DNA from: Candidatus Dormiibacterota bacterium
GTDB lineage: Bacteria > Chloroflexota > Dormibacteria > CF-121
Assembly: GCA_035544955.1 (NCBI GenBank)
Contig: DASZZN010000014.1
Span: 196,811-260,810, forward strand
DNA length: 64,000 nt
Direction: 5' to 3'
The notes under the pieces are model-generated. The model was not told the origin of the DNA. It saw only the letters and a list, made by a program, of their open reading frames with translations, and made no database searches. A program made the position numbers and the translations under genes. Position 1 is the stretch's first letter, and every line of letters begins with the position of its first letter. Positions 1 through 64,000 of the stretch are shown one piece after another.

Positions 1-27
1 TTCATCCTTGGGGATCTTGAGGCTGCC

Positions 28-3000
28 ATGCCAACCCACCCTCCGAAGCTTCGGCGCCCAATCAGGGGATACCTTGCGACGCTCACGTGCACGAACGGCT
101 TCGCCCTATGGCTGGCTCCAGCGGGATCCGCTATCACGCTGAAGGCGGTCGGTAATCTCACGCATGCCACCGCGGACCTGGTCTGGGCCGATGGGGAGCG
201 GGTACAAGCGACTGTTGACGGTCAGGCGCAGGAGGTGTCAGTTCAGGCGGAGGGGGCCGGCTGGCGGTTCGGGAACCTTACCGTGCGCCGCGGGCGCACA
301 TCGGACTCGGCCTTGCTTGCTATCTATTTCGCAGAGGGCAGCTGGTTTCCGGTCGAGGCCGGAACGGTCATTGACATCGACAATCAAGCGTTCCTCGTCG
401 AAGCGGACGCCGAGGCCTACCTGGTGAGCCCAGCACGGAACCTCGGCCGCGTTGAGATTGATACATCAGGGGATCCGACCGACGAGCGCATCTTCAAGAC
501 GATTGAGCGCAACCAGGAGCAGCATGACCTGCCCATCTACCTGCAAGGCCAAGGAGACCAGATCCCTGGCCCGGAAGGCCCGGACGAGCCTCCCGATGAG
601 AAGCCTGATGAGCCAATCGACGAGATCAGTCCGGTCCACGCCATGGTCCTGGGCGAATCGGCCGACATCAGGCTGTCGGAGCGCGGGGACGTCGATGAGC
701 TAGAGATGACCGTTGGAGGTCGCCCTTACCGGCTTGCGCCGCAGCAAGTGGGGAGCCTGAACGGCCTTTCGCTGGAGCGCGAGATCCTCGCATCACCGGC
801 TGCGTGGGCGTTCACCGCCGTGAGCGGAGATTCCGGTGGGATCCGGCCGGACGCGTCACTCGAACGAGTCTCGATGGTCGGCGTACCCCAGCGGGAGCTT
901 AATGATTTCCAGCGGTCGCGCAGCGAACTGTTCGCGGCACTGGCGCCGTTTGGCTCGGCTTATGCGGTGATCGACGAGGCGGTGCGTCCTAAGGCTTTTG
1001 CATACGTTCGCGCCTACAAGAAGCTGGTTGAGGCCCTTCCGAAGGCAGGCCGTTACCAGCCGGAATACGACCGGATCCTCCTTATCGACACAGTCTTTTT
1101 AACTGGCGCCGGGGATCGGTACATCGCGCCGACCAACCCGCTAACGATCGCCTTCTATCTGAGCTTCTGGGGAGCTGCGGCAGATTGGTGTGTCGCTGGG
1201 AGCCGCCCATCCGATGCAGATCTGCGGACGATCAGCCCTCGGCATCTTCTGCCGCTCCTCAATGCCGGCGCCATCTGGCATGAAGCAGTCAATTGCGACG
1301 CGTTCCTGTGGCGGCGTTACCAGCCGTTGGTAACGAGCATCCCAGCGATGGACTATGACGATCGCTTCATTGCCCGGAAGCTCGATTTCTTCCTTGATGT
1401 GCACCCGGCCTACAGTGATCCAGACCAGTCGCTGAGCATCTCGCTGTATGAGCCCGGAGATGGCGTGGCAGTAGTGCGAGCTCTCGAAAGGTTCTACTGG
1501 CCCGACTTGACTGCGGAACAGTACGCCAGGCCCAGGCTGCAGCTGAACCTGCTATCCAGAGGGGCGGCCCTGCCGGAGGCGATCGCCCGGCTACTTGGCG
1601 GATCAGGTACCCGCCCAATCGACCATCTTGTCCGATCCCGGGTGACAGTTTCCTCACACGACGCACTGCCGGAACAGGGGTTCGCCAACCTTCCGTTCAG
1701 CCACATTACGTTCGTTCATCGCACAGCAACCGAGCGTCGGCCGGGTCCCGTCAGTCTGGACGAGCGTGCATCGACTTTATTTGTTGCTGGCTTGTGCCCG
1801 GCCTCCCGCCGCGCGTCAACCCGCACACCCAACGGCTGGGAGTTTTACTGGGGAACCTTCGGCGGTGCACTTGTCGGAAGCTTGAACGGGGCAGATGCTG
1901 CCTCCGATCTACAGGCAATCGAACGGCGTTGCCTTGAACTGGTTGGTGGCCAGAACCAGGAGATGCTCCATCAGGGCGAGACCAGGATGCTGGCAACGCG
2001 CGTCAGCTCTAATTTCATGCGGGACGTGTACGCCCGATCCATCTGGGTCGTCCATATGGAACGCCTGATTGGTCTCGAGCTGTTCGAGCCGCAGCCTGGA
2101 TCTCATCAGCGCTATCTCATCCAGTACGAGGAGAGCTTTGCAGGCCTGCCTGGTCTCGACGGGATCACAGCTACGGAGCACGTAGACCCTTATCACAAAG
2201 CGCTGAAGGAGGCGCTCCGCTCGATCGAGATATCGCGGCAGGGGCTCGATCGCCTCTTGAACTTGCTTAATGCCGTCGCCGGTGGATGGGCTCTCGAGCT
2301 CCTACACAGCGGAACGGAGGACGTCCTGGCCATGGTGGGCGTTGTAGCCGCCATAGCGGCCTTGCAGGATCTCGATAATAGCTTCGATCGGAAGGAAGGG
2401 CTTGGTGTCCTTCTCTCCGTTCGCGAGATGCTGGAAGTCCTGCCGGCAACCGTGCGGCCGCCCGATCGATCTGCGTCCGACGATCTCGTCTTCGTCTGGA
2501 TTCCCTTCAACCAGCGAGAGGCTGTTTCCCTAACGGCACGGCTGGTTGAGGTGAAATTCTCAACCCTAGGCCGGCCCGAATTCGCTCTGGCCCGCCAGCA
2601 GCTTGAAAACACGAAGCACTGGCTGGAAGCAACATTCAACTCTCCCGGGCCGGAGCACCTATTTCGAGCCCGAGATATGTCCGAATTCATCCGCGCCGCG
2701 GCAGCCCGCAACCGAACGTTTGGCCTGGGCCCCGCTCCGGATCGTGCCCCGTTTGAGGCCGCACTCGCACTGATTGCGGCGGGTAGCTTTCGAGTCGACG
2801 CGCGGTTCTGGGTCGAGGGGCGCGAACTAGCAAGTGACGTAGTCTCCATCGAGCTAGAAAGTGATTCCGATGCCGTGCGAACCGATCTGCCCGGTGCTGG
2901 TGAGGCGTGCGGCCTGATCCGGCTCGGCAGGCAATGCATAGAGGATCTCGCGGATGGGCGCAGGCTATCGTCAAGCCAGCCCTGGAGCGCACCAGCCTTC

Positions 3001-4209
3001 GCCCAGCCCGGGAAGCCACAAACCTCCAACGAAGCCTCGCCAGCTGCATCCACATCCGCTGGCGCTGGCCAGCCTGGCAGGACTGCCACACCCTCGGTTC
3101 AGCCAGAAGTAGAGGCGGAGGTACGCCGCCTTGCCCGGGAGCTTGATGCCGCCGTCATCAAGTACGATCTCGAGCTCGAGCCGTTCCGTCCGCAACTCGC
3201 CCAGGTGGGGCCCTCGGTAATTAGGTTCAGATCCAAGCCTCTTGGGAAGCAGGCGCTCGAAGGCATTGCGCGCCGGGCCGCTGATCTCGGTAGGGAGGTT
3301 GGCGTGCCGGAGGGCGTGTTAATTGGTCAGGAGCCTTACTACGTGACGGTGGACGTTCCCCGCAGAGAGAGGCAGGTTGTTTACTTCTCCGATCATGTCG
3401 AGAAGCTTTCGGTGGCCCGGCTACCGGGAGCCCTCAGCTTTCTTTTGGGAATCGCGCCGTCCGGCGACGTTGCTGTCGAGGACATCGCTCGTCTGCCGCA
3501 TCTGCTGATCGCCGGCGCGACCGGATCAGGAAAGAGCATCCTTCTCCGGTCTATTCTCTGTTCGCTCCTCCTAGTGCATCCTCCGGATGAGCTGCGTATC
3601 TTCCTCGTCGACCCAAAGCAGATCGACTTCATGCCATTTGAGGATGTGCCTCACCTCGTCAACGGGCGGATCATTACAGATCCCGTTCAAGCTGTTGCGG
3701 ACCTCCAGGAAAACATTGAGGTCGAGCTCTCGCGGCGGCGGCCCATTCTCAAGCGGGCAGGCGTTACAAATGCTCTCGATTTCTATGAGGCGGGCGGAAC
3801 GCGGAAGCAGATGCCGCAGATGGTGATCATGGTTGATGAGTTTGCTGACCTGGCGTCTACGCTCGATCGCACGGGCCGGGCGGCTTTCATGTCGATCATC
3901 CAGCGGTACGGGCAGCTAACTCGTGCATTTGGAATCTACCTGGTCCTGGCCACGCAGCGGCCGAGCGTTCAGGTCATCACAGGCGACATCAAAGCGAATC
4001 TCACAGCACGCGTCGCGCTCAAGCTGCTAGCGCCTCAGGACTCCGTGACCATCCTCGGCCATGGGGGCGCTGAGTCACTGCGAGACAAGGGCGACCTCAT
4101 CTTCGAACATGCTGGTCGGCGGGACCGGCTTCAAGGATTTCTCGTGCGGCCGCAGGACGTTGCTTCCGCGGTCAACCGCTGGAGGCGCGACGGCGGGTCG
4201 GCGCTGTAG
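28..4209 (+). CDS. Giant (1393 aa) FtsK/SpoIIIE-family P-loop ATPase; ~1050-aa N-terminal region of unknown function, C-terminal FtsK-like motor domain
   Basis: Long ORF with GAGG ~6 nt upstream of the ATG at 28. The C-terminal ~310 aa carry Walker A (LLIAGATGSGKS), Walker B (MVIMVDEFADL) and an LATQRPS motif typical of FtsK/SpoIIIE/TraB translocases. The N-terminal region has an acidic low-complexity stretch (PEGPDEPPDEKPDEPIDE), no predicted TM segments and no motif I recognise. Confidence 0.8.
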   Translation: MPTHPPKLRRPIRGYLATLTCTNGFALWLAPAGSAITLKAVGNLTHATADLVWADGERVQATVDGQAQEVSVQAEGAGWRFGNLTVRRGRTSDSALLAIYFAEGSWFPVEAGTVIDIDNQAFLVEADAEAYLVSPARNLGRVEIDTSGDPTDERIFKTIERNQEQHDLPIYLQGQGDQIPGPEGPDEPPDEKPDEPIDEISPVHAMVLGESADIRLSERGDVDELEMTVGGRPYRLAPQQVGSLNGLSLEREILASPAAWAFTAVSGDSGGIRPDASLERVSMVGVPQRELNDFQRSRSELFAALAPFGSAYAVIDEAVRPKAFAYVRAYKKLVEALPKAGRYQPEYDRILLIDTVFLTGAGDRYIAPTNPLTIAFYLSFWGAAADWCVAGSRPSDADLRTISPRHLLPLLNAGAIWHEAVNCDAFLWRRYQPLVTSIPAMDYDDRFIARKLDFFLDVHPAYSDPDQSLSISLYEPGDGVAVVRALERFYWPDLTAEQYARPRLQLNLLSRGAALPEAIARLLGGSGTRPIDHLVRSRVTVSSHDALPEQGFANLPFSHITFVHRTATERRPGPVSLDERASTLFVAGLCPASRRASTRTPNGWEFYWGTFGGALVGSLNGADAASDLQAIERRCLELVGGQNQEMLHQGETRMLATRVSSNFMRDVYARSIWVVHMERLIGLELFEPQPGSHQRYLIQYEESFAGLPGLDGITATEHVDPYHKALKEALRSIEISRQGLDRLLNLLNAVAGGWALELLHSGTEDVLAMVGVVAAIAALQDLDNSFDRKEGLGVLLSVREMLEVLPATVRPPDRSASDDLVFVWIPFNQREAVSLTARLVEVKFSTLGRPEFALARQQLENTKHWLEATFNSPGPEHLFRARDMSEFIRAAAARNRTFGLGPAPDRAPFEAALALIAAGSFRVDARFWVEGRELASDVVSIELESDSDAVRTDLPGAGEACGLIRLGRQCIEDLADGRRLSSSQPWSAPAFAQPGKPQTSNEASPAASTSAGAGQPGRTATPSVQPEVEAEVRRLARELDAAVIKYDLELEPFRPQLAQVGPSVIRFRSKPLGKQALEGIARRAADLGREVGVPEGVLIGQEPYYVTVDVPRRERQVVYFSDHVEKLSVARLPGALSFLLGIAPSGDVAVEDIARLPHLLIAGATGSGKSILLRSILCSLLLVHPPDELRIFLVDPKQIDFMPFEDVPHLVNGRIITDPVQAVADLQENIEVELSRRRPILKRAGVTNALDFYEAGGTRKQMPQMVIMVDEFADLASTLDRTGRAAFMSIIQRYGQLTRAFGIYLVLATQRPSVQVITGDIKANLTARVALKLLAPQDSVTILGHGGAESLRDKGDLIFEHAGRRDRLQGFLVRPQDVASAVNRWRRDGGSAL

Positions 4210-5958
4210 CTTTGGATGATCGTCGCTCGGCGCTAGCAAGCCGTCTTCCTCCATCAGGCCACGGATATGAGCGGCGATTCTTCGCGCAAGGGCGGGAGGT
4301 ACTGCGTTAGCGACCTGAAGCGGCTGCGTTGAGCGCGGCCCGCAGAAGACATAGGTATCCGGGAAACCCTGGATGCGGGCGGCTTCACGGACGGAGATAG
4401 TGCGGTTGAGAACCGGGTGCACAGGAAACGCACGGTGTCCCGCAATCAGCGTCGGGGCGAGGTCAGTCCCCAGGCGACGGTACGAGATCGGACCCTTACC
4501 CGATCCCTTGATACGCGCGATTTTGGCGACGACGGCAGCGCTGTGCGCCATCGTGGAGGCATTAAGAAGGACAGTCCCATTGTCCTGGTGGGCGTATTCC
4601 GCAATCGTTCCCGATGGAAGCCAGGGCAGATCCTCGAGCGCCCTCATCAGCCGGCCCTCCACCGGTTGCACTACGGGCGCTGGAGGCGCTGGCGGAGGAG
4701 CGTCCTTAATATTGCGGCGACGACCGAGGAAAATAAACCGCTTCCTTACTTGAGCGACCCCGAAGTCTGCGGCATTCAGCAGATATTCCCCGGCTGCATA
4801 ATGACTTCTTCCAAGGGAAACCCTCACGCCGTGGAGGAAGCTGAAGCCTTGGACATTCTTCAGACCTGGCACGTTTTCGATGACGATATAGGCCGCATTC
4901 AGCTCCCGAGCGAGCCGAGATACATGCTTGAACAAGACGTTCTTGGGGTCGTTCGCTTGACGGGCGCCCGCGGCTGAATAGCCCTGGCATGGCGGCCCCG
5001 CAAGAAGGACAGCAGGTTCGCCAACGCCCGGTACGAGCCGCCTGACATCGAAAGCTTTAAGCCGCGTCACATCCGCCTCGACAACGGGCACGCCAGGGTG
5101 ATTGGCGCGGTACGTCTGGGCAGCATTGCGGTCCAGCTCAACCGCAAGAGCGATTTGGAAGCCTTCCTGGCGGCAACCAGTCCCAAAGCCACCTGCACCA
5201 GCGAAGAGCTCGACAGCGACCGGATGACGGTCATCCCGGCTTAGTACGCGCCCGGTCCGGCAGAACGAGACCAGCACACACCTATCGCACTTCGGCCTCT
5301 GGCTCGTACATATGGCTCGTCCGTGGTGGACCAGATTCATGTGGAGGCGTTTGCGTATGGCGGGCGTGATCGCGCTCTCGAGCGGGTCGTGGTCCGCCTT
5401 GCGGTTTCCGGTTGTCAATATGCCCAGCCGCTCGACGATTCTGTGCACGTGAGTGTCTACCGCGAACCGCTTTCGGTCGAGCGAATAGGATTGTATGCAG
5501 CGAGCGCTCTTGGGACCGATTCCTGGAAGCGCGTCTAGAAATCTTTCGGCAGCAGCGTCGGACATTGTTCGCAGGTGATCGAGCGTTAGATCTCTTGGTG
5601 GGCTTGCGTATGGCCCTATCTTGCGAGCTTCGTTGTCCGCGCGAACCGCCTCGAGGATCCCGACCAGCTCCCGGGTTCTCGCCCGGTGGAAACCGCCGGG
5701 ACGAAGAAGTTCCCTGAGGTCGGTCGGCCTAGCCGAAAGGACATCCATCCATCTCGGGTAGCGGGCGCGGAGCTTTCTGAACAGCTTCTGATAACAGTCT
5801 TCGCGTGTTTGCCGGCTAAGCAAAATGTAGACCGTCTCGGCAAGCGGGTCTGTGAGATTGCCCAGATCAGCTGACCTGTATGTCACCTCGAGAAGCTCGT
5901 CGATGCGTTCAAGCGTTTGGGCCTGGGTTAGCTCTACCATCGGGCTCTTCCGCCTCAT
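4075..5958 (-). CDS. Fusion protein: N-terminal HhH-GPD (endonuclease III/Mig-like, [4Fe-4S]) DNA glycosylase + C-terminal DNA (cytosine-5) methyltransferase
   Basis: HhH motif LPGIGPKSARCI, catalytic Asp in FAVDTHVHRIV, and a C-x6-C-x2-C-x5-C cluster loop (CTSQRPKCDRCVLVSFC). C5-MTase motifs follow: I (FAGAGGFG), IV (GPPCQGYS), VI (IENVPGL) and X (QVANAVPP). The ORF runs to 6030, but the ATG at 5958 overlaps the upstream gene's TGA (ATGA), so I take the start as 5958. Confidence 0.85.
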   Translation of the reverse strand: MRRKSPMVELTQAQTLERIDELLEVTYRSADLGNLTDPLAETVYILLSRQTREDCYQKLFRKLRARYPRWMDVLSARPTDLRELLRPGGFHRARTRELVGILEAVRADNEARKIGPYASPPRDLTLDHLRTMSDAAAERFLDALPGIGPKSARCIQSYSLDRKRFAVDTHVHRIVERLGILTTGNRKADHDPLESAITPAIRKRLHMNLVHHGRAICTSQRPKCDRCVLVSFCRTGRVLSRDDRHPVAVELFAGAGGFGTGCRQEGFQIALAVELDRNAAQTYRANHPGVPVVEADVTRLKAFDVRRLVPGVGEPAVLLAGPPCQGYSAAGARQANDPKNVLFKHVSRLARELNAAYIVIENVPGLKNVQGFSFLHGVRVSLGRSHYAAGEYLLNAADFGVAQVRKRFIFLGRRRNIKDAPPPAPPAPVVQPVEGRLMRALEDLPWLPSGTIAEYAHQDNGTVLLNASTMAHSAAVVAKIARIKGSGKGPISYRRLGTDLAPTLIAGHRAFPVHPVLNRTISVREAARIQGFPDTYVFCGPRSTQPLQVANAVPPALARRIAAHIRGLMEEDGLLAPSDDHPKLQRRPAVAPPAVDRGSNVLRPHEKSLKPVPPTSMFEDEVALVSQ

Positions 5959-6155
5959 CCCTGCGACCCCGGGTGCGGCGACCTTAGGCGCGCCCACGTG
6001 AGAACATCGGCCTTTCGATAGCGGTAGCACCCGCCAACCTTAGTAAAGGGAAGGCCGCTCGCCTTTCTGAGACGCCACAAGGTGGTGCGGGACGCCTTCA
6101 GGAACTTCCGGAGCTCAGCGTCGGTCAAGAGCTCGTCCGATTCTAGATCACGCAT
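5955..6155 (-). CDS. AlpA/Xis-like small HTH DNA-binding protein (prophage regulatory/excisionase family)
   Basis: 66-aa protein with LLTDAELRKFLKASRTTLWRLRKASGLPFTKVGGCYRYRKADVLTW, matching the AlpA-type HTH. Its stop overlaps the MTase start codon (ATGA). Confidence 0.7.
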   Translation of the reverse strand: MRDLESDELLTDAELRKFLKASRTTLWRLRKASGLPFTKVGGCYRYRKADVLTWARLRSPHPGSQG

Positions 6156-6225
6156 GGATGCTGAAACATTCTGAAACGTCCCGCGGCAGCATAGCAGGTT
6201 CGCCGAACATACGTTCGCCCAACCG

Positions 6226-7371
6226 CTACATAAGGAATTCCGTCATGAGGCGGGCTGCTTCGCGCTGCATGTCTGGTGTGACGTGCGAGTAGACATCGAG
6301 GGTGATAGCAACGGTGGCATGGCCGAGCATCTCGGCGACGATCTTCGGGTGTATGCCGCGGCTGAGCATTAGCGTTGCGGCCGTGTGCCGAAGATCATGG
6401 AACCGGATCGTCGGCAACCCAGCCTTTCTAAGGAGCGGACGGAAGGCACGTCGCACGACCCACTCTGCCGACAGCGGTCGGCCGAGCTCATCACAGAAGA
6501 CGAGCGTCGTGTCCACCCAGGCCGGGCCGGCTTGCAGGTTTTCCGCAGCCTGAGCCGTTCGGTGTCGGCGAAGAGCCGCAACGGCTTGGTCGGTGAGCGC
6601 GATCTGGCGGCGCGAACGCGCGGTCTTGGGCTCGGTAATAGCGGGTCCGTTTGGCCCTGGCGCCAGCGTTGCCGTCACCCTCGCGGCCGCACGGTCGAGG
6701 TCGAGCTCTGGCCATCTGAGAGCGAGGAGCTCGCCTTGCCGCATGCCCGTAGTCGCGGCCAGGACCCATAGCGCTTCGAGGCGCTCGCCGACGGCAGCCT
6801 CGAAGAGGGCGGCAACGTTTTCGCCGGAAAGAGTCCGCATTTGCGGGCAGGCCATCTTTGGCGGGCGGACTAGACCGGCCGCGTTCCGCGGCACCAAACC
6901 CCAGCGGACCGCGTCCTCAAGTGCCCGATGCAGCACGGCCTGCGCGTGATGAACGGAGGTCGGGCTTGCGCCTCCAGTGAGCATCCGTTCCTGCATCGTC
7001 CGAATATGAAGCGGACCCAGGCGGACGAGCGGGATTCTGCCGATGGCGGGCACGATATGGACTCGGAGGTACTTCTCGTACCGGATCCACGTCGAGAACC
7101 GCAGGTGCGGACGCATGCCAGGCAGCCAGTTCCGCAGGAAACTGCCAGCCGTTTCACGCGTTGGTCGTTGGTGGAGGCCGTCTTCGCGGGCCTTGAGGCC
7201 GGCCATCAGGCGGCGGTGAACCTCAGGCCGCGACTTGCTCACGAAACGATGGCGGTGGCCATCGACCGTGTAGGCAATTTCCCAACGACCGTCCTTGCGC
7301 TCATAGAGGGTACCGTCGCCATTGGCGCCCTTCCTTTTCCGAGTGGTCTTTCGCGAACGTGTATCAATCAT
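6226..7371 (-). CDS. int: Tyrosine site-specific recombinase (phage-type integrase)
   Basis: C-terminal catalytic signature IRFHDLRHTAATLMLSRG...LGHATVAITLDVYSHV (R/HxxR/Y box), an N-terminal SAM-like DNA-binding region, 381 aa. Confidence 0.9.
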   Translation of the reverse strand: MIDTRSRKTTRKRKGANGDGTLYERKDGRWEIAYTVDGHRHRFVSKSRPEVHRRLMAGLKAREDGLHQRPTRETAGSFLRNWLPGMRPHLRFSTWIRYEKYLRVHIVPAIGRIPLVRLGPLHIRTMQERMLTGGASPTSVHHAQAVLHRALEDAVRWGLVPRNAAGLVRPPKMACPQMRTLSGENVAALFEAAVGERLEALWVLAATTGMRQGELLALRWPELDLDRAAARVTATLAPGPNGPAITEPKTARSRRQIALTDQAVAALRRHRTAQAAENLQAGPAWVDTTLVFCDELGRPLSAEWVVRRAFRPLLRKAGLPTIRFHDLRHTAATLMLSRGIHPKIVAEMLGHATVAITLDVYSHVTPDMQREAARLMTEFLM

Positions 7372-7434
7372 CGAAATCAGCTCCCATTGCTCGAGTCAAA
7401 CAGTGTCGACATGGTACCGTCGACGCGCGCATTG

Positions 7435-7749
7435 TCAAGGGCGTTTCTTAGGCGTGTCCCAGGAGTCGTGCGCGATGCGGCGAGATTTATGTCGGCTGAG
7501 TCTCGACAGGCTTTCATCTGCGCCTTCAAGGTGCTGCCAGATCCAGTCCTGCAACGCCTCTCGTGGGACACGAACCGATCGACCGATCCGAACCACGGGC
7601 AGCTCGCCGGTTCTTACCAGGGCGCACACCTTGGTCCGACCAAGCCCAAGCGTCGTCGCCACCTCGGTGATTCGTAATAGCAGCGGTTCCATCTTCTCGA
7701 CGTCGCTCGCTACCGACAGGTCCTCAGCCGAAGGCGTTTGGTCCCTCAT
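7435..7749 (-). CDS. xis: Excisionase-family/MerR-like HTH DNA-binding protein
   Basis: 104 aa with LLRITEVATTLGLGRTKVCALVRTGELPVVRIGRSVRVPREALQDWI (excisionase-type HTH). It sits immediately upstream of int on the same strand. Its start overlaps the stop of the upstream ORF by 4 nt. Confidence 0.7.
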   Translation of the reverse strand: MRDQTPSAEDLSVASDVEKMEPLLLRITEVATTLGLGRTKVCALVRTGELPVVRIGRSVRVPREALQDWIWQHLEGADESLSRLSRHKSRRIAHDSWDTPKKRP

Positions 7750-8102
7750 TGCTTCGACGCTTCAGCCCACAGGGGAAGGGAGACGAAGCCAATCCGGTCA
7801 AGGGATCGGATGAAGGTCTGGTCCGAGGCAACGTTGATGGTGGCGCCATCGCGGTCAGCGATCGAGAGCGCGTCCCCGCTGGCGCCGGCGAGGAGCTTGA
7901 CATCGTCCGCGAGGCGAAGGCGGGTGATCAGCCGGTCTTCCGCACTTCCTTGCTCGTGGCCCGGATCATCCAGGAGAGCCGCAACGAGGCCGCGGAAGCT
8001 GTCCGCCTCGCAACCCCGGAGGAAAACGCCGTCTCCGACCGGATGGAAGAGCATGCGAAGCGGCAGCTCTTGCTGGTCGGCCGGATGGATGGGCCGGTAC
8101 AT
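7746..8102 (-). CDS. Hypothetical 118-aa protein, distal gene of the ligase operon
   Basis: ORF begins 2 nt after the amidoligase stop and overlaps the xis start by 4 nt. No recognisable motif. Confidence 0.35.
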   Translation of the reverse strand: MYRPIHPADQQELPLRMLFHPVGDGVFLRGCEADSFRGLVAALLDDPGHEQGSAEDRLITRLRLADDVKLLAGASGDALSIADRDGATINVASDQTFIRSLDRIGFVSLPLWAEASKQ

Positions 8103-8103
8103 G

Positions 8104-9390
8104 TCAGGCGGCTGCCCCTCGGCGCGTCCGTTGCCAGGCTGACCGCTGGTAGACCCAATAGAGCTTTAACTTGTCCTGCGGCCGGACGAAGATCAGGTCG
8201 GCAAAGCGGCGCAGCAAGCGATCGCCGTCGTCGGGATCGCGTGGGCTGCGGTGACTCCCGAGCGTATGTCGCTCCGGCGGGATGGCCGCGTCGGGCAGCT
8301 CGGCTGCGCGCTTGGTCACCCAGCAGGCCAGCTTGATGTTGGCCTGCAGGCGAACGGGGTCGAGGCTCGAGTCAAAGTACCGATACTCGATCGTCCGATT
8401 GCGGTCCAGGATGTTGCCGAAGTTCAAGCCAACCGAATGGCTGCTACCGACTCGGTTGGCAAGATCGCTGAGGCCCTGGACCTCTTCGAACTGGCCGGAG
8501 CCCATGGGACCACACCAGCGGTAGCCATTGGTACTGCCGCGGTGGCTGCGTCCCCGCTGACCCGTCGCGGCAGCTAGACGGTACATGAGATCCTCCGCCC
8601 AGGCGCACACCTTCGCGACGCGTCGGAATTTGTTCACGTCGTGGTCCATGCCGGCGGAGTCGACCCCCACGTGGACATGCCCACCGGTTCGGCCGGTCGC
8701 TCTCGCTCCGTGCGCTTGCAGGATCTGGCAGACGCGTTCCAGCTGGGCCCACGCCTCGGGGGTGTCCTGGAGGACCGGGCTTACGACCTCGCCCGAAACG
8801 GTGGCGTCGTGCTCAAGCGTCCATTTGCCGGCTACGCGGCTGCTCGAGTGGTATGGCTCCTGGCGAGCGCTCGACGTGAGCCCCGCTTCGTGCAGTGCCC
8901 GAGCGACGGCATTGGGGTCGGCACCGTCGAACTCGATCTCGATACCGAAGGTCTGGTTGGGGTCGCCGATGACGTTCTCGCGCTCATAGCTGGCTGCTTG
9001 TCCGGTCATGGCCAGCCGTTTGAGCTCTCGATGCAGGGCCTCATTGGCCACCAGCGATCGCTCGCCTTCGGGCACCTCCTGTCCCTGAATCCGGAGGAAT
9101 TCGTCCCAGAGCCGCTGGGCCTGCTGCTGCTCTCGGTCCGTGCGCTCCCGCTGCTCCTGATATCTGGCAACCGCTCGGCTGTAGAGCTCGGCCCACTCGG
9201 GCGTGCCGACTGGCGGGTCATCGTCAACGATCGGGGTGGAGGCGACGACCGCCACCGCTGCTCCAAGAACCTCTGGGGCCTGGGCGATAGCGAGAGCGGG
9301 ACCGCCCCGGCCGGATGCTTGGACGGAGACGGCACCATCAGCGACGGCAATCGTGCCGTGCGACGCTCGACTTCCACCCTTGCTCGGCAT
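8104..9390 (-). CDS. Amidoligase (Amidoligase_2 / GCS2-like carboxylate-amine ligase family)
   Basis: Motifs TFGIEIEFDG, TLEHDATVSGEVVSPVL and TGGHVHVGVD match the glutamine-synthetase-like amidoligase/YbdK signature (GxExE ... EivSP ... HvHvg). The start codon directly abuts the stop of the ATP-grasp gene (9391). N-terminal peptide MPSKGGSRAS. Confidence 0.65.
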   Translation of the reverse strand: MPSKGGSRASHGTIAVADGAVSVQASGRGGPALAIAQAPEVLGAAVAVVASTPIVDDDPPVGTPEWAELYSRAVARYQEQRERTDREQQQAQRLWDEFLRIQGQEVPEGERSLVANEALHRELKRLAMTGQAASYERENVIGDPNQTFGIEIEFDGADPNAVARALHEAGLTSSARQEPYHSSSRVAGKWTLEHDATVSGEVVSPVLQDTPEAWAQLERVCQILQAHGARATGRTGGHVHVGVDSAGMDHDVNKFRRVAKVCAWAEDLMYRLAAATGQRGRSHRGSTNGYRWCGPMGSGQFEEVQGLSDLANRVGSSHSVGLNFGNILDRNRTIEYRYFDSSLDPVRLQANIKLACWVTKRAAELPDAAIPPERHTLGSHRSPRDPDDGDRLLRRFADLIFVRPQDKLKLYWVYQRSAWQRTRRGAAA

Positions 9391-10764
9391 CTACCCGGCA
9401 CGAGCCAGCCGTCCGCGCAGCGTCTGTTGGATATGCGCATAAACACTCTTGACCGTTTCCGCCGACATGCCCGGCGCAGCGTTTGCCTCTAGGCAATACA
9501 CCCGGTCGGTCTGCAGGTCCTCGATCACGTCCACGCCCGCGTAATCGAGGCCGACGCGGCGAGCGCCTTCGCGTGCCACGGCCGCGACAGAGCGCGGGAT
9601 GACCTGCGACCGTTCGAAGCTCCACTCCGGCCGCAGATCGTCGGGGGTAGCACCTTCCGGAGGTCGCTTCAGGTAGGCGGAGACAATCCGGCCGGAGAGC
9701 ACCGACACTCGATACTCGCGGCGATCGGGGATGAACTCCTGGAAGCAGTCGTAGCCAGCGCGCTCGGCCTGCGGCCCATCGGCCGGGAGCAGCGCCTTCC
9801 CGCTGCCCCGTGACCCGTGCCGACGCTTGCCGACGACGTGGTTCGAGCCAAGCAACGCGAGGTCTCCCGGATTAACGACGGTCCGCGGCGCGAGCTCGCG
9901 CAAACGCCCCAGCGACTCCACCTGGTCGGAGGCAACCCGGACGGCCTCCGGCTGGTTGAGCGCGACGGCCTCTTGAGGCAGCGGCTGAACAGATCCCCAG
10001 TTGAGGATCAACGCAGGGGAGCCTCCCGGAGGAACTTCCCTGGCGTCTCGAACAATCCGAATCTGGGCGCCCTGCGACGCAACGGCTTCGATGTTGTGTG
10101 CCATAGCCTCGGAAGGGATCGAGGATGGGACCAGGACACACACCGGTACGTCATCCCGGGACGGAGCAAAGGCAATCTCCCGGATTCGCACGCTTCCTGA
10201 TGGTTGATTGGGCGGTGCCTCTGCGCCGGCGACCAAGCCGTGCGGTCGTTGGCTCGCGATTGCGAGCAGGCGCGTCATCGCTTGCTCCTCGGCGGATGGT
10301 TCAACCGCGTATCCTGCCGACAATCCAGCCTCCCGCCGCGCGGCTTCGAAGGTGCGCAGTTCCTGGCGGCGTTGGCGGAAGTCGTCGAGCGCCTGCCGGA
10401 GTGATTCCTCGTCCCCGCTACCAGCGATTCGCTCCAGTTTCCGCAGGCGGGCCAGCACCCGGCGGAGGCGATACCGGTAAAGCTCGTCCGATTCTTCCGG
10501 GCTGAGGCTCCCCTGGCGAGCGGAGAGCTCGTTGAATCGGTCGACCTCCGGACCTCGCCGCAGTCCACGTGCCAGCTCGGCAGCGTCGAAGGCGGGCGCG
10601 AGGAGATCTATAGCCTCCGGCGTCCCGGAGCTCATCGGTTCCGCCGTGTCGGAGGGAATCGAGGAGACGTGCGGTTGAGCAATCTCGTCAAGACCGGGGA
10701 GCGACACGGAGAGCGGTCCCGCGCCGCCGCCGCCCGACGCCCTGCTCCCGCGCTTAGATGGCAT
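9391..10764 (-). CDS. ATP-grasp family ligase (RimK/glutathione-synthetase-like C-terminal domain) with ~200-aa N-terminal region of unknown function
   Basis: C-terminal motifs VVGKRRHGSRGSGKAL, GYDCFQEFIPDRREYRVSVL and VYCLEANAAPGMS (the E-x-N ATP-grasp signature). The ORF extends to 10809, but I prefer the internal start at 10764 (MPSKRGSRAS...), which mirrors the amidoligase N-terminus and overlaps the upstream gene by only 11 nt. Confidence 0.7.
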   Translation of the reverse strand: MPSKRGSRASGGGGAGPLSVSLPGLDEIAQPHVSSIPSDTAEPMSSGTPEAIDLLAPAFDAAELARGLRRGPEVDRFNELSARQGSLSPEESDELYRYRLRRVLARLRKLERIAGSGDEESLRQALDDFRQRRQELRTFEAARREAGLSAGYAVEPSAEEQAMTRLLAIASQRPHGLVAGAEAPPNQPSGSVRIREIAFAPSRDDVPVCVLVPSSIPSEAMAHNIEAVASQGAQIRIVRDAREVPPGGSPALILNWGSVQPLPQEAVALNQPEAVRVASDQVESLGRLRELAPRTVVNPGDLALLGSNHVVGKRRHGSRGSGKALLPADGPQAERAGYDCFQEFIPDRREYRVSVLSGRIVSAYLKRPPEGATPDDLRPEWSFERSQVIPRSVAAVAREGARRVGLDYAGVDVIEDLQTDRVYCLEANAAPGMSAETVKSVYAHIQQTLRGRLARAG

Positions 10765-11941
10765 CTGCAAGCCTGTCTTCGTCGAGGAGTGCGCCGTAGG
10801 TGCGGTCATTGTGGGCGCAATTCAGCAGGAAGCAATTGCGAGCCGAGCGAGCGACGGCCGTCCCGTGTTCCGTTCCCAGGAGACGTCGTCGCTGGGCGAG
10901 CGCGTAGGCCATGCCATTGCAGATCACCAGGCGCCGGCCGGGAGCCGCGCGTCGGTAGGCGGCCAACCGATCCGGCGCATGGACGCCCCCAAGGAGGAAG
11001 GTGACATCGTGCCGCACCGCCTGGTGAAAGAGCGCAATGTCTTCCAGCGTCTCGCGCAGCGCCCGCTCACTGGCGTGGACTTTGCGGCCGTCGCAGAAGA
11101 GCGAGACGGCCGTCAAGGACGGCTGGCTGTTGACCCAGTCAGCCCACAGCTGGCCGTCGGGCTCGAACCGGCTCCAGCCGATGTCAGCGATGGCGGGCAG
11201 CCCAGCCTCGATCAGCTCGTGGAAGAAGATGAACGAGCGGCGTTGCTGAATGAGCTGCTCAAAGCGCGAGTGGTCGTACCAGACGGAGAAGTTCGGCGCC
11301 AGGATCAGGTCGAAACCGAGTCCTCGGAGTTCCTGGATGACCGAGCGGCGATTCAACCAGAGCCCCTCAAGCACGCGATCTTCCACAAAGCACTCCAGTG
11401 CGACCTTCGTGGCGGGGCCCAGCCGGTACACCTCTCGAAGAGGCCGATGGTGCTTGGGCGTGATCCGACTTCCTGTAACCCCGAACACCCGGCCTGCATG
11501 AAGGGCCACCCACGGAATATCCACCGGGTCGGCGTATGCCTGGATCAGCACGGGGAGATGGACAGGCAGGTCCACGGGTTGGTGATGGACGATCGGGCGC
11601 CGCCACGTGAGGTCGAGGCCGCCCAGTTGATTGCTAACGGCTTGGCGGACATCCATACGAAGAAGGGGATTGGTCAGGCAGAGGGCGCACCGATCGTTGC
11701 CGGTGGGGCCATCGCGATGTCCGACCCGGCAGAAGTTGGGTGTCTTTCCGCATCGAGCAGCGGCCGGACAGAGATCACAATTCAGGCCGCAGGCTGAAGC
11801 CACCTCAGGACTCCTCCTCGAAGGCGCTGATGGCCTGCCGGAGGTCAACGAGGACATTGACGACGCCCTGGCATTCGCTCGGCGATAGGCGGCGTCGAAT
11901 ATTGGCGAGCGTCCGGGCGAGTTGGCGGCAGAGGTCGACAA
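10754..11941 (-). CDS. Cys-rich protein of unknown function (N-terminal 7-Cys cluster including CxxxCxxC; possible Fe-S/Zn-binding enzyme)
   Basis: 395-aa ORF co-directional and overlapping with the ATP-grasp gene. It contains ACGLNCDLCPAAARCGKTPNFCRVGHRDGPTGNDRCALC and a second Cys/His patch near the C-terminus (VICNGMAYA...NCFLLNCAHN). The first ~45 aa are low-complexity, so the true start may be the internal MSSLTSG. Confidence 0.5.
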   Translation of the reverse strand: MSTSAANSPGRSPIFDAAYRRANARASSMSSLTSGRPSAPSRRSPEVASACGLNCDLCPAAARCGKTPNFCRVGHRDGPTGNDRCALCLTNPLLRMDVRQAVSNQLGGLDLTWRRPIVHHQPVDLPVHLPVLIQAYADPVDIPWVALHAGRVFGVTGSRITPKHHRPLREVYRLGPATKVALECFVEDRVLEGLWLNRRSVIQELRGLGFDLILAPNFSVWYDHSRFEQLIQQRRSFIFFHELIEAGLPAIADIGWSRFEPDGQLWADWVNSQPSLTAVSLFCDGRKVHASERALRETLEDIALFHQAVRHDVTFLLGGVHAPDRLAAYRRAAPGRRLVICNGMAYALAQRRRLLGTEHGTAVARSARNCFLLNCAHNDRTYGALLDEDRLADAI

Positions 11942-12768
11942 CGATCCCGAGCTGAACCTCGAAGGCGAGCCGGTCTTCCGCCGGCCCAGCGGTGCCGCCC
12001 TCGGCGGTGAGGGCTGCCTCCACCGTTAGGTGCCGATCCTGTCGAAGGCGGTCCACCGCCGCGTGGACTTGGTTGTGGGTGAGGCGGCCAGGTCGGTAAA
12101 CCAGGGCCGCCTGTCGCTCCGGATCATCCAGGCGGGCGATCTGGATTGCGTGCTCAGCCGGCAGGTGGCGCACCCCATCCTGAAGGTGGGGGTCCAGGCG
12201 CAGGATCCTGACCTTGTCCTTGCGCGCCGTCTCCGAAATCCGTAGCGCCCTCTCGGTGTCGCGCCAGCGGGCAAGCGGTTTCGGGACCAGCCCGCCTTCG
12301 AACTTCATCAGGTGAACGTTCTGGGCGATCAGCAGTTGCTTGAGGCCGTCAAGGTGTTCGGTGAAGCCGCCCCGAGTCGTGATGTGCCTCTCGTCTAAGG
12401 GCTGGAAGGGGACAATCGCGTCCCGGAGGAGTTGCTCGGCGACCGTGATGTCGCGGAGTGTCTTGTCCAGCAGAATGCAGTGGGCCTCCTCCACGGGATC
12501 GAGGTCGGAGCGAAGCTGGTTCTCCTCGTACTGTTTCTCGAGGCGCTCGAGGTAGCGCAGCCGAGGATGAAGGCGGGCCAGGACCTGGCTGATGCCCGCC
12601 GCCCGCGCCGCCCGCCACCGCTGCTCGCCGCACACGATCTCGATATCGGCCCGGCGTTCCTGCCGCCGGCTCGACCTCCAGCAGCGGCTGATGGCGCCCC
12701 GCCTTCATCGAGGCCGCGAGCTTGTCGACCAGGTCCATCGACCGTGCCCCTCCTTCGGTTGGGTCCAC
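11805..12768 (-). pseudogene. ParB/Srx-like nuclease-domain protein, disrupted by a frameshift (or sequencing error) near 12640-12650
   Basis: The upstream frame (ORF 12349..12768) gives MDLVDKLAASMKAGRHQPLLEVEPAAGTPGRY, the ParB N-terminal box. The downstream frame (ORF 11805..12635) continues as (D)IEIVCGEQRWRAARAAGI, the GxRRxRAA ParB motif. The two frames join if a single C is removed in ...GRY|EIVCGEQ.... Confidence 0.6.
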
Positions 12769-12847
12769 GACCTCAGAGAGCTACCCCGATCCGGCCCCCA
12801 TTCGCGACCGGGATGCGGGAACTGCACCAGGCAGATTTGATCCCTCG

Positions 12848-13699
12848 TCATTCTCTGCTTGATGGCTGGGAGTCGCCACTCTCCCTCAAAAACTGCGAAA
12901 GTGTGGCACCGAGTTCCTGCTCGCCCCGCCGGCCTAAGCCGGTCGGCCGCACAAGCGGCAGATTCCACCCCATTACCCAGACGGCCTTGGCTCGTTGTCG
13001 AGAGATAGAAGCCCACCAGGTAAGGCGACCAAGCCTCGATTCCGCAACCTGCATCGCTCCGAGGATGCGACCTACCTCAACGTAAACGCCTCGGCCGTTG
13101 CAAAGAAGTGCGGTCGCTGGAAGCGCGGCCACCTGCCACCGAAAGAATTCGGTGTCTGTTGCCCAGAGGGCTGCCGCCTCGGCCGGCCAAGTGCGACCTA
13201 GCTCCGACCACGTTGGGAAGGTCGCCTCCTGGATCAGGTCTAGGTGAACCGCCATTCCAGTGGCGTACGAGATGCCCATCCCGTCAAGCACGTTATTCAT
13301 GTGACCGAACCACCGACCAAAGGTGGGTCGGCCGGGGTCGAAGTAATGCCTCATCGTTTCGATTGCTCGTTCGCACTGTAGATCGCTGAGAGTGTCGCGG
13401 CCAACTGCACCCAGCGAAGTTAGCGTTTCGAAACGTCGGACATTGGAGCCATCGAGCTCAATTAGTCGAGCGCTGTCAGATCGACCGGCGTGTCGTGCGT
13501 ATTCGCGGTACGAAGGGTTGATGGCCACAGTCGCTGTGATGGCCCGGTCTGGATCGCCGAAGAAGAGAACGGGAAGCGACCTGGGCACCGAGTGTGGCGA
13601 TGGAGCTGCTCGCAAGCGCTGGTTGAGGTTCCGCTTCTGCGAAACCGTAAAGGCCTCCGATGGGCGGGCGCGGCTCGTATCACACTCTGCCATAGACAT
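12848..13699 (-). CDS. Hypothetical protein (283 aa)
   Basis: Long minus-strand ORF in the same co-directional array. Protein-like composition, no motif recognised. Confidence 0.4.
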   Translation of the reverse strand: MSMAECDTSRARPSEAFTVSQKRNLNQRLRAAPSPHSVPRSLPVLFFGDPDRAITATVAINPSYREYARHAGRSDSARLIELDGSNVRRFETLTSLGAVGRDTLSDLQCERAIETMRHYFDPGRPTFGRWFGHMNNVLDGMGISYATGMAVHLDLIQEATFPTWSELGRTWPAEAAALWATDTEFFRWQVAALPATALLCNGRGVYVEVGRILGAMQVAESRLGRLTWWASISRQRAKAVWVMGWNLPLVRPTGLGRRGEQELGATLSQFLRESGDSQPSSRE

Positions 13700-13708
13700 C
13701 GGTCGGGT

Positions 13709-14422
13709 TCATGAATTCTTCTTGGGCGAGGACCCTACGCTGCCGAGTCGCGGGTTAGTGGGAAGGCCCTGGGCCTTGGCTTCCCGGTAGTAACCGCGGC
13801 TCTCTGCCTCCATCCATATAAGAACTTCAAGGATCCTTACCGGCGTGACGACGTATCCGCCCTTCACCAGATCATCTCTCAGGGCCTTTATCTCGGTCAG
13901 GTTTGCCCGGAGATCCTCTCGGAAAGCACGCCATGCGGGCATCGTTGCCTGGGCGGCTTTCGTCTTGTCCTGAAGTCTGCCTTGGGTTGACTTCAAGTGG
14001 AGCGCATCGAGATAGAAGAGCACCACCACTGAGTCGAGCATCGGGATATAGTTCCGCCTCTTGCGATGTAGCACTTTTGTTGCTACGGCAGACAGCACGC
14101 CGGGTACCGAGATGGCTGCGCTCAGAAGCGACTCGCCAACTTCTAAATCCGGGTCGAATATCAGGATGTCGGCGTCTACCGGGATTCGCGGGAGTAGCGG
14201 ATCGCAAGCAGCGGCCATCCCACGGTGAACCTTCTGGACCTTTTCTCCAGTAGCCACTCGAGAGTTCATAGAGACTGTCACAAGGATGTCGAGAGGTTCA
14301 ATGCGGTTCGGATCATTCGTTGGGATTGCATCGTAGTACGCGTACTCATTCGGAAAGAAGCGCAAAAGGCGATCCCTGCAGTTCGACAGACTGGGCCCGC
14401 TAGGCAGCTGCAGGTTCATCAA
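13709..14422 (-). CDS. Hypothetical protein (237 aa)
   Basis: Lower-GC ORF directly upstream of 12848..13699 on the same strand. No recognisable motif. Confidence 0.4.
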   Translation of the reverse strand: MMNLQLPSGPSLSNCRDRLLRFFPNEYAYYDAIPTNDPNRIEPLDILVTVSMNSRVATGEKVQKVHRGMAAACDPLLPRIPVDADILIFDPDLEVGESLLSAAISVPGVLSAVATKVLHRKRRNYIPMLDSVVVLFYLDALHLKSTQGRLQDKTKAAQATMPAWRAFREDLRANLTEIKALRDDLVKGGYVVTPVRILEVLIWMEAESRGYYREAKAQGLPTNPRLGSVGSSPKKNS

Positions 14423-14472
14423 ACGGAGAACATTCCGTTCCGAGTCCCTACCATTCCGTAGCGCGGGTCCGA

Positions 14473-14904
14473 TCAGGCATCATCGGTGCGTAGATATAGG
14501 AGTGACCCTGAGGTCCTGAACAGCCCGAGTATTGGGCTAGGGGCACCCGCCAGCTTCGTCAGGCATGGCAAATTCAGGCCTACGAATTGCTGCTCGGACG
14601 ACATACAGCTGTCAAAGACCGAGCGTATGCTTGCCTCCGTCCAGGATTTGAAATTTAGGGTAGGTAGGTGATGAAACTGGATTCGGAAGTCTGCCGGTGC
14701 TTTGCGGGCGGGTTGTTTCCGCCGATTAGAGTCGGTTTTCGCTCGATCGGGCAAGGCTACCGCAGCGAGGACGATTATCGCGAGTTCGATCATGAAGGTC
14801 ATCGAGGGTGGTGCATCACTAAGCATGAAGGTCATTGCAACCCTGAGCATATTCCTATACGCGAAATCGACTAAGCCTAGGAGGAACACCCAAGATGCAG
14901 ACAT
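14473..14904 (-). CDS. Hypothetical small protein (143 aa), possibly membrane-associated
   Basis: ORF in an AT-richer segment with a hydrophobic stretch (MIELAIIVLAAVALP). Weak support. Confidence 0.25.
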   Translation of the reverse strand: MSASWVFLLGLVDFAYRNMLRVAMTFMLSDAPPSMTFMIELAIIVLAAVALPDRAKTDSNRRKQPARKAPADFRIQFHHLPTLNFKSWTEASIRSVFDSCMSSEQQFVGLNLPCLTKLAGAPSPILGLFRTSGSLLYLRTDDA

Positions 14905-15305
14905 TTGAGGGTGCGCTAATCCGAGAGCAAGGCGTGGCGTTCGGGGTCGTCGTCTGCCGACGAGGCCTCCCGAACAGAGACAAGACGGTGCTTATGGAAA
15001 GCGTAAGTCGCATCTTTGGCCGCGTACCGGTCGTAGCCATGGAGCAGGATCACCGGGGCGTGCCGACATACTATGGGCGCACTGACTTGGTTCGTTTCTT
15101 GGCCTCGGTTCCGATGGAAGCCATTCCTTGGAAGAAATACACGATCACCTAGGGGCGTCCTTTTCATGATCGACGATCCGTTGGAAACCCGGGTGCTCAC
15201 CAAGAAGCTTCGACAGACGGCACTTGCTGCCGGCGTCCTTCGGAGCCGCTCGGGGAGCGACCAAGCGGCGCATTAACGAGATTCCAGCTACGATTCCCAC
15301 GTAAA

Positions 15306-16238
15306 GTGGCGGTCCCCGATTTTCAGTCCATCATGCTTCCCTTCCTCCAGTCGCTGGCAGATGGTCAACAACAGCGAACGCGGGAGCTAATGCCTCGGCT
15401 TGCGTCGCAGTTTCACCTCTCAGATACGGACCTTCGGCAGCTGCTGCCAAGCGGCACGCAGCGTGTCTTCGAGAACCGCGTCTACTGGGTGAGCAGCTAT
15501 CTAAGGCACGCAGGGCTGATCGAGAGCCCGCAACGCGGGGTTGTCCGGATCACGGAAAATGGGCGCAAGGTCCTAGCTAATCCCCCGGATCGCATCACCG
15601 TCGGATATCTGATGCGACTTCCCAGCTTCCAACCATTCGGAAGCCAAACGACCGCGGCAGGCGGCTTAGGTATAGGACACGTGCCCCCCGCCGTCAAGGC
15701 TTCAGATAGAACACCTGAGGAAGATCTCGAAGCGACCTGGCTCACGATTCGCGACGCGCTGGGTCAGGATCTCCTGGGAAGGATCAAGACTTGCTCTCCC
15801 AGTTTTTTCGAACGCCTCGTGGTTGACCTGCTGGTCACGATGGGGTACGGCGGATCTGTCGTCGATGCAGGCCAGAGCGTCGGCATGTCCGGCGACGGTG
15901 GAGTGGACGGAATCATTAAAGAGGACAAACTCGGTCTTGACGTTGTCTACATTCAGGCCAAGCGCTGGGAGGGGCAGGTCGGTCGGCCAGTGGTACAGGC
16001 CTTCGCGGGGAGCCTTGAGGGATTCCGAGCCCGGAAAGGCGTACCGATTACGACCTCGGGATTCTCAGCCGACGCCCGAACCTACGCGAACCAGATCGAG
16101 AAAAGAATCGTGCTCATCGATGGGACCAACCTCGTCCGGCTGATGATGGAGCACGGCGTGGGCGTTACCAGGGCGAAAACCTACGACGTCCAAAGGATTG
16201 ACCTTGATTACTTCGACGAAGAGGCATTATCCGGTTAG
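15306..16238 (+). CDS. mrr: Mrr-family type IV (modification-dependent) restriction endonuclease
   Basis: N-terminal Mrr_N winged helix (MAVPDFQSIMLPFLQS...LRHAGLIESPQRGVVRITENGRKVL). Mrr_cat motif GMSGDGGVDGIIKEDKLGLDVVYIQAKRW (GDGGxDG ... D ... QxK). GTG start. Confidence 0.9.
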   Translation: MAVPDFQSIMLPFLQSLADGQQQRTRELMPRLASQFHLSDTDLRQLLPSGTQRVFENRVYWVSSYLRHAGLIESPQRGVVRITENGRKVLANPPDRITVGYLMRLPSFQPFGSQTTAAGGLGIGHVPPAVKASDRTPEEDLEATWLTIRDALGQDLLGRIKTCSPSFFERLVVDLLVTMGYGGSVVDAGQSVGMSGDGGVDGIIKEDKLGLDVVYIQAKRWEGQVGRPVVQAFAGSLEGFRARKGVPITTSGFSADARTYANQIEKRIVLIDGTNLVRLMMEHGVGVTRAKTYDVQRIDLDYFDEEALSG

Positions 16239-16485
16239 CAGGGCAAGCACCCAGAACTCGAACCTAGGAAAACCTGATCTACTGATGGCTGATCGGAAGT
16301 GGGGCCTGCGGTCTCGGAAGGGAGAGATCTAAGTCTTGAAGAAGCGTTCTGGTACGCCTACGAAACGCGTCGTCTTCATGGTTTGCCCGTGCAAGGCGGA
16401 GTCGCCGGCAGCATCTAAGTAGTCACGTGCCGGTGCTTATCGATTCGTCTATTTCCCTCGGCTTATCCGCGAATCAATTCCGGGA

Positions 16486-17341
16486 TCAGTTCTCGTTCAA
16501 CCCGAATTTGCGACTCAACAGCTTTTTCTTCCAAGCAGCTTCGGCTTGGAGGATATCCTCGTCGTCTGAAGTCAGAGCTTGCAAGACGCTGAATTGGTAA
16601 GGTCGAGGCCCGAGTCGCCTCAATTCCACGTTGTTTCCATGTCCAGTCCGCGCGTAATGCATAAGTCGTCCCCAAAGATTCTCCGTCCCAGTTGCCGACC
16701 CAACGTATTGTCGTCCCCTTTCTGTATCGACCAACAGGTACACCCCTCTAACAGCCTGGAGGATCGGCTGCCAGTTTGGTGGAACCAGATCTGCCTCTGC
16801 GACTAGCCATGAGAAAGCACCAAAGCCAGGCCACGGTTCGTCGGCCGCTTCCTGCCTCCGGATCTCGAGTACTCGTTTTCTGATTGCGATGTGCGCGTTG
16901 CGCCCATTGGCGGTATCCAGCTCCCCATTCGACAATAAGCTTGCCCGCGTAGTCCGCAAGCCGATTGTCACGTGAGATGTCGTAGTAGTACAGACCTGCG
17001 ACGGAATGACCGCCGATAGGGTCGAGAATCTCCTCGGGGACCCTCCCGATAGCTACCACCGAGTAAAGGCCGATGTAGAGGGTCTCATCCCGAGGAGTTA
17101 CGACGAAACTTGCCAGCGTGTCACCTGGAGAAAAACGCTTCTGGCCCTGGATGCGCTGGTATTCCTCAAGCCGCGGATCACGCCTTCTCCACAAGCCATA
17201 AGGTGTCGGAGCACCGGGCCGGCTACGCACTTGGTGCCGCACAAGAACACCCCAGAGGGGTCGATCCTTTCGATGGCGAGGATGTCGTTGAAAGTCAACA
17301 TAGTCCCTTCCGGAAGTGTCGCTGGATTCATGGTATGGCAC
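16486..17341 (-). pseudogene. GIY-YIG nuclease-domain protein split over two overlapping frames (probable frameshift near 16880-16910)
   Basis: The C-terminal frame has GVYLLVDTERGRQYVGSATGTENLWGRLMHY...GHGNN (GIY-YIG core). The N-terminal frame (16748..17341) overlaps it by 224 nt and reads smoothly into it (…YRQWAQRAH / IAIRKRVLEIRRQ…). Confidence 0.55.
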
Positions 17342-17369
17342 CCGGAGTGGTTCCCCATACCGATAATGG

Positions 17370-18062
17370 ATGCGGCATATCCGGCCGCATCTCCTACTCG
17401 ATCCCGGATATGCGGGAGGACGGGTGGCTGTACCGTCGATGGTCTGCGAGACTTGTCACAGTGAGCTACCGGCAGCCGAACAACCTTGCCCGAACTGCGG
17501 CGCACCAGGCGTCGCCTATGAAGCGCGCCTGGCGACGATCCTCGAAAAGCTAGGCGATCTCGTTCTCGGAGTACCCGCTCTGCGCGACCTTCTGGACTTT
17601 GCTATCGGAGCGGCCGCGAGCTTCATGCGCGCCGACCAGCTCGGCTATAAAGATCGGTCCTTCGCTCTCCCCGGCGACTACTATGAGCACCTTGCCGCAC
17701 GAGCCAAATGGATGGCCAAAGGAAGCTTGCCGCCTTATGGCCTCTGGATCTCTGGCTACTACTTCAACTCCGGTCTCCTGAGACTTTGGTCCGTCCGAGA
17801 CCAACTTGGGCGATTAGAAGAGGACATCGCCGGGCGACCGGCGGGCGCCGCGCCTATCCCCGTCAAGCTCCGAGATGAGGCCAACCGGCTAAAGCATCAG
17901 CTTTCCGGCTTGGGTGAAAAGAGGGAGCTAACTTTTGCGGAAGCTGTCGCATTGCTCGACGAACTGGTCTCGATCGTCGATCAACGGAAGGGACTCTTTA
18001 ACGATCCGTCAGTGAAAATCCCGAAAATGAAGAGCCATCCGCGGAAGAAACGAGAACAGTGA
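17370..18062 (+). CDS. Hypothetical protein with N-terminal zinc-ribbon (CxxC-x~10-CxxC)
   Basis: MVCETCHSELPAAEQPCPNCGAP near the N-terminus, the rest unknown. The real start is possibly the internal MVCETCH. Confidence 0.4.
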   Translation: MRHIRPHLLLDPGYAGGRVAVPSMVCETCHSELPAAEQPCPNCGAPGVAYEARLATILEKLGDLVLGVPALRDLLDFAIGAAASFMRADQLGYKDRSFALPGDYYEHLAARAKWMAKGSLPPYGLWISGYYFNSGLLRLWSVRDQLGRLEEDIAGRPAGAAPIPVKLRDEANRLKHQLSGLGEKRELTFAEAVALLDELVSIVDQRKGLFNDPSVKIPKMKSHPRKKREQ

Positions 18063-18243
18063 CCCGCGGGTGCCCTGATCGACCCGGGATCCTGATGTCG
18101 GCTGTCTGGGTCCTGGGGCCTCATCGCCTCATGCCCAAACCGGGGTCTTGAGAGGAGGTCTTCAACCAAAACCATAGCCAGCCTCGCGATTGCAATGAGC
18201 TCTGCTACTCCAACTCGCACGTTAAACTTGAGACCAGGGGGGA

Positions 18244-20103
18244 TTGACATGTATCTGCGTCGGTTGCAGCAGAAGGCGCTCGGCCAAACCACGCCTCGGC
18301 CATAGGGTCATACTGACCGTGACTGCTCCTGAGTGGATCGGGCTGGATGAACTCTCCCGCATCCACCGCATGCGCGGGCCTCAGTTGATGTGGTTTCTAG
18401 GTGCTGGCGCGTCCGCGGCTGCAGGTGTACCGACAGCCGAGAACATGACCTGGGAGTTCAAGCAGGTGTTGTATTCGACCAAGCAAGGCGCTCCTATCAC
18501 GAGCCTCGATCTATCGGAGGACGCCGTCCGCGACCGCCTCACCGAGTACTTTGCCAGGAATCCGGACTTCCCAAAGCCCGGCGATCCCCTGGAGTACGGC
18601 GCGTTGTTCGAAGCTGCTTGGAAATCGCCACAAGATCGACGCCAATACATTGACCAGCAGATCGCTAGGGGCAAGCCCGCGTATGGCAACCTTGCACTCG
18701 CCGCGTTATGGCGAGTCGGCAATGCGCCGGCTGTGTGGACCACGAATTTCGACCGGGTCATGGAAGATGCCGCCACCGCGATGGTGCAGCCTCCCATGAG
18801 ACTGACAATCTCAACCACCGACTCGAGCCAGATCGCTATGCAGGCTCTCAATCAGTCGCGCTGGCCTTTGTATGTGAAGCTTCACGGCGATTACCAGTCC
18901 GACAGTTTGAAGAACGTGTCGACCGAACTTCGTGAGCAGGACACGGGACTCCGTCAGGCTCTGGAGCAAGCGACGCAGCGTATGGGCATGATCGTCGTTG
19001 GTTACAGCGGGCGTGACGACTCGGTCATATCAGCCCTACATGCGGCCTTAGAGACATCGTCTCCATATCCATTCGGACTCTTTTGGTGTTGTCGGTCAGA
19101 CTCGCCGCCGAGTAGCGCGGTTCGTGAGTTAATGCAAGCCTGCGCCACGAAGGGCGTCGAAGCTAGATTCGTCGCGGTGGAGACGATGGACGAGCTACTC
19201 GGCCGATTGCTCCTGCCGCTTGATCTTCCTCCAGACGTCTCTCAGCTGCTCGCCGCGGCCCTCCCGGCACAACCACGGCTGCCATTCATCACTCCGCAGC
19301 GCGGACGAGGTCGCCCAATCCTTCGTTTCAATGCCCTTGAAGTCATGAAATTTCCAACGACGGTTCGTAAGGTCGTCTGTGGCATTTCTGGTACCAAGGA
19401 GGTACGGGAGGCTTTGGCGACCGCAGGGGCCAACGCACTGGCCGTACGACGACGTGACGCGGTCATCGGCTTCGGAGAGGACCGGGGCTTGCGTACCGCG
19501 CTTGAGCCATACGGAATTACGGACTGGACTGTGGGTGCGATTGACATGTCTTCGCTCTTCAAGGAGAGCTCCACAGACCTAGGCCTTTTGTATGAAGCAC
19601 TCGTCGTGGCGTTGGCACGGTCTGAGTCCCTGCAAGCGCGCCGACTTCGCGGCGAACATTTTCTGGTAGTCAAAGACTCGGGATCCGGTGATGCCTTGGC
19701 TGAACTAACGAGGGCTGCGACCACGGTGGCTGGTCAGTGGACAACCCCCGGAGGTTCAGAAATAGCGGGTGAGGTCAGTGGAGTCGGTAAATGGAGCGAA
19801 GGCGTACACCTTCGTTTGGAGTACCGCTTCGACCGTCTCTGGTTAATATTCGAGCCAACCGTTTGGGTTGAGCGAACGGCAAATCTAATCGACGAGGCTA
19901 TCCGGAAAAATCGCCAGGAGTTCATTCGCCAGCGGCTGGAACACCGCTACAACCGCAACGCCTTCGAGTTCTTGACGGCGTGGACGATCCTACTAACCGA
20001 GGAGAAGAATCTTGTCTCGTTCGGCCTGGCTGAAGGCACCGGAATCGATGCCGGCTTCGCTCTCTCAGACCGCAGCGCCCTGTCATTCCATAGGTTCTCC
20101 TAG
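18244..20103 (+). CDS. SIR2-APAZ protein of a short-pAgo (SPARSA) defense system
   Basis: SIR2_2-type motifs FLGAGASAAAGVP, TTNFDRVMEDA and VVGYSGRDDSV in the N-terminal half. The ~300-aa C-terminal extension is consistent with APAZ. The stop overlaps the next gene's GTG start (TAGTG). Confidence 0.8.
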   Translation: MTCICVGCSRRRSAKPRLGHRVILTVTAPEWIGLDELSRIHRMRGPQLMWFLGAGASAAAGVPTAENMTWEFKQVLYSTKQGAPITSLDLSEDAVRDRLTEYFARNPDFPKPGDPLEYGALFEAAWKSPQDRRQYIDQQIARGKPAYGNLALAALWRVGNAPAVWTTNFDRVMEDAATAMVQPPMRLTISTTDSSQIAMQALNQSRWPLYVKLHGDYQSDSLKNVSTELREQDTGLRQALEQATQRMGMIVVGYSGRDDSVISALHAALETSSPYPFGLFWCCRSDSPPSSAVRELMQACATKGVEARFVAVETMDELLGRLLLPLDLPPDVSQLLAAALPAQPRLPFITPQRGRGRPILRFNALEVMKFPTTVRKVVCGISGTKEVREALATAGANALAVRRRDAVIGFGEDRGLRTALEPYGITDWTVGAIDMSSLFKESSTDLGLLYEALVVALARSESLQARRLRGEHFLVVKDSGSGDALAELTRAATTVAGQWTTPGGSEIAGEVSGVGKWSEGVHLRLEYRFDRLWLIFEPTVWVERTANLIDEAIRKNRQEFIRQRLEHRYNRNAFEFLTAWTILLTEEKNLVSFGLAEGTGIDAGFALSDRSALSFHRFS

Positions 20104-21527
20104 TGGCTGACCGACAGTTTCCCGACTTTCTGGCGCTTCGCGAGCCGGAACTCCTGTTTGATCCTATTGATTCCAAACAACGCCATATCCATCCCCTTGA
20201 GGGACTCCTCGCCTACGGACCATATAGCCAGGCAATAGTTGAGGCCGTTCCAAAGCTAATCCGGATAGCGACAATATTGCCTCGCGGCGAAGGAGAACGA
20301 ATCGCAAACTTGCTGAGTCAGCTGAGGAAGCCCATGTCGCCCGAGATCCGAGGCCAGTACCTTCCGCGTTTCCCAGGGTTCGAACCGTTGTTGCGCACAA
20401 CGATGGCGTTGGCGGATCCATCGGCGCGCATCGAACTTGATCCGTCCGTCGAATCCGAGATCACTGGATCAAGTCGTCCGCATGAGGTGCTCGCCAGAGC
20501 ACTGACCGACGCCATCCGACGCCTAGCAGCCCAAAGGGGCGTATTCGACATTGTGATGATTTATCTCCCAGACAGGTGGTCGGTTGGCTTCGAGGGGCCC
20601 GGGGACTTCGACCTTCATGACTTCTTGAAAGGCGTAATGGCTGGGCAGGGCATACCCTCCCAGGTCATCAATGAGCCAACTACAGGCCACAAACCAGATC
20701 AGTGCGGGGTGTTATGGAGCCTGAGCATCGCAATCTACGCCAAAGCTGGAGGTGTGCCTTGGAAGCTGAAAGCCTTCAATCCAGAGGCGATGTATCTAGG
20801 CCTCAGCTACAGCCTCGGCTTGACTCCGGCCGGAGTTCCAAGGTTCGTCACTTGCTGTAGCCAGGCCTTCGATGCGGAAGGTACAGGGTTTGAGTTCATC
20901 GCTTACGAGACTGATGTCAGCCGAGTTCGCGTTGTCGGCCGCAATCCATATTTGGATCGAGAACAAATGCGGGCGGTGATGTCTCGCAGTTTGGCAATGT
21001 ACCTGGCGCGACGGGCAGGCAAGCTTCCGAAACGCATTGTTGTTCATAAGACCACACGCTTCACAAAAGAAGAAGCCGAAGGTGCGATGGACGCCCTAAA
21101 CAAGGTTCGCGAAGTTGAACTTCTACAAGTTCAAGATGACACCCGTTGGAGAGCAGTCAAGACCGACAACATGAACGGCAAGATCGCACCTACTCCCTTC
21201 CCCGTTGAACGCGGCTCGCTTCAGCACCTCGGGCCATATGAGCTTCTGTTGTGGACCCAGGGCAACACCCAACTGGTAGGAGGGCGAAACTTCTTTAAAG
21301 AAGGCACCGCGATTCCGCGGCCGATCCTCCTAAGACGGTGGGCAGGCTCGTCGCCAGCGGAAACGCTGGCTGAGGAGGTTCTCGGCTTGACCAAGATGAA
21401 TTGGAACAACGATGCGCTCTACGACTTTCTTCCGACGACGGTTCGGTATTCTCAAGAACTCGCACAGATTGTTGGAGCAATTCCAAAACTCGACGCTAGA
21501 CCGTACTCGGTCCGGTTCTTTATGTAG
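20103..21527 (+). CDS. Short prokaryotic Argonaute (MID-PIWI, catalytically inactive)
   Basis: 474 aa, immediately coupled to SIR2-APAZ. The PIWI-like segment LPKRIVVHKTTRFTKEEAEG corresponds to the RIxxxRDGVSE region with the catalytic residues replaced. The size and gene order match SIR2-APAZ/Ago systems. Confidence 0.75.
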   Translation: MADRQFPDFLALREPELLFDPIDSKQRHIHPLEGLLAYGPYSQAIVEAVPKLIRIATILPRGEGERIANLLSQLRKPMSPEIRGQYLPRFPGFEPLLRTTMALADPSARIELDPSVESEITGSSRPHEVLARALTDAIRRLAAQRGVFDIVMIYLPDRWSVGFEGPGDFDLHDFLKGVMAGQGIPSQVINEPTTGHKPDQCGVLWSLSIAIYAKAGGVPWKLKAFNPEAMYLGLSYSLGLTPAGVPRFVTCCSQAFDAEGTGFEFIAYETDVSRVRVVGRNPYLDREQMRAVMSRSLAMYLARRAGKLPKRIVVHKTTRFTKEEAEGAMDALNKVREVELLQVQDDTRWRAVKTDNMNGKIAPTPFPVERGSLQHLGPYELLLWTQGNTQLVGGRNFFKEGTAIPRPILLRRWAGSSPAETLAEEVLGLTKMNWNNDALYDFLPTTVRYSQELAQIVGAIPKLDARPYSVRFFM

Positions 21528-21712
21528 GGTACCCTGCCACCTGAGGAATCCGGTTTGACAGCAACGCTGGCGAACTTTGGCGAACCCCGGCGAACGCCAA
21601 CGAACTGTTGACCCCGTCACTCAACTACAAGATGAACGCTGGCGAATCGCGGCGAATGCTGGCGGACGATGCGCCCGCAGGTCAGCCGCTGATGGCACGG
21701 ACCCCGAGGCTG

Positions 21713-22753
21713 CTATCCAGCGGTCTCAGCCGCGGCGGCGACCACCATGTACTTCTTGCAGTCGGCGCTCGTAAGACGACTGAGCTCCTCCTCGAAGCCA
21801 ACATATCCCGAATCGCTAAGCACGGCCGCCCCGAATTTGCAGGCAATCTGCCACGGGTCGGTCTTCGGCTTCGCTTGGTAGTCGAGTAGCAGCCTGTAGC
21901 CCCTTGGCCATTGATCCGAAAACCGCTTCACGCTTAGAAGGCCCTCCACGCTCAAACCCTTATCGGGCCAATTGCTCAGGGCAATCCGGAAGGTGCGCCG
22001 CTTTCGTGACACCCAATCACTGGACGCATCGCTAAGGCAGAAGCGAATTGCATCCTCGACATGGCTAAGGACCCATCCAAGATGAATTGGGTCATCACCC
22101 GTCGTTCGTTGCACCTCCAGGGCAGCTGTTGTGTCTTCGATGCCCGCTTGCACATCTAGCTGAGGTGACACAAACATGTCCTTCGGGAGGCGTAGTTGAA
22201 CGCCACCTGTAAACGTCCGCCGAAACAATGCCTGCTCGGAGGATCCAAACCATTGGACAACGGCCTTGATAAGGGTGGTGTAGGTTGCGGTTTCCAGGGA
22301 TCTCGCTCCAGGCGAACCGTAAAGGATCACGGCAAGCCAAGTGCCGCCACCGCTGGCCATCGTTGAGGTAGCAGCCCAGTAGGGCAAGGGGTTGGACTTG
22401 ACGAGCGTACGGGATCGAGTCTTATGGAAGATTTCGAATTGCGCCGCAACCAGTCCGAGGAGAAGGGCGATGAGCCAGATCGGACGCGGAATGTTCAAGT
22501 GGGCCGCGAACGTCAAAATCAGGCCGCCAAGGGTTAGAAGGAAACCCGCAATGGCCCACCATTGCCGAATGAGCATTGGCACGTACGACTTGAGGGAGAC
22601 CCAGCGTGCTTCCATATAGGGCCTTCTAACGAGCCGCTCAGAGGGTCCGGATCGGAATACGGATTGGACTGCATTGCTCGTTGCTGAACAGGCTACCCGC
22701 TCCTGGGTGACACTGTCTGTCACCGGCCCTTGGTGCAACAACCCAAACGGCAC
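21713..22753 (-). CDS. Hypothetical membrane protein (2 predicted N-terminal TM helices + ~250-aa soluble domain)
   Basis: Hydrophobic segments WWAIAGFLLTLGGLILTFAAHL and IWLIALLLGLVAAQF. The real start is probably the internal MEARWVSL. No recognised domain. Confidence 0.45.
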   Translation of the reverse strand: MPFGLLHQGPVTDSVTQERVACSATSNAVQSVFRSGPSERLVRRPYMEARWVSLKSYVPMLIRQWWAIAGFLLTLGGLILTFAAHLNIPRPIWLIALLLGLVAAQFEIFHKTRSRTLVKSNPLPYWAATSTMASGGGTWLAVILYGSPGARSLETATYTTLIKAVVQWFGSSEQALFRRTFTGGVQLRLPKDMFVSPQLDVQAGIEDTTAALEVQRTTGDDPIHLGWVLSHVEDAIRFCLSDASSDWVSRKRRTFRIALSNWPDKGLSVEGLLSVKRFSDQWPRGYRLLLDYQAKPKTDPWQIACKFGAAVLSDSGYVGFEEELSRLTSADCKKYMVVAAAAETAG

Positions 22754-22825
22754 GCTGACTGCCGGACGCCTTCAGCTCCAAACCGTAATCCGATCCTCTT
22801 GCCGTCGTTGGAAGCGGATGGGCGT

Positions 22826-25192
22826 CTATGGCTTCGGACCAGGTCTTCTACGACGGTGGCGTGCGGGAGGGCCGCCATGGCTGCGTAGCCGATGCCCTCT
22901 CTCCATGGCGTGGAGCGCTCCAACGCCAGCCACTCGACCCTCCCGCCTGGTCTGGTCCAACAGCGGCTGGTACAGATCTTGACCCTCATGGCCGGTGATC
23001 GTGTCAATGTTCCCAACTACGATCAGCAGCCGTTGAGCCCTGGAAACAGCCACATTTAGGCGCTGAGCCTTCTTGAGAAAACCAATGCGCTGCGCCTCGT
23101 TGCTCCGCACGAGGCTTAGGATCACCACGTCGGCCTCCTTGCCCTCGAAGGCATCCACGGTGTTGATCGCTAGCCAGGGCAATTTCATTGGTTCAAGTTC
23201 GTGCTGCAAGGCCTTGACTTGATCTTGGTACATGGCGATTACGGCGGCCTTAAGCTTGGCCGCGCCCAGCTCCTTAAGGCGTCGCACGACGCGGCCAACG
23301 GCCTTAATTTCAGCCGTATTGGAAACGCTTCCGGAGGCTCCCTTCTTTTCGCTACCGGCGATCGTGAGCCAGGCGAGATTGCGATTGAATGGCCAGCGCA
23401 ACGGGGAGCGGAACTCCGACGTATCGGGTCCATTCTTGAGGCGACCGTCGTAGAAAGCGGTGGATACGTAGCTCCCGATCGCCGGGGACATACGGTACTG
23501 CTCCTCTAACATTTGGCGATTGTTTGGAAGTCGGTCCCACCACAGCTCGAAGAAGCTGGCGTCCCTTACACTTGCCCGAGACTCGTCCGATCCGACTGGA
23601 AAGTCTGCGGCACCCTCGTCAACCACCGGCGGTAACTGACGGTGGTCCCCGACTAACACCCAGCGCTGCGCAAAGCTAAGGATAGGCACCATTTCAGAAA
23701 TCCGAACCTTGTTGGCCTCGTCGAGGATCAGCCACTCGAACATACCAGTCGGCCACTGGCACAGAGCCAGGCGGTTCACCGTTCCGAGAATGACCTGAGC
23801 TCGGTCGAGACGTGGATCATCGGCGCTCACGAGGCTATCGTGAAATTTCTTGTCCACTTTCGTGGCGTCAGCGACCCGCACGATGTTCAAGCCAAGGTCC
23901 GCTAGCCTCTCTTGCGCACTATCCACCGCGGTATTTGAGTGGGAGGTCACCACGATGTGCAATTCAGGTTCGAGCTCTAGCAGGAGACGGACTGTCTCCA
24001 CGATCGAAGTTGTCTTCCCCGTCCCCGGCGGGCCCTGAACGAGAAGCACTTCACCAGGTTCCAAATTGATTGCCCCAAGAACGGCAGTCTTCTGGCTCCG
24101 ATTCAGCTCACGCCTGAGGTCGAGTTCACCAGCTTCTTCAGTGTCGATTGTTGGGGCCTGAAAGGCTTCTGGCGTGGCAAGCAACTTCGCTAAGCCGGCT
24201 AAGCCCAGATCGCCGGCGTTGAGTCCGGAAAAGCCACGCAACTGAGCACGAGGAACGGCCGTGTTAAGGCGCAGCTTGATTGAGCCGTCAGTAAGTTGCC
24301 CATGCTCGTCAAGGGCTACGAGCCAAACAAGGCCGGCAGGCTTGCCTTTAACGGCAGATCCCCGTGATTCGGGGGCGTTAACCGGAAATAGGACGACGTC
24401 CACGCCCTCTTCCAGCGGCATCGGTCGAGACAGACGGATTCGAGCGCCGTAAGCCTTGACCGGCCGGTGGCAAGCCGTGCAGTCGCTTCGACCGCTGGGC
24501 TGAAGGCGCTTGCAGCTCATGCAAATCCAGCCCTGCGATTCAATTGCGTATGTACGCCGGGACAGCTCTTCCTGCCTCTCGTGCCACTCGACGTCGTGTT
24601 GAGTAAAGGCTTCCGCCGCCCGTATGAGAGGCGTCGCAGCGGCTCGTTGGATGGAATCGACGAGACCACCGAGCCAGTCCTGCTCGGGATTGAACTGCGC
24701 CGAGCCGGCAGTTGGCCGGCCCAGAGACACATCACCCAGCGGCCCCCAATTTGGGTTCGTCGGAAGCCCTGATGCGAGATCCTCGATGGCAAATGCTGTC
24801 ACTCTGACGCCTCTGGCGGCGGCGCCGAAGGCCGGGCCTACTAAAGTCACAGAGCCGAACCCCACGAGAGAGGTTGCCCGGACGGATACGGCCAAGCGCA
24901 AAGGGCGGAGTGTGTTATCGAGCCGCCAATCCATTGGCAAGACCGTGGCGCGATCGAGTACCGCGACGATCGTGGCGAGATCGAGGCCTCGTTCGGCAGC
25001 CGCGGATCGTGCGCTGGCGGATAGCGATACGAGTAGCTGTTGGGCCAATTCCAATTGGATTATTGAGTCGGCTACAGCCTCGTCATTTACCCGGCTGCCG
25101 CTTCGCGTGCTTCTTCGTTTGTTCGAGCGCGCTGCCCGCGATCTCCTTCTCCTTCTTTGTGCTCTTTGGATTCGACAGCATTTTCGAGGCAT
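22826..25192 (-). CDS. Superfamily-1 Upf1/DNA2-like helicase (AAA_11/AAA_12) with ~370-aa N-terminal region containing a zinc ribbon
   Basis: Motifs I GPPGTGKTT, II LILDEANKV, III LVGDHRQLPPVV, IV QYRMSPAIGSYV, V VNTVDAFEGKEADVVILSLVRSN and VI NVAVSRAQRLLIVVG. N-terminal CMSCKRLQPSGRSDCTACH. The first ~50 aa are Arg-rich, so the true start is possibly downstream. Confidence 0.85.
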   Translation of the reverse strand: MPRKCCRIQRAQRRRRRSRAARSNKRRSTRSGSRVNDEAVADSIIQLELAQQLLVSLSASARSAAAERGLDLATIVAVLDRATVLPMDWRLDNTLRPLRLAVSVRATSLVGFGSVTLVGPAFGAAARGVRVTAFAIEDLASGLPTNPNWGPLGDVSLGRPTAGSAQFNPEQDWLGGLVDSIQRAAATPLIRAAEAFTQHDVEWHERQEELSRRTYAIESQGWICMSCKRLQPSGRSDCTACHRPVKAYGARIRLSRPMPLEEGVDVVLFPVNAPESRGSAVKGKPAGLVWLVALDEHGQLTDGSIKLRLNTAVPRAQLRGFSGLNAGDLGLAGLAKLLATPEAFQAPTIDTEEAGELDLRRELNRSQKTAVLGAINLEPGEVLLVQGPPGTGKTTSIVETVRLLLELEPELHIVVTSHSNTAVDSAQERLADLGLNIVRVADATKVDKKFHDSLVSADDPRLDRAQVILGTVNRLALCQWPTGMFEWLILDEANKVRISEMVPILSFAQRWVLVGDHRQLPPVVDEGAADFPVGSDESRASVRDASFFELWWDRLPNNRQMLEEQYRMSPAIGSYVSTAFYDGRLKNGPDTSEFRSPLRWPFNRNLAWLTIAGSEKKGASGSVSNTAEIKAVGRVVRRLKELGAAKLKAAVIAMYQDQVKALQHELEPMKLPWLAINTVDAFEGKEADVVILSLVRSNEAQRIGFLKKAQRLNVAVSRAQRLLIVVGNIDTITGHEGQDLYQPLLDQTRREGRVAGVGALHAMERGHRLRSHGGPPARHRRRRPGPKP

Positions 25193-25276
25193 CGCGGGCG
25201 ACCCGTTTACTGGTCATTTCGAGCTCCTTTCGCTTCGTCGTGCCGACCGCATCGGCGGCTATGTTAAAGGGCAGCG

Positions 25277-26248
25277 TTGACAGCTGTCTGTCGCAACGTG
25301 GCCAGGGCCGCCTGGGCGGCTCGGCGTCACTACGGTGTTCCCTGCGACAGTCGTTGGCTGGCTCAGTGGGTTTTCCCAACGTTGATCTCGAAAATGCGCC
25401 ACTCTATGAGCGTGGGAGTTCAACGGACTCCGGCTCCGGAGTTTCCGATCGATCAGAGCAATTTGCTGAATTCCTTCGATCTCTTGCTGCAGAGAGCCGT
25501 TGGTCTGGCCGCCGAGGCCGGAGGGAAGCCGCGTCGATCGCCGGGGCCGTTCATTATCTTTGCGATTTTTGTCCGATTGGTCCAACTGGCGCGAAGCATT
25601 CAGGCGATGGCCCGTTCGGGCTATGCAAATGAGGCGCAGCCTCATGCCAGGGCGATGGTTAACGCAGCGGTAAACCTGATCTTTATCGCCGATGCCGAGA
25701 GCGATGCTCGCGGGCTGCTCTTTGCCTCCTTTTCTCAGAAGAGGCGCGCACGACGTGCCGAATCGCTCGTCAAGCAAGGTTTTCTGGATCGAAAGCGCGC
25801 GGAAGAGCTGGAAGTAGCGGAGATAAAGAAAGATGAAGAGGCGCTGAAGCACCAGGAGGAGAGTGGCGTGAAACCGGCGGCCAAATTGGGCAGTGCCAAT
25901 ACCTGGACCGGGCTTTCCGACCAAGACCTAATGAAGCTGGTCGGTCGCTCCGATTGGTACGACATCTATTACGTGCCATTTTCGGATGCCGTGCACGCCA
26001 ACATCGTAGGTGTTCAGCAGGAAATCATTCAACTGAGCAGGGGACAGATCTCGTATGGCCCGCGATACCCAGGCCGAGTCCTTCTACTGGTGGTGATGGC
26101 TGCAGCGGATGCACTTAGCGAGGCACTCCTCAACCTCACTAAATACTTCGGCCTCAACAAGGAAAAGGAGATCGAAGGTCTGAAGGCTGATATCCACTCT
26201 GCACTAAAGACATACGCTGCCGGCACCTCGTTTCAACAGAATGTCTAG
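25277..26248 (+). CDS. Hypothetical protein (323 aa), divergent from the helicase gene
   Basis: ORF with a charged coiled-coil-like middle (EELEVAEIKKDEEALKHQEESG). The probable real start is an internal M (MRHSMSVG / MSVGVQ). No motif recognised. Confidence 0.45.
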   Translation: MTAVCRNVARAAWAARRHYGVPCDSRWLAQWVFPTLISKMRHSMSVGVQRTPAPEFPIDQSNLLNSFDLLLQRAVGLAAEAGGKPRRSPGPFIIFAIFVRLVQLARSIQAMARSGYANEAQPHARAMVNAAVNLIFIADAESDARGLLFASFSQKRRARRAESLVKQGFLDRKRAEELEVAEIKKDEEALKHQEESGVKPAAKLGSANTWTGLSDQDLMKLVGRSDWYDIYYVPFSDAVHANIVGVQQEIIQLSRGQISYGPRYPGRVLLLVVMAAADALSEALLNLTKYFGLNKEKEIEGLKADIHSALKTYAAGTSFQQNV

Positions 26249-26827
26249 GTGTCGATGCTCCTTTCGAAAAGAGTCACGCCTTTATTCGCCAGTGGTCCGG
26301 CGGAAGCATCAGGCCCTCCGAAGTTCCTCGAAGTCGCGGTGAATGCCGAGATAGCAAGGCATGGCTACCACGGTCGCCGCGAGTCAAGGACCGACGGAAA
26401 ACTGACTCAGACCTTGTAGGCGCGAGTGCCCGTGAGATTGCGCAAACTGTGCGCCATCGCCTGATTGTTCGCGGCTTGGTTTATCCAAAGGTTGATCAGA
26501 TTGCCAGCGCGAACCTCTTCTGGTGACCACCATCGCGCGTACCCAAGACGGGGCACCGTCGTATATCCGAGACTCCGCAGGCGTCTCGCCCATCGGGGAA
26601 GAACGCGGCGAAGCCTTTCGACGGACTGAGAAACCAAACCGGACCATATGAGGAAGTCGACAAGGCCATCCACCATTGCGTCATCCGAAGGGCGCGGCTT
26701 GGTGGCCGTGAGGAGTCGCGTGAAGGCCGGTCGCATGTTCATAAACCGATAGTACCCGGCTCGACGGCTACCGATTCAAGAACTCTTGAAACATGCTGAG
26801 ACGTTGTCGGCGCTCCTGGCCCAAGCC

Positions 26828-27346
26828 TCATCGACTTGAGCGGTCGTGCGTGCCCGCTCCGGCGCCGCCTCCGGCAGCTAATCGAGAGGCCGTATGTGCG
26901 ATGTGCACGCCACGCAGATGACACTCGTCCACTATCTGGGCTCGAGCAAAGCTGCAAAGCGGGAATCGCTCAAGCAGGTCGATCCAAGCGCGTACGAACG
27001 CTGGACCGTGCGCTTCTTCCGTCGGACAAAGAACATGAGTAGCTTCATGGAACAAATGTAGTAATCGCGTCAGCGGCTCCTTGCCGACGTCGATAAGGTT
27101 GATCGCACGTTCTCCCGATACCACAAAGGCTTCCGCCCGGGTCCGGGTACTCGCCAGCCATCCGATTGACTGTGCTTCGGACCGAGATAGCAATCGCACT
27201 GTAATTGGGGGCTCTCCGATCAGAGTCATGGCCCGATCAAGCCAATCCTGAGCAGCTTGCACGTTCTTTAGATCAGGTGTTAGGTGGCCAGCCTGGGTGT
27301 CGATTGCATAGACGGCGTCACGCTGCGGGTCCTCTCGACCGGGCAT
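26828..27346 (-). CDS. Putative HExxH zinc-metallopeptidase-like protein
   Basis: LLHLFHEATHVL...HGPAFVRAW, an HExxH motif plus a downstream HGP(A/E)F as in SprT/WLM-type metallopeptidases. Weak. Confidence 0.4.
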   Translation of the reverse strand: MPGREDPQRDAVYAIDTQAGHLTPDLKNVQAAQDWLDRAMTLIGEPPITVRLLSRSEAQSIGWLASTRTRAEAFVVSGERAINLIDVGKEPLTRLLHLFHEATHVLCPTEEAHGPAFVRAWIDLLERFPLCSFARAQIVDECHLRGVHIAHTASRLAAGGGAGAGTHDRSSR

Positions 27347-27627
27347 CTGCTTTCCATTCTTACCAAAAGATGCGTGTGCGAAAGAACGTAACTCCGCCTC
27401 GCCGTACCCTCTTACTTGAAAGGCGAGCTCCCGCGAAGCGGATGTAGGTGTTAGCGATATATGCTCCCGGCTGGAGCGCTTCCTTGAGCGCGCGATCGTA
27501 GTGTTTCTCGGCGTTCGAAAACTTGGCCTGCTGCCAATCCTTTCGGCCCGATTCCACGCTCGTCTCGAAAATGAAGTTGCTGAAGGCCATGCCCCGCCTC
27601 AGCGCGGAGTCTAGCAGTCGGACGCTT

Positions 27628-28440
27628 CTAAGGAGTGAGCACCGGGGCCGAACCCTGCAACCGCTGGCACTCACCCAATCCACCGCCGGTCAGCGTTCGC
27701 AAATCGTCATACGCCGAAACCGTTGCCTGCGCGACCGGTGCCCAAGGGTTCGGGAATCCGCTGTAGGTGAAGGACTCACGGAAGACGATGCGGACGGGTG
27801 TCGGCCCATCTGCCGTCGTCAGCTGCTGGCTCTCAAACCCGCTCACGTGCCCAGCGCTGTCATAGAGCACGGCTTGCGCCTGAAGGCCCTGGCGAGCGGG
27901 CTGCACCTGCAGCGTCCCGGTGACCTCACCCGGATACTGCTGCCCGGCGTACTTCGGATCCACGCGCGGCTTCGTCCAGATGCCGGGTGCAGACGGGACG
28001 GGGGCGGGCTGCTTGCTCGCGTTCACGATCGGATAGGCGCACGGAGCGCTCTCCCGCGGGTCAGGGGTCAGGGCGAAGCGAACCGCTGGCGCCGTGGTGT
28101 CGCCGCCGGCACCAACGGCGACCGTTTCTCCCGGCAAGAGGTTGGCTTCCGAGACGCTGAAGACGCCAACCTGCGCTCCCTGCGCGTCGTAGAGGGTCGC
28201 CTGATACCTGACGGTGTAGGCGTAGGTCGTGCTCACGTCTTTCAGGACCATGCCAATCGATCTGCCCCCAAGTCCGGCCGCCACGATCCGCACATCAGCC
28301 AGAGTGGGCTTTGGGGTGGGTGAGGCAGCCGCTAGGGTACTCGTTCCACCGGATGTGCCGCAAGCCGTTAACAAGGCGAGGCTGATAGCGAATCCAACGC
28401 TGGTCCCGATGCGACGCCCGGCGACAGGCGCCTCAGACAT
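27628..28440 (-). CDS. Hypothetical lipoprotein
   Basis: Signal peptide with lipobox (SLALLTAC|GTSG), Thr/Ala/Pro-rich linker, secreted-protein composition. Confidence 0.5.
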   Translation of the reverse strand: MSEAPVAGRRIGTSVGFAISLALLTACGTSGGTSTLAAASPTPKPTLADVRIVAAGLGGRSIGMVLKDVSTTYAYTVRYQATLYDAQGAQVGVFSVSEANLLPGETVAVGAGGDTTAPAVRFALTPDPRESAPCAYPIVNASKQPAPVPSAPGIWTKPRVDPKYAGQQYPGEVTGTLQVQPARQGLQAQAVLYDSAGHVSGFESQQLTTADGPTPVRIVFRESFTYSGFPNPWAPVAQATVSAYDDLRTLTGGGLGECQRLQGSAPVLTP

Positions 28441-28922
28441 GAATGATGAGGGCCCCTTGATGACAGAGGATGACGATCTGCCCGCCAGTCTCGATCACGT
28501 GAAAGCCGCGCTTTCTGGCCTCTGCGATGACGATGTCCAGGGAGCCGTACGTATCGACACCTTCTCTTGCTCGACGCACGACTCCGCCGTTAGCCGATTG
28601 TGCCTTAAAGATCGCGGCGACGTATCGCTCTCGAGCCCCCAAAATCCTCGTCCTTCCTCAGCGGTGAGTCTACATCTCCTGCTACGGCCGTTAACCCGAA
28701 AACGACCTTCCTGCTGAGCTAAAACGGCGGCAATTGGCCGTCAAAATGGTCGTCGGGCCCCGGCGCTCGAGGTCGTCAAACGACGAGCGCTGGTGCAGAG
28801 GGTGTGGCTAAGCTGATTCGCATGGCACGAGCCACCAGCCGTCGGAAACCATTGGAGCGGGCGTTTGAGCGCAACCTCACCGTCGGCCGCCTCGCATCCC
28901 TGACCGGTCATCTCACGGCGCA

Positions 28923-29924
28923 ATGGAGCCCCATCCGGAAATTCTTGCTCGATCACATATCCTCGACGCTGCCTGTCGCAGTCAGGGCCCGCTTAAGGGC
29001 GTGGAGGCACTCACGGAGCCGGGCATGGAGTCCTGGGAGCACGCGCTGGTGGGCACGGCGCTCGACTACCGCATCCGATACAGCTTCGCCGTGACGGCGG
29101 CTGAGCACCTTCTGGCTGGTAAAGCGGCCACTCAGTTACTGGGCGCTGTCTTGGCGAACGGCCGCCTTGTGCGCCGTGCTCTGGGTACGAACGTGGTGCT
29201 CGATATTCAGGCTCTGCGCGACGAGGGGATGGAGATAGCAGAGGTGCCAGTCCCCATGTTGCACGCCGTACAGGAATTCATGGCCGGGCTCGATAGTGCC
29301 GTGTACGCCCTGAATCCAGTGAATCGGCGCCTTGACGATGCGAATGAAGAGCTGTTGGCACGCTACTGCCTTGTGCTCGCTAATCTCGATGCCGTCTTCC
29401 GGGCTGCTGTCATCCCTCGGCCATTCATTGAGCCGAGGGTATGCGCCACGTCAGCGGATCTCCTCGCCACCGCGCGGCCTGCCTGGCTTCGAGACATGCG
29501 TGCCCTGACCGCTAAGTTCGTTGACACCACCGCCTCGGATGGGTTCCTAGAGTTGCCCGCAGTGTTAAACTCGACCTTTGTCGGCTCGGCGGATATGGCT
29601 GCCGACGCCGATCTCATCGTCGACGCATGTCTCGTTGAGGTCAAGTGCACCGTCGATCCCGGCCGCGGCCTGGTCCAGACGCTCGCCCAGCTGCTTGGCT
29701 ACGTTCTCCTCGATTATGAGGATCAGTACAAGATCGACTCGGCGGCCATCTACTTCGCGCGGCAGGGACGCCTGCTCAGATGGTCGCTAGCCGAACTGAT
29801 GGGCGGCGCCGTGACTCAAAACGGGCTCCGCGCCTTGCGAGCGGAGTTCCGCGAGCTCCTGAGGAGACTGGGCTCCAAGACGCGATCTGGGTGGGCTAAG
29901 CCCTCATCAACTTCCCAAGCATAG
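28923..29924 (+). CDS. Hypothetical protein (333 aa)
   Basis: Long ORF, no recognised motif. An upstream alternative frame (28804..29094) makes the start uncertain. Confidence 0.4.
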   Translation: MEPHPEILARSHILDAACRSQGPLKGVEALTEPGMESWEHALVGTALDYRIRYSFAVTAAEHLLAGKAATQLLGAVLANGRLVRRALGTNVVLDIQALRDEGMEIAEVPVPMLHAVQEFMAGLDSAVYALNPVNRRLDDANEELLARYCLVLANLDAVFRAAVIPRPFIEPRVCATSADLLATARPAWLRDMRALTAKFVDTTASDGFLELPAVLNSTFVGSADMAADADLIVDACLVEVKCTVDPGRGLVQTLAQLLGYVLLDYEDQYKIDSAAIYFARQGRLLRWSLAELMGGAVTQNGLRALRAEFRELLRRLGSKTRSGWAKPSSTSQA

Positions 29925-30166
29925 CCTTGGTAACTCCGACTGGAATCCCTCTCCCTCCGCCAGCATCTGAATGCGAACGAGCTACCGGGATTGTTGCTTT
30001 GCATGGCGGTCGAGACCCGGAGTTCGCCTATGAACGGCGTCGAGAGGCAATCCGGCGTCTACGAATGGAATCGCCACGACGAGCGCCTGCAGTGGTGGCA
30101 GTGAGGCATAGATCTCTTCGGCACGACGTAGCGCTGCGCCAACGGCTCCGGGCTGCTCTTCCGAAG

Positions 30167-30430
30167 TCATGATCGTTTCTCCTTTGGCTCCAACACTTGC
30201 TCGCGCCCGGTCTCGCCATCGACTAACACCAACTGGAACAGGTCCTCGAACCGGCAGGCGAAATATTTGACGAGTTGCTCCTGAAGCTTCGGGCCGGCAC
30301 GGCGGGTGCCGGCCTCGATGGCGGGAATGTAATTCTGGGAGATGCCGAGATCGTGAGCCAGCTTGCGCTGGGTAAGGCCCTTCTTCTCCCGCATCGTCTT
30401 GAGGCCGACAGCTCGGACCTCGACCTTCAC
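30167..30430 (-). CDS. XRE-family (Cro/C1-type) HTH transcriptional regulator
   Basis: KKGLTQRKLAHDLGISQNYIPAIEAGTRRAGPKLQEQLVKYF, the canonical HTH_3 signature. 87 aa. Confidence 0.75.
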   Translation of the reverse strand: MKVEVRAVGLKTMREKKGLTQRKLAHDLGISQNYIPAIEAGTRRAGPKLQEQLVKYFACRFEDLFQLVLVDGETGREQVLEPKEKRS

Positions 30431-30439
30431 TTAGCCAAC

Positions 30440-30679
30440 CTAACGTTGTGCATGCTGGGCAGCGACGACAGCACAAGCCCCCAGGTCGCCTCTGTTGCAC
30501 TTGCCTTCTGCCGTGTCATAGACCAAGAAATACCAAGCGAGTCCACCTGCGACAGCGCCTGCCAACAGCAACCCCCTGAGAATGTCCCGATAGGGCTGAA
30601 GGCGTTTGACCCTCGTGCTAAAGACGACAAACAGCACGGCAGCCGCAAATAGCAGTAAGAGTGCTGTTTCGGCGTCCAC
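30440..30679 (-). CDS. Small membrane protein, member of a local paralog family (WYFxVYDTAEGKCNRGDLGAC motif)
   Basis: One TM helix followed by AWYFLVYDTAEGKCNRGDLGACAVV. The motif is shared with the next gene. Confidence 0.45.
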   Translation of the reverse strand: MDAETALLLLFAAAVLFVVFSTRVKRLQPYRDILRGLLLAGAVAGGLAWYFLVYDTAEGKCNRGDLGACAVVAAQHAQR

Positions 30680-30720
30680 CGCCTAAACCTGCATCGCAGT
30701 GGCGCGCTTGGTCCTTTGGC

Positions 30721-31320
30721 TCAGGGTTGCCACCTCGGCAGGTTGCCAGCGCTGAGAGTTTGGCAGTCCTGCTGCCCATATATTTGCCCACCTGTGTCGG
30801 TCACGGTCATGATGTCTGTGTTAGACCACGGCATTTGACACACCTGGGTCGCACCGTCAACACCTGCGGCCGCTGCCCATCCGGATTGCACGAGCTGTTG
30901 GCATATGCTCTGCTCGGCCGTTGATGACCGAACCGTGATCCGAACGTTGTGCGAACCATCCCCTGGCCCGACCGTGCAACTGATTGGCATGCCGGCAATT
31001 GACGCCTGCGCGCTTGCCGCGACAGCGGCTTCACTCTCCTGGACGCTTGCAGCGACGGCAGCCGCGCTGGCCGATACCACCGCCGCGCTCGCTGACGCTT
31101 CTGCCGATTGCTTGGCATAGACGACAAGGCATGCACCGAGGTCGCCACGGTTGCACTTCCCCTCGGCGGTGTCGTATACGCCGAAGTACCATGCGGCCCC
31201 GAGGGCGAGCACCAGGACCGCCCCGCCCATCCACCAGCCACGCCCGCCGGTCCCACCGCCACCGGTGGCAGCCGGCGTCGGGCGATACCCGGGGGGAGGG
31301 AACGGCGGGTCGTTGCTCAA
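30721..31320 (-). CDS. Membrane-anchored/secreted protein, paralog family member
   Basis: Pro/Gly-rich N-terminus, a TM helix, then AWYFGVYDTAEGKCNRGDLGACLVV. The C-terminal ...TDTGGQIYGQQDCQ is shared with the 31317..31982 protein. Confidence 0.5.
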   Translation of the reverse strand: MSNDPPFPPPGYRPTPAATGGGGTGGRGWWMGGAVLVLALGAAWYFGVYDTAEGKCNRGDLGACLVVYAKQSAEASASAAVVSASAAAVAASVQESEAAVAASAQASIAGMPISCTVGPGDGSHNVRITVRSSTAEQSICQQLVQSGWAAAAGVDGATQVCQMPWSNTDIMTVTDTGGQIYGQQDCQTLSAGNLPRWQP

Positions 31321-31982
31321 CGTGCCGACAGTTGATTGACGAGCGCACAGCCCTGGCGCCCGTAAACCTGGCCTCCACTATCGAAAACGCCCCAGACGAC
31401 TCCGGCGTGGCTCGTACCGGAGCAAATCGATGTAAGCCCAGCGGCGGGCGCCGTGGCGGTGGACTTAAACCAGTTGCCATCCGTCTGGGTGACCTTCGAG
31501 CACCAGTCGTTCGCGCCAGGACCGTTGAAGCTCACCGTCGCATCGTGGCCCTGATAGACGAGTAGGCAGAGTGCGGCGGGAGGTTGAAGCACCACATCGA
31601 TATTGGGCGTCGTGATTCCGGCCTGGACCGGCACCGGCGAACCGAAGGCGCCTCCAGCGTCACCCGGCGCGTCGGTGTAGACCTCGACGGAATAGCTCCC
31701 CGGCGCCAGGCCATCAACCCGATAAGCGCCCTCTGCGCCATGCCACGTTGTGACTGGCGTGCCGTCCGAGCGCTTCACGTTTACGGTGACAGGTGGTGGA
31801 GCGCAGCCAGCGAACGGAACCACGCCGCAGTCGATATTCGCCCAAACAGCCGTGCCCGCGATGGCACCCGTGCTGGCAGTGCCGCCCGTGGCCGCAGTCG
31901 ACCCTGCGCCAGTCTGGGGCGTACCGGTCTCGCAAGCGGCCAAGAGGAGCGCGGCGACACCGATGAGAGTCGCCTTTTTCAC
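31317..31982 (-). CDS. Lipoprotein, paralog family member
   Basis: Preferred GTG start at 31982 gives MKKATLIGVAALLLAAC|ETG (lipobox). The C-terminal VFDSGGQVYGRQGCALV is homologous to the C-terminus of 30721..31320. The upstream extension of the ORF to 32324 looks spurious. Confidence 0.5.
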   Translation of the reverse strand: MKKATLIGVAALLLAACETGTPQTGAGSTAATGGTASTGAIAGTAVWANIDCGVVPFAGCAPPPVTVNVKRSDGTPVTTWHGAEGAYRVDGLAPGSYSVEVYTDAPGDAGGAFGSPVPVQAGITTPNIDVVLQPPAALCLLVYQGHDATVSFNGPGANDWCSKVTQTDGNWFKSTATAPAAGLTSICSGTSHAGVVWGVFDSGGQVYGRQGCALVNQLSAR

Positions 31983-32936
31983 GGTCTGGCCAGCCCCCGT
32001 CCCTCCGTGCACAACTATGCTCTCGATTCCCGTTCCTGTCCAGAGCCGTCCGGCATAGCCGAACCGCCTCGAAGGGTCCGGGACGGGCTCTGAGTTAGCG
32101 AACCTGGAGCTACGCGGCTGCCATAGGACGCGGAGCCGGTGCGCCAGTGGCGTGCGCTTCGACCGGTGCCACCAGGACGCTATGTGTATACCTTCCACGC
32201 CGTGATGAACTGCCTCGCTTTGGTCGCCGTAAACGCCTCCGCGTCTGCAACTCCACGCCTCTAGCGCTGACGCCGCCCCGCGTGGAATGTCCGCTAACCT
32301 TGCCTCAAAGGAAGGTGGTACCAAGTGCCAGTAAAAATCAAGTCGATGGAGACCGCGCCCAACGGGACAGTTAGCGTCAAGCTCTCGTTTCCCGACAGCG
32401 AGCTAGATAAGTTCCTGACCTGGTACGCGAGCGGCAACGGCAATCCTAAGAGGCGTCGCAGTCCAGCCGCCAGCCGCAAGGCGGTTCGTACCAGGAGGAA
32501 AAACGCAGCCGCCAAGTAAGAGACGCGTTCGACGTTCGGGAAGCTCGGTGGCAAAGCCCCCCGCTACCGGGCTTCGCTCTTTCAGGCCTAAACAAAGCCC
32601 GCTCAGTCAAGATCACTCCGGTTCGCTGTGCGCCGGGGACAGGGCCGTGCTCACCGAGCTCCGCCATCTCTTGGGCCAAAACCTCCCCCAATGCTCGGGG
32701 AGCGCGCCTCGCCGAGTCGCCTGCCTCCAGTCCTTGGAGGTCGCCCGTCACTAGGATTGCATCTAGCTTTGAGGCGAGGCTGTCCACCACGGCTCGGACC
32801 ACCGCAGGATTCGAGTCTCGGGGCCCTGTCGGCGTGGTCCCGCGTTCTCTAAGAGAATCTCGTGCCTGGGCGACCACAGCAGTCGGAGCCATTCGGATGA
32901 TCGAAGCGCTTAGTCCAACGTGCGTAAGTAGCTCAG

Positions 32937-33908
32937 ATGCGGCCTGTGATCAAGCTCTACCTTGACAGCAGCGTCATAGAGCCGATTGCCCAGCAGAGTG
33001 CCGGCAACAGGATCAAGGCCTTGCTCCAACAGAGGGGCGCGGTCGTCTTTGCCTCGATGCAGAATCTAGTCGAGGCCTGGCGTATTCCCGATCCGGCAAC
33101 GCGAGGGCGATTCGTGCGCGCCATTCTGCAGGTAGCGCGTACTCGCGAAGTAGATCCTATGTTGCATGGCCTTGTCGTACCAGTGATAAATGAGCTCCGC
33201 CGCAACCAGCATCACGAGTGGTTGCTACCCCAGCCTCGACACACGCACCTGCATGACCTGCGAATCCTGCACCATTCCATTTGGGAGCGCTTAAAAGCGG
33301 ACCCCGCAGCCCTCCCTGACAACCCAAGAGCGATGGAAGCGTTCGTCTACCACAATGTCGGCGACGCCATGCAACTCCAGCGTCTTCGGCGACAGGCCAT
33401 GAAAGCCGGGCCGGTTGCAAGCCCCCTTCTGAGCAAAGCAATGTCGGCGCGGCTACAGCCAATGATCGACAGGGTTTCAGAGGCCGAGGCATATTGGCGG
33501 CAGTCCGCAGCCTCGACATGGTGGAACAGCTTCTTCAATCCATCGCCCGGCTCGTTCGAGTTGCGCAATTGGCTGGCGGAATATCTGATACCAGAGCGGT
33601 TGGAATTGGAATCGTGGATGACGTTCTGGCTGGTCGAAGCCGACCGTGACGCGCTGATACTCGAGCGCGTGTACGGTTTCTTCGACTTCTTCCAGTCTCA
33701 TTTGAAGGTCGACTCGGGTAATTGGGGGGACCTTAATCATGTGGGTTTCGCCGTAGGACGCGATTACTTCTTGACAGCGGATAAGCAATTTAATGCCGTC
33801 ATGGAGAGAGTGCGGAATCAGCCAGATACTCCTATCGCGAGGCCAGTGCTAATCGATCGGGCCTCGACCGACATTGTGAGCGAAATTAGATCAGGACTAG
33901 GATGGTGA
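32937..33908 (+). CDS. Hypothetical protein (323 aa)
   Basis: ORF with N-terminal IKLYLDSSVIEP, faintly PIN-like. No confident assignment. Confidence 0.4.
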   Translation: MRPVIKLYLDSSVIEPIAQQSAGNRIKALLQQRGAVVFASMQNLVEAWRIPDPATRGRFVRAILQVARTREVDPMLHGLVVPVINELRRNQHHEWLLPQPRHTHLHDLRILHHSIWERLKADPAALPDNPRAMEAFVYHNVGDAMQLQRLRRQAMKAGPVASPLLSKAMSARLQPMIDRVSEAEAYWRQSAASTWWNSFFNPSPGSFELRNWLAEYLIPERLELESWMTFWLVEADRDALILERVYGFFDFFQSHLKVDSGNWGDLNHVGFAVGRDYFLTADKQFNAVMERVRNQPDTPIARPVLIDRASTDIVSEIRSGLGW

Positions 33909-34444
33909 AGTAGGAGGATTCGTTTTCTGCTCCCGAGGGTTCGCAGGCCGTCGATCTCGAGGCGTTGCTAGTTTGTCGCTAATCAGCTAATCTGCGGTGC
34001 CGAAATCCCGATCTACAGGACCGGCCCTGGCGCGGCTGACCCGCTGTTTACAAATCAGACGGCAATTGAATTCAACTTGAGATTTGGGCTTTCCATGTAT
34101 TCGTAACGCTTCCATATGGTCTCAGGTGTTCCTTCGGGTTGGCTACAAAATTGGCTACAGTAAATCGAGCCCAAAATCCCGCGCGTGGTGAGCATTTCGT
34201 TCTTCGTCTCGACCTTCATCTGGATGAGGTGGGATGATCGAGGCGGCCGGACGAAGTCTTGACTTCGCTTAACAGCTCAAACGGCGTCCTCCGGCGGCCA
34301 GGGCGCCGACAACCGTCACAGCATCCGAGGCGTTGCCCCTTTGCCTCCACACGCGGCGCCGGAGCCCGCCGTCGGAGGTTTGGCGTCGGAGGACGGTCAG
34401 GCCGGCTGAGGGCCGGTGCGCGATTTCGTCTCGGGGGCTCAATT

Positions 34445-34470
34445 GGAACCTTTCCGGGCCGACCGCGTCT
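34445..34470 (+). promoter_or_regulatory. ECF-sigma-type promoter GGAAC-N16-CGTCT upstream of the first ECF sigma gene (likely autoregulatory)
   Basis: ttGGAACctttccgggccgaccgCGTCTcag lies ~90 nt upstream of the sigma gene start. It matches the canonical sigE/sigW-type -35/-10 with a 16-nt spacer. Confidence 0.45.
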
Positions 34471-34555
34471 CAGACATGCCAGCCATCTGAGGTGACACGG
34501 ATTTGCCCTTCCGAGCGTATATACAGTTGACGCCAAATGGGGGGACGACCTCGAG

Positions 34556-35065
34556 GTGACGGCTGATGACCGGGAAAGCGATCGAAACCGCTTTGAGGAT
34601 CTGCTGGTCCCGCTCGTCAAGCCAGGCTTCCGGCTTGCCTTCGCCATGCTCCAGAGCCGTGAAGAGGCAGAAGACGCGGTTCAGGAGTCAGCTTTGAAGG
34701 CGTGGAGGAATTTTCGGAACTTTCGGGCCGGGTCCGACATGGGCCCATGGTTCCTCACGATCGTTGCCAACCAGTGCCGCTCCGTCCGACGAACACACAG
34801 ATGGTCGGCTGTCTTAGTGTCGGACGAACATGTCTTCATCAACGTCGATGAGGAACGGCTGGCTCAGGGCGCGGACCTCCGTCGGGCGCTGAACGGGCTT
34901 CCTCACGCAAAGCGGCTGGTCGTTGTGCTCCATTTCTACTTGGACCTTCCATTCGATCAGATTGGCAAGATCATCGGCACTTCAGAACAAGCCGCAAAAA
35001 CCCGCATGTATAGAGCGCTTCGAGACTTACGACCCAAGCTCAATGTAAGCGAGGCGGTTACATGA
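34556..35065 (+). CDS. ECF (sigma-70 family, group 4) RNA polymerase sigma factor
   Basis: Region 2 (DAVQESALKAWRNFRNFR...WFLTIVANQ) and region 4 HTH (LPHAKRLVVVLHFYLDLPFDQIGKIIGTSEQAAKTRMYRALRDLR). Confidence 0.85.
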   Translation: MTADDRESDRNRFEDLLVPLVKPGFRLAFAMLQSREEAEDAVQESALKAWRNFRNFRAGSDMGPWFLTIVANQCRSVRRTHRWSAVLVSDEHVFINVDEERLAQGADLRRALNGLPHAKRLVVVLHFYLDLPFDQIGKIIGTSEQAAKTRMYRALRDLRPKLNVSEAVT

Positions 35066-36390
35066 TCGAAGACCTGATCCGTGATCGAATGCACGAGGCC
35101 CTTGATATCGCCTTGCCTAGTCCAGATCTCGAGAGAAGGGTCGTCGCTGCGGTGCGGGCGCATTCCGAGGCGCCTATCCGACCCTCGTGGAGGCTCCAAG
35201 TGGCCGCGGCGCTGGCGATCGTGGTCCTAGGTCTGGGATTTGGCGCCGTTCTGCGGAGCATACGACACTCCGTGCCGAATGCCTTGGCGAGTCCACGGCC
35301 GTCGCCCACAGTCGCTGCAAACTCTCAATCATCCAGTCTTTCTCCGATCCACTTCGTCGGAACATCCACCTTGCGCTTGATCAATCGGTCCCACGGTTGG
35401 GCGATCACGACGACTCAAATTCTCTCAACCAGTGATGGTGGACTGCATTGGACCAACCGAACGCCTCTCGGGTTTTCCACATCGTCGATCCGCGGAGCGT
35501 TCTTTCTAGACAACACTCACGCATGGCTCGCAGCTGCCGCGAATGGAAGCCTCGTCTTGTACAGAACGGCTGATGGTGGGATGAGTTGGACTACATCAAG
35601 GCTTGCACCCCTGAACACCGCATATACGGAACGGTCGGCACCAGCCTACGTCGATTTCGCCGACAGCCAACATGGCTGGGTGGTCATGGTCTGTGCGACT
35701 GCCTGCCCCTTTGCCGAGCTATACCGAACGACCGACGGAGGGGTTACCTGGGTCAAGCTTTCAATCCCTGAGGGGAATCCCATCCGCTTTGCCAGCCCAT
35801 CCGACGGATGGACATACACGGGTTCCGACCACGGGCAACTCTACGTTACTCATGATGCCGGCGCCAGCTGGCAGTCCGAACATCTCGCATCACCACCCGG
35901 ATTCGAAACCTGGCAACCGGGCTATGAGCTTCCAACCTTTACAGACAGGCTCGATGGGGTCTTGCCGGTCCAACTCCTCTCACAGAAGGCCTTCACCGTT
36001 AGTTTTTACGTGACCAGCGATGGCGGGCGAACATGGAGATCCAAGCAGACCTTGCCTGCGCTCAGCACTTCGCCAATGGAACTACCGGAGATTGATGTCG
36101 TCAGCACGAACCTTTGGATCGCGGTGTACCGCAACCAGATTCTCAGGACCGAGGACAGAGGTCAGACTTGGTCAGCAGTATCGACCAGCGGCGGTCCTAC
36201 GTCCGAGGTCGACTTTGTTAATGGCCAGGCTGGGTGGGGACGCATGGAGCGCTCCGAGGGAAACTGCGGCATCGTCGATGGCGTATTCCCCAACGGGACG
36301 CCGCCGCAAAACTGCAAGCAATTCGCCGATCTGTTGGGGACGACCGATGGGGGTAGAACATGGACGAAGATCGATCTAGTGACCAGCTAA
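35062..36390 (+). CDS. Putative membrane-anchored anti-sigma factor with extracytoplasmic BNR/Asp-box (SxDxGxTW) repeat domain
   Basis: Start overlaps the sigma gene stop (ATGA). One TM helix (VAAALAIVVLGLGFGAVL). Seven Asp-box-like repeats (SDGGLHWT, TADGGMSWT, TTDGGVTWV, THDAGASWQ, SDGGRTWR, TEDRGQTWS, TTDGGRTWT). Confidence 0.65.
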   Translation: MIEDLIRDRMHEALDIALPSPDLERRVVAAVRAHSEAPIRPSWRLQVAAALAIVVLGLGFGAVLRSIRHSVPNALASPRPSPTVAANSQSSSLSPIHFVGTSTLRLINRSHGWAITTTQILSTSDGGLHWTNRTPLGFSTSSIRGAFFLDNTHAWLAAAANGSLVLYRTADGGMSWTTSRLAPLNTAYTERSAPAYVDFADSQHGWVVMVCATACPFAELYRTTDGGVTWVKLSIPEGNPIRFASPSDGWTYTGSDHGQLYVTHDAGASWQSEHLASPPGFETWQPGYELPTFTDRLDGVLPVQLLSQKAFTVSFYVTSDGGRTWRSKQTLPALSTSPMELPEIDVVSTNLWIAVYRNQILRTEDRGQTWSAVSTSGGPTSEVDFVNGQAGWGRMERSEGNCGIVDGVFPNGTPPQNCKQFADLLGTTDGGRTWTKIDLVTS

Positions 36391-36764
36391 GCGCCGGCGC
36401 GACGCCGCCGGTACCGGGGCAATATTTTGAGGCCACGCTGCATGTGCCAGCCACCGGCGTTGTCGGCCACGCGCTCAATTACGAAGTGACCTTGAGAAGC
36501 GTGTACAGCCGCAGGAAGGAACTCGCCCGGTACAGCGGCGACCGCCGGCGTGTCGACATGCCTCGGTGGAGTTCGTTGATCAAGTCCTCACTCCGATAGT
36601 CGAGCAGGCGCCATGCCATGAGCACCCGTAGTGCTGGCCGAACGATGACGCCTACTGGCCGGTTTAGAGCGGAGAGCTCGGATGACCCTAATCCGATCAG
36701 ATAGCGGTTGAAACGATCCAACTCCTCAGCCGTTGTATAGGCAATCCGACTAGTAGGAGATGGC

Positions 36765-37289
36765 GTGCGAGCAGCCGGTGGCGATGGTCTCGAGTTCGAG
36801 AAGCTCTATCGCGAGCTCTATCCGCTCGTCGTCCGGACGGTCTTCCTCGTCATCTTCGACCGAGATGTCGCGCAGGAGATTACACATGATGCGTTTCTTC
36901 GACTCTGGCAGCGCCGAGAGCGGCTCGGGGAAAACGCCAATATTCGAGCCTGGCTTATGAAAGTAGCCGTAAACCTAGCAATCGACCACAAACGGGCGTT
37001 TCTAACAGCCCTTAAGGAGCGATTGGTGCCGACGCCCAGCGAAGATCCGGCACACACGGCGCTGCGCAATTTGCAACGAGATGAGATGAGACGTGCTCTG
37101 GTGGCGTTGCCGGCTCGAGACCGTGCCCTCCTCGTTCTTCGATTTGAACAGGGACTCAGCTTCCCCGAGATTGGACAGATTCTGACCCGACCAGAGCCGA
37201 CGGTAAAAACTTGGCTACACCGCGCCCTTGACCGCCTTCAACGGCAGCTCGGCGACGCCGAGGCAGGCCGAATGGTGGAGGAGGGATGA
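36765..37289 (+). CDS. ECF RNA polymerase sigma factor (second copy)
   Basis: Region 2 (EITHDAFLRLWQRRERL) and region 4 (LPARDRALLVLRFEQGLSFPEIGQILTRPEPTVKTWLHRALDRLQ). A GAAAC-N16-CGTTG element lies ~40 nt upstream. Confidence 0.85.
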   Translation: MRAAGGDGLEFEKLYRELYPLVVRTVFLVIFDRDVAQEITHDAFLRLWQRRERLGENANIRAWLMKVAVNLAIDHKRAFLTALKERLVPTPSEDPAHTALRNLQRDEMRRALVALPARDRALLVLRFEQGLSFPEIGQILTRPEPTVKTWLHRALDRLQRQLGDAEAGRMVEEG

Positions 37290-38527
37290 TGGACCGGCGC
37301 GAGCGGTTGATTAACCGATTGACGGCTTTCTATCAAGAAGCAGGAAGCGAAGCACCATCGTCGCCTCCCCCCTGGGCAGTTGAGGCGCGCCACAAGGTTA
37401 GTTGGCTGCAGCCGGTGCTCGCCAGCGTGGCGTTAGCCCTCCTTGTCATCGGAGCCGTGGTCGGGCTGCGGATGGCCCGACAGCAGGCGAACCGGATTAC
37501 CGCGAAGCCCACGCCAACCGTGCTGTTCTCTCCCTCAGCGCAGCCCACAGCTTCGGCTTCTCCAACACCTTTGTCGAGCTGGATCACCCGCCGGGTTCCC
37601 CTTGCTGGTCAGCTGTACTACGGAATGGCGCTCGATAGTTCAGCAGTTTTCGCGCTTTACACCCCAACAGCGAACAACCCGCACGACACGTCGCAGACGA
37701 CGCTTGCACGGATTGACCGAACAACCGGGCGGGTCGTCACCAACGGGCCCTTCGCGGGAGGGTTCCAGCTGCTCCGAGTGGATGCAGGGCTCTGGGTTGT
37801 CGGAGGCATGAGCGGAGGTCCGACCGTCGATAAGTATTGGATGGATTTGGTGGATCCCGTAACGTTGCAAGTGAAGTCGCGAACCTGGGTACCGGGCCGG
37901 CCGGGCCCAGGCGTATTCGGACTGCCGGAGCTCACGGGCGCCTCGAAACTCCTCTGGTTGGGTTACGGCCAGCAGATTTATCGCCTTGACCCCGCTACCG
38001 GAAAGATCCTGGCGACCGTCAGCTTTTCGGGAACGGTAACCAGTGTTTCACTGGACCCGTCTGGACAGCACCTGTATGTCGGCATCGAACCGACGTCATC
38101 CCAGGACAACCAGGATCAGATCGTCGAACTCGATAGCAATACCGGAGCACGACTGGCTTCCGCGCCAACGGGTGGCGCCGGCCTGGGTGGGCCCCACGTT
38201 GTAGGGTCGGCGGATGGAGTCTGGGTTGCGTATGCGACCGGCATGATGGGGCAAGTGGAGCACCGGAGTGCTTCCAACCTCGCGTTGCTTCCCATACCGT
38301 CACAATTTGGACATACCAATGGAGTCAGCGTCGTCGTGGGTGCAGGCAGCGTGTGGTTTGTCGATGGCGGTGCGCAGCGAGTCGCTTGCGCCGATCCACG
38401 TACCGGAACAATTGCCGCATCCACCGAGCTCCCTTTCCCCACGGTTCTCGTGACCGACTCAAAGGGTACCTACGTGGCCGTCCAAGACGAGGTTGATTTC
38501 CTCCAGCCGAATTCCTGCCCGCATTGA
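37286..38527 (+). CDS. Membrane-anchored putative anti-sigma factor with large extracytoplasmic beta-propeller-like domain
   Basis: Overlaps the sigma gene stop by 4 nt. TM helix LASVALALLVIGAVVGL. Repetitive Gly/Thr-rich C-terminal domain. Confidence 0.5.
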   Translation: MMDRRERLINRLTAFYQEAGSEAPSSPPPWAVEARHKVSWLQPVLASVALALLVIGAVVGLRMARQQANRITAKPTPTVLFSPSAQPTASASPTPLSSWITRRVPLAGQLYYGMALDSSAVFALYTPTANNPHDTSQTTLARIDRTTGRVVTNGPFAGGFQLLRVDAGLWVVGGMSGGPTVDKYWMDLVDPVTLQVKSRTWVPGRPGPGVFGLPELTGASKLLWLGYGQQIYRLDPATGKILATVSFSGTVTSVSLDPSGQHLYVGIEPTSSQDNQDQIVELDSNTGARLASAPTGGAGLGGPHVVGSADGVWVAYATGMMGQVEHRSASNLALLPIPSQFGHTNGVSVVVGAGSVWFVDGGAQRVACADPRTGTIAASTELPFPTVLVTDSKGTYVAVQDEVDFLQPNSCPH

Positions 38528-39153
38528 TGCGAGACGGGCAACATAGACTTAGACACGACGCACCTATGGCGCTGATGCACCGGCGATTAGCCGACTCCAT
38601 CGTCCCGGCAGCCTGCTTCCGTGTCCTCAAAACGGCCTTGCCGGCAGACCAGTGTGGTCAGCGCCTTGCCGGGCGGATAGGGTACGGGTCGATGGGGGTC
38701 GCCGAGCAACAATGGTCATCCATTGGTATGAGCGACGCGTTTTCGGCCGAGGCTCTAGCGAGACAGCCTCTTCGAGGGTCCGTCAATTCGAGAGGGTTTC
38801 AGGTCGCCAAGAGAGTTCCTATCGGCTTTCCGCCTCAACTGGCAATGGCCCGAATGCTCTTCGAAACTTGGGCTCGTGGAACGTTCGTTCCTGAGCAAGA
38901 TGGAACGAATGTAGTCCTTCGCATCGGAGGGCCGCGCGGACTGCGCTGCCTCTGGCTCGGTATCGGCATCGTCGCGTTCTTCCTGGCTCTTGGAGCGGCA
39001 GGGAATGCATTTTCGAGCTGGTCAGTACTCGCAATACCCGGAGCCTTCGCAGCCGTGATTCTGCTGAGTCGTCTAGCGGCTTGGAATGACGTCGATTACT
39101 TGATCGACGTTATTTTGACAACCCTGCAGGCTGGAGACTCCCGGGCCGCATAG
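38524..39153 (+). CDS. Hypothetical membrane protein
   Basis: Overlaps the previous stop by 4 nt. C-terminal TM helices (LWLGIGIVAFFLALGAAGNAFSSWSVLAIPGAFAAVILL). Confidence 0.35.
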   Translation: MMRDGQHRLRHDAPMALMHRRLADSIVPAACFRVLKTALPADQCGQRLAGRIGYGSMGVAEQQWSSIGMSDAFSAEALARQPLRGSVNSRGFQVAKRVPIGFPPQLAMARMLFETWARGTFVPEQDGTNVVLRIGGPRGLRCLWLGIGIVAFFLALGAAGNAFSSWSVLAIPGAFAAVILLSRLAAWNDVDYLIDVILTTLQAGDSRAA

Positions 39154-39266
39154 GAGCTGCGGCAGCTACTTGCGGGTCTTGGGCTCGCGGAGCGAGCCAT
39201 CTCTCTGACGGCATAACTCCGTGGCGGTCCCGTGTAGCTAATCGATGACACAGCCGTTATACAGCC

Positions 39267-39587
39267 ATGACCGATGCAGTTCAAAAGAGGTCTCTTGTCG
39301 CTCGGCTGGCCCGTTGGTGGGTAGCAGCCGTTTTGTGCTGGCTCCTGGGCCTAATGTTTTCGGAAACCGCTGCCGATGGGATCGCGCAGACCCCGCAGGC
39401 AGACCAGGCAATGTGGGTGCTCGTCTTTCGCTTGTTGCCCTTGGGCCCTTTGGTGGCGACCCTCGGCTATGGGGGTCTTCAGGTAGCTCGGAGGCACTGG
39501 TCAGCCGGGCTTGGCTTGCGGTGTGCGCGAATCGTGCTGATTGGTGGCATCGTTCTGATTGCTATCGCGACGCCCAAGCCCTCGTAG
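39267..39587 (+). CDS. Hypothetical small membrane protein
   Basis: Three hydrophobic segments, no motif. Confidence 0.3.
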   Translation: MTDAVQKRSLVARLARWWVAAVLCWLLGLMFSETAADGIAQTPQADQAMWVLVFRLLPLGPLVATLGYGGLQVARRHWSAGLGLRCARIVLIGGIVLIAIATPKPS

Positions 39588-39768
39588 CCTCCGAACGCCC
39601 GAATGCAGTCAACGAAATAGAGATTGATTCGAACGCCAATCCTTCCACCTGACTACCGGTAGGTCGTGGCTAACGCATCCTAGTTCGCGGTGTTAAGAAG
39701 CGATCAAGGGGACGGATTCTTCGTTTCCTTAAGACGTGCTGACCAGCAGCACGCAGCAGCGCCACGGA

Positions 39769-40677
39769 TCACCTCAGCTTGGCCAACACCCTTCCAACCC
39801 ACTGCTCGAATCGTTCCCAAGTCGCAGCTTGCCGCCGTGTCCGCGGGGGTTCTTCGTCTCGTAGCAGGTCGATTGCGTCAACGAGATCCCAGTAGGGCTC
39901 ATGCACAAAGTCTGAGCCGGCGCGGTCGCTGTAGAGGGCAAGGAAGCGGTCCGCGGACGCGAGGTCGTAATCCCCCACCAGGTTGAGACGCATGCGCGCC
40001 AAGTCGATCGACCGGGGTCCCCTGCAGGCCGTCGGCCAGTCCACGATCCCGGCGATCCGACTCTTGGCCACGAGGATGTTTCCAGGATGGTAGTCGCGGT
40101 GGATAAAGCGGCCTTCATCGTGAGGTGCCGGTCCGCCCAGAACGTCGAGGACCCGCGCCCAAAGGGCCGACCGTGAAGACCATCCCAAAATCGGTTGGGT
40201 CGGCAAAGGCTCGTAGGGCGCATAGGTGGGCAGCGCTTGGATACGGACGGGGGTGACGGCGTGGACTTGGCACAGAACCGCTGCCGCTTCCTGAAGGTAT
40301 GCGTCAAAGTTGGCAAGGCGTCGGCGGACTGGCCGCCCTGAGATTCGCGTCTCCAGCAATGTCGGCACGTCACACCATTTGGGCTCTACATCCTCGGCAA
40401 CGAGCCGGGGCGCGGGAACGTTCACCTCGGCCAAGATCCTCAGCGCCTCGGCTTCCTGTTCTGGTCGATACCACGGATCGCTATCGAGGCGATTGACATC
40501 AACGTACCGCCGCAGTGCGAGTCGCCGGATCTGACCAGACTCGTCGACGATGTCCACGGCGTGCATCTCGGTGGAGCTTCTGCCCATCCAGACCACGGTA
40601 AGGACGCTGTAGCGCGAACCGATCGTTTGAGCGATCCACTCCAGTGTCCGCCGCGGGATTTTCGCGTGCTTCAGCAT
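39769..40677 (-). CDS. Aminoglycoside/small-molecule phosphotransferase (APH, protein-kinase-like fold)
   Basis: FIHRDYHPGNILV (Brenner motif variant) and GIVDWPTACRGPRSIDL (DFG-equivalent IDW). Confidence 0.75.
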   Translation of the reverse strand: MLKHAKIPRRTLEWIAQTIGSRYSVLTVVWMGRSSTEMHAVDIVDESGQIRRLALRRYVDVNRLDSDPWYRPEQEAEALRILAEVNVPAPRLVAEDVEPKWCDVPTLLETRISGRPVRRRLANFDAYLQEAAAVLCQVHAVTPVRIQALPTYAPYEPLPTQPILGWSSRSALWARVLDVLGGPAPHDEGRFIHRDYHPGNILVAKSRIAGIVDWPTACRGPRSIDLARMRLNLVGDYDLASADRFLALYSDRAGSDFVHEPYWDLVDAIDLLRDEEPPRTRRQAATWERFEQWVGRVLAKLR

Positions 40678-40862
40678 TTCAGCGCGGACTTTCGATCCTG
40701 CACCAGTTCGCGGTATACATCCATTTGCCCAATTGTCCGCAACCTAACACCGCCTTTGGCCGCCCGGGTGGTGCTTGTTAAGAATCGATGAGGACTTCGT
40801 CCAGTCGCGCGATCATCTGGACGATGGTCGAGGTAGCAAAGGCTTCCGTCTGGAGACTTGCC

Positions 40863-41651
40863 TCAGCGGCGCGCGTAGACAAATAACCGGTCCTCGGATG
40901 AATGCCATCGAGGGACGGGTACTGCCTCGATACGCCGCCAGGACCACTGTAGCCGCGCCTGAAAGCCCTCACTACCAGGACCTTGCTCGCCCGGTTCCCC
41001 GACCACCGCGACGTGCTCGCCCGGGTAGGCGAGCAGCGAGGCTTCGTCAAAACCGCTCCAGGGATCCGGCCAGCACAGTAGGAGGGTTCGCTCAGAATGG
41101 CGCAGAAGGACTTCCGGACCGCCTTGCAGGACCTCCGTCCAGAGCACAGGCTCCGCGCGCTGCGGATGCGGCCGAGCCACAATCGCACGGGTGCCGCGAT
41201 GTCGAATCTCCGTCACGATGGATGGACGGAACCAGGAGCGCCATGACTCACCCATGATGTCGTAGGCGACGATATCCACATCTCGCTCGCGCAGGCAACG
41301 AGCCCAGTATCCTGTGCCGGCACCGATTTCGACGAGGGGCCCGTACCGGGCGAGACAGTCGAGCGCGTCATTCCCTGGGACTCCGAACGCGTACTTGCGG
41401 CTGAGATGGTCTCTGATCTGCAGCCTGCTGTTCTCGTCTTCTTTCCAGCACGCGATCATTCGGTACTCCGACGGGTCGGTACCCAGCTCGGAGCAACAGA
41501 TCCAACCAGGAACGCGCGAGCCATTCGCAGCGGCCCATTCCTCAAGGTATGGATTCCAAGGCATGGCCAAGATGCTAGAGAATCGGAACCGGCCGCGACC
41601 CATTGAATCCCCTTTCACGCTGGTTACCTGGATTGCGTCCGCCGTGCCCAA
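40863..41651 (-). CDS. Class I SAM-dependent methyltransferase
   Basis: Motif I LVEIGAGTGYWARCL and the acidic post-I residue in DVDIVAYD. The N-terminus is uncertain (possible internal start MPWNPY). Confidence 0.65.
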   Translation of the reverse strand: MGTADAIQVTSVKGDSMGRGRFRFSSILAMPWNPYLEEWAAANGSRVPGWICCSELGTDPSEYRMIACWKEDENSRLQIRDHLSRKYAFGVPGNDALDCLARYGPLVEIGAGTGYWARCLRERDVDIVAYDIMGESWRSWFRPSIVTEIRHRGTRAIVARPHPQRAEPVLWTEVLQGGPEVLLRHSERTLLLCWPDPWSGFDEASLLAYPGEHVAVVGEPGEQGPGSEGFQARLQWSWRRIEAVPVPRWHSSEDRLFVYARR

Positions 41652-41785
41652 GGCAGTTTGGCGGCAACGCCGGCGGTGCGGAGCAGGTCATCTTCGTCGA
41701 GGCATGGCGCGGCTTAGTCGAGGGAGCCGCCCCCAGATCCCTGGGCTGAAACCTGCGAACCCCTTCGTGCGTGTAATAAGCAGGG

Positions 41786-42352
41786 ATGACCGACTCCGAA
41801 GCGGTCCAAGCTCTGCAGCGGGGTGACCAACGCGGCTTAGAGGCTTTGGTGGAGCGCTATGAGCTCCGTGCGCTCCGTACGGCGTACCACGTCACAAGAG
41901 ATCCGGAATCGGCCAAGGACGTCGTGGCCGATGCGTTCTTGGCCGTGTTCGAGCGTATCGATAGCTGCGACCCAGACCGTCCATTCGAGCCATGGCTCGT
42001 CAGAATCGTCGTTAACCGCGCCATTTCGATAACGCGCCGGGTCAACCGCTACCAAAAAGTCCTATCCCTGCTCAGGCGAGGACCGGAGCCGCACGACCCC
42101 GAAGCTGAAGTCCTCCGAAACGAATTGCACATCGTGCTAGCTGAAGCGCTTAGGTCACTGCCCGTCCAGGAGCGGGCCGCACTCTCGTTGCGTTACCTCC
42201 TCGATCTAGGCGAGCGTCAAATAGCGGAATCTCTCGGTTGGCCGCTGGGCACCGTGAAGACCCGACTCCACAGAGGACGCGCCCATTTGCGGAAGAAACT
42301 GGAAACGGATGGCGGCGGTCTATGGACCACATACGCAATGGAGGGTGATTGA
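41786..42352 (+). CDS. ECF RNA polymerase sigma factor (third copy)
   Basis: Region 2 (DVVADAFLAVFER...WLVRIVVNRAI) and region 4 (LPVQERAALSLRYLLDLGERQIAESLGWPLGTVKTRLHRGRAHLRKKL). Confidence 0.85.
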   Translation: MTDSEAVQALQRGDQRGLEALVERYELRALRTAYHVTRDPESAKDVVADAFLAVFERIDSCDPDRPFEPWLVRIVVNRAISITRRVNRYQKVLSLLRRGPEPHDPEAEVLRNELHIVLAEALRSLPVQERAALSLRYLLDLGERQIAESLGWPLGTVKTRLHRGRAHLRKKLETDGGGLWTTYAMEGD

Positions 42353-43104
42353 GACCGATGCAAGACCAGATGTTTGATCGTCGGCTTGGGATGCTATTCG
42401 TCTCCGACGCCGTTAGAGCCATTCCTGAGGGAACGTCGGTGCTGTTCGACATCAACAGGCGACTCGCGCGCCAACGCTCACCGCGACGGCGCTCGCTCGT
42501 GATCGTCGCGAGTGTCACGGCTGTGGCTCTCGGCTTGCTTCTCGCGGTCACGCCGGCTCGGGCTGCGGTCGGCGACTTCCTTCGCTTCGCTTTCGTGCAA
42601 CGGTTCGGGACTGTGCTTGTCACTCCAACACCGACCCAAGCAACTGGAGCAGCAACGGCGCCAGGGGTGGTCGGAGGGAGCCAACAAATGCCCAGACTTA
42701 CCCTGGCGGAGGCTCAGCAGTTGGCAGGCTTCCCCATCCCGCAGCCATCCTTCCTTCCCCAGGGCGTGGTGTTCCGGTTTGCCTTCGCATCCACCGACCA
42801 CACAGGCGTCGTGCTCTCCTACGGGCGAGTCGGCGACGAATCGAGCGGTATGGGCATTCAGATTGCCCAAGGGGCGCATAGCGGCGGCTATGCGATTCCC
42901 GCCTCAGCCGCCCGAACCGTGAAAGTCAACGGCCACGACGCCGTCTATGCGCACGGATCGTGGGATCAGTCGCAGAACTGGAACGGCTCGGCTGACTCGG
43001 CCTTGCTGTCGTGGCAAGGGGGCGGCTTCACCTATGTAATGAGTTACTCCGGCCTTCGCCTCAGCCAAGCTGACATGATCCGGATCGCCGAGTCTTTGCA
43101 CTAG
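42349..43104 (+). CDS. Putative membrane-anchored anti-sigma factor
   Basis: Overlaps the sigma stop by 4 nt. Single TM helix (LVIVASVTAVALGLLLAV) followed by an extracytoplasmic domain. Confidence 0.5.
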   Translation: MRPMQDQMFDRRLGMLFVSDAVRAIPEGTSVLFDINRRLARQRSPRRRSLVIVASVTAVALGLLLAVTPARAAVGDFLRFAFVQRFGTVLVTPTPTQATGAATAPGVVGGSQQMPRLTLAEAQQLAGFPIPQPSFLPQGVVFRFAFASTDHTGVVLSYGRVGDESSGMGIQIAQGAHSGGYAIPASAARTVKVNGHDAVYAHGSWDQSQNWNGSADSALLSWQGGGFTYVMSYSGLRLSQADMIRIAESLH

Positions 43105-43446
43105 CTGGCATATCTCCGCCCGAGCCGACGGCACCTGCGCGATCGGCAGGAGCGAAAACGTCGGACCAGGCTGGAACCGGCCCGCGACCTAGTTGAGAAA
43201 GCGTCCGGCCGCCCTCGGCCGTAGCCTCCCGAGCGCTTTGGCGGGCCCGGAGATTCGGGGTGGTCAAGGTTGTGCGGCGCGGCTAGTGTAGAGGGTATGG
43301 GGCTGGGATCTCGAGTCGGCCGTACGCCGTCGATGCGGTCTCATCGAAAGCGACAGCCCCACGAAAGTATCTGGAGTCGACGCGGTGCTGGGGTATCGAG
43401 AATTCATCGGATAAGGCCGCGGTGAGAGTCGCAGGCTACGTATCTG

Positions 43447-43647
43447 ATGAAACTGTTGGGTGTCGCCTTGATCGTCGGAGGAACTCTCACGCTGCTGTTC
43501 AATGGGATCTGCACGCGTCTAACGATGGTACTACGGGAGAAGGTGGGCGTCTTCGTGTATCGAAGCCCGCGATTTGCTCGTATCGTATCGATCGCCATTA
43601 GTCTCGCATGGATCGGTGAGGGACGACATCTCGTGCTGAAATACTGA
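43447..43647 (+). CDS. Small two-TM membrane protein (paralog A)
   Basis: 66 aa (LLGVALIVGGTLTLLFNG...IVSIAISLAWIG). Paralogous to the next ORF. Confidence 0.35.
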   Translation: MKLLGVALIVGGTLTLLFNGICTRLTMVLREKVGVFVYRSPRFARIVSIAISLAWIGEGRHLVLKY

Positions 43648-43690
43648 GGCGTCCAATGTGTGTTAGGTCGACTGCTCATGCAGCGGTTCC

Positions 43691-43894
43691 ATGACAGCTG
43701 TCAAAGTTTGGGGTGTATTCCTCATCCTGGTTGGAGCTGGTCTACTCATCTTCAACAAGGCGTGGGTCGCGTTCACCAAGACACACGGTTTGGTGCCGTT
43801 CTACGTCAGGGGATGGTGGATCCCTCGACTCGTGACTGTGCTGGTTGGATTCGTCATGGTGGTTGCTGGTGTTCAGGCACTACTAGCGAGGTGA
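43691..43894 (+). CDS. Small two-TM membrane protein (paralog B)
   Basis: 67 aa (VWGVFLILVGAGLLIFNK...LVTVLVGFVMVVAGV). Same topology and length as the previous ORF. Confidence 0.35.
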   Translation: MTAVKVWGVFLILVGAGLLIFNKAWVAFTKTHGLVPFYVRGWWIPRLVTVLVGFVMVVAGVQALLAR

Positions 43895-43940
43895 GATTCG
43901 GAGAGACTCCGAGCTCGCCGCACGACCATGGGGAGGGGCA

Positions 43941-44588
43941 ATGGAGTTGACGTCCGTCCGAGCCAACCTGGAACTGAGAAACCCTGACGGCTCCCTTGGC
44001 TGGGCCGGGTATTGGATCATGGGCGTCGGTGCGTTGATGGTTTTGGGCGGATTGGCAAACGTTGCCGGCTTGCCGCGCCAATGGCTTCCGCCCAAGGTTC
44101 CCCGATGGGTTCAAGTCATTTGGGGCGCTGTCGGGTTGTGCGCCGGGACCGGCTTCATTCTATGGGCTGCGCTTTCTGGGCCCGGGGTTGTTTATGGGGC
44201 GTCAGGTTCTGTCTCTCAGCCTTCAAGTGGGCAGCATTCATCGACCGCTCGTACGGTCGTTTTCCTCGCGCTGGCCGGTGGCGCCGTAGTCTGCTGGACG
44301 GTTGGACTTATAAGTGCTCTGCTGGCGTGGCCAGCAACATCTCGATGGCGGAGGACGTTAAAGAAGCGTGAAGGGCTCCCGGGACCATGGGACTTTACGA
44401 TGGATATGACCAAGCAGTACGAGGTGTTCGGGCGTCTCTTTGGACGGCAACCCGACCCTGACCCAATCGCAGAAATTGATCGAGCCGCCGCCAGGCGCCA
44501 CTACGCACGTTTTTTCATTGCCATTGGCGGGTTCGTCGGTTTGTTGGCCATTGGTGCGGTAATTGTCAGTTTGATTCCCCAACGATAG
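43941..44588 (+). CDS. Hypothetical multi-TM membrane protein
   Basis: Four or more hydrophobic helices. No motif. Confidence 0.45.
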   Translation: MELTSVRANLELRNPDGSLGWAGYWIMGVGALMVLGGLANVAGLPRQWLPPKVPRWVQVIWGAVGLCAGTGFILWAALSGPGVVYGASGSVSQPSSGQHSSTARTVVFLALAGGAVVCWTVGLISALLAWPATSRWRRTLKKREGLPGPWDFTMDMTKQYEVFGRLFGRQPDPDPIAEIDRAAARRHYARFFIAIGGFVGLLAIGAVIVSLIPQR

Positions 44589-44652
44589 GGCTATCGACAC
44601 CTTCTCGCCCTGTAACGATTGAGCCGAAAGTCTTCGGGCCGACACGGGATCT

Positions 44653-45183
44653 CTAGGCATCGACCGGCGGGCGGCCCGCCTCCCAATCGCGAGCGCGCTG
44701 CATAACTTGCTCGATGAACGGCGCTTTCCTATCACCGTACGATCCTGGTCCGGACAACAGGCTAGTCGATCGCTTTAGTGCTCCATACTCCCGCGCGGCG
44801 TCCGGATGGCTCCGGAGATAGTCACGGAAGAGAAGGTTGTCGTGCCACAGCGAACCACCCCACTCGACGAGGTGGACGTTGAACTCTCTCGGGTAGGTAG
44901 GTCCCTTGCGGAAATAACGCCGGCCTGGCACTCCCATCTCGCCGCGAAACTCGTACCCGATTCGCTCCATTCGACGAAAGATATCGGCATCCAAATCCAG
45001 CTCCCGGGCGCCAACCATGATGTCTACGGTCGGCTTGCCGACTAGCCCGGGAATGGATGTGCTCCCGATATGCTCGATCGCCACGAGCACGGATCGGAGC
45101 GCGTGGGCGACGCGCTCTGCCTCAGCGAGGTACCGCCGCGGCCAATCGGGGTCATATTCAGAGAGTTCGGGACCTCGGGGCAC
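44653..45183 (-). CDS. GrpB-family (UPF0157) nucleotidyltransferase-fold protein
   Basis: YDPDWPRRYLAEAERV...IEHIGSTSIPGLVGKPTVDIMVGA matches the GrpB signature. I placed the start at the in-frame GTG (45183); the 140-aa upstream extension of the ORF is Arg/Ser-rich and looks spurious. Confidence 0.65.
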   Translation of the reverse strand: MPRGPELSEYDPDWPRRYLAEAERVAHALRSVLVAIEHIGSTSIPGLVGKPTVDIMVGARELDLDADIFRRMERIGYEFRGEMGVPGRRYFRKGPTYPREFNVHLVEWGGSLWHDNLLFRDYLRSHPDAAREYGALKRSTSLLSGPGSYGDRKAPFIEQVMQRARDWEAGRPPVDA

Positions 45184-45432
45184 AACAATCAGTGAGAGGC
45201 TAACCGGATTCTCGGGAGATGTATAGCGGCCGCTCAGCAGACGCCAGTCTATGCCGCGTCGACTTTTGCACTTCTGCCGTGGCAATTGGCCGCTTAACCT
45301 ATGTCCTTCAGTCCTCAGGTCTAGCTCCAGTGTCAAAACCGCGCCATGGCGGCTTGACAACGTAACAGACGCCAGGGCTGGGACCGCCGCCTGTAAGGAA
45401 CCAAACCGAGCTTGGCGATGTAGAACTGTCAG

Positions 45433-46500
45433 ATGGCCAGGCGGGTCTCTGCTGCTCTGCTTCTTGGCCTTAGCCTCGCCGCGTGCAGCTGGACCCTTCC
45501 CGGGACAAGTACTGCTCCGGCGACACCCAGGCCTGGGGCTCCTGGAACTGCTTTCGCAGCCCTCAGCAAAGTTCCGCTGAAACTGCCCCACCTTGGACCC
45601 GGACAAGCCTGTCCAGTGTCAGCCCCAAGGCAGCTTGGCCCCGGGTTGGGGACGGGGTTGGGAAGTGGTCCCGTGTACGTGCTCAGCGGCGAGAACGTGC
45701 GCAGCGACCCGGCGCATTCGAACAAGGTGGCCTACGGTGCCGACCCCAGCTACTCGGGGCCGATCAGGATCCGCGGTGGCCGAATCGACGGCGCCGGCCA
45801 GTTCCTTCTGGAGACCTTTGACAATAAGTATCGCGGCGCGCCGGTAAAGACCGTAGACGGCGACCATTTGATGCAGGAGTTGGACCTCCTGGAGTCGCAC
45901 TCCACTTTCCCGAATGTGCCATCCGGTTGGCGGATATGGCCGACCGGGACCTATGTCGCCGCCCCTGGCTGCTACGCCTGGCAGGTGGACGGACTCGGTT
46001 TTACCGAGCTCATCATCTTTCACTCTCTTGATCTTCGGATGCTCTCACCAGGCGCCACTTGCCCAGTGAGCTCGCAACAGGTTGCGCACACCCTTTCGCC
46101 CGAGTTCGGCAGTGGGCCAGCGGTGGGATCCGGGCCGATCTACGCGCTGATGGCCGAAATGACGGGAGGTTCACTCAAGTACAGCCAGTCGTACAACCAG
46201 TCCCACTACAAGAACGGATGGGCCCACTCAAAAGTGCTCTGGATGGCGAAACCAGCGGTTACGGGAACCGTGCTGATTCGCGGCCAACAGATCGATGGGC
46301 CGATCAATAGCCAGCAATGGATCGGTTTTGGGGAGGGTGATGTCCCTGACTTCACACTGCATTGGGAGATTGCGTCCGAGGCGGGATGGGCTAACCTGCC
46401 GTCCGATGTCCGCATTCCCACGCCCGGCTGCTACGCGTACCAGGTCGACGCTCAGGGCCGAAGTGAAGTTATCGTCTTCCAGGTTGTCGGTGTCGACTGA
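45433..46500 (+). CDS. Hypothetical lipoprotein
   Basis: Signal peptide with lipobox (LLLGLSLAAC|SW). Secreted-protein composition. Confidence 0.55.
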   Translation: MARRVSAALLLGLSLAACSWTLPGTSTAPATPRPGAPGTAFAALSKVPLKLPHLGPGQACPVSAPRQLGPGLGTGLGSGPVYVLSGENVRSDPAHSNKVAYGADPSYSGPIRIRGGRIDGAGQFLLETFDNKYRGAPVKTVDGDHLMQELDLLESHSTFPNVPSGWRIWPTGTYVAAPGCYAWQVDGLGFTELIIFHSLDLRMLSPGATCPVSSQQVAHTLSPEFGSGPAVGSGPIYALMAEMTGGSLKYSQSYNQSHYKNGWAHSKVLWMAKPAVTGTVLIRGQQIDGPINSQQWIGFGEGDVPDFTLHWEIASEAGWANLPSDVRIPTPGCYAYQVDAQGRSEVIVFQVVGVD

Positions 46501-46813
46501 CGGTCGTACCGGCCACCGCTTATGGGTGTGGGATAAACGATGAGGAAGAAGGTTACGCCGGGCTCCAGCGCTAGGTGGTGGAAGTGGATTCGAGCCGCCA
46601 ATCGATCTCACTGAATCGGTAGACAAGGCCAAAGGCCGCGGCTGTTAAGGAGCGATCAAGAGTTCGTCCAGTCGCGCGATCATCTGGACGAAGGCCGCCA
46701 TAGCAACTGGGCTGCTCACCCCGGCATCGCTCGCATTGACGTGTTGGTGCGGCAGGCCGGTGTCATCTGTATCGCCCGCGCGTCGGGGTGGATATTTCCC
46801 TGGACGGTGATGC

Positions 46814-47770
46814 TCAGGATTGAGCAACGGCGACGGTTGGCTTGCCTTGCCACCAGGCGAGAGTCTCTTGAATTGCCTGCTCGTGTTGGGTCGGCCGGCT
46901 CCCAAACGCTCGGGCGAATTTGCTGTGGTCCACCACCCACGGGCGCTCCGACTGGTAGAGCGTCTCCTTGACGGCTCGCATCGCAGGGATGAAGAGACCG
47001 AGCGTTGAGATCATGAGCCTCGGGACCGTCTGCAGCCGCGCCGGCCGCTGGAGCTGCTCGAAGACCATCTCGATGAACCTTCGCGTCGTAACGGTCTCGG
47101 CGCTGGGGATATGCCAGACCTCTCCCAGGGCCTCGTCCCGTTGCGCCAGGGTCAGGAGCCCCGCCGCGAAATCGTCAATAAACGTGTAGGTGTGGAGCGT
47201 GTCCGGATCGCCCACGGTCTGAGCCGGCTTCCCGGCAAGCGCCCGGGCAAACACGCCATTGCCCACCTTGGACTGCCGGGCGCGTGGACCGTAGAAATCT
47301 GACGCCCGGCCGATAGTCGCGCGCACCGTGCCAGCCGCGTGCGCGTTCATGAGCGTGGTCGCCACCTGAGCTCTAGCACGGGTGGTGGGACCGATTGGTC
47401 GATAGGGCAGGTTCTCGCGAATGGGACCGTCGACCGGCCCGTACGCATAAAGGTTATCGCCGTACACCAGTCTGGCCCCGGACGCGGTCGCCCCGTCGAT
47501 GATGCCGTTCATGATGGGCGGCAGGGTCTGCGTCCATCGACCGTAGGGGCCACTGGCGCAGTGAAACACGATGGCCGCTCCCTCACAAACCCTCCGAGCG
47601 GCCGCCGGATCGGTCACATCGGCGGCGACGACTTCCACCCCTTGCGGCGCATCCGCTTTCCCGCTTCGATTGACCAGTCGGACTGGTTGGCCCGACGACA
47701 TCAGCCGGCCGGCGACGGCGAGTCCCAGGGGTCCGGTGCCGAAGACCACGTTCTCTGCATTTGGCTGCAT
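46814..47770 (-). CDS. NAD(P)-binding SDR-family epimerase/dehydratase-like protein
   Basis: I placed the start at the ATG at 47770, which has an AGGAAG RBS. Rossmann motif VFGTGPLGLAVAGRL. 318 aa. Confidence 0.7.
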   Translation of the reverse strand: MQPNAENVVFGTGPLGLAVAGRLMSSGQPVRLVNRSGKADAPQGVEVVAADVTDPAAARRVCEGAAIVFHCASGPYGRWTQTLPPIMNGIIDGATASGARLVYGDNLYAYGPVDGPIRENLPYRPIGPTTRARAQVATTLMNAHAAGTVRATIGRASDFYGPRARQSKVGNGVFARALAGKPAQTVGDPDTLHTYTFIDDFAAGLLTLAQRDEALGEVWHIPSAETVTTRRFIEMVFEQLQRPARLQTVPRLMISTLGLFIPAMRAVKETLYQSERPWVVDHSKFARAFGSRPTQHEQAIQETLAWWQGKPTVAVAQS

Positions 47771-47888
47771 GCTTCCTCTTCTCTCTGAGTTAGTGTATGC
47801 CGAGCACTTCAACGATTAGGGGTGTGTCCAGCCACACGTGGGGCGCGATCGCGTGGTGGGGGCGCTGCTTCATGCGCTCATCGTTCTG

Positions 47889-48731
47889 TCACCGGTTGGA
47901 AGACACGGAAGAAATGTTAATGAAGAGATGGATGGTGGCCGCTCCACCAACCACGGCGACTAAAACCGCGAAGAAGAGCACAGGAGTCACAAGTTGGATC
48001 CCGGCGGCGGCCGCGGCGATCTGGATGCCAATTAGGGCCAGGCCAAACGTCGTGGCCCACAGCAGCAGGATCGGCGACAGCAGATAGCCAACCGGGTGAC
48101 GCCGCAGCAGCAGAACGCCGGCGACGATCAGGAGCGGAACGATGAGGCTAAGGTCAACGGCTTGGACAACCAGTGTCGTGTAGCTCTCGAGCCCTGGAGG
48201 CGCGCTGTTTGAGGAGATCGACGGGAGGATGCGGCCGAGCCAGAGGAGGAGAACGATGACGCCGATGCCTATCAGCAACCCGCCAACCCTTCGCCTTGCC
48301 AATCGGGACCCGGTGGCACCTTGGAGCTGGCCGACGTCGATCGACAATACCGATAGCACGAGTGCAAACGAGCTGGCCGAGAACAGGGCCACATACACGA
48401 GGAAGAACGGGTTGTAGGCCGCGCCGAAGGCAAAGATGAGGTAGGTGTAGGCGAAGTAGAAAAGCGCGCCGGACTGGAGCAGCTGGGCCCTAAGGGAACC
48501 CGTTCGTGCCAGATACGTGGCCACCAAGAGCAGCGGGATTCCGACGATAAGGGTCACGACGTCCAACCCAACACCCTGCGCCGCCGCTGACACTGATTCG
48601 TGGCCGTAGAGCCCGCCGCCCTGAATGGAGACAAGCTCATCCCGCAGCGATACGAACTGGTGATGCCGGTGACCGGCGGACGTCAAGATCCCGACCAGGG
48701 TGGCTGGCAGGGCCAAGAGCGCCGTGAGCAC
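47889..48731 (-). CDS. Hypothetical polytopic membrane protein
   Basis: Eight or more hydrophobic helices. Confidence 0.5.
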   Translation of the reverse strand: MLTALLALPATLVGILTSAGHRHHQFVSLRDELVSIQGGGLYGHESVSAAAQGVGLDVVTLIVGIPLLLVATYLARTGSLRAQLLQSGALFYFAYTYLIFAFGAAYNPFFLVYVALFSASSFALVLSVLSIDVGQLQGATGSRLARRRVGGLLIGIGVIVLLLWLGRILPSISSNSAPPGLESYTTLVVQAVDLSLIVPLLIVAGVLLLRRHPVGYLLSPILLLWATTFGLALIGIQIAAAAAGIQLVTPVLFFAVLVAVVGGAATIHLFINISSVSSNR

Positions 48732-48832
48732 GGAAAGACCGGTGATCCAAGGGCGAGCGATCCGGTTCAGTTTCGGGTCACCCCGGTAACCTGCATCTGG
48801 GTTTCCAGTCTCGCGGCATCATCCGATCTCCC

Positions 48833-49306
48833 CTAGGTCAACGCTGGACGGACGACCCAAGTCGTTATTGCGAGCCCAGCCAAGATAGCGATGTCGATAG
48901 CGAGGCCGAATTTCGCGTCGTTCCACCAAGCCAAACAGAGGACCAGCGAGAGAACCGCCGCAGCAGCGGCGAGGAGCCTCCACCACCCGGCGCCTGATGC
49001 CACCCCTACCGCCGCCCCGACGAACGCCACCGCCAGGAGCAGCCAGAGCAGGCCAAGGAATTGCACCAGTGTGGTGCCAGAACCGAGGCCCGATGGAAAG
49101 GTTGGCGTGGTCGAGATGGCGTTGATCTGACCCAGTCGCCAGGTGGCCGCGAAACCAATCGCATGAATCACGCCATGCAATCCGAGAATCGCCGCGATGA
49201 GGTAGCGCCAGATCATGCCAGCGGTGCCTTCTCCGAGGGCGAGGAACGCCACCAAGTCACGCCGACCGCCGCGATGCAAGTGCCGAGCATAAGGTAGAAG
49301 GCCCAA
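48833..49306 (-). CDS. Hypothetical membrane protein
   Basis: Four hydrophobic helices. Confidence 0.45.
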   Translation of the reverse strand: MGLLPYARHLHRGGRRDLVAFLALGEGTAGMIWRYLIAAILGLHGVIHAIGFAATWRLGQINAISTTPTFPSGLGSGTTLVQFLGLLWLLLAVAFVGAAVGVASGAGWWRLLAAAAAVLSLVLCLAWWNDAKFGLAIDIAILAGLAITTWVVRPALT

Positions 49307-49521
49307 AAAAGAGAGCCGATTCCGGCGAGCATCACCATCTCGGCCGATATCCAGCCAATCAGCGTCAAGCCGACCGCGATAGCGGCAACGGGGGAGATCG
49401 CCTGCCAGCGGACTGTCATCGCCGCGGCCAGCAGTGGTGCAACCCCGATGAAGACGAACAGGATGATGCCGGGTACCAGGTCCGAGCGGAACGGCGTCCC
49501 CGCCAACTGCCCGGTCGTCAT
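49213..49521 (-). CDS. Hypothetical small membrane protein
   Basis: Three hydrophobic helices. Its 3' end overlaps the start of the 48833..49306 gene. It lies divergent from TetR. Confidence 0.35.
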   Translation of the reverse strand: MTTGQLAGTPFRSDLVPGIILFVFIGVAPLLAAAMTVRWQAISPVAAIAVGLTLIGWISAEMVMLAGIGSLFWAFYLMLGTCIAAVGVTWWRSSPSEKAPLA

Positions 49522-49737
49522 CCCGAGCAGGTGGCCGTCAGGCGCGAGGATGAACTGGCCTCCCCCGAACAGGGCGCCGAGGCCGAGGAAGATCTAGCAG
49601 TACGGCGCGACGCGCGATCCCGGGGAGCGAGCGGAATGTGCTCCAACCAATCTCCCATTGCTGATAACTCCTTTGGAACTCACCGGGCAGGTGCTCTATC
49701 TCGCTCAGGCTGGCCTTGATTTGTTATTAGCGTATCT

Positions 49738-49751
49738 GCTCTAATTAGAGC
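49738..49751. promoter_or_regulatory. Perfect 14-bp palindrome GCTCTAATTAGAGC, candidate TetR operator
   Basis: AT-rich perfect inverted repeat ~12 nt upstream of the TetR ATG, in the divergent intergenic region. Confidence 0.45.
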
Positions 49752-49763
49752 AACTATTCTAAC

Positions 49764-50429
49764 ATGGCCACGAGACCCCTAAAGAAGTCGGAGCGGACAG
49801 CCAAGCGGATCATGGACGCGGCCCGCCGGCTCTTCAACGAGCGCGGCGCTTCGGCGGTTAGCACTAACCACATCGCGGCGGCCGCCGGCATCAGCCCAGG
49901 GAACCTGTACTACCACTTCGAGGACAAGCAAGCGATCATCCGGGCGCTGCACTCAGAGTACGCGGCGGCGCACGAGGAGCGATGGGAGCCGGCCGCCGAT
50001 GCGAGGGAGAACCTGGCGAGGCTCGGCCAGAACGTCGCTGATGGGATCGAGCTTGCCTGGGACTACCGGTTCTTCGAGCGTGAGATCCTCGTGCTGCTTC
50101 GTGCCGATCCCAAGCTGCGCGTCTCCTACCGTGAGGTATACCAGCGCCGACTCGGAGAATGGCTGGCGTTCGGAAAGCAACTCGTCGCCCAGGGGTTAGT
50201 GCGGCTGCCCCGACCGCCGCGCACACTTCGCGACCTCGCGGTCGCCATCTGGCTCGTCGCCGAGAGCTGGCTTCCGTTCCTGGATGTGACCGGCGATCCG
50301 CAGGACCCACGGCAGGTGGCCAAAGGGACCGACCTAATCATGGTCGTGCTCGAGCCCTACCTCACCGCCAAGGGACGCAGTTTGATGGAGAGCTCACCAA
50401 GCGTAGTTCGCAGGACCAAGGAGGGGTAG
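49764..50429 (+). CDS. TetR-family transcriptional regulator
   Basis: N-terminal HTH TAKRIMDAARRLFNERGASAVSTNHIAAAAGISPGNLYYHFEDKQAI. Confidence 0.85.
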   Translation: MATRPLKKSERTAKRIMDAARRLFNERGASAVSTNHIAAAAGISPGNLYYHFEDKQAIIRALHSEYAAAHEERWEPAADARENLARLGQNVADGIELAWDYRFFEREILVLLRADPKLRVSYREVYQRRLGEWLAFGKQLVAQGLVRLPRPPRTLRDLAVAIWLVAESWLPFLDVTGDPQDPRQVAKGTDLIMVVLEPYLTAKGRSLMESSPSVVRRTKEG

Positions 50430-50431
50430 CG

Positions 50432-51673
50432 ATGACGACATCGAGAACGACCGGGGAGTTGGATGCCTCGACGAGCGAGGGCAGGGCCTCCGCTGGCGGG
50501 GTCAGCAGGCGGGCCTTTCTCCGCTTGGCCGGCCGTGGAGCCGGCCTTGTCGCCGTCGTGGGGAGCGGTCTCGTAACTTTGCGCGCACTCGATCAGGGCG
50601 TGTTCAGCACCGGCAGCGGTCCGGCATATTCGGCCTGGAATCAGTGGGCAGCAGCGCCCACGCAACCGCTAGACCTGATCCGGGCGGCGGTGCTCGCTGC
50701 GAACGCTCACGACACTCAGCCCTGGTTGTTCCGAGTGAGCCTTGATCGCATCGATCTGTACGCGGTCCCCAGCCGGAGCATCGGGATGATTGACCCTCTC
50801 CGGCGGGAGATGTTCCTCTCGCTGGGCTGCGCTCTCGAGAACCTTGTGCTTGCCGCAGCCGCGGCCGGCACGGCGCCATCGGTGCAGGTCGTCCCGAACT
50901 CGGCCGATCCGACCCTCGCCGCGTCAGTACGGCTCGGATCCGGGCAGCGCGAGATCTCAAGCCTCTACCGCGCCATTCCGATGCGACATACCAACCGAGG
51001 TCCGTATGACACGGCGAGATCAGTCGCCCCCGACGTGCTGACCAGCATGGAAAGCCTGATCTCCGAAACGGACGTCGCTATCGTCTGGTGGACGAGCGCG
51101 GCCGACAAGCGACGCTTCGCTGACCTCACTGTTCGCGCCGCCCAGGCGATCGCCGCGGACGCGCAGCAAGCCGCGGACGACTTCCACTGGTGGCGCGGGA
51201 CCTGGAGCCAGACCCAGGCCAGCAAGGACGGAATCACCATCGACGCCTCGGGTCTGCCGCCGCTCATCCGGGCGCTGGGGAAGATCCTGCCAGGGCAAAC
51301 CCGCGACAGCTACGAGGATAGCTTCCTGAGCTCGCTGCGGAACACCCAGCTGCCCACCGCCGCAGTTATGGGCACCATTGTTGTGCGTGACTCTTCCAAC
51401 CCTGCTCAGCGGATCGGGGCTGGTCGCGCTTACCAGCGCCTGCAGCTGTGGGCGACCTTCCACGGCTTCGCTATGCAGCCACTCAATCAACCGTTGGAGC
51501 GCGCCGACCGGGAGAAGGCATCCGGCCTGGCGCCGGTGTTTGGAACTGAGCTCGGGGCGCTGTTCCCCGACCCCGGGATGCAGCCGGTCATGCCGTTTCG
51601 GCTCGGGTACCCGACTCTCCAGAGCCTGCCCTCGCCTCGCCGTCCGGCAGAGGACGTCATGGTGCGGGGCTAG
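50432..51673 (+). CDS. Tat-exported nitroreductase-family protein (Acg-like)
   Basis: Start ATG 3 nt after the TetR stop with an AGGAGG RBS. Twin-arginine signal SRRAFLRLAGRGAGLVAVVG. The nitroreductase-like segment DTQPWLFRV...IDLY is a weak match. The ORF-track N-terminal extension overlapping TetR is rejected. Confidence 0.6.
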   Translation: MTTSRTTGELDASTSEGRASAGGVSRRAFLRLAGRGAGLVAVVGSGLVTLRALDQGVFSTGSGPAYSAWNQWAAAPTQPLDLIRAAVLAANAHDTQPWLFRVSLDRIDLYAVPSRSIGMIDPLRREMFLSLGCALENLVLAAAAAGTAPSVQVVPNSADPTLAASVRLGSGQREISSLYRAIPMRHTNRGPYDTARSVAPDVLTSMESLISETDVAIVWWTSAADKRRFADLTVRAAQAIAADAQQAADDFHWWRGTWSQTQASKDGITIDASGLPPLIRALGKILPGQTRDSYEDSFLSSLRNTQLPTAAVMGTIVVRDSSNPAQRIGAGRAYQRLQLWATFHGFAMQPLNQPLERADREKASGLAPVFGTELGALFPDPGMQPVMPFRLGYPTLQSLPSPRRPAEDVMVRG

Positions 51674-51675
51674 AG

Positions 51676-52029
51676 GTGGCAGCAATGTCTTGGATCGGTC
51701 GCTACTGGTGGAACTTGCTGGTCGGCGCCGTCGGCCTTCTGTACCTCGCGATGGGTATCGAGGCCGACGCTTTAGCCAGGGTGCTGGGCATTGTCGGCGG
51801 CATCCTGATCCTCGCCGGGGCCTTCTACAGTCGTTTGCGGTTTGCTCCGTGGCTGGTGGCGGTCGGCGCGCTTCCGTTCGCCGCGCTGACTTGGTGGAGC
51901 GTGGTGTCCCCCCTCCTCGGAATCTTGGCCATCGTCTTTGGCTTGATCATGCGTCGTGACGCGCGACGTCGCGGCTTGGTGGCGGCGCCCGCCCGATCAA
52001 TCCCAGCGCCGGACGGTACTGGCCGCTGA
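51676..52029 (+). CDS. Hypothetical small membrane protein
   Basis: Three hydrophobic helices. It follows the nitroreductase gene by 3 nt. Confidence 0.4.
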   Translation: MAAMSWIGRYWWNLLVGAVGLLYLAMGIEADALARVLGIVGGILILAGAFYSRLRFAPWLVAVGALPFAALTWWSVVSPLLGILAIVFGLIMRRDARRRGLVAAPARSIPAPDGTGR

Positions 52030-52104
52030 AAGGCTGCCTTCATTGCAGTTGACCCGCGGCAAGCATGCGCCGAAGGCGTTTGCAAACCGAGGGACGACCC
52101 GATG

Positions 52105-52488
52105 TCAGCGAGCGGGGACGTCCGCCTCGTCCCGCATGGCTTCGGCTTTCGTCCGATGGACCGTGCCGGCGGCGTGCTGGGGCGGCGCATACACCGTAAA
52201 AAGCTTGAGCGGATCCTTCCCCGTGTTCTTGATGTTGTGGGGCGTGCCGGCCGGGACAGCCACGACGTCGCCCTTTTCAAAGGAGTTCGCACGGCCGTCA
52301 AGGATCGCTTCGCCTTCTCCCGAGACTCCGTACAGGATCTGGTCCACCGTGTGGACCTCCTCGCCGATCTCCTCACCCCGAGGCAGAGCCATTAATACGA
52401 GCTGGGCGTGCTGGCCCGTGAAGACCACGCGTCGAAAGTCGTCATTCTTCTTGCTGAGCTCCTTGAGTTGTGCTCGAAACGCTTCCAT
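52105..52488 (-). CDS. Cupin-domain protein
   Basis: Both cupin motifs are present (…GEEIGEEVHTVDQILYGVSGEG… and GDVVAVPAGTPHNIKNTG). Confidence 0.8.
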   Translation of the reverse strand: MEAFRAQLKELSKKNDDFRRVVFTGQHAQLVLMALPRGEEIGEEVHTVDQILYGVSGEGEAILDGRANSFEKGDVVAVPAGTPHNIKNTGKDPLKLFTVYAPPQHAAGTVHRTKAEAMRDEADVPAR

Positions 52489-52491
52489 ACC

Positions 52492-52935
52492 TTATTCCTC
52501 CTTGGCTGGGGTCCCTGTCGCTACGGTGCGTTCGCCTTCGCCCTTGAGCCCGAAGATTTCGCCCGTGGAGCAACGCGGCCACGACGAGTAGCACGCGTGG
52601 ATCGCCGCTAGATTGTGCGCAAACCATTTTGGCAAGTAGATGTCGGTGACTGAGCCCCGCCGCGCTCCAAGCCTCTCGGCCAGGCTCGTAAGCGGACACC
52701 GAAATCCACTTGCCGCGAAGACGAGACTCTCCCCACCGACGATCGCCCCGGCGATGGCGGCTCTCCGATCGGACCGCCTGGCAAAGCCAGCGTAGAGAAG
52801 GTAGATCATGCACGCCTCTATCGAGAACCAGGCGAGGGTATGGAGTCCCTTGATCGCGACCAGCGCCTGCCTTGATGCTCGCGGCAGCGGCCGCTCCGGC
52901 GGATACTCGCCCTGGCCCCGCCAGCCTGTCGTCAT
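52492..52935 (-). CDS. Hypothetical membrane protein
   Basis: I placed the start at the internal ATG that overlaps the upstream stop (ATGA). Hydrophobic helices (LAWFSIEACMIYLLYAGF, AAIAGAIVGGESLVFAASGF). The Arg-rich upstream extension of the ORF is rejected. Confidence 0.45.
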   Translation of the reverse strand: MTTGWRGQGEYPPERPLPRASRQALVAIKGLHTLAWFSIEACMIYLLYAGFARRSDRRAAIAGAIVGGESLVFAASGFRCPLTSLAERLGARRGSVTDIYLPKWFAHNLAAIHACYSSWPRCSTGEIFGLKGEGERTVATGTPAKEE

Positions 52936-53363
52936 CTCACGCTCGATCCGGCGCGGCCGCGTGCCACAACTAAGCACAGCAGCGCCTGGACGAGCGCGAG
53001 CGGACCCAGCAAGAAGCGTTCCCAATTGCTCGACGATGCGAAGTTTCCAAGCGCACTGAGCGTCAGTCCAGCGACTAACACCCATGTTCCCCAACGGGAC
53101 ACGTTCGGCGGGACCGGAACCTGGTAACCGGCGCGGCCGAGGACGATGAATGCTGCCAGAACCAGCACGGCAGCGGCAAACCCGCTCGCGATTCGGAGTC
53201 CGGCCGGCAGCTGGGCGTGGGCCCCTCCCCAGGCGCCACGACCCAACGGGGCGCCGAGCGCCAGGGCGACCTGGAAGGCTGCGAGAGCGATGAGGCTGCT
53301 CGCGGCCCCTACTGCCGCCACGCGCACAGGTCCTGCGGCGACTCGCCGCCAAGCGGACTCCAC
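52932..53363 (-). CDS. Hypothetical membrane protein
   Basis: Four hydrophobic helices. Translationally coupled to 52492..52935. Confidence 0.45.
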   Translation of the reverse strand: MESAWRRVAAGPVRVAAVGAASSLIALAAFQVALALGAPLGRGAWGGAHAQLPAGLRIASGFAAAVLVLAAFIVLGRAGYQVPVPPNVSRWGTWVLVAGLTLSALGNFASSSNWERFLLGPLALVQALLCLVVARGRAGSSVR

Positions 53364-53782
53364 TGAGCCGGCTCCTCGATGGCCGTTACGGTTAGTTATT
53401 CGGGCTGAGGTTACGGAAGGCGCACAAAACCTCCGGGCAAACCGGCGACACTAAGGTGCAAGCCTTGCTGACCGAACCAGTGACTTTGGTCAAGTGGCTG
53501 GCCAATGCGGACAGGCTCGCGATGTCCGCTCAATGTTCGCCGACTTTGCGCCTCTTCGTTGCGGCTTAGTGTGCGCCCGGGAGTCTTGCATTGGCTCAAG
53601 CCGTCGCAGCCAGCCGGTAGGTTATCTGAATCCGATTTTCAGGCGTGGTACTTGCGCGGGAGGCTCCCGACTCGCGCACCAAGTCACCGCACGCGCGAAC
53701 CAATTAACCGCCCAGGAGACCGACCTTGACGTCGCGCTTCTTCTTTAGACGGCCACTGGTCGTCTGACGACGGGAGGGTCGA

Positions 53783-54730
53783 CTATTCCAATTCTGACCC
53801 TGAGGCGATCAGAAGCGCCTCGCCGAGGGTGACGTAGTATTCCGCCTCGACGGGGTGCGCCAGGTCCTCGAGCACCCAGACAGCGTTCTCCGCAGCCCGC
53901 GCCACTCCCCATGCCGCCACTCGCCAGCGGGGCTCAGCCAGCCCTTCGGAAACCTGGTTCATGAGCCGCTCAGCTGCTCTCGGGTCCCGATCATCCCCGA
54001 GGAGGTCGCTGATCAGGTAGCCGGCATCGAACGCCGGATCGCCGACCAGGGGTTTCGGGTCGATCAGGAGCCAGGGCTCTCGGGTTGCGGCGAGGACGTT
54101 GTCCAGGTGTGCGTCCCGGTTGACAAGCAAACTGGCCGCATCCTCGGCTTCCAGCCTCGCCAATGCGCTCTGGGCGCGCGCCAACAGCACGGCAAGGCGT
54201 TGGGAATGTAGGCGGGCGTCGCTGAGGCCGAACCTTGCTTTCCATTCCGCCGCCTTGTCACGAACAAGGAGGAAGGGATGGCTCGACGGAACAGGCCGCC
54301 GAAGGCGGGCCAGGGTCTTGCAGGCGATATCGATCGCCGCCGAGCGGTCGCCGTACCGGGACAGCGGCGACCCCGGCTCGGCGAGCTCCAGAAGCATTGC
54401 ACCGCTCACGGCGTCGAATTCGTAGAGAAGGACAGCACCCTGCCCGGCATAGAGCCGCAGCGCTTCCGCCTCCGAGCGGTTCTCGTCGTCGACGAAGGGG
54501 ACCTTGATGATGGCGGGGCTGCCGTCGCTCCTCTGCACCGGAGCTACGAACGAGTGAGTACCACCCTCCAGCGCCGCTCCGACCTCGAGCTCCCACGCGT
54601 CCGCGATCCTGCTGACTAGGCGGGGGAGCCGGTCCAGCCACTCGCGTCCCCTGTCGCCATGCCATTCCAGGACGCGATGGACGACACTCGCCGGAAGCGT
54701 GGATTCGGTCACAGTTGAAGTTCTACTCAT
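53783..54730 (-). CDS. Aminoglycoside/small-molecule phosphotransferase (APH family)
   Basis: LVNRDAHLDNVLAA and LLIDPKPLVGDPAFDAGY (H-x-D-x4-N and D-x-x-G motifs of the APH/choline kinase fold). Confidence 0.75.
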   Translation of the reverse strand: MSRTSTVTESTLPASVVHRVLEWHGDRGREWLDRLPRLVSRIADAWELEVGAALEGGTHSFVAPVQRSDGSPAIIKVPFVDDENRSEAEALRLYAGQGAVLLYEFDAVSGAMLLELAEPGSPLSRYGDRSAAIDIACKTLARLRRPVPSSHPFLLVRDKAAEWKARFGLSDARLHSQRLAVLLARAQSALARLEAEDAASLLVNRDAHLDNVLAATREPWLLIDPKPLVGDPAFDAGYLISDLLGDDRDPRAAERLMNQVSEGLAEPRWRVAAWGVARAAENAVWVLEDLAHPVEAEYYVTLGEALLIASGSELE

Positions 54731-55090
54731 TCTGGCCGCAAGGCGTGGCCGGGGGCCTGAGTGGACGAGACCCAGATCTCCTCGAAGCAGGCGGTCTAGA
54801 GGCAGCCTCGCCCATTCGTCCAGGTCGATAGCGCTCCGGGCGGACCTTGGCGTGCCGGCCGCTCAGCGCGATCGCCGGCCCGCCCAACGCTTATATCGAG
54901 AAGATTTGCCTAAGTCCTCGGACGCCGAGAGGACCGCGCTGCGGCGACCATCTACATATATAGGTAGGGGCATACCACGAGCCCCGAGATGGTCGCGACC
55001 CAGTTTGCATTTCGGGAAGGGGAGATTTCGCTCTTGACCCTGCCGCGCAAGGTCGCTATGCTTGCGTCGTTCCACTAATGGGATAGCACA

Positions 55091-55486
55091 ATGATTCAAT
55101 TCCACCTCGATCGCACGTCTGGGGTCACGACTTACTGGCAACTGGTCCAACAGGTCCAGCAAGCGATCCGGGTCGGTCGGCTCAAAGCTGGTGACCAGCT
55201 TCCGACCGCTCGGGAAGTGGTAGCCAAGCTGGCGATCAACCCCAACACCGTGCTCAAGGCCTACCGCGAGCTCGAGCGCGACGGCCTGGTGGTCAGCCGA
55301 CCCGGCCAGGGTACGTTTGTCACTAACGCTGCCCACGCGATGCCCGTTACGACTCATGCCGCGTTGCGGCGGAGTCTCGAACGATGGGTCCGCTCCGCCA
55401 GAGAGGCCGGGTTGGATAACGAGAGCATCCGGGCGATCGTATCGACGACGCTCCAGGAGAGCGCGGACAAAGTTGGCATCGCGTGA
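55091..55486 (+). CDS. GntR-family (YtrA-like, short) transcriptional regulator
   Basis: Winged HTH QLPTAREVVAKLAINPNTVLKAYRELERDGLVVSRPGQGTFV. 131 aa. Overlaps the ABC ATPase start. Confidence 0.8.
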   Translation: MIQFHLDRTSGVTTYWQLVQQVQQAIRVGRLKAGDQLPTAREVVAKLAINPNTVLKAYRELERDGLVVSRPGQGTFVTNAAHAMPVTTHAALRRSLERWVRSAREAGLDNESIRAIVSTTLQESADKVGIA

Positions 55487-56388
55487 ACGCTGCGCTGGAG
55501 GCCACCGCACTAACCAAGCGTTACGGCACAACTCCTGCCCTCAGCGAATGCAACATTCGGATTCCTGCGGGGCACGTGGTTGCGCTCGTCGGTCCCAACG
55601 GCGCGGGCAAGACAACACTCCTCCACCTTGCCATGGGCTTTCTTAATCCGACGGCCGGCGGTATCAAAGTCTTCGGATGGTCGCCGCAGGAGCAGCCGAC
55701 CATCGTGCTGCCACGGGTCGGCTTTCTTGCTCAAGACCGTCCGCTGTACCGACGGTTCAAGGTTCGCGACCTCCTGGAGTTTGGGCGACGCCTGAATCCC
55801 AGGTGGGACGGTGAGCTGGCAAGGTTACGCCTCGAGCGCTTGGCGATCCCGCTCCACCGGCCTGTTGGCAAGCTGTCTGGTGGGCAGGAGGCCCAGGTGG
55901 CACTTGCCCTTACGCTCGCCAAGAAACCCGACATGCTTCTTCTCGACGAGCCACTGTCCAACCTCGACCCGCTTGCCCGGCGCGAGTTCATGCAGGTGCT
56001 CATGGACGCGGTCGCCGAAGAGGGCCTCACCGTCGTCCTCTCATCGCACATCATTGCCGACCTGGAGCGCACGTGCGATTACCTGGTCATCCTTGCGCAG
56101 GGCCAGGTGCAGCTCGCGGGTGAGATCGAGGGCCTTCTCGACAGTCATCGGACGCTTGTCGGTGGTCCGTCCGACCGAGCCCTGCTCGAGCGCGACGCTT
56201 CGGTCATCCATTCCAGCCACACCCCTCGGCAAACGACGATGCTGGTCAAGCTGAACGGCCGTCCAGCGGCGGGCCAATGGGAGGAACATCACGTTGGGCT
56301 GGAAGAACTCGTCCTCGCCTATCTCAGCCGGCCCTCTGGTGACAGTTCCGCCAAGTCAGAGCCAGTGGAACCGGCGAAGCTCGAATGA
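55483..56388 (+). CDS. ABC transporter ATP-binding protein
   Basis: Walker A GPNGAGKTTLL, signature LSGGQEAQVALA, Walker B MLLLDEPLSNLD, H-loop. Confidence 0.9.
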   Translation: MNAALEATALTKRYGTTPALSECNIRIPAGHVVALVGPNGAGKTTLLHLAMGFLNPTAGGIKVFGWSPQEQPTIVLPRVGFLAQDRPLYRRFKVRDLLEFGRRLNPRWDGELARLRLERLAIPLHRPVGKLSGGQEAQVALALTLAKKPDMLLLDEPLSNLDPLARREFMQVLMDAVAEEGLTVVLSSHIIADLERTCDYLVILAQGQVQLAGEIEGLLDSHRTLVGGPSDRALLERDASVIHSSHTPRQTTMLVKLNGRPAAGQWEEHHVGLEELVLAYLSRPSGDSSAKSEPVEPAKLE

Positions 56389-57362
56389 TCTGGGTAACGT
56401 GGGCGCAGCATCGACGGGAAGCGCTGGTCAGCGGGCTCATCCTGACCGTGGCCGCGGCTTTATTGGTGCTTACCGGCCTGATCATGCTCGCCGACTTCCA
56501 GAGCAGCGGGGCGGCGAGCTGCGCCCCGGCGGGTGGCCGGGCGGTCGGCGTCTTCGCTGCCGGAACCTCATGTGAACCGGTCGTCGGCGCCTTTTTCAAC
56601 CGGTGGCTCAGCTTGACGCAAACCGCCTTGCTCGCCCTGATGACCTTGCCCGTGCTGCTTGGCGTCTTTATCGCCGCTCCGCTCCTCAGTCGGGAATTCG
56701 AGCAAAGGACCCACCTCTTTGCCTGGAGCCAGAGCATCACCAAGCTCCGCTGGGTCTTGGTCAAACTGGGACTGTTCGCCGCGGTTGTCCTGGTAAGTGC
56801 CGCCGCTCTCACGGTCCTCGTCATCTGGTGGCACTCGCCACTGGACCGAGCGTTCTACGGCGGGCCCTGGGCCGCCTTCGACGTCGAGGGGCTCGCGCCC
56901 ATCGGATATGCCGTCTTCGCCCTGTCTCTTGGCACGCTGGCCGGACTCGTATTCCGGCGCACCATTCCTGCGATGGCCCTCACACTCTTCGTGTTTGTCG
57001 GCGCTCGTATCCTGATCGCCCAGGTCAGGCCGCACTTCATGACCGCGGTCACCGGCTCCGCTCTGGACGTCAAGCAGGGCTCATGGCTTGTCTCCGCGAA
57101 CTATTACACGGATGCCCAGGGCCATCACGTTTCTTTTGAGCAGGTCAACCAGATGGTGAGCGTATATGCATCCACTGCACCCAAGACTTTTAACGGCTCC
57201 GCAGTGATGGACTACCTGCACCAGCAGGGGATCAGCCTCCTGACCGACTACCAACCGCCCGACCGCTTCTGGACCTTCCAGCTGATCGAGGCCGCGCTGT
57301 TCTTTGGGCTGGCGATAAGCTTGATCGCCGCCAGCCTCTGGTGGCTTCAGCGTAGAGCCTGA
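56385..57362 (+). CDS. ABC-2-type transporter permease
   Basis: Overlaps the ATPase stop. Six hydrophobic helices. Typical GntR-ABC-permease operon. Confidence 0.6.
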   Translation: MIWVTWAQHRREALVSGLILTVAAALLVLTGLIMLADFQSSGAASCAPAGGRAVGVFAAGTSCEPVVGAFFNRWLSLTQTALLALMTLPVLLGVFIAAPLLSREFEQRTHLFAWSQSITKLRWVLVKLGLFAAVVLVSAAALTVLVIWWHSPLDRAFYGGPWAAFDVEGLAPIGYAVFALSLGTLAGLVFRRTIPAMALTLFVFVGARILIAQVRPHFMTAVTGSALDVKQGSWLVSANYYTDAQGHHVSFEQVNQMVSVYASTAPKTFNGSAVMDYLHQQGISLLTDYQPPDRFWTFQLIEAALFFGLAISLIAASLWWLQRRA

Positions 57363-57614
57363 TCGGAGTCGGCCAACCGCGCTTCGATGCGCCACATCGA
57401 GGTGATGCTCAAGGATGGGGAAGAGGGGGCCCTTGGCAAGGCCGTTAAGCAAGGCTCGTTGGCGGAGAACACTGAGCTCGTCCGGCGTTGGCGCGGCATC
57501 TTTTCAAATTGGTGGTGCTCTTTGGTAGTACGGCCCCTCGGCGAGTAGTGTGCCCTGGGTTTGGTGGAGTCGGATTACTGGAATGTCATGCCGCTGTCCA
57601 ATCAGGAGCACAGC

Positions 57615-57800
57615 ATGGGACGAAGGGGCTACCCGGGGGAGTTTCGCCAAAGGGTTCTTGACTGGTCGCTGCCGGCCGAAGTGTCGGTGACATCGCCCGC
57701 GACCTCGGCATCAGCGATCAGACGGTGTATAGCTGGCGCCGCCAGGAGCGCATCGACCAGGGGCTCGAGGCTGGACTGACGTCGCAGGAGCGTGCAGCAT
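57615..57800 (+). pseudogene. IS3-family transposase OrfA remnant (frameshifted, truncated)
   Basis: MGRRGYPGEFRQRVLD | LVAAGRSVGDIARDLGISDQTVYSWRRQERIDQGLEAGLTSQERAA read across two frames, the characteristic IS3/IS911 OrfA HTH. No OrfB and no inverted repeats were seen. Confidence 0.5.
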
Positions 57801-58316
57801 GCGTTCGTCCACAGTGCCGGATAGCGGGTCGCGCACCATTCGGCGAAAGCCAAGTGCGCGTGGCACCCGGACGTGTTTGTATGCCCCCGCCACTTGCTGT
57901 CGCTCCTCCGGAGTCAACCGTTGGGCAAGGGCCAACTGCATCTGGTTGTAGGTCGTGTCTTGAATCGTCGGAACTTGCTCGGGATCATGGTCCAACGAAA
58001 TCAATGTTGGCTTCCAACTCATCGGTCACCAACCCTGCCGCTGCCTCGAATTCCCGCCGATTTTCTCCCCTGCCGCGAGCCGGTCAAGCCAACGTAAAAG
58101 AAGCGCTGCTAAGAACCCACCAACGGTAGGCAGCAGGATGGCGAGCAGGGGGTTGAAGGGTTGAGTGGCGTTGGGACTGGAAGCGGGCGCAGTCGTCGCG
58201 GCGACGCCGGCCATCATCGTCGGTAAGTGGGACATTGCCCTGCTTACTGACGAGCGGCGTATGCAGCAGGTCGTGACCCCGCAGGCTGGTTTGGATCTGT
58301 CCGTCGGTCTCCCGGA

Positions 58317-58769
58317 TCACTCGCACGCGGAGGCAGCCGCGGCTTGGGCCCTGCTCACGGTCAGAAGCCGCCTGACGGCGCTGACCAGTGACTGGCGAGT
58401 GGGGCGCTCCAGCAACCCGACCTCGACATCCGTGAACCGGCGCACCGTGCCGCTCATAGGCCCGAGCAGCAAGATTGGTTTGTCCGCGCGCAGGTAGCAG
58501 CGCAGTAGCTCCCGACTGGGGGTGTGCTCTCGGTAGGCGCCGTCGAACACCCGGACGTCCACGATCGCCACGTCGGCGATCTCCACCAGGCCACACCGCT
58601 GGCCGCGGACGCCAAGGCACGTGAAATCAACGCGCTGGGGCCCGGGGCAGACCATCACCCCGATCCGCGCGCCTTCCAGCCAGGTTGCGAACCGCTCCCG
58701 CTCAGCCCCCTCGGGCTCGACCAGCAGGACCAGGGCGTTCGCATCTTTGGCTCGAACTGCGCGTCTCAT
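58317..58769 (-). CDS. Degenerate receiver (REC)-like protein with Cys-rich insert, paralog 1
   Basis: LVLLVEPEGAERERFATWLEGARIGVMVCPGPQRVDFTCLGVRGQRCGL…VAIVDVRVFDG has a receiver-like b-a-b layout but lacks the acidic pair. It is clearly paralogous to 62971..63468. Confidence 0.5.
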   Translation of the reverse strand: MRRAVRAKDANALVLLVEPEGAERERFATWLEGARIGVMVCPGPQRVDFTCLGVRGQRCGLVEIADVAIVDVRVFDGAYREHTPSRELLRCYLRADKPILLLGPMSGTVRRFTDVEVGLLERPTRQSLVSAVRRLLTVSRAQAAAASACE

Positions 58770-58936
58770 TTGCGATCAGCATGCACGCCCCGGCCCTGGT
58801 CCGATAGGCCATGGGGTCACGTCGCTTTCGGGTCCTTCGACCCTAAACGATGCACTTGGCGGAAGGCACGATTGGTGTACGGCATCGTTGGAAAACCCGC
58901 CGGCTTGCGTGAGCGGGCCGGCAACTGAGGTGCACC

Positions 58937-59326
58937 ATGAGAATCGGTCAGCTCTCGCGATCCGAACTGGTGACGGGCGCCCTGGCCGACACACTCAGTC
59001 AGGCGGCGAGCCGGATGCGCTACGCCGACGTGAGCGCGCTTCCCGTGGTGGAGGCCGGCGAATTGGTGGGCATCCTCACCGAGCGCGACCTGACTCGTGC
59101 CGCGGCGGAGGGGGTCGATCCCCGCAGCCATACGGTGGCTGCTTTCATGAGCCTGGGCCCGATCACCGCGGATCCGAACGAGGACTCGGACGATGTGGCA
59201 GCGCGCATGCTCGAACTCGGCATCCGGCATCTGCCGGTGATTGAGCGTGGCAAGCTGGCTGGGATCGTTTCGATGCGCGACCTGTTCCTGCTCCAGACCC
59301 TGCGCGGCCGACCAGACGTGTCATGA
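58937..59326 (+). CDS. CBS-domain pair protein (hypoxic-response-protein-like)
   Basis: Two CBS motifs (…SALPVVEAGELVGILTERDL… and …IRHLPVIERGKLAGIVSMRDLF). GAGG RBS. Confidence 0.8.
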   Translation: MRIGQLSRSELVTGALADTLSQAASRMRYADVSALPVVEAGELVGILTERDLTRAAAEGVDPRSHTVAAFMSLGPITADPNEDSDDVAARMLELGIRHLPVIERGKLAGIVSMRDLFLLQTLRGRPDVS

Positions 59327-59861
59327 GTCCCGTGCCTGGCCTGACAGAGGTCGGCGCCAGGGCCGGGTCATCGGCGGCCAACTCAGACTGGGCGCTGGCG
59401 CTCGGCGCCGTCGCCGCGGTCCTGGTTGTGGTGGGCTATGCCGTGGTTGTCGGGATGACGGTGGCCGGCTGGCGGGCGTCCCGGCGGCAGCGTGGACGGC
59501 CAGGGCCGCGGCGGCTGGCGGCCGTAATAGGCTCGGCGGGTCCAGTCACCGCGGACGATCTCATCGACGTGCACGCTGCTCTCTCGGATGCCACCAGTCT
59601 GCGGATGATCGCTGGGGAAACTCCTGCTGTACGAGAGCCGGACCTCACCTCCGCGCATCATTCTTAGCCCGTTCGGCAAGGTCCTGGCAATGGCCTGCGG
59701 TCAAGGCCTCCACTTGCGCCAGGAGGAGATCGGGCCGCCCTGGTCCTGAACTTCCGGTGACCTCGGTCCCGGCGGAATCGGGACGGATGGCCGATCAACC
59801 GCTTCCGGGCGGCCGATACGCTCAAGTCAGCACTCAAGCAAGTCTCAAAAGGAGGACTGAA

Positions 59862-60509
59862 ATGAGAGTCTTTGGGGTGAACCCCTCCGCAAGCACACAG
59901 ATTCCTGAACCGCCGATCGCTCGCTTCCTGTTCGCCGATACCCGCATGGCCTGGTTCTGGCTGATCGTCCGCCTCTACCTGGGCTACGAATGGCTGACCG
60001 CCGGTTGGGAGAAGATGACCGGCACCAGCATCAACATCACGTCGTTCGGCAAGTCGGTTGGAGGCGCCTGGGTCTTCGGGCCCAACGACGGCGCTGCGAT
60101 CGCCGGCTTCGCGAAGCACGCCGCGAGCCTGTCAACCGGCGCGCACCCGGCCGTCCAGAGCTGGTACGCGAGCTTCCTGACGAACTTCGTGCAGCCGAAT
60201 GCCGCGTTCTTCTCCTACCTCGTCACGTTCGGCGAGGTGCTGGTGGGGATCGGCCTGATCGTGGGTGGTCTGACCGGGATCGCCGCCTTCTTCGGGCTCG
60301 TGATGAACTTCAACTACCTGCTGGCGGGCGCGGTCAGCACCAACCCCGTCCTCGGCGTCCTGGCGCTCTTCGTGATCATGGCCTGGCGGATCGCCGGCTA
60401 CTATGGCCTCGACCGGTACCTGCTTCCCCTCCTGGGAACTCCCTGGACCGGCCCGCTGCCGAAAGCGTTCGCACCGGCAACGACCAACAAGCCCGCGGTG
60501 ACGGCCTGA
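59862..60509 (+). CDS. DoxX-like membrane protein
   Basis: I placed the start at the ATG at 59862 with an AAAGGAGG RBS. Four TM helices (WFWLIVRLYLGYEWLTAGW…). The ORF-track upstream extension overlapping the CBS gene is rejected. Confidence 0.5.
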   Translation: MRVFGVNPSASTQIPEPPIARFLFADTRMAWFWLIVRLYLGYEWLTAGWEKMTGTSINITSFGKSVGGAWVFGPNDGAAIAGFAKHAASLSTGAHPAVQSWYASFLTNFVQPNAAFFSYLVTFGEVLVGIGLIVGGLTGIAAFFGLVMNFNYLLAGAVSTNPVLGVLALFVIMAWRIAGYYGLDRYLLPLLGTPWTGPLPKAFAPATTNKPAVTA

Positions 60510-60680
60510 CCTCTTCGACACTGCGGTCGACCTGGAATGCCGGGCCGACCGCTTTTTCGTCTCGGGCCCCCTCGCAGCTATCTCCTGCCGGAAGTCCTCC
60601 CGGATTCGGGCCTAATGACTGGTGTTGCAACCGCGGGCCCGGCCGATCCTGAACCTAACCATGACAAGGAGGACATCACC

Positions 60681-61193
60681 ATGATCACCCTCACGCCGCC
60701 GATCCCAGACGAGCGTCGGCCGTTTGCAGCGCCGATCGAGGCAATGCAGCGCGCGGCCGAGGCGGTCGGCCAAGCATCACTTGCCGAACTCCGGGCGCAG
60801 ATCGACGCGACCTACACCTTCATGGCGGATCAGTTCATCCTGAAGGCCCAGGCCGGGGAGCAGACGACGGCGACACGCCTGGTTCGAAAGCTGCTGGCGC
60901 TTCGGGAGCGCCTCGTGTACAGCGAGTTCGGTGCCGCGGAGCAATATGCCCTTCGGAGCGTGCTATACGACCTCGATGAGCTCGTTGAACTTCACGCCTT
61001 TAAGGGCGGGACAACGATGGCACAGATCCCAGTCGGCGATCAAACGCCATTGCCTCCGCCACCGGATACCGCCACGACGAGCCAGGGCAGCTACTACCTG
61101 CGCTGGAAGCTCTATCGGGCCCAGGGTTCTCTGGTTGCCGCCGACGCTCAGCCTACGCTGGAGTCAAAGCCCACGACCGCCACCAAGCCGTAG
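60681..61193 (+). CDS. Hypothetical protein (170 aa)
   Basis: I placed the start at the internal ATG with an AAGGAGG RBS. No motif. Confidence 0.45.
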   Translation: MITLTPPIPDERRPFAAPIEAMQRAAEAVGQASLAELRAQIDATYTFMADQFILKAQAGEQTTATRLVRKLLALRERLVYSEFGAAEQYALRSVLYDLDELVELHAFKGGTTMAQIPVGDQTPLPPPPDTATTSQGSYYLRWKLYRAQGSLVAADAQPTLESKPTTATKP

Positions 61194-61316
61194 TCCTGTC
61201 CCCGATGCCGTCGATCATCCGCCGCTGAACGACCCAAAGATCCCGGGTCGTTCAGCCCTGGGCTGTGGCGCCCAATCCGGATACGTTGGTCAGCGGACAC
61301 CGTTCTAAGGAGGTGT

Positions 61317-61835
61317 ATGTCCATGTTAAGGAGCATTTGGGACGAGCTGGAGGACATGAATCGGAAGTTCGACGAGGCGTTTCCCACGTTTTCGCCGCCG
61401 CCGGTCCGGAGGTACTCGAGCTTCCTTCGCGTACCGACGGTGACTTACGAGCGTCCGTTCGTTCCGGTAAGCGACGTCTTTGCCCTCAAGGGTGACCTGG
61501 TGATCCGGCTCGAGCTGCCGGGTATCGACCCGGAGACGGACGTCAAGATCGCGCTCGCAGAGGGCGAACTGGTCATCACCGGGGAGCGCAAGGTCGAGAA
61601 GATGGTCGAGGAGAAGGCCTTCTATCGGATGGAGACCTGGTCTGGCACCTTCGAACGTCACTTTCCCGTCCCCGAGACGATCGATGAGAACGCCATTGCG
61701 GCGACCTACAAGGACGGCATCCTGGAGGTGGTCGTGAAGGGCGCCCTGCAGCACCTCGAGGCCAAGAAGGAGAAGGCCGCGACGATCCCGATCCAGGTGG
61801 AGAAGGAGAAGGAACTGCTCACGTCAAAGGCCTGA
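61317..61835 (+). CDS. Hsp20/alpha-crystallin family small heat-shock protein
   Basis: Alpha-crystallin domain (DLVIRLELPGIDPETDVKIALAEGELVITGER…GTFERHFPVPETID…ATYKDGILEVVV). AAGGAGG RBS. Confidence 0.85.
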   Translation: MSMLRSIWDELEDMNRKFDEAFPTFSPPPVRRYSSFLRVPTVTYERPFVPVSDVFALKGDLVIRLELPGIDPETDVKIALAEGELVITGERKVEKMVEEKAFYRMETWSGTFERHFPVPETIDENAIAATYKDGILEVVVKGALQHLEAKKEKAATIPIQVEKEKELLTSKA

Positions 61836-61856
61836 GCCTCGGCGACCTCGCTCTCA

Positions 61857-61879
61857 AGGCGGCGACGTTCGCCGCCTTG
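61857..61879 (+). terminator. Possible hairpin terminator after the Hsp20 gene
   Basis: AAGGCGGCG-acgtt-CGCCGCCTT (9-bp GC-rich stem) 22 nt after the stop. No U-tract. Confidence 0.3.
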
Positions 61880-61984
61880 ATCTCTAGTCAGGACCATGGT
61901 CCGCTCCCGGCCGGGCCCTAGGTCTCTATTTCAGCCCTGGTTGACCGGGCATCCTCAAGGTAGAAGCAAGTGAGGTGAACAAAA

Positions 61985-62458
61985 ATGTTTCAGCACATTC
62001 TGATCGCGGTCGACGGATCGCCGCATTCGCAGCAGACCATCCCGACGGCCATCGAACTCGCCAAGAAGTTCGGTGGCGACGTCTACGTCCTGCACGTGCG
62101 GGAGCGAGACATGGGACGGGCGGGTGCCTACCCGCTCGAGACGTCAGAGGATGCCCAGCAGCTAGTCAAGGAAGCCGTGAAGAAGGTCCGTGACGCCGGC
62201 GTTCCGGTACGGGGAGAGGCCTTCGGAGCGATGACCGGGCACGCGGCCAAGGCCATCGTGGAAACTGCGAAGACTGAGGGGTCGGATCTAATCATCATGG
62301 GATCCCGCGGGCTCTCCGACCTGGCGGGCCTGCTGTTGGGCAGCGTCACCCATAAGGTGGCCCAGCTAACCCACACGCCCGTATTGATCGTCCGCGCGCC
62401 CGAACTGGCCGCCAAGGCGGAGCCGGTCGGCGTAGCAGCCGAGAAGACCGTTTCGTAG
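61985..62458 (+). CDS. Universal stress protein (UspA family)
   Basis: ILIAVDGSPHSQ…DLIIMGSRGLSDLAGLLLGSVTHKVAQLTHTPVLIV (ATP-binding USP signature). Confidence 0.85.
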   Translation: MFQHILIAVDGSPHSQQTIPTAIELAKKFGGDVYVLHVRERDMGRAGAYPLETSEDAQQLVKEAVKKVRDAGVPVRGEAFGAMTGHAAKAIVETAKTEGSDLIIMGSRGLSDLAGLLLGSVTHKVAQLTHTPVLIVRAPELAAKAEPVGVAAEKTVS

Positions 62459-62970
62459 CCGCTCTTTCGAGTCCGTACGACTGGACCGCTCCTGCAGACT
62501 TTGGCGATCCATCCCGCTAGAGGCTGCAGGATCCGAGCGGCGACGACTCCGGCTAGGCGATTCGCAGAGCGCCGGGATGTGACAGACTGCTTACCGGCAC
62601 AAGGGCCTCGAACGGAGCGTAGAGCACTCGGAAGGTGCGATCAGCCAGCCTGTGCTTGACGGCGAGCGCGCTGGCCGCCGCGATCGCTGCATCAATCGCC
62701 GCGTTCGCCATGTCGGGTTCCATGAGGGCGTCGCGCTGTGGCCGTCGAGCTGCCTGAAGGACCGCGGCTGGAACTGACGCCCATAGCTCCGCACTGGCGC
62801 TGCGGGCGGCTTCGATCGCGGCCAGGCCCGTGGACCATTCTGGATCCTGAGAGGAGGTACGAAAACTCAGAGCGACTGTGTACCACCAGATTGGCTTCTG
62901 ATGATCGATGGCGGCAAGGAAACGCTCAACCAGATCTGCGTTGGGCGCTCTTGTACTCGGTCCGATGGGT

Positions 62971-63468
62971 TCACCAGTGTTGGGCGTCGCGGAGCAGGCG
63001 GCGCACGGCGAGCAGCAGGGATTCCCGTCCCGGATCGGCAGTCAGGCAGGCGATCTGTTCGGGCCGAAACGACTGCTTGCGATGCGGCTGGCTGGAGATG
63101 ACCACGACTGGCTTGCCCAGAGCCAGGTAGTGGCGAAGCAGTCGCCATCCCGGGAGTCCCTTGCGGGACACGGTACTTAGTGGCTGCGAGTTCAGAACCA
63201 CGATGTCGGCCGCCATGGACAGAGCACATCGCTCGCCACGCGCGCCCAAACACGTGAAGTCGGGCGCGTGCGGTCCCGGGCAGTTGATGGGTTGCAGACC
63301 GGCTTCTTCGAGCCAGGCGCCGTACTGGTCGCGGCGGACCTCGTTCGGTTCAACGAGAAGGACGGTGCCCGTCAATCGATCCTGACCGTGCCGCTCGCGG
63401 AGTAGGTCGCGTTCATCGGACGCCTTCGCTTCTGGCCGATTCCGGTCGATCTCGACGTCCATCGACAC
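62971..63468 (-). CDS. Degenerate receiver (REC)-like protein with Cys-rich insert, paralog 2
   Basis: VLLVEPNEVRRDQYGAWLEEAGLQPINCPGPHAPDFTCLGARGERCAL…ADIVVLN is homologous to 58317..58769. GTG start. Confidence 0.5.
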   Translation of the reverse strand: MSMDVEIDRNRPEAKASDERDLLRERHGQDRLTGTVLLVEPNEVRRDQYGAWLEEAGLQPINCPGPHAPDFTCLGARGERCALSMAADIVVLNSQPLSTVSRKGLPGWRLLRHYLALGKPVVVISSQPHRKQSFRPEQIACLTADPGRESLLLAVRRLLRDAQHW

Positions 63469-63700
63469 AATCCTGCGGCATAAGTTCGCTGGCCCTACGG
63501 GTCATCCGGCCCCCTGCTGCCGGGACCTTAGTCCCGCGGCCCAAGGGGGCGGTGATCGGTTCCCCCAAAGCGGTGACTCGGACAACCCTCGTTTCCAGAC
63601 TCTGCCGCGCTGAGGCGAACGGTCCTGAGAAGAGAGGACCAATGTCCCTGACGTGAAGAGGTGTGGGGAGGCATCCTTTGACGGACAAGGCTTAATAAGG

Positions 63701-64000
63701 ATGTTTGCCCAGCATGTCGTTCCGCTTCCGTACAGCTTTAGCACCGTCGAACGCGCTCTGACGGACCCAGAACGCGCCTGGACGGTCGGGCTGGACGGAG
63801 CAGGCGGTGCCGAACTGCTGGCTCGAGTCGGAGTGAAGATCGCTCGAGTGCCGGTGTACAAGCACGTGAAGCTCGAGCTCGGTCAGCCGCCGCTGAGGAT
63901 CGGCGCCAATCGGATGCTGATGCCCGTCAGCTGGCAGACCTCTGGGGGACCGCCGCTTTTTCCAGCGCTCGAAGGCCACCTCGAAATTGAGGGAGCCGGC
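63701..64000 (+). CDS. Hypothetical protein, 5' partial (runs off the window end)
   Basis: ATG at about 63701 preceded by taAGGatg. 100 in-frame codons without a stop to the window edge, with GC3-rich codon usage. Not in the ORF track because no stop lies within the window. Confidence 0.35.
   Translation, partial: MFAQHVVPLPYSFSTVERALTDPERAWTVGLDGAGGAELLARVGVKIARVPVYKHVKLELGQPPLRIGANRMLMPVSWQTSGGPPLFPALEGHLEIEGAG

What the first reader, a model, noticed from the sequence alone, without database searches (positions are those of the whole stretch)
10754..11941. Cys-rich 395-aa protein with CxxxCxxC plus four further Cys in 40 residues
ACGLNCDLCPAAARCGKTPNFCRVGHRDGPTGNDRCALC contains the radical-SAM-type CxxxCxxC spacing and additional Cys pairs. 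A second Cys/His patch lies near the C-terminus. The protein is translationally linked to the two ligases. It could be the enzyme that creates or recognises the substrate, as a radical SAM, Fe-S or Zn ribbon protein, but I cannot assign a family.
Basis: partly seen in the sequence, partly recalled or inferred. Interest (0 to 1): 0.55.

Follow-up and report, generated by a model that had tools for sequence, protein, structure and literature searches.

The report
Cys-rich TGT-fold DUF4417 protein
The Cys-rich ORF is a real, conserved protein, 349 aa rather than 395 aa and not a radical-SAM enzyme: a metal-binding Cys module sits on a TIM barrel shaped like the enzymes that swap bases in tRNA and DNA, it is almost always paired with an amidoligase on conjugative elements, plasmids and phages, and it probably belongs to an uncharacterised DNA-modification module.

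Summary
The ORF exists on the minus strand. Its real start is GTG 11803, giving 349 aa; the first 46 codons of the "395-aa" ORF only overlap the upstream gene. Seven N-terminal Cys are conserved, but the C-terminal Cys/His patch is not. No radical-SAM, SPASM, ferredoxin or CXXC model matches. Across the superfamily the conserved motif is C-x2-C-x5-C, not C-x3-C-x2-C. The body is DUF4417. A confident AlphaFold model has tRNA-guanine transglycosylase as its top 50 PDB fold matches and phage "queuine tRNA-ribosyltransferases" as its best named viral matches. There is no sequence-level link to TGT, no TGT zinc site and no conserved β8 Asp. The gene sits in a translationally coupled cassette (ParB-like, DUF4417, ATP-grasp, Amidoligase_2, orf118) conserved on integrative conjugative elements. 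DUF4417 plus amidoligase recurs in 36 of 49 distant loci, on C. perfringens pCW3 and on Streptomyces plasmids. Phages fuse ParB_N to DUF4417. Best reading (confidence about 0.45): a ParB-assisted DNA base-modifying enzyme analogous to DpdB/DpdA, whose product the ligases decorate. The window copy is an element remnant with a broken ParB gene.

The parts
10754..11803 (-). True CDS of the target: 349-aa Cys-rich DUF4417 protein (GTG start at 11803, TAA stop at 10756-10754)
   Evidence: Homologue lengths and coverage; SD GAGGAGGAG plus TGAgGTG junction; DUF4417 match in 26/26 close relatives; dN/dS 0.21 against L001
11657..11803 (-). N-terminal Cys-rich metal-binding module (aa 1-49): C5-x3-C9-x2-C12-x5-C18-x6-C25-x13-C39-x2-C42
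   Evidence: Cys conservation 85-94 of 94; C9, C12 and C18 (near-)invariant across the superfamily; dN/dS 0.28; low AF2 confidence without metal
10754..11656 (-). TIM-barrel body (aa 50-349, DUF4417). Putative active-site residues D142, E146, W149, S173, R180, D216 and G273, near strand C-termini
   Evidence: AF2 model pLDDT 82.7, pTM 0.85, with eight beta-alpha units; top 50 PDB fold hits are all TGT; superfamily invariants; the same motifs in phage ParB-DUF4417 fusions
11804..11941 (-). Not part of the protein: the 5' extension of the '395-aa' ORF, which is the 3' end of the ParB-like gene read in another frame
   Evidence: No homologue covers it; upstream gene stop at 11807-11805
11805..12768 (-). 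ParB-like gene, disrupted. The N-terminal piece (12768-12640) and the main piece (12635-11805) are in different frames (1-nt insertion near 12636-12639), and the first ~45 residues seen in orthologues are missing. The GEQRWRAA (GxxRxxA) NTP-binding motif is retained
   Evidence: Reading of the sequence; alignment to the intact L002 orthologue; one continuous frame in relatives; weak ParB model hits; ParB_N Pfam on orthologues
9391..10764 (-). RimK/MptN-like ATP-grasp ligase (probable start ATG 10764, MPSKRGSRAS...)
   Evidence: Pfam RimK, NCBIfam MptN and PHROG 2599; conserved start peptide across loci; synteny
8104..9390 (-). Amidoligase_2 (COOH-NH2 ligase), starting MPSKGGSRAS...
   Evidence: PF12224 E=1.3e-18; dN/dS 0.07; linked to DUF4417 in 36 of 49 distant loci and on plasmids
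7746..8102 (-). orf118, a conserved small protein of unknown fold and the last gene of the cassette
   Evidence: 628 homologues with no Pfam; AF2 pLDDT 86.5; no PDB fold match; synteny
7435..7749 (-). Excisionase-like HTH ORF, with an ATGA overlap onto the orf118 stop
   Evidence: Junction; homologues at the same position in L001 and L007; an HTH_17 gene at the equivalent position in L028 and L084. Pfam was not run on the window copy
6226..7371 (-). Tyrosine integrase marking the end of the integrative element
   Evidence: Phage_integrase plus Phage_int_SAM_3; the same arrangement in L001, L007, L028 and L084

Best explanation
The protein is the catalytic TIM-barrel component of a DNA base-modification module carried by conjugative and integrative elements and by some phages.

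Shown:
- It is a 349-aa protein with a conserved N-terminal Cys cluster (core C-x2-C-x5-C plus further Cys) on a DUF4417 (beta/alpha)8 barrel.
- The nearest known fold of that barrel is tRNA/DNA-guanine transglycosylase.
- It is encoded in a translationally coupled cassette: ParB-like, DUF4417, ATP-grasp, Amidoligase_2, orf118.
- DUF4417 and amidoligase form a gene pair conserved over very large evolutionary distances.
- ParB_N is fused to DUF4417 in phages.
- Orphan DNA methylases are habitual neighbours.

Inferred:
- By analogy with DpdB/DpdA, and with ParB-activated phage thymine dioxygenases, the ParB-like NTPase loads on DNA, possibly in cis on the element, and presents or activates the DUF4417 enzyme.
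- The Cys module binds Zn or a [4Fe-4S] cluster. It either contacts DNA or stabilises the barrel, and it occupies the N-terminal position that ParB_N takes in the phage fusions.
- The amidoligase, here assisted by a RimK-like ATP-grasp and elsewhere by GATase, further amidoligases or GGCT, builds an amino-acid or peptide-like side chain on that base, before or after insertion.
- The biological role would be to protect element DNA from restriction in new hosts.

The window copy belongs to a degraded element. It has no conjugation genes and its ParB gene is broken, but the other four genes are still under purifying selection.
For: Fold: AF2 pLDDT 82.7 and pTM 0.85. The top 50 PDB Foldseek hits are all TGT (E about 1e-5, TM about 0.5). 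The best named BFVD hits are phage 'queuine tRNA-ribosyltransferases'.

Partner logic: DpdA needs the ParB-fold ATPase DpdB to exchange guanine in DNA (PMC10164549). A ParB homologue activates phage thymine dioxygenases (PMC13229309). ParB-CTPase-DUF4417 fusions are reported as frequent in phages (bioRxiv 10.1101/2025.10.10.680097), and I verified two.

Linkage: the five-gene cassette is syntenic in Dormibacterota, Chloroflexota, Actinomycetes and other MAGs. The ICE backbone surrounds it in L028, L083, L084 and L085, with N6/N4 methylases interleaved. Among distant relatives, 36 of 49 loci have Amidoligase_2, nearly always directly downstream, and Dcm or N6/N4 methylase lies directly upstream in the loci where the upstream gene was scanned. 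pCW3 carries dcm, DUF4417 and a SWIM-amidoligase. Streptomyces pMDJK44.1 carries Replic_Relax, ParB_N, DUF4417, three amidoligases and GGCT.

Other support: amidoligase and GATase genes of unknown role recur in phage thymidine-hypermodification clusters (PMC8989533). Purifying selection: dN/dS 0.07-0.5. The invariant acidic, Ser and Arg residues lie just after predicted strands.
Against: - No sequence-level relationship to TGT or DpdA: hhalign probability 0.3%, and no Pfam TGT hit or significant PDB sequence hit.
- TM is only about 0.5, and TIM barrels are promiscuous fold matches. PDB is heavily redundant for one TGT, so '50 of 50' is effectively a few proteins.
- The TGT/DpdA zinc site is absent, and the residue after beta8, where the Asp nucleophile should sit, is not conserved.
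- No 7-deazaguanine synthesis genes lie nearby.
- No modified base, DNA binding or metal has been demonstrated for any family member, and no paper in the held library studies the pair.
- PADLOC finds no match.
- Many distant loci showed no ParB homologue with my probes.
- In this lineage ParB is broken or absent while the rest is kept.
Confidence: 0.45

Rival explanations
1. The DUF4417 barrel and the amidoligase(s) form a small-molecule pathway. They would make or destroy a nucleotide-, nucleoside- or peptide-derived metabolite that the mobile element uses in conflict with the host, for example to deplete or mimic a defence signal, without modifying DNA. ParB would be only an adjacent partition or regulatory gene.
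For: TIM barrels are mostly small-molecule enzymes. Amidoligase plus GATase or GGCT neighbourhoods look like metabolite pathways. Many distant loci lack a detectable ParB. ParB is dispensable in the window/L001 lineage. A Nuc_deoxyrib_tr-like (weak) gene lies upstream in L028.
Against: Physical ParB_N-DUF4417 fusions exist in phages. DNA methylases are habitual immediate neighbours. The pCW3 amidoligase carries a SWIM zinc finger. The nearest fold acts on nucleic-acid polymers.
Confidence: 0.2
2. This is a protein or peptide-tagging system. The RimK-like ATP-grasp and the amidoligase would add amino acids to a protein, such as orf118, ParB, each other's MPSKGG tails or a host target. DUF4417 would then be a metal-dependent scaffold or hydrolase for that reaction.
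For: The closest ATP-grasp models are RimK and MptN, which are glutamate ligases acting on a protein and on a cofactor respectively. Both ligases share a conserved N-terminal MPSKGG[SR]R peptide. A small conserved protein, orf118, always follows.
Against: The orf118 C-terminus is variable, unlike a RimK-type acceptor. orf118 and the ATP-grasp are absent from most distant DUF4417-amidoligase pairs. This reading does not explain the TGT-like barrel or the ParB fusions.
Confidence: 0.15
3. One reading: a radical-SAM enzyme whose C-x3-C-x2-C motif binds the SAM-cleaving [4Fe-4S] cluster.
For: The exact C-x3-C-x2-C spacing is present and conserved within the close clade. The body is a beta/alpha barrel.
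Against: No radical-SAM, SPASM or Fer4 HMM hit even at E<=10. The spacing is present in only 15 of 50 superfamily representatives, and its first Cys is not conserved. A fourth near-invariant Cys follows at x5. The motif is N-terminal to the barrel rather than in the beta1-alpha1 loop. The top 50 PDB fold hits are all TGT, with no radical-SAM protein among them. Phage DUF4417 proteins lack the Cys module entirely.
Confidence: 0.03
4. An accessory factor for partition or maintenance of the element: a ParB-associated DNA-binding protein with no catalytic role.
For: Adjacency and fusion to ParB_N. A Cys-rich module with weak, non-significant resemblance to Zn DNA-binding modules, namely the PriA Cys-rich region and CXXC fingers.
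Against: Invariant acidic, Ser and Arg residues just after predicted barrel strands point to catalysis. Tight coupling to ATP-dependent ligases. pCW3 is described as using a separate ParMRC partition system (PMC9426499 abstract).
Confidence: 0.05

Closest known systems
DpdA/DpdB of the Dpd 7-deazaguanine DNA modification system (Salmonella Montevideo; PMC10164549)
   Same: A TGT-fold TIM-barrel enzyme encoded next to a ParB-fold NTPase with a GxxRxxA-type motif. Both sit on mobile or genomic islands in a restriction-modification context, and further enzymes elaborate the inserted base (DpdC there, ligases here).
   Different: No detectable sequence similarity. No CxCx2Cx22H zinc site, and an N-terminal Cys cluster instead. 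No conserved Asp at the beta8 nucleophile position. No preQ0 synthesis genes or DpdC-K helicase/nuclease genes. The partners are an amidoligase and an ATP-grasp.
Bacterial, archaeal and eukaryotic tRNA-guanine transglycosylases (TGT/QTRT1)
   Same: Best structural match: Foldseek E about 1e-5, TM about 0.5 over about 340 columns.
   Different: 11-13% identity and hhalign probability 0.3%. The TGT motifs (DSGGFQ, the nucleophile Asp, the Zn site) are absent. The context is a mobile element, not queuosine biosynthesis.
Phage ParB_N-DUF4417 fusion proteins (e.g. Streptococcus phage Javan576 gp34, Brevibacterium phage Cantare gp77; PHROG 940)
   Same: The same DUF4417 barrel with the D-x3-E-x2-W, P-[ND]-[FY]-S and R motifs. 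The association with ParB is the same but realised as a fusion.
   Different: The fusions lack the Cys-rich module, and no amidoligase lies within the ~2.5 kb of annotated flank examined. They are annotated as 'nuclease', 'DNA modification methylase' or 'ParB-like' without experimental basis that I could find.
Phage thymidine hypermodification clusters (5-HMUDK + AADT/aGPT-Pplase +/- amidoligase/GATase; PMC8989533) and ParB-dependent thymine dioxygenases (PMC13229309)
   Same: Multi-enzyme decoration of DNA bases with amino-acid-derived groups. Amidoligase and GATase genes co-occur, and a ParB homologue acts as activator of the base-modifying enzyme.
   Different: The base-acting enzymes there are an HhH-glycosylase-like AADT and a TET/JBP dioxygenase, not a TIM barrel. 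No kinase, dioxygenase or hydroxymethylase occurs in this cassette.
[4Fe-4S] cluster loop of EndoIII/MutY (C-x6-C-x2-C-x5-C) and WhiB-like proteins; alternatively CXXC-type two-zinc fingers (own knowledge of these motifs)
   Same: The C-x2-C-x5-C core spacing. The window's own Dcm-EndoIII fusion carries CTSQRPKCDRCVLVSFC. The 10-Cys subgroup pattern C-x3-C-x2-C-x5-C-x2-C-x2-C resembles the duplicated C-x2-C-x2-C of CXXC fingers.
   Different: No HMM of either kind matches. The spacing of the first and last Cys differs, and the metal has not been determined.

Membership tests
Radical SAM superfamily | A C-x3-C-x2-C motif in which all three Cys are conserved as ligands of the SAM-binding [4Fe-4S] cluster | tested here: not met
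   The motif is present in the close clade but in only 15 of 50 full-length superfamily representatives. The first Cys is not conserved, whereas C-x2-C-x5-C is (33 of 50).
Radical SAM superfamily | Match to a Radical_SAM, Fer4_12/14 or SPASM profile | tested here: not met
   No such Pfam or NCBIfam hit for the window protein or for 26 close and 8 distant relatives, even at E<=10.
Radical SAM superfamily | Cys motif in the loop after beta1 of a partial (beta/alpha)6 barrel; radical-SAM proteins as nearest folds | tested here: not met
   The motif spans residues 5-12, while the first barrel strand is at 82-86. The top 50 PDB fold hits are all TGT.
Radical SAM superfamily | SAM cleavage and a site-differentiated cluster | not testable with these tools
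   Needs anaerobic purification, EPR and a 5'-deoxyadenosine assay.
DUF4417 (PF14386) | Match to the family HMM above the gathering score | tested here: inconclusive
   The window protein scores 25.9-26.2 bits against a cut-off of 28.9. All 26 close relatives match (best E 5.9e-9). Distant full-length relatives and pCW3 score 49-54 bits. A profile search links them at E down to 1e-45.
DUF4417 (PF14386) | Core motifs shared with bona fide members (D-x3-E-x2-W; P-[ND]-[FY]-S; downstream R) | tested here: met
   VEDRVLEGLW, PNFSVW and the conserved Arg R180 (SRFEQL) in the window protein. The same motifs occur in Javan576 gp34, which scores 237 bits to PF14386.
TGT/DpdA transglycosylases | (beta/alpha)8 TIM barrel most similar to TGT | tested here: met
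TGT/DpdA transglycosylases | Sequence or profile similarity to TGT (PF01702) | tested here: not met
   hhalign A2 vs A3 gives probability 0.3%. No Pfam TGT hit and no TGT among PDB sequence hits.
TGT/DpdA transglycosylases | Structural Zn site C-x-C-x2-C-x22-H near the C-terminus | tested here: not met
   No such motif. Of the C-terminal Cys/His only C324 is well conserved in the clade, and none is conserved in the superfamily.
TGT/DpdA transglycosylases | Three invariant Asp (general acid/base after beta3, base-recognition Asp, nucleophile after beta8) | tested here: inconclusive
   D142 is invariant and lies just after beta3. The position after beta4 is an invariant Ser (S173). The position after beta8 (N296) varies among N, D, T, S, H and G. 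No residue-level structural superposition was available.
TGT/DpdA transglycosylases | ParB-fold NTPase partner (DpdB-like) | tested here: met
   An adjacent ParB_N gene in the ICE cassette and on the Streptomyces plasmid. Fused ParB_N in phages. The copy in the window is a pseudogene.
TGT/DpdA transglycosylases | Base-exchange activity on DNA or tRNA, with a 7-deazaguanine supply | not testable with these tools
   No Que or FolE genes appear in the Pfam-annotated contexts. Activity needs biochemistry.
CXXC-type zinc finger / ferredoxin-type Fe-S domain (for the N-terminal module) | Match to zf-CXXC or Fer4 profiles | tested here: not met
   No hit at E<=10. There are only non-significant PDB sequence matches to the PriA Cys-rich region and to CXXC fingers (E 2.6-6.9). 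The metal identity cannot be tested here.

The most novel reading that the evidence does not exclude
Conjugative plasmids and ICEs, including the C. perfringens paradigm plasmid pCW3, carry a previously unrecognised DNA hypermodification pathway. A ParB-type clamp would target a metal-cluster-bearing, TGT-fold DUF4417 enzyme to the element's own DNA, and amidoligases or ATP-grasp ligases would build an amino-acid or peptide side chain on the exchanged or processed base. That would be a new base chemistry and, as far as I know, the first hypermodification system of plasmids rather than phages, possibly marking the element in cis.
Probability: 0.25. Interest if true: 0.85.

Novelty: new variant of a known kind. 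Interest (0 to 1): 0.6.

Why it matters
DUF4417 is a catalogued but functionless family. This analysis ties it to three things:
- a TGT-like fold;
- an obligate amidoligase partner;
- ParB, either as a neighbouring gene or as a fusion.

The module occurs on mobile elements ranging from soil Dormibacterota ICEs to human-gut Firmicute elements, Streptomyces plasmids and the medically relevant pCW3 family of toxin and resistance plasmids.

If the DNA-modification reading holds, it would extend complex base hypermodification from phages to conjugative elements, and add a new enzyme class for base exchange or base decoration. It could also bear on how such plasmids cope with restriction in new hosts.

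The prediction is directly testable on pCW3, an established genetic model plasmid. There is also a practical annotation point: gene callers, including RefSeq for pCW3, often clip the Cys-rich N-terminus.

Tried and rejected
- Radical-SAM assignment: rejected (see the membership test).
- aGPT-Pplase/AADT relationship: I had recalled these as TGT-like, but the paper describes them as HhH-glycosylase-like, so the lead was dropped.
- Sequence bridge to TGT: I built a 7-member TGT alignment and ran hhalign against the DUF4417 superfamily. The probability was 0.3%, so catalytic residues could not be mapped by sequence.
- Phage DpdA sequences by tblastn with E. coli Tgt: this returned only bacterial-type TGTs.
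- PDB sequence searches with the single protein and with two profiles: nothing significant.
- PADLOC: no defence-system match for any cassette protein.
- orf118: the homologue search, AF2 model and PDB fold search gave no relative.
- Conjugation genes in the window: none found.
- tRNA attachment site: no tRNA genes in the window.
- Iyer et al. 2009 amidoligase paper: not held.
- Literature searches for DUF4417, pCW3 dcm region and amidoligase plus conjugation: no functional study found.


Full report
OBSERVATION.

The ORF at 10754..11941 exists, but on the minus strand. The + strand translation of the same coordinates is unrelated. The quoted Cys-rich peptide is present.

The 395-aa length is an artefact of taking the first possible start (TTG 11941). 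The upstream ParB-like gene ends with TGA at 11807-11805. One base later there is a GTG (11803), preceded by GAGGAGGAG. Among the 120 best of 197 homologues, lengths cluster at 335-350 aa, and none covers more than 88% of the long ORF. The protein is therefore 349 aa and starts (M)ASACGLNCDLC.

Homologues listed as 298-299 aa are start-codon miscalls. In L028 the in-frame upstream sequence after a stop codon reads VANACGLSCELCPAAPRCGGSSNFCLVGRCKGCESN. RefSeq makes the same kind of cut on plasmid pCW3.

The seven N-terminal Cys (5, 9, 12, 18, 25, 39, 42) are kept in 85-94 of 94 full-length close homologues. This segment evolves under purifying selection, with dN/dS 0.28 against L001.

The C-terminal Cys/His patch is not a conserved site. 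C324 is kept in 90/94, C329 in 72/94 and H331 in 30/94, and none of them is conserved in the wider family.

Translational coupling to the ligases is real: there is an 11-nt overlap with the ATP-grasp start, then TAGATG, TGAcATG and ATGA junctions.

WHAT THE PROTEIN IS.

Pfam gives only DUF4417. The window protein itself scores 26 bits, below the 28.9-bit cut-off, but all 26 close relatives match. There is no radical-SAM, SPASM, ferredoxin, CXXC or TGT model hit even at E<=10.

An exhaustive profile search finds 989 representative clusters. In an alignment of 34 members at 20-27% identity, the invariant positions are C12, D142, S173 and G273. C9, C18, E146, W149, R180 and D216 are nearly invariant.

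The conserved metal signature is therefore C-x2-C-x5-C. It is present in 33 of 50 full-length representatives, against 15 of 50 for the radical-SAM-like C-x3-C-x2-C. N-terminal Cys counts peak at 4 and at 8-10, which suggests one to several metal sites.

The C-x2-C-x5-C spacing is that of the EndoIII/MutY and WhiB-type [4Fe-4S] motifs (my own knowledge). The 10-Cys variants also resemble CXXC two-zinc fingers, with weak non-significant PDB sequence hits. The metal cannot be decided here.

The AlphaFold model is confident (pLDDT 82.7, pTM 0.85). It shows eight beta-alpha units from residue ~80, while the Cys module is poorly defined, as expected without metal.

Foldseek against the PDB returns tRNA-guanine transglycosylase for all 50 listed hits, with E about 1e-5 and TM about 0.5. 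Against viral models, the named top hits are phage queuine tRNA-ribosyltransferases.

The link to TGT is at fold level only. A profile-profile comparison with a TGT alignment gives probability 0.3%. The TGT/DpdA zinc site is absent, and the residue after beta8, where the nucleophilic Asp should be, is variable. D142 lies just after beta3, the strand after which Asp95, the general acid/base of DpdA, appears to lie, judging from the insertion boundaries given in the paper (PMC10164549). That correspondence is an inference, because no structural superposition was available.

CONTEXT.

tblastn of the window's proteins against 20 genome loci shows a conserved order: ParB-like, DUF4417, ATP-grasp, Amidoligase_2, orf118. 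The loci come from Dormibacterota, Chloroflexota, Actinomycetes and other MAGs.

Long contigs with precomputed Pfam place the cassette at the recombinase end of integrative conjugative elements. The usual order is VirB4/TraG-like ATPase, CHAP or SLT hydrolase, coupling protein, Replic_Relax, (AAA_16), ParB_N, (N6/N4 methylase), DUF4417, ATP-grasp, Amidoligase_2, orf118, (methylase), HTH_17, integrase or serine recombinase.

The association survives great divergence. For a subgroup about 26% identical to the window protein, 36 of 49 viral or metagenomic loci carry an Amidoligase_2 homologue, nearly always immediately downstream. Most exceptions are truncated contigs. Where the upstream gene was scanned, a Dcm or N6/N4 DNA methylase lies directly before DUF4417. 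TcpC, a DnaD-like initiator, TQ/SpaA adhesins, RecA or a beta clamp are nearby.

In annotated plasmids, 65 C. perfringens records carry the pair; in the one inspected, pCW3, the order is dcm, small ORF, DUF4417, amidoligase, and that amidoligase has an N-terminal SWIM zinc finger. Thirty-one Streptomyces plasmid records also carry DUF4417. In the one inspected, pMDJK44.1, the order is Replic_Relax, ParB_N, DUF4417, three amidoligases and, further on, a gamma-glutamylcyclotransferase.

In phages, ParB_N and DUF4417 are fused in one polypeptide. These fusions lack the Cys module but keep the D-x3-E-x2-W, P-[ND]-[FY]-S and R motifs. This agrees with a preprint that lists DUF4417 among the commonest phage fusion partners of the ParB-CTPase fold.

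THE WINDOW COPY.

The window contains no conjugation genes. The cassette plus excisionase and integrase lies in a defence and mobile island with Mrr, GIY-YIG, SIR2-like, SF1 helicase and a Dcm-EndoIII fusion.

Its ParB-like gene lacks about the first 45 residues and carries a 1-nt frameshift near 12636-12639. The 95%-identical Chloroflexota locus L001 has lost ParB altogether.

The other genes are still constrained. dN/dS is 0.21 for DUF4417, 0.07 for the amidoligase, 0.21 for orf118 and 0.51 for the ATP-grasp.

MECHANISM.

Two experimental precedents show ParB-fold proteins acting as obligatory partners of DNA base-modifying enzymes. DpdB works with the TGT-fold DpdA, which exchanges guanine for preQ0 in DNA. 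A ParB homologue works with phage thymine dioxygenases. Amidoligase and GATase genes of unknown role also recur in phage thymidine-hypermodification clusters.

Combining these precedents with the fold, the fusions, the methylase neighbours and the ICE location, I consider the following most likely (confidence about 0.45). The protein is a ParB-assisted DNA base-exchange or base-processing enzyme. Its Cys module binds Zn or Fe-S and contacts DNA or stabilises the barrel. Its product is decorated by the amidoligase and the ATP-grasp ligase, and the result serves anti-restriction for the element. All of this is inference.

Rival readings are a small-molecule pathway (0.2), protein or peptide tagging (0.15), a non-catalytic partition accessory (0.05) and radical SAM (0.03).

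Evidence against the main reading: there is no sequence link to TGT, TM-scores are modest, the TGT Zn site and nucleophile are missing, there are no deazaguanine genes, ParB was not detected in many distant loci, and there is no biochemistry for any family member.

NOVELTY AND VERDICT.

The family is catalogued as DUF4417 and its ParB fusions have been noted. I found no functional study of it, or of the DUF4417-amidoligase pair, in the held literature.

The closest characterised system is DpdA/DpdB, from which this one differs in sequence, metal site, catalytic residues and partner enzymes. I therefore rate it a new variant of a known kind.

Its radical-SAM interpretation is not supported, while its Fe-S/Zn alternative is plausible.

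Interest is 0.6. This is a widespread module with an accessible genetic model (pCW3) and a sharp, testable prediction, but the function remains inferred and this particular copy is part of a decaying element.

Noticed in passing
window 10764 and 9390 (minus strand starts); L001-L029, L079, L030, L084, L085: Both ligases begin with the same peptide (MPSKRGSRAS and MPSKGGSRAS). It is conserved as MPSKGG[SR]R at the start of ATP-grasp and amidoligase genes in the related loci examined. Distant amidoligases on pCW3 and in a viral contig start MPKRRS(N/S). Its function is unknown: it could be a docking tail, a self-modification site or an N-terminal Pro nucleophile.
   Followed up: partly
window 11805-12768 (-): The ParB-like gene is a pseudogene, 5'-truncated with a 1-nt frameshift. 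The near-identical locus L001 lacks it entirely, yet the downstream genes stay under purifying selection.
   Followed up: yes
window 4075-6030 (-): A 651-aa fusion of an EndoIII-like HhH-GPD glycosylase domain, including the Fe-S loop CTSQRPKCDRCVLVSFC, with a C5 cytosine DNA methyltransferase. It lies next to the integrase.
   Followed up: partly
window 7746-8102 (-): orf118 is a 600+-member family with an invariant CEAD motif. It has a confident AF2 model but no Pfam domain and no PDB fold relative.
   Followed up: yes
window 12848-30000: Defence-island content: DUF6308 (13709-14422), Mrr (15306-16238), GIY-YIG (16486-16971), a SIR2_2 protein (18244-20103) with a 474-aa unassigned ORF (20103-21527) starting at its stop codon, an SF1 helicase with AAA_11/12 (22826-25192) and DUF5677 (25277-26248).
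   Followed up: partly
L079 (pCW3 NC_010937.1) 6998-7040; L028 7880-8001: Gene callers, including RefSeq WP_236907236.1, start DUF4417 genes at an internal ATG and clip the first Cys residues. About a quarter of the listed metagenomic homologues are shortened in this way.
   Followed up: yes
window 45424-46491: A homologue (61% aa identity) of a gene that is inserted between ParB and DUF4417 in L028. It is probably an insertion sequence or transposase.
   Followed up: no
window 48001-50000: An isolated AT-skew spike (0.255) in the composition profile.
   Followed up: no
L002 3419-4072; L028 4426-5061: A ~211-217-aa gene between Replic_Relax and ParB (upstream of the AAA ATPase gene in L002). 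The L028 copy has a weak Nuc_deoxyrib_tr Pfam hit; I judged the L002 copy related by eye only. If it is a nucleotide N-glycosidase, it could supply a free base to a base-exchange enzyme. It is absent from the window.
   Followed up: no
L085 17671-20265; L028 15910-16897: The ICEs carrying the cassette are integrated next to other defence systems: a Patatin-SMODS CBASS with E2-CBASS in L085, and BubE plus ThiF/DUF6791 in L028.
   Followed up: no
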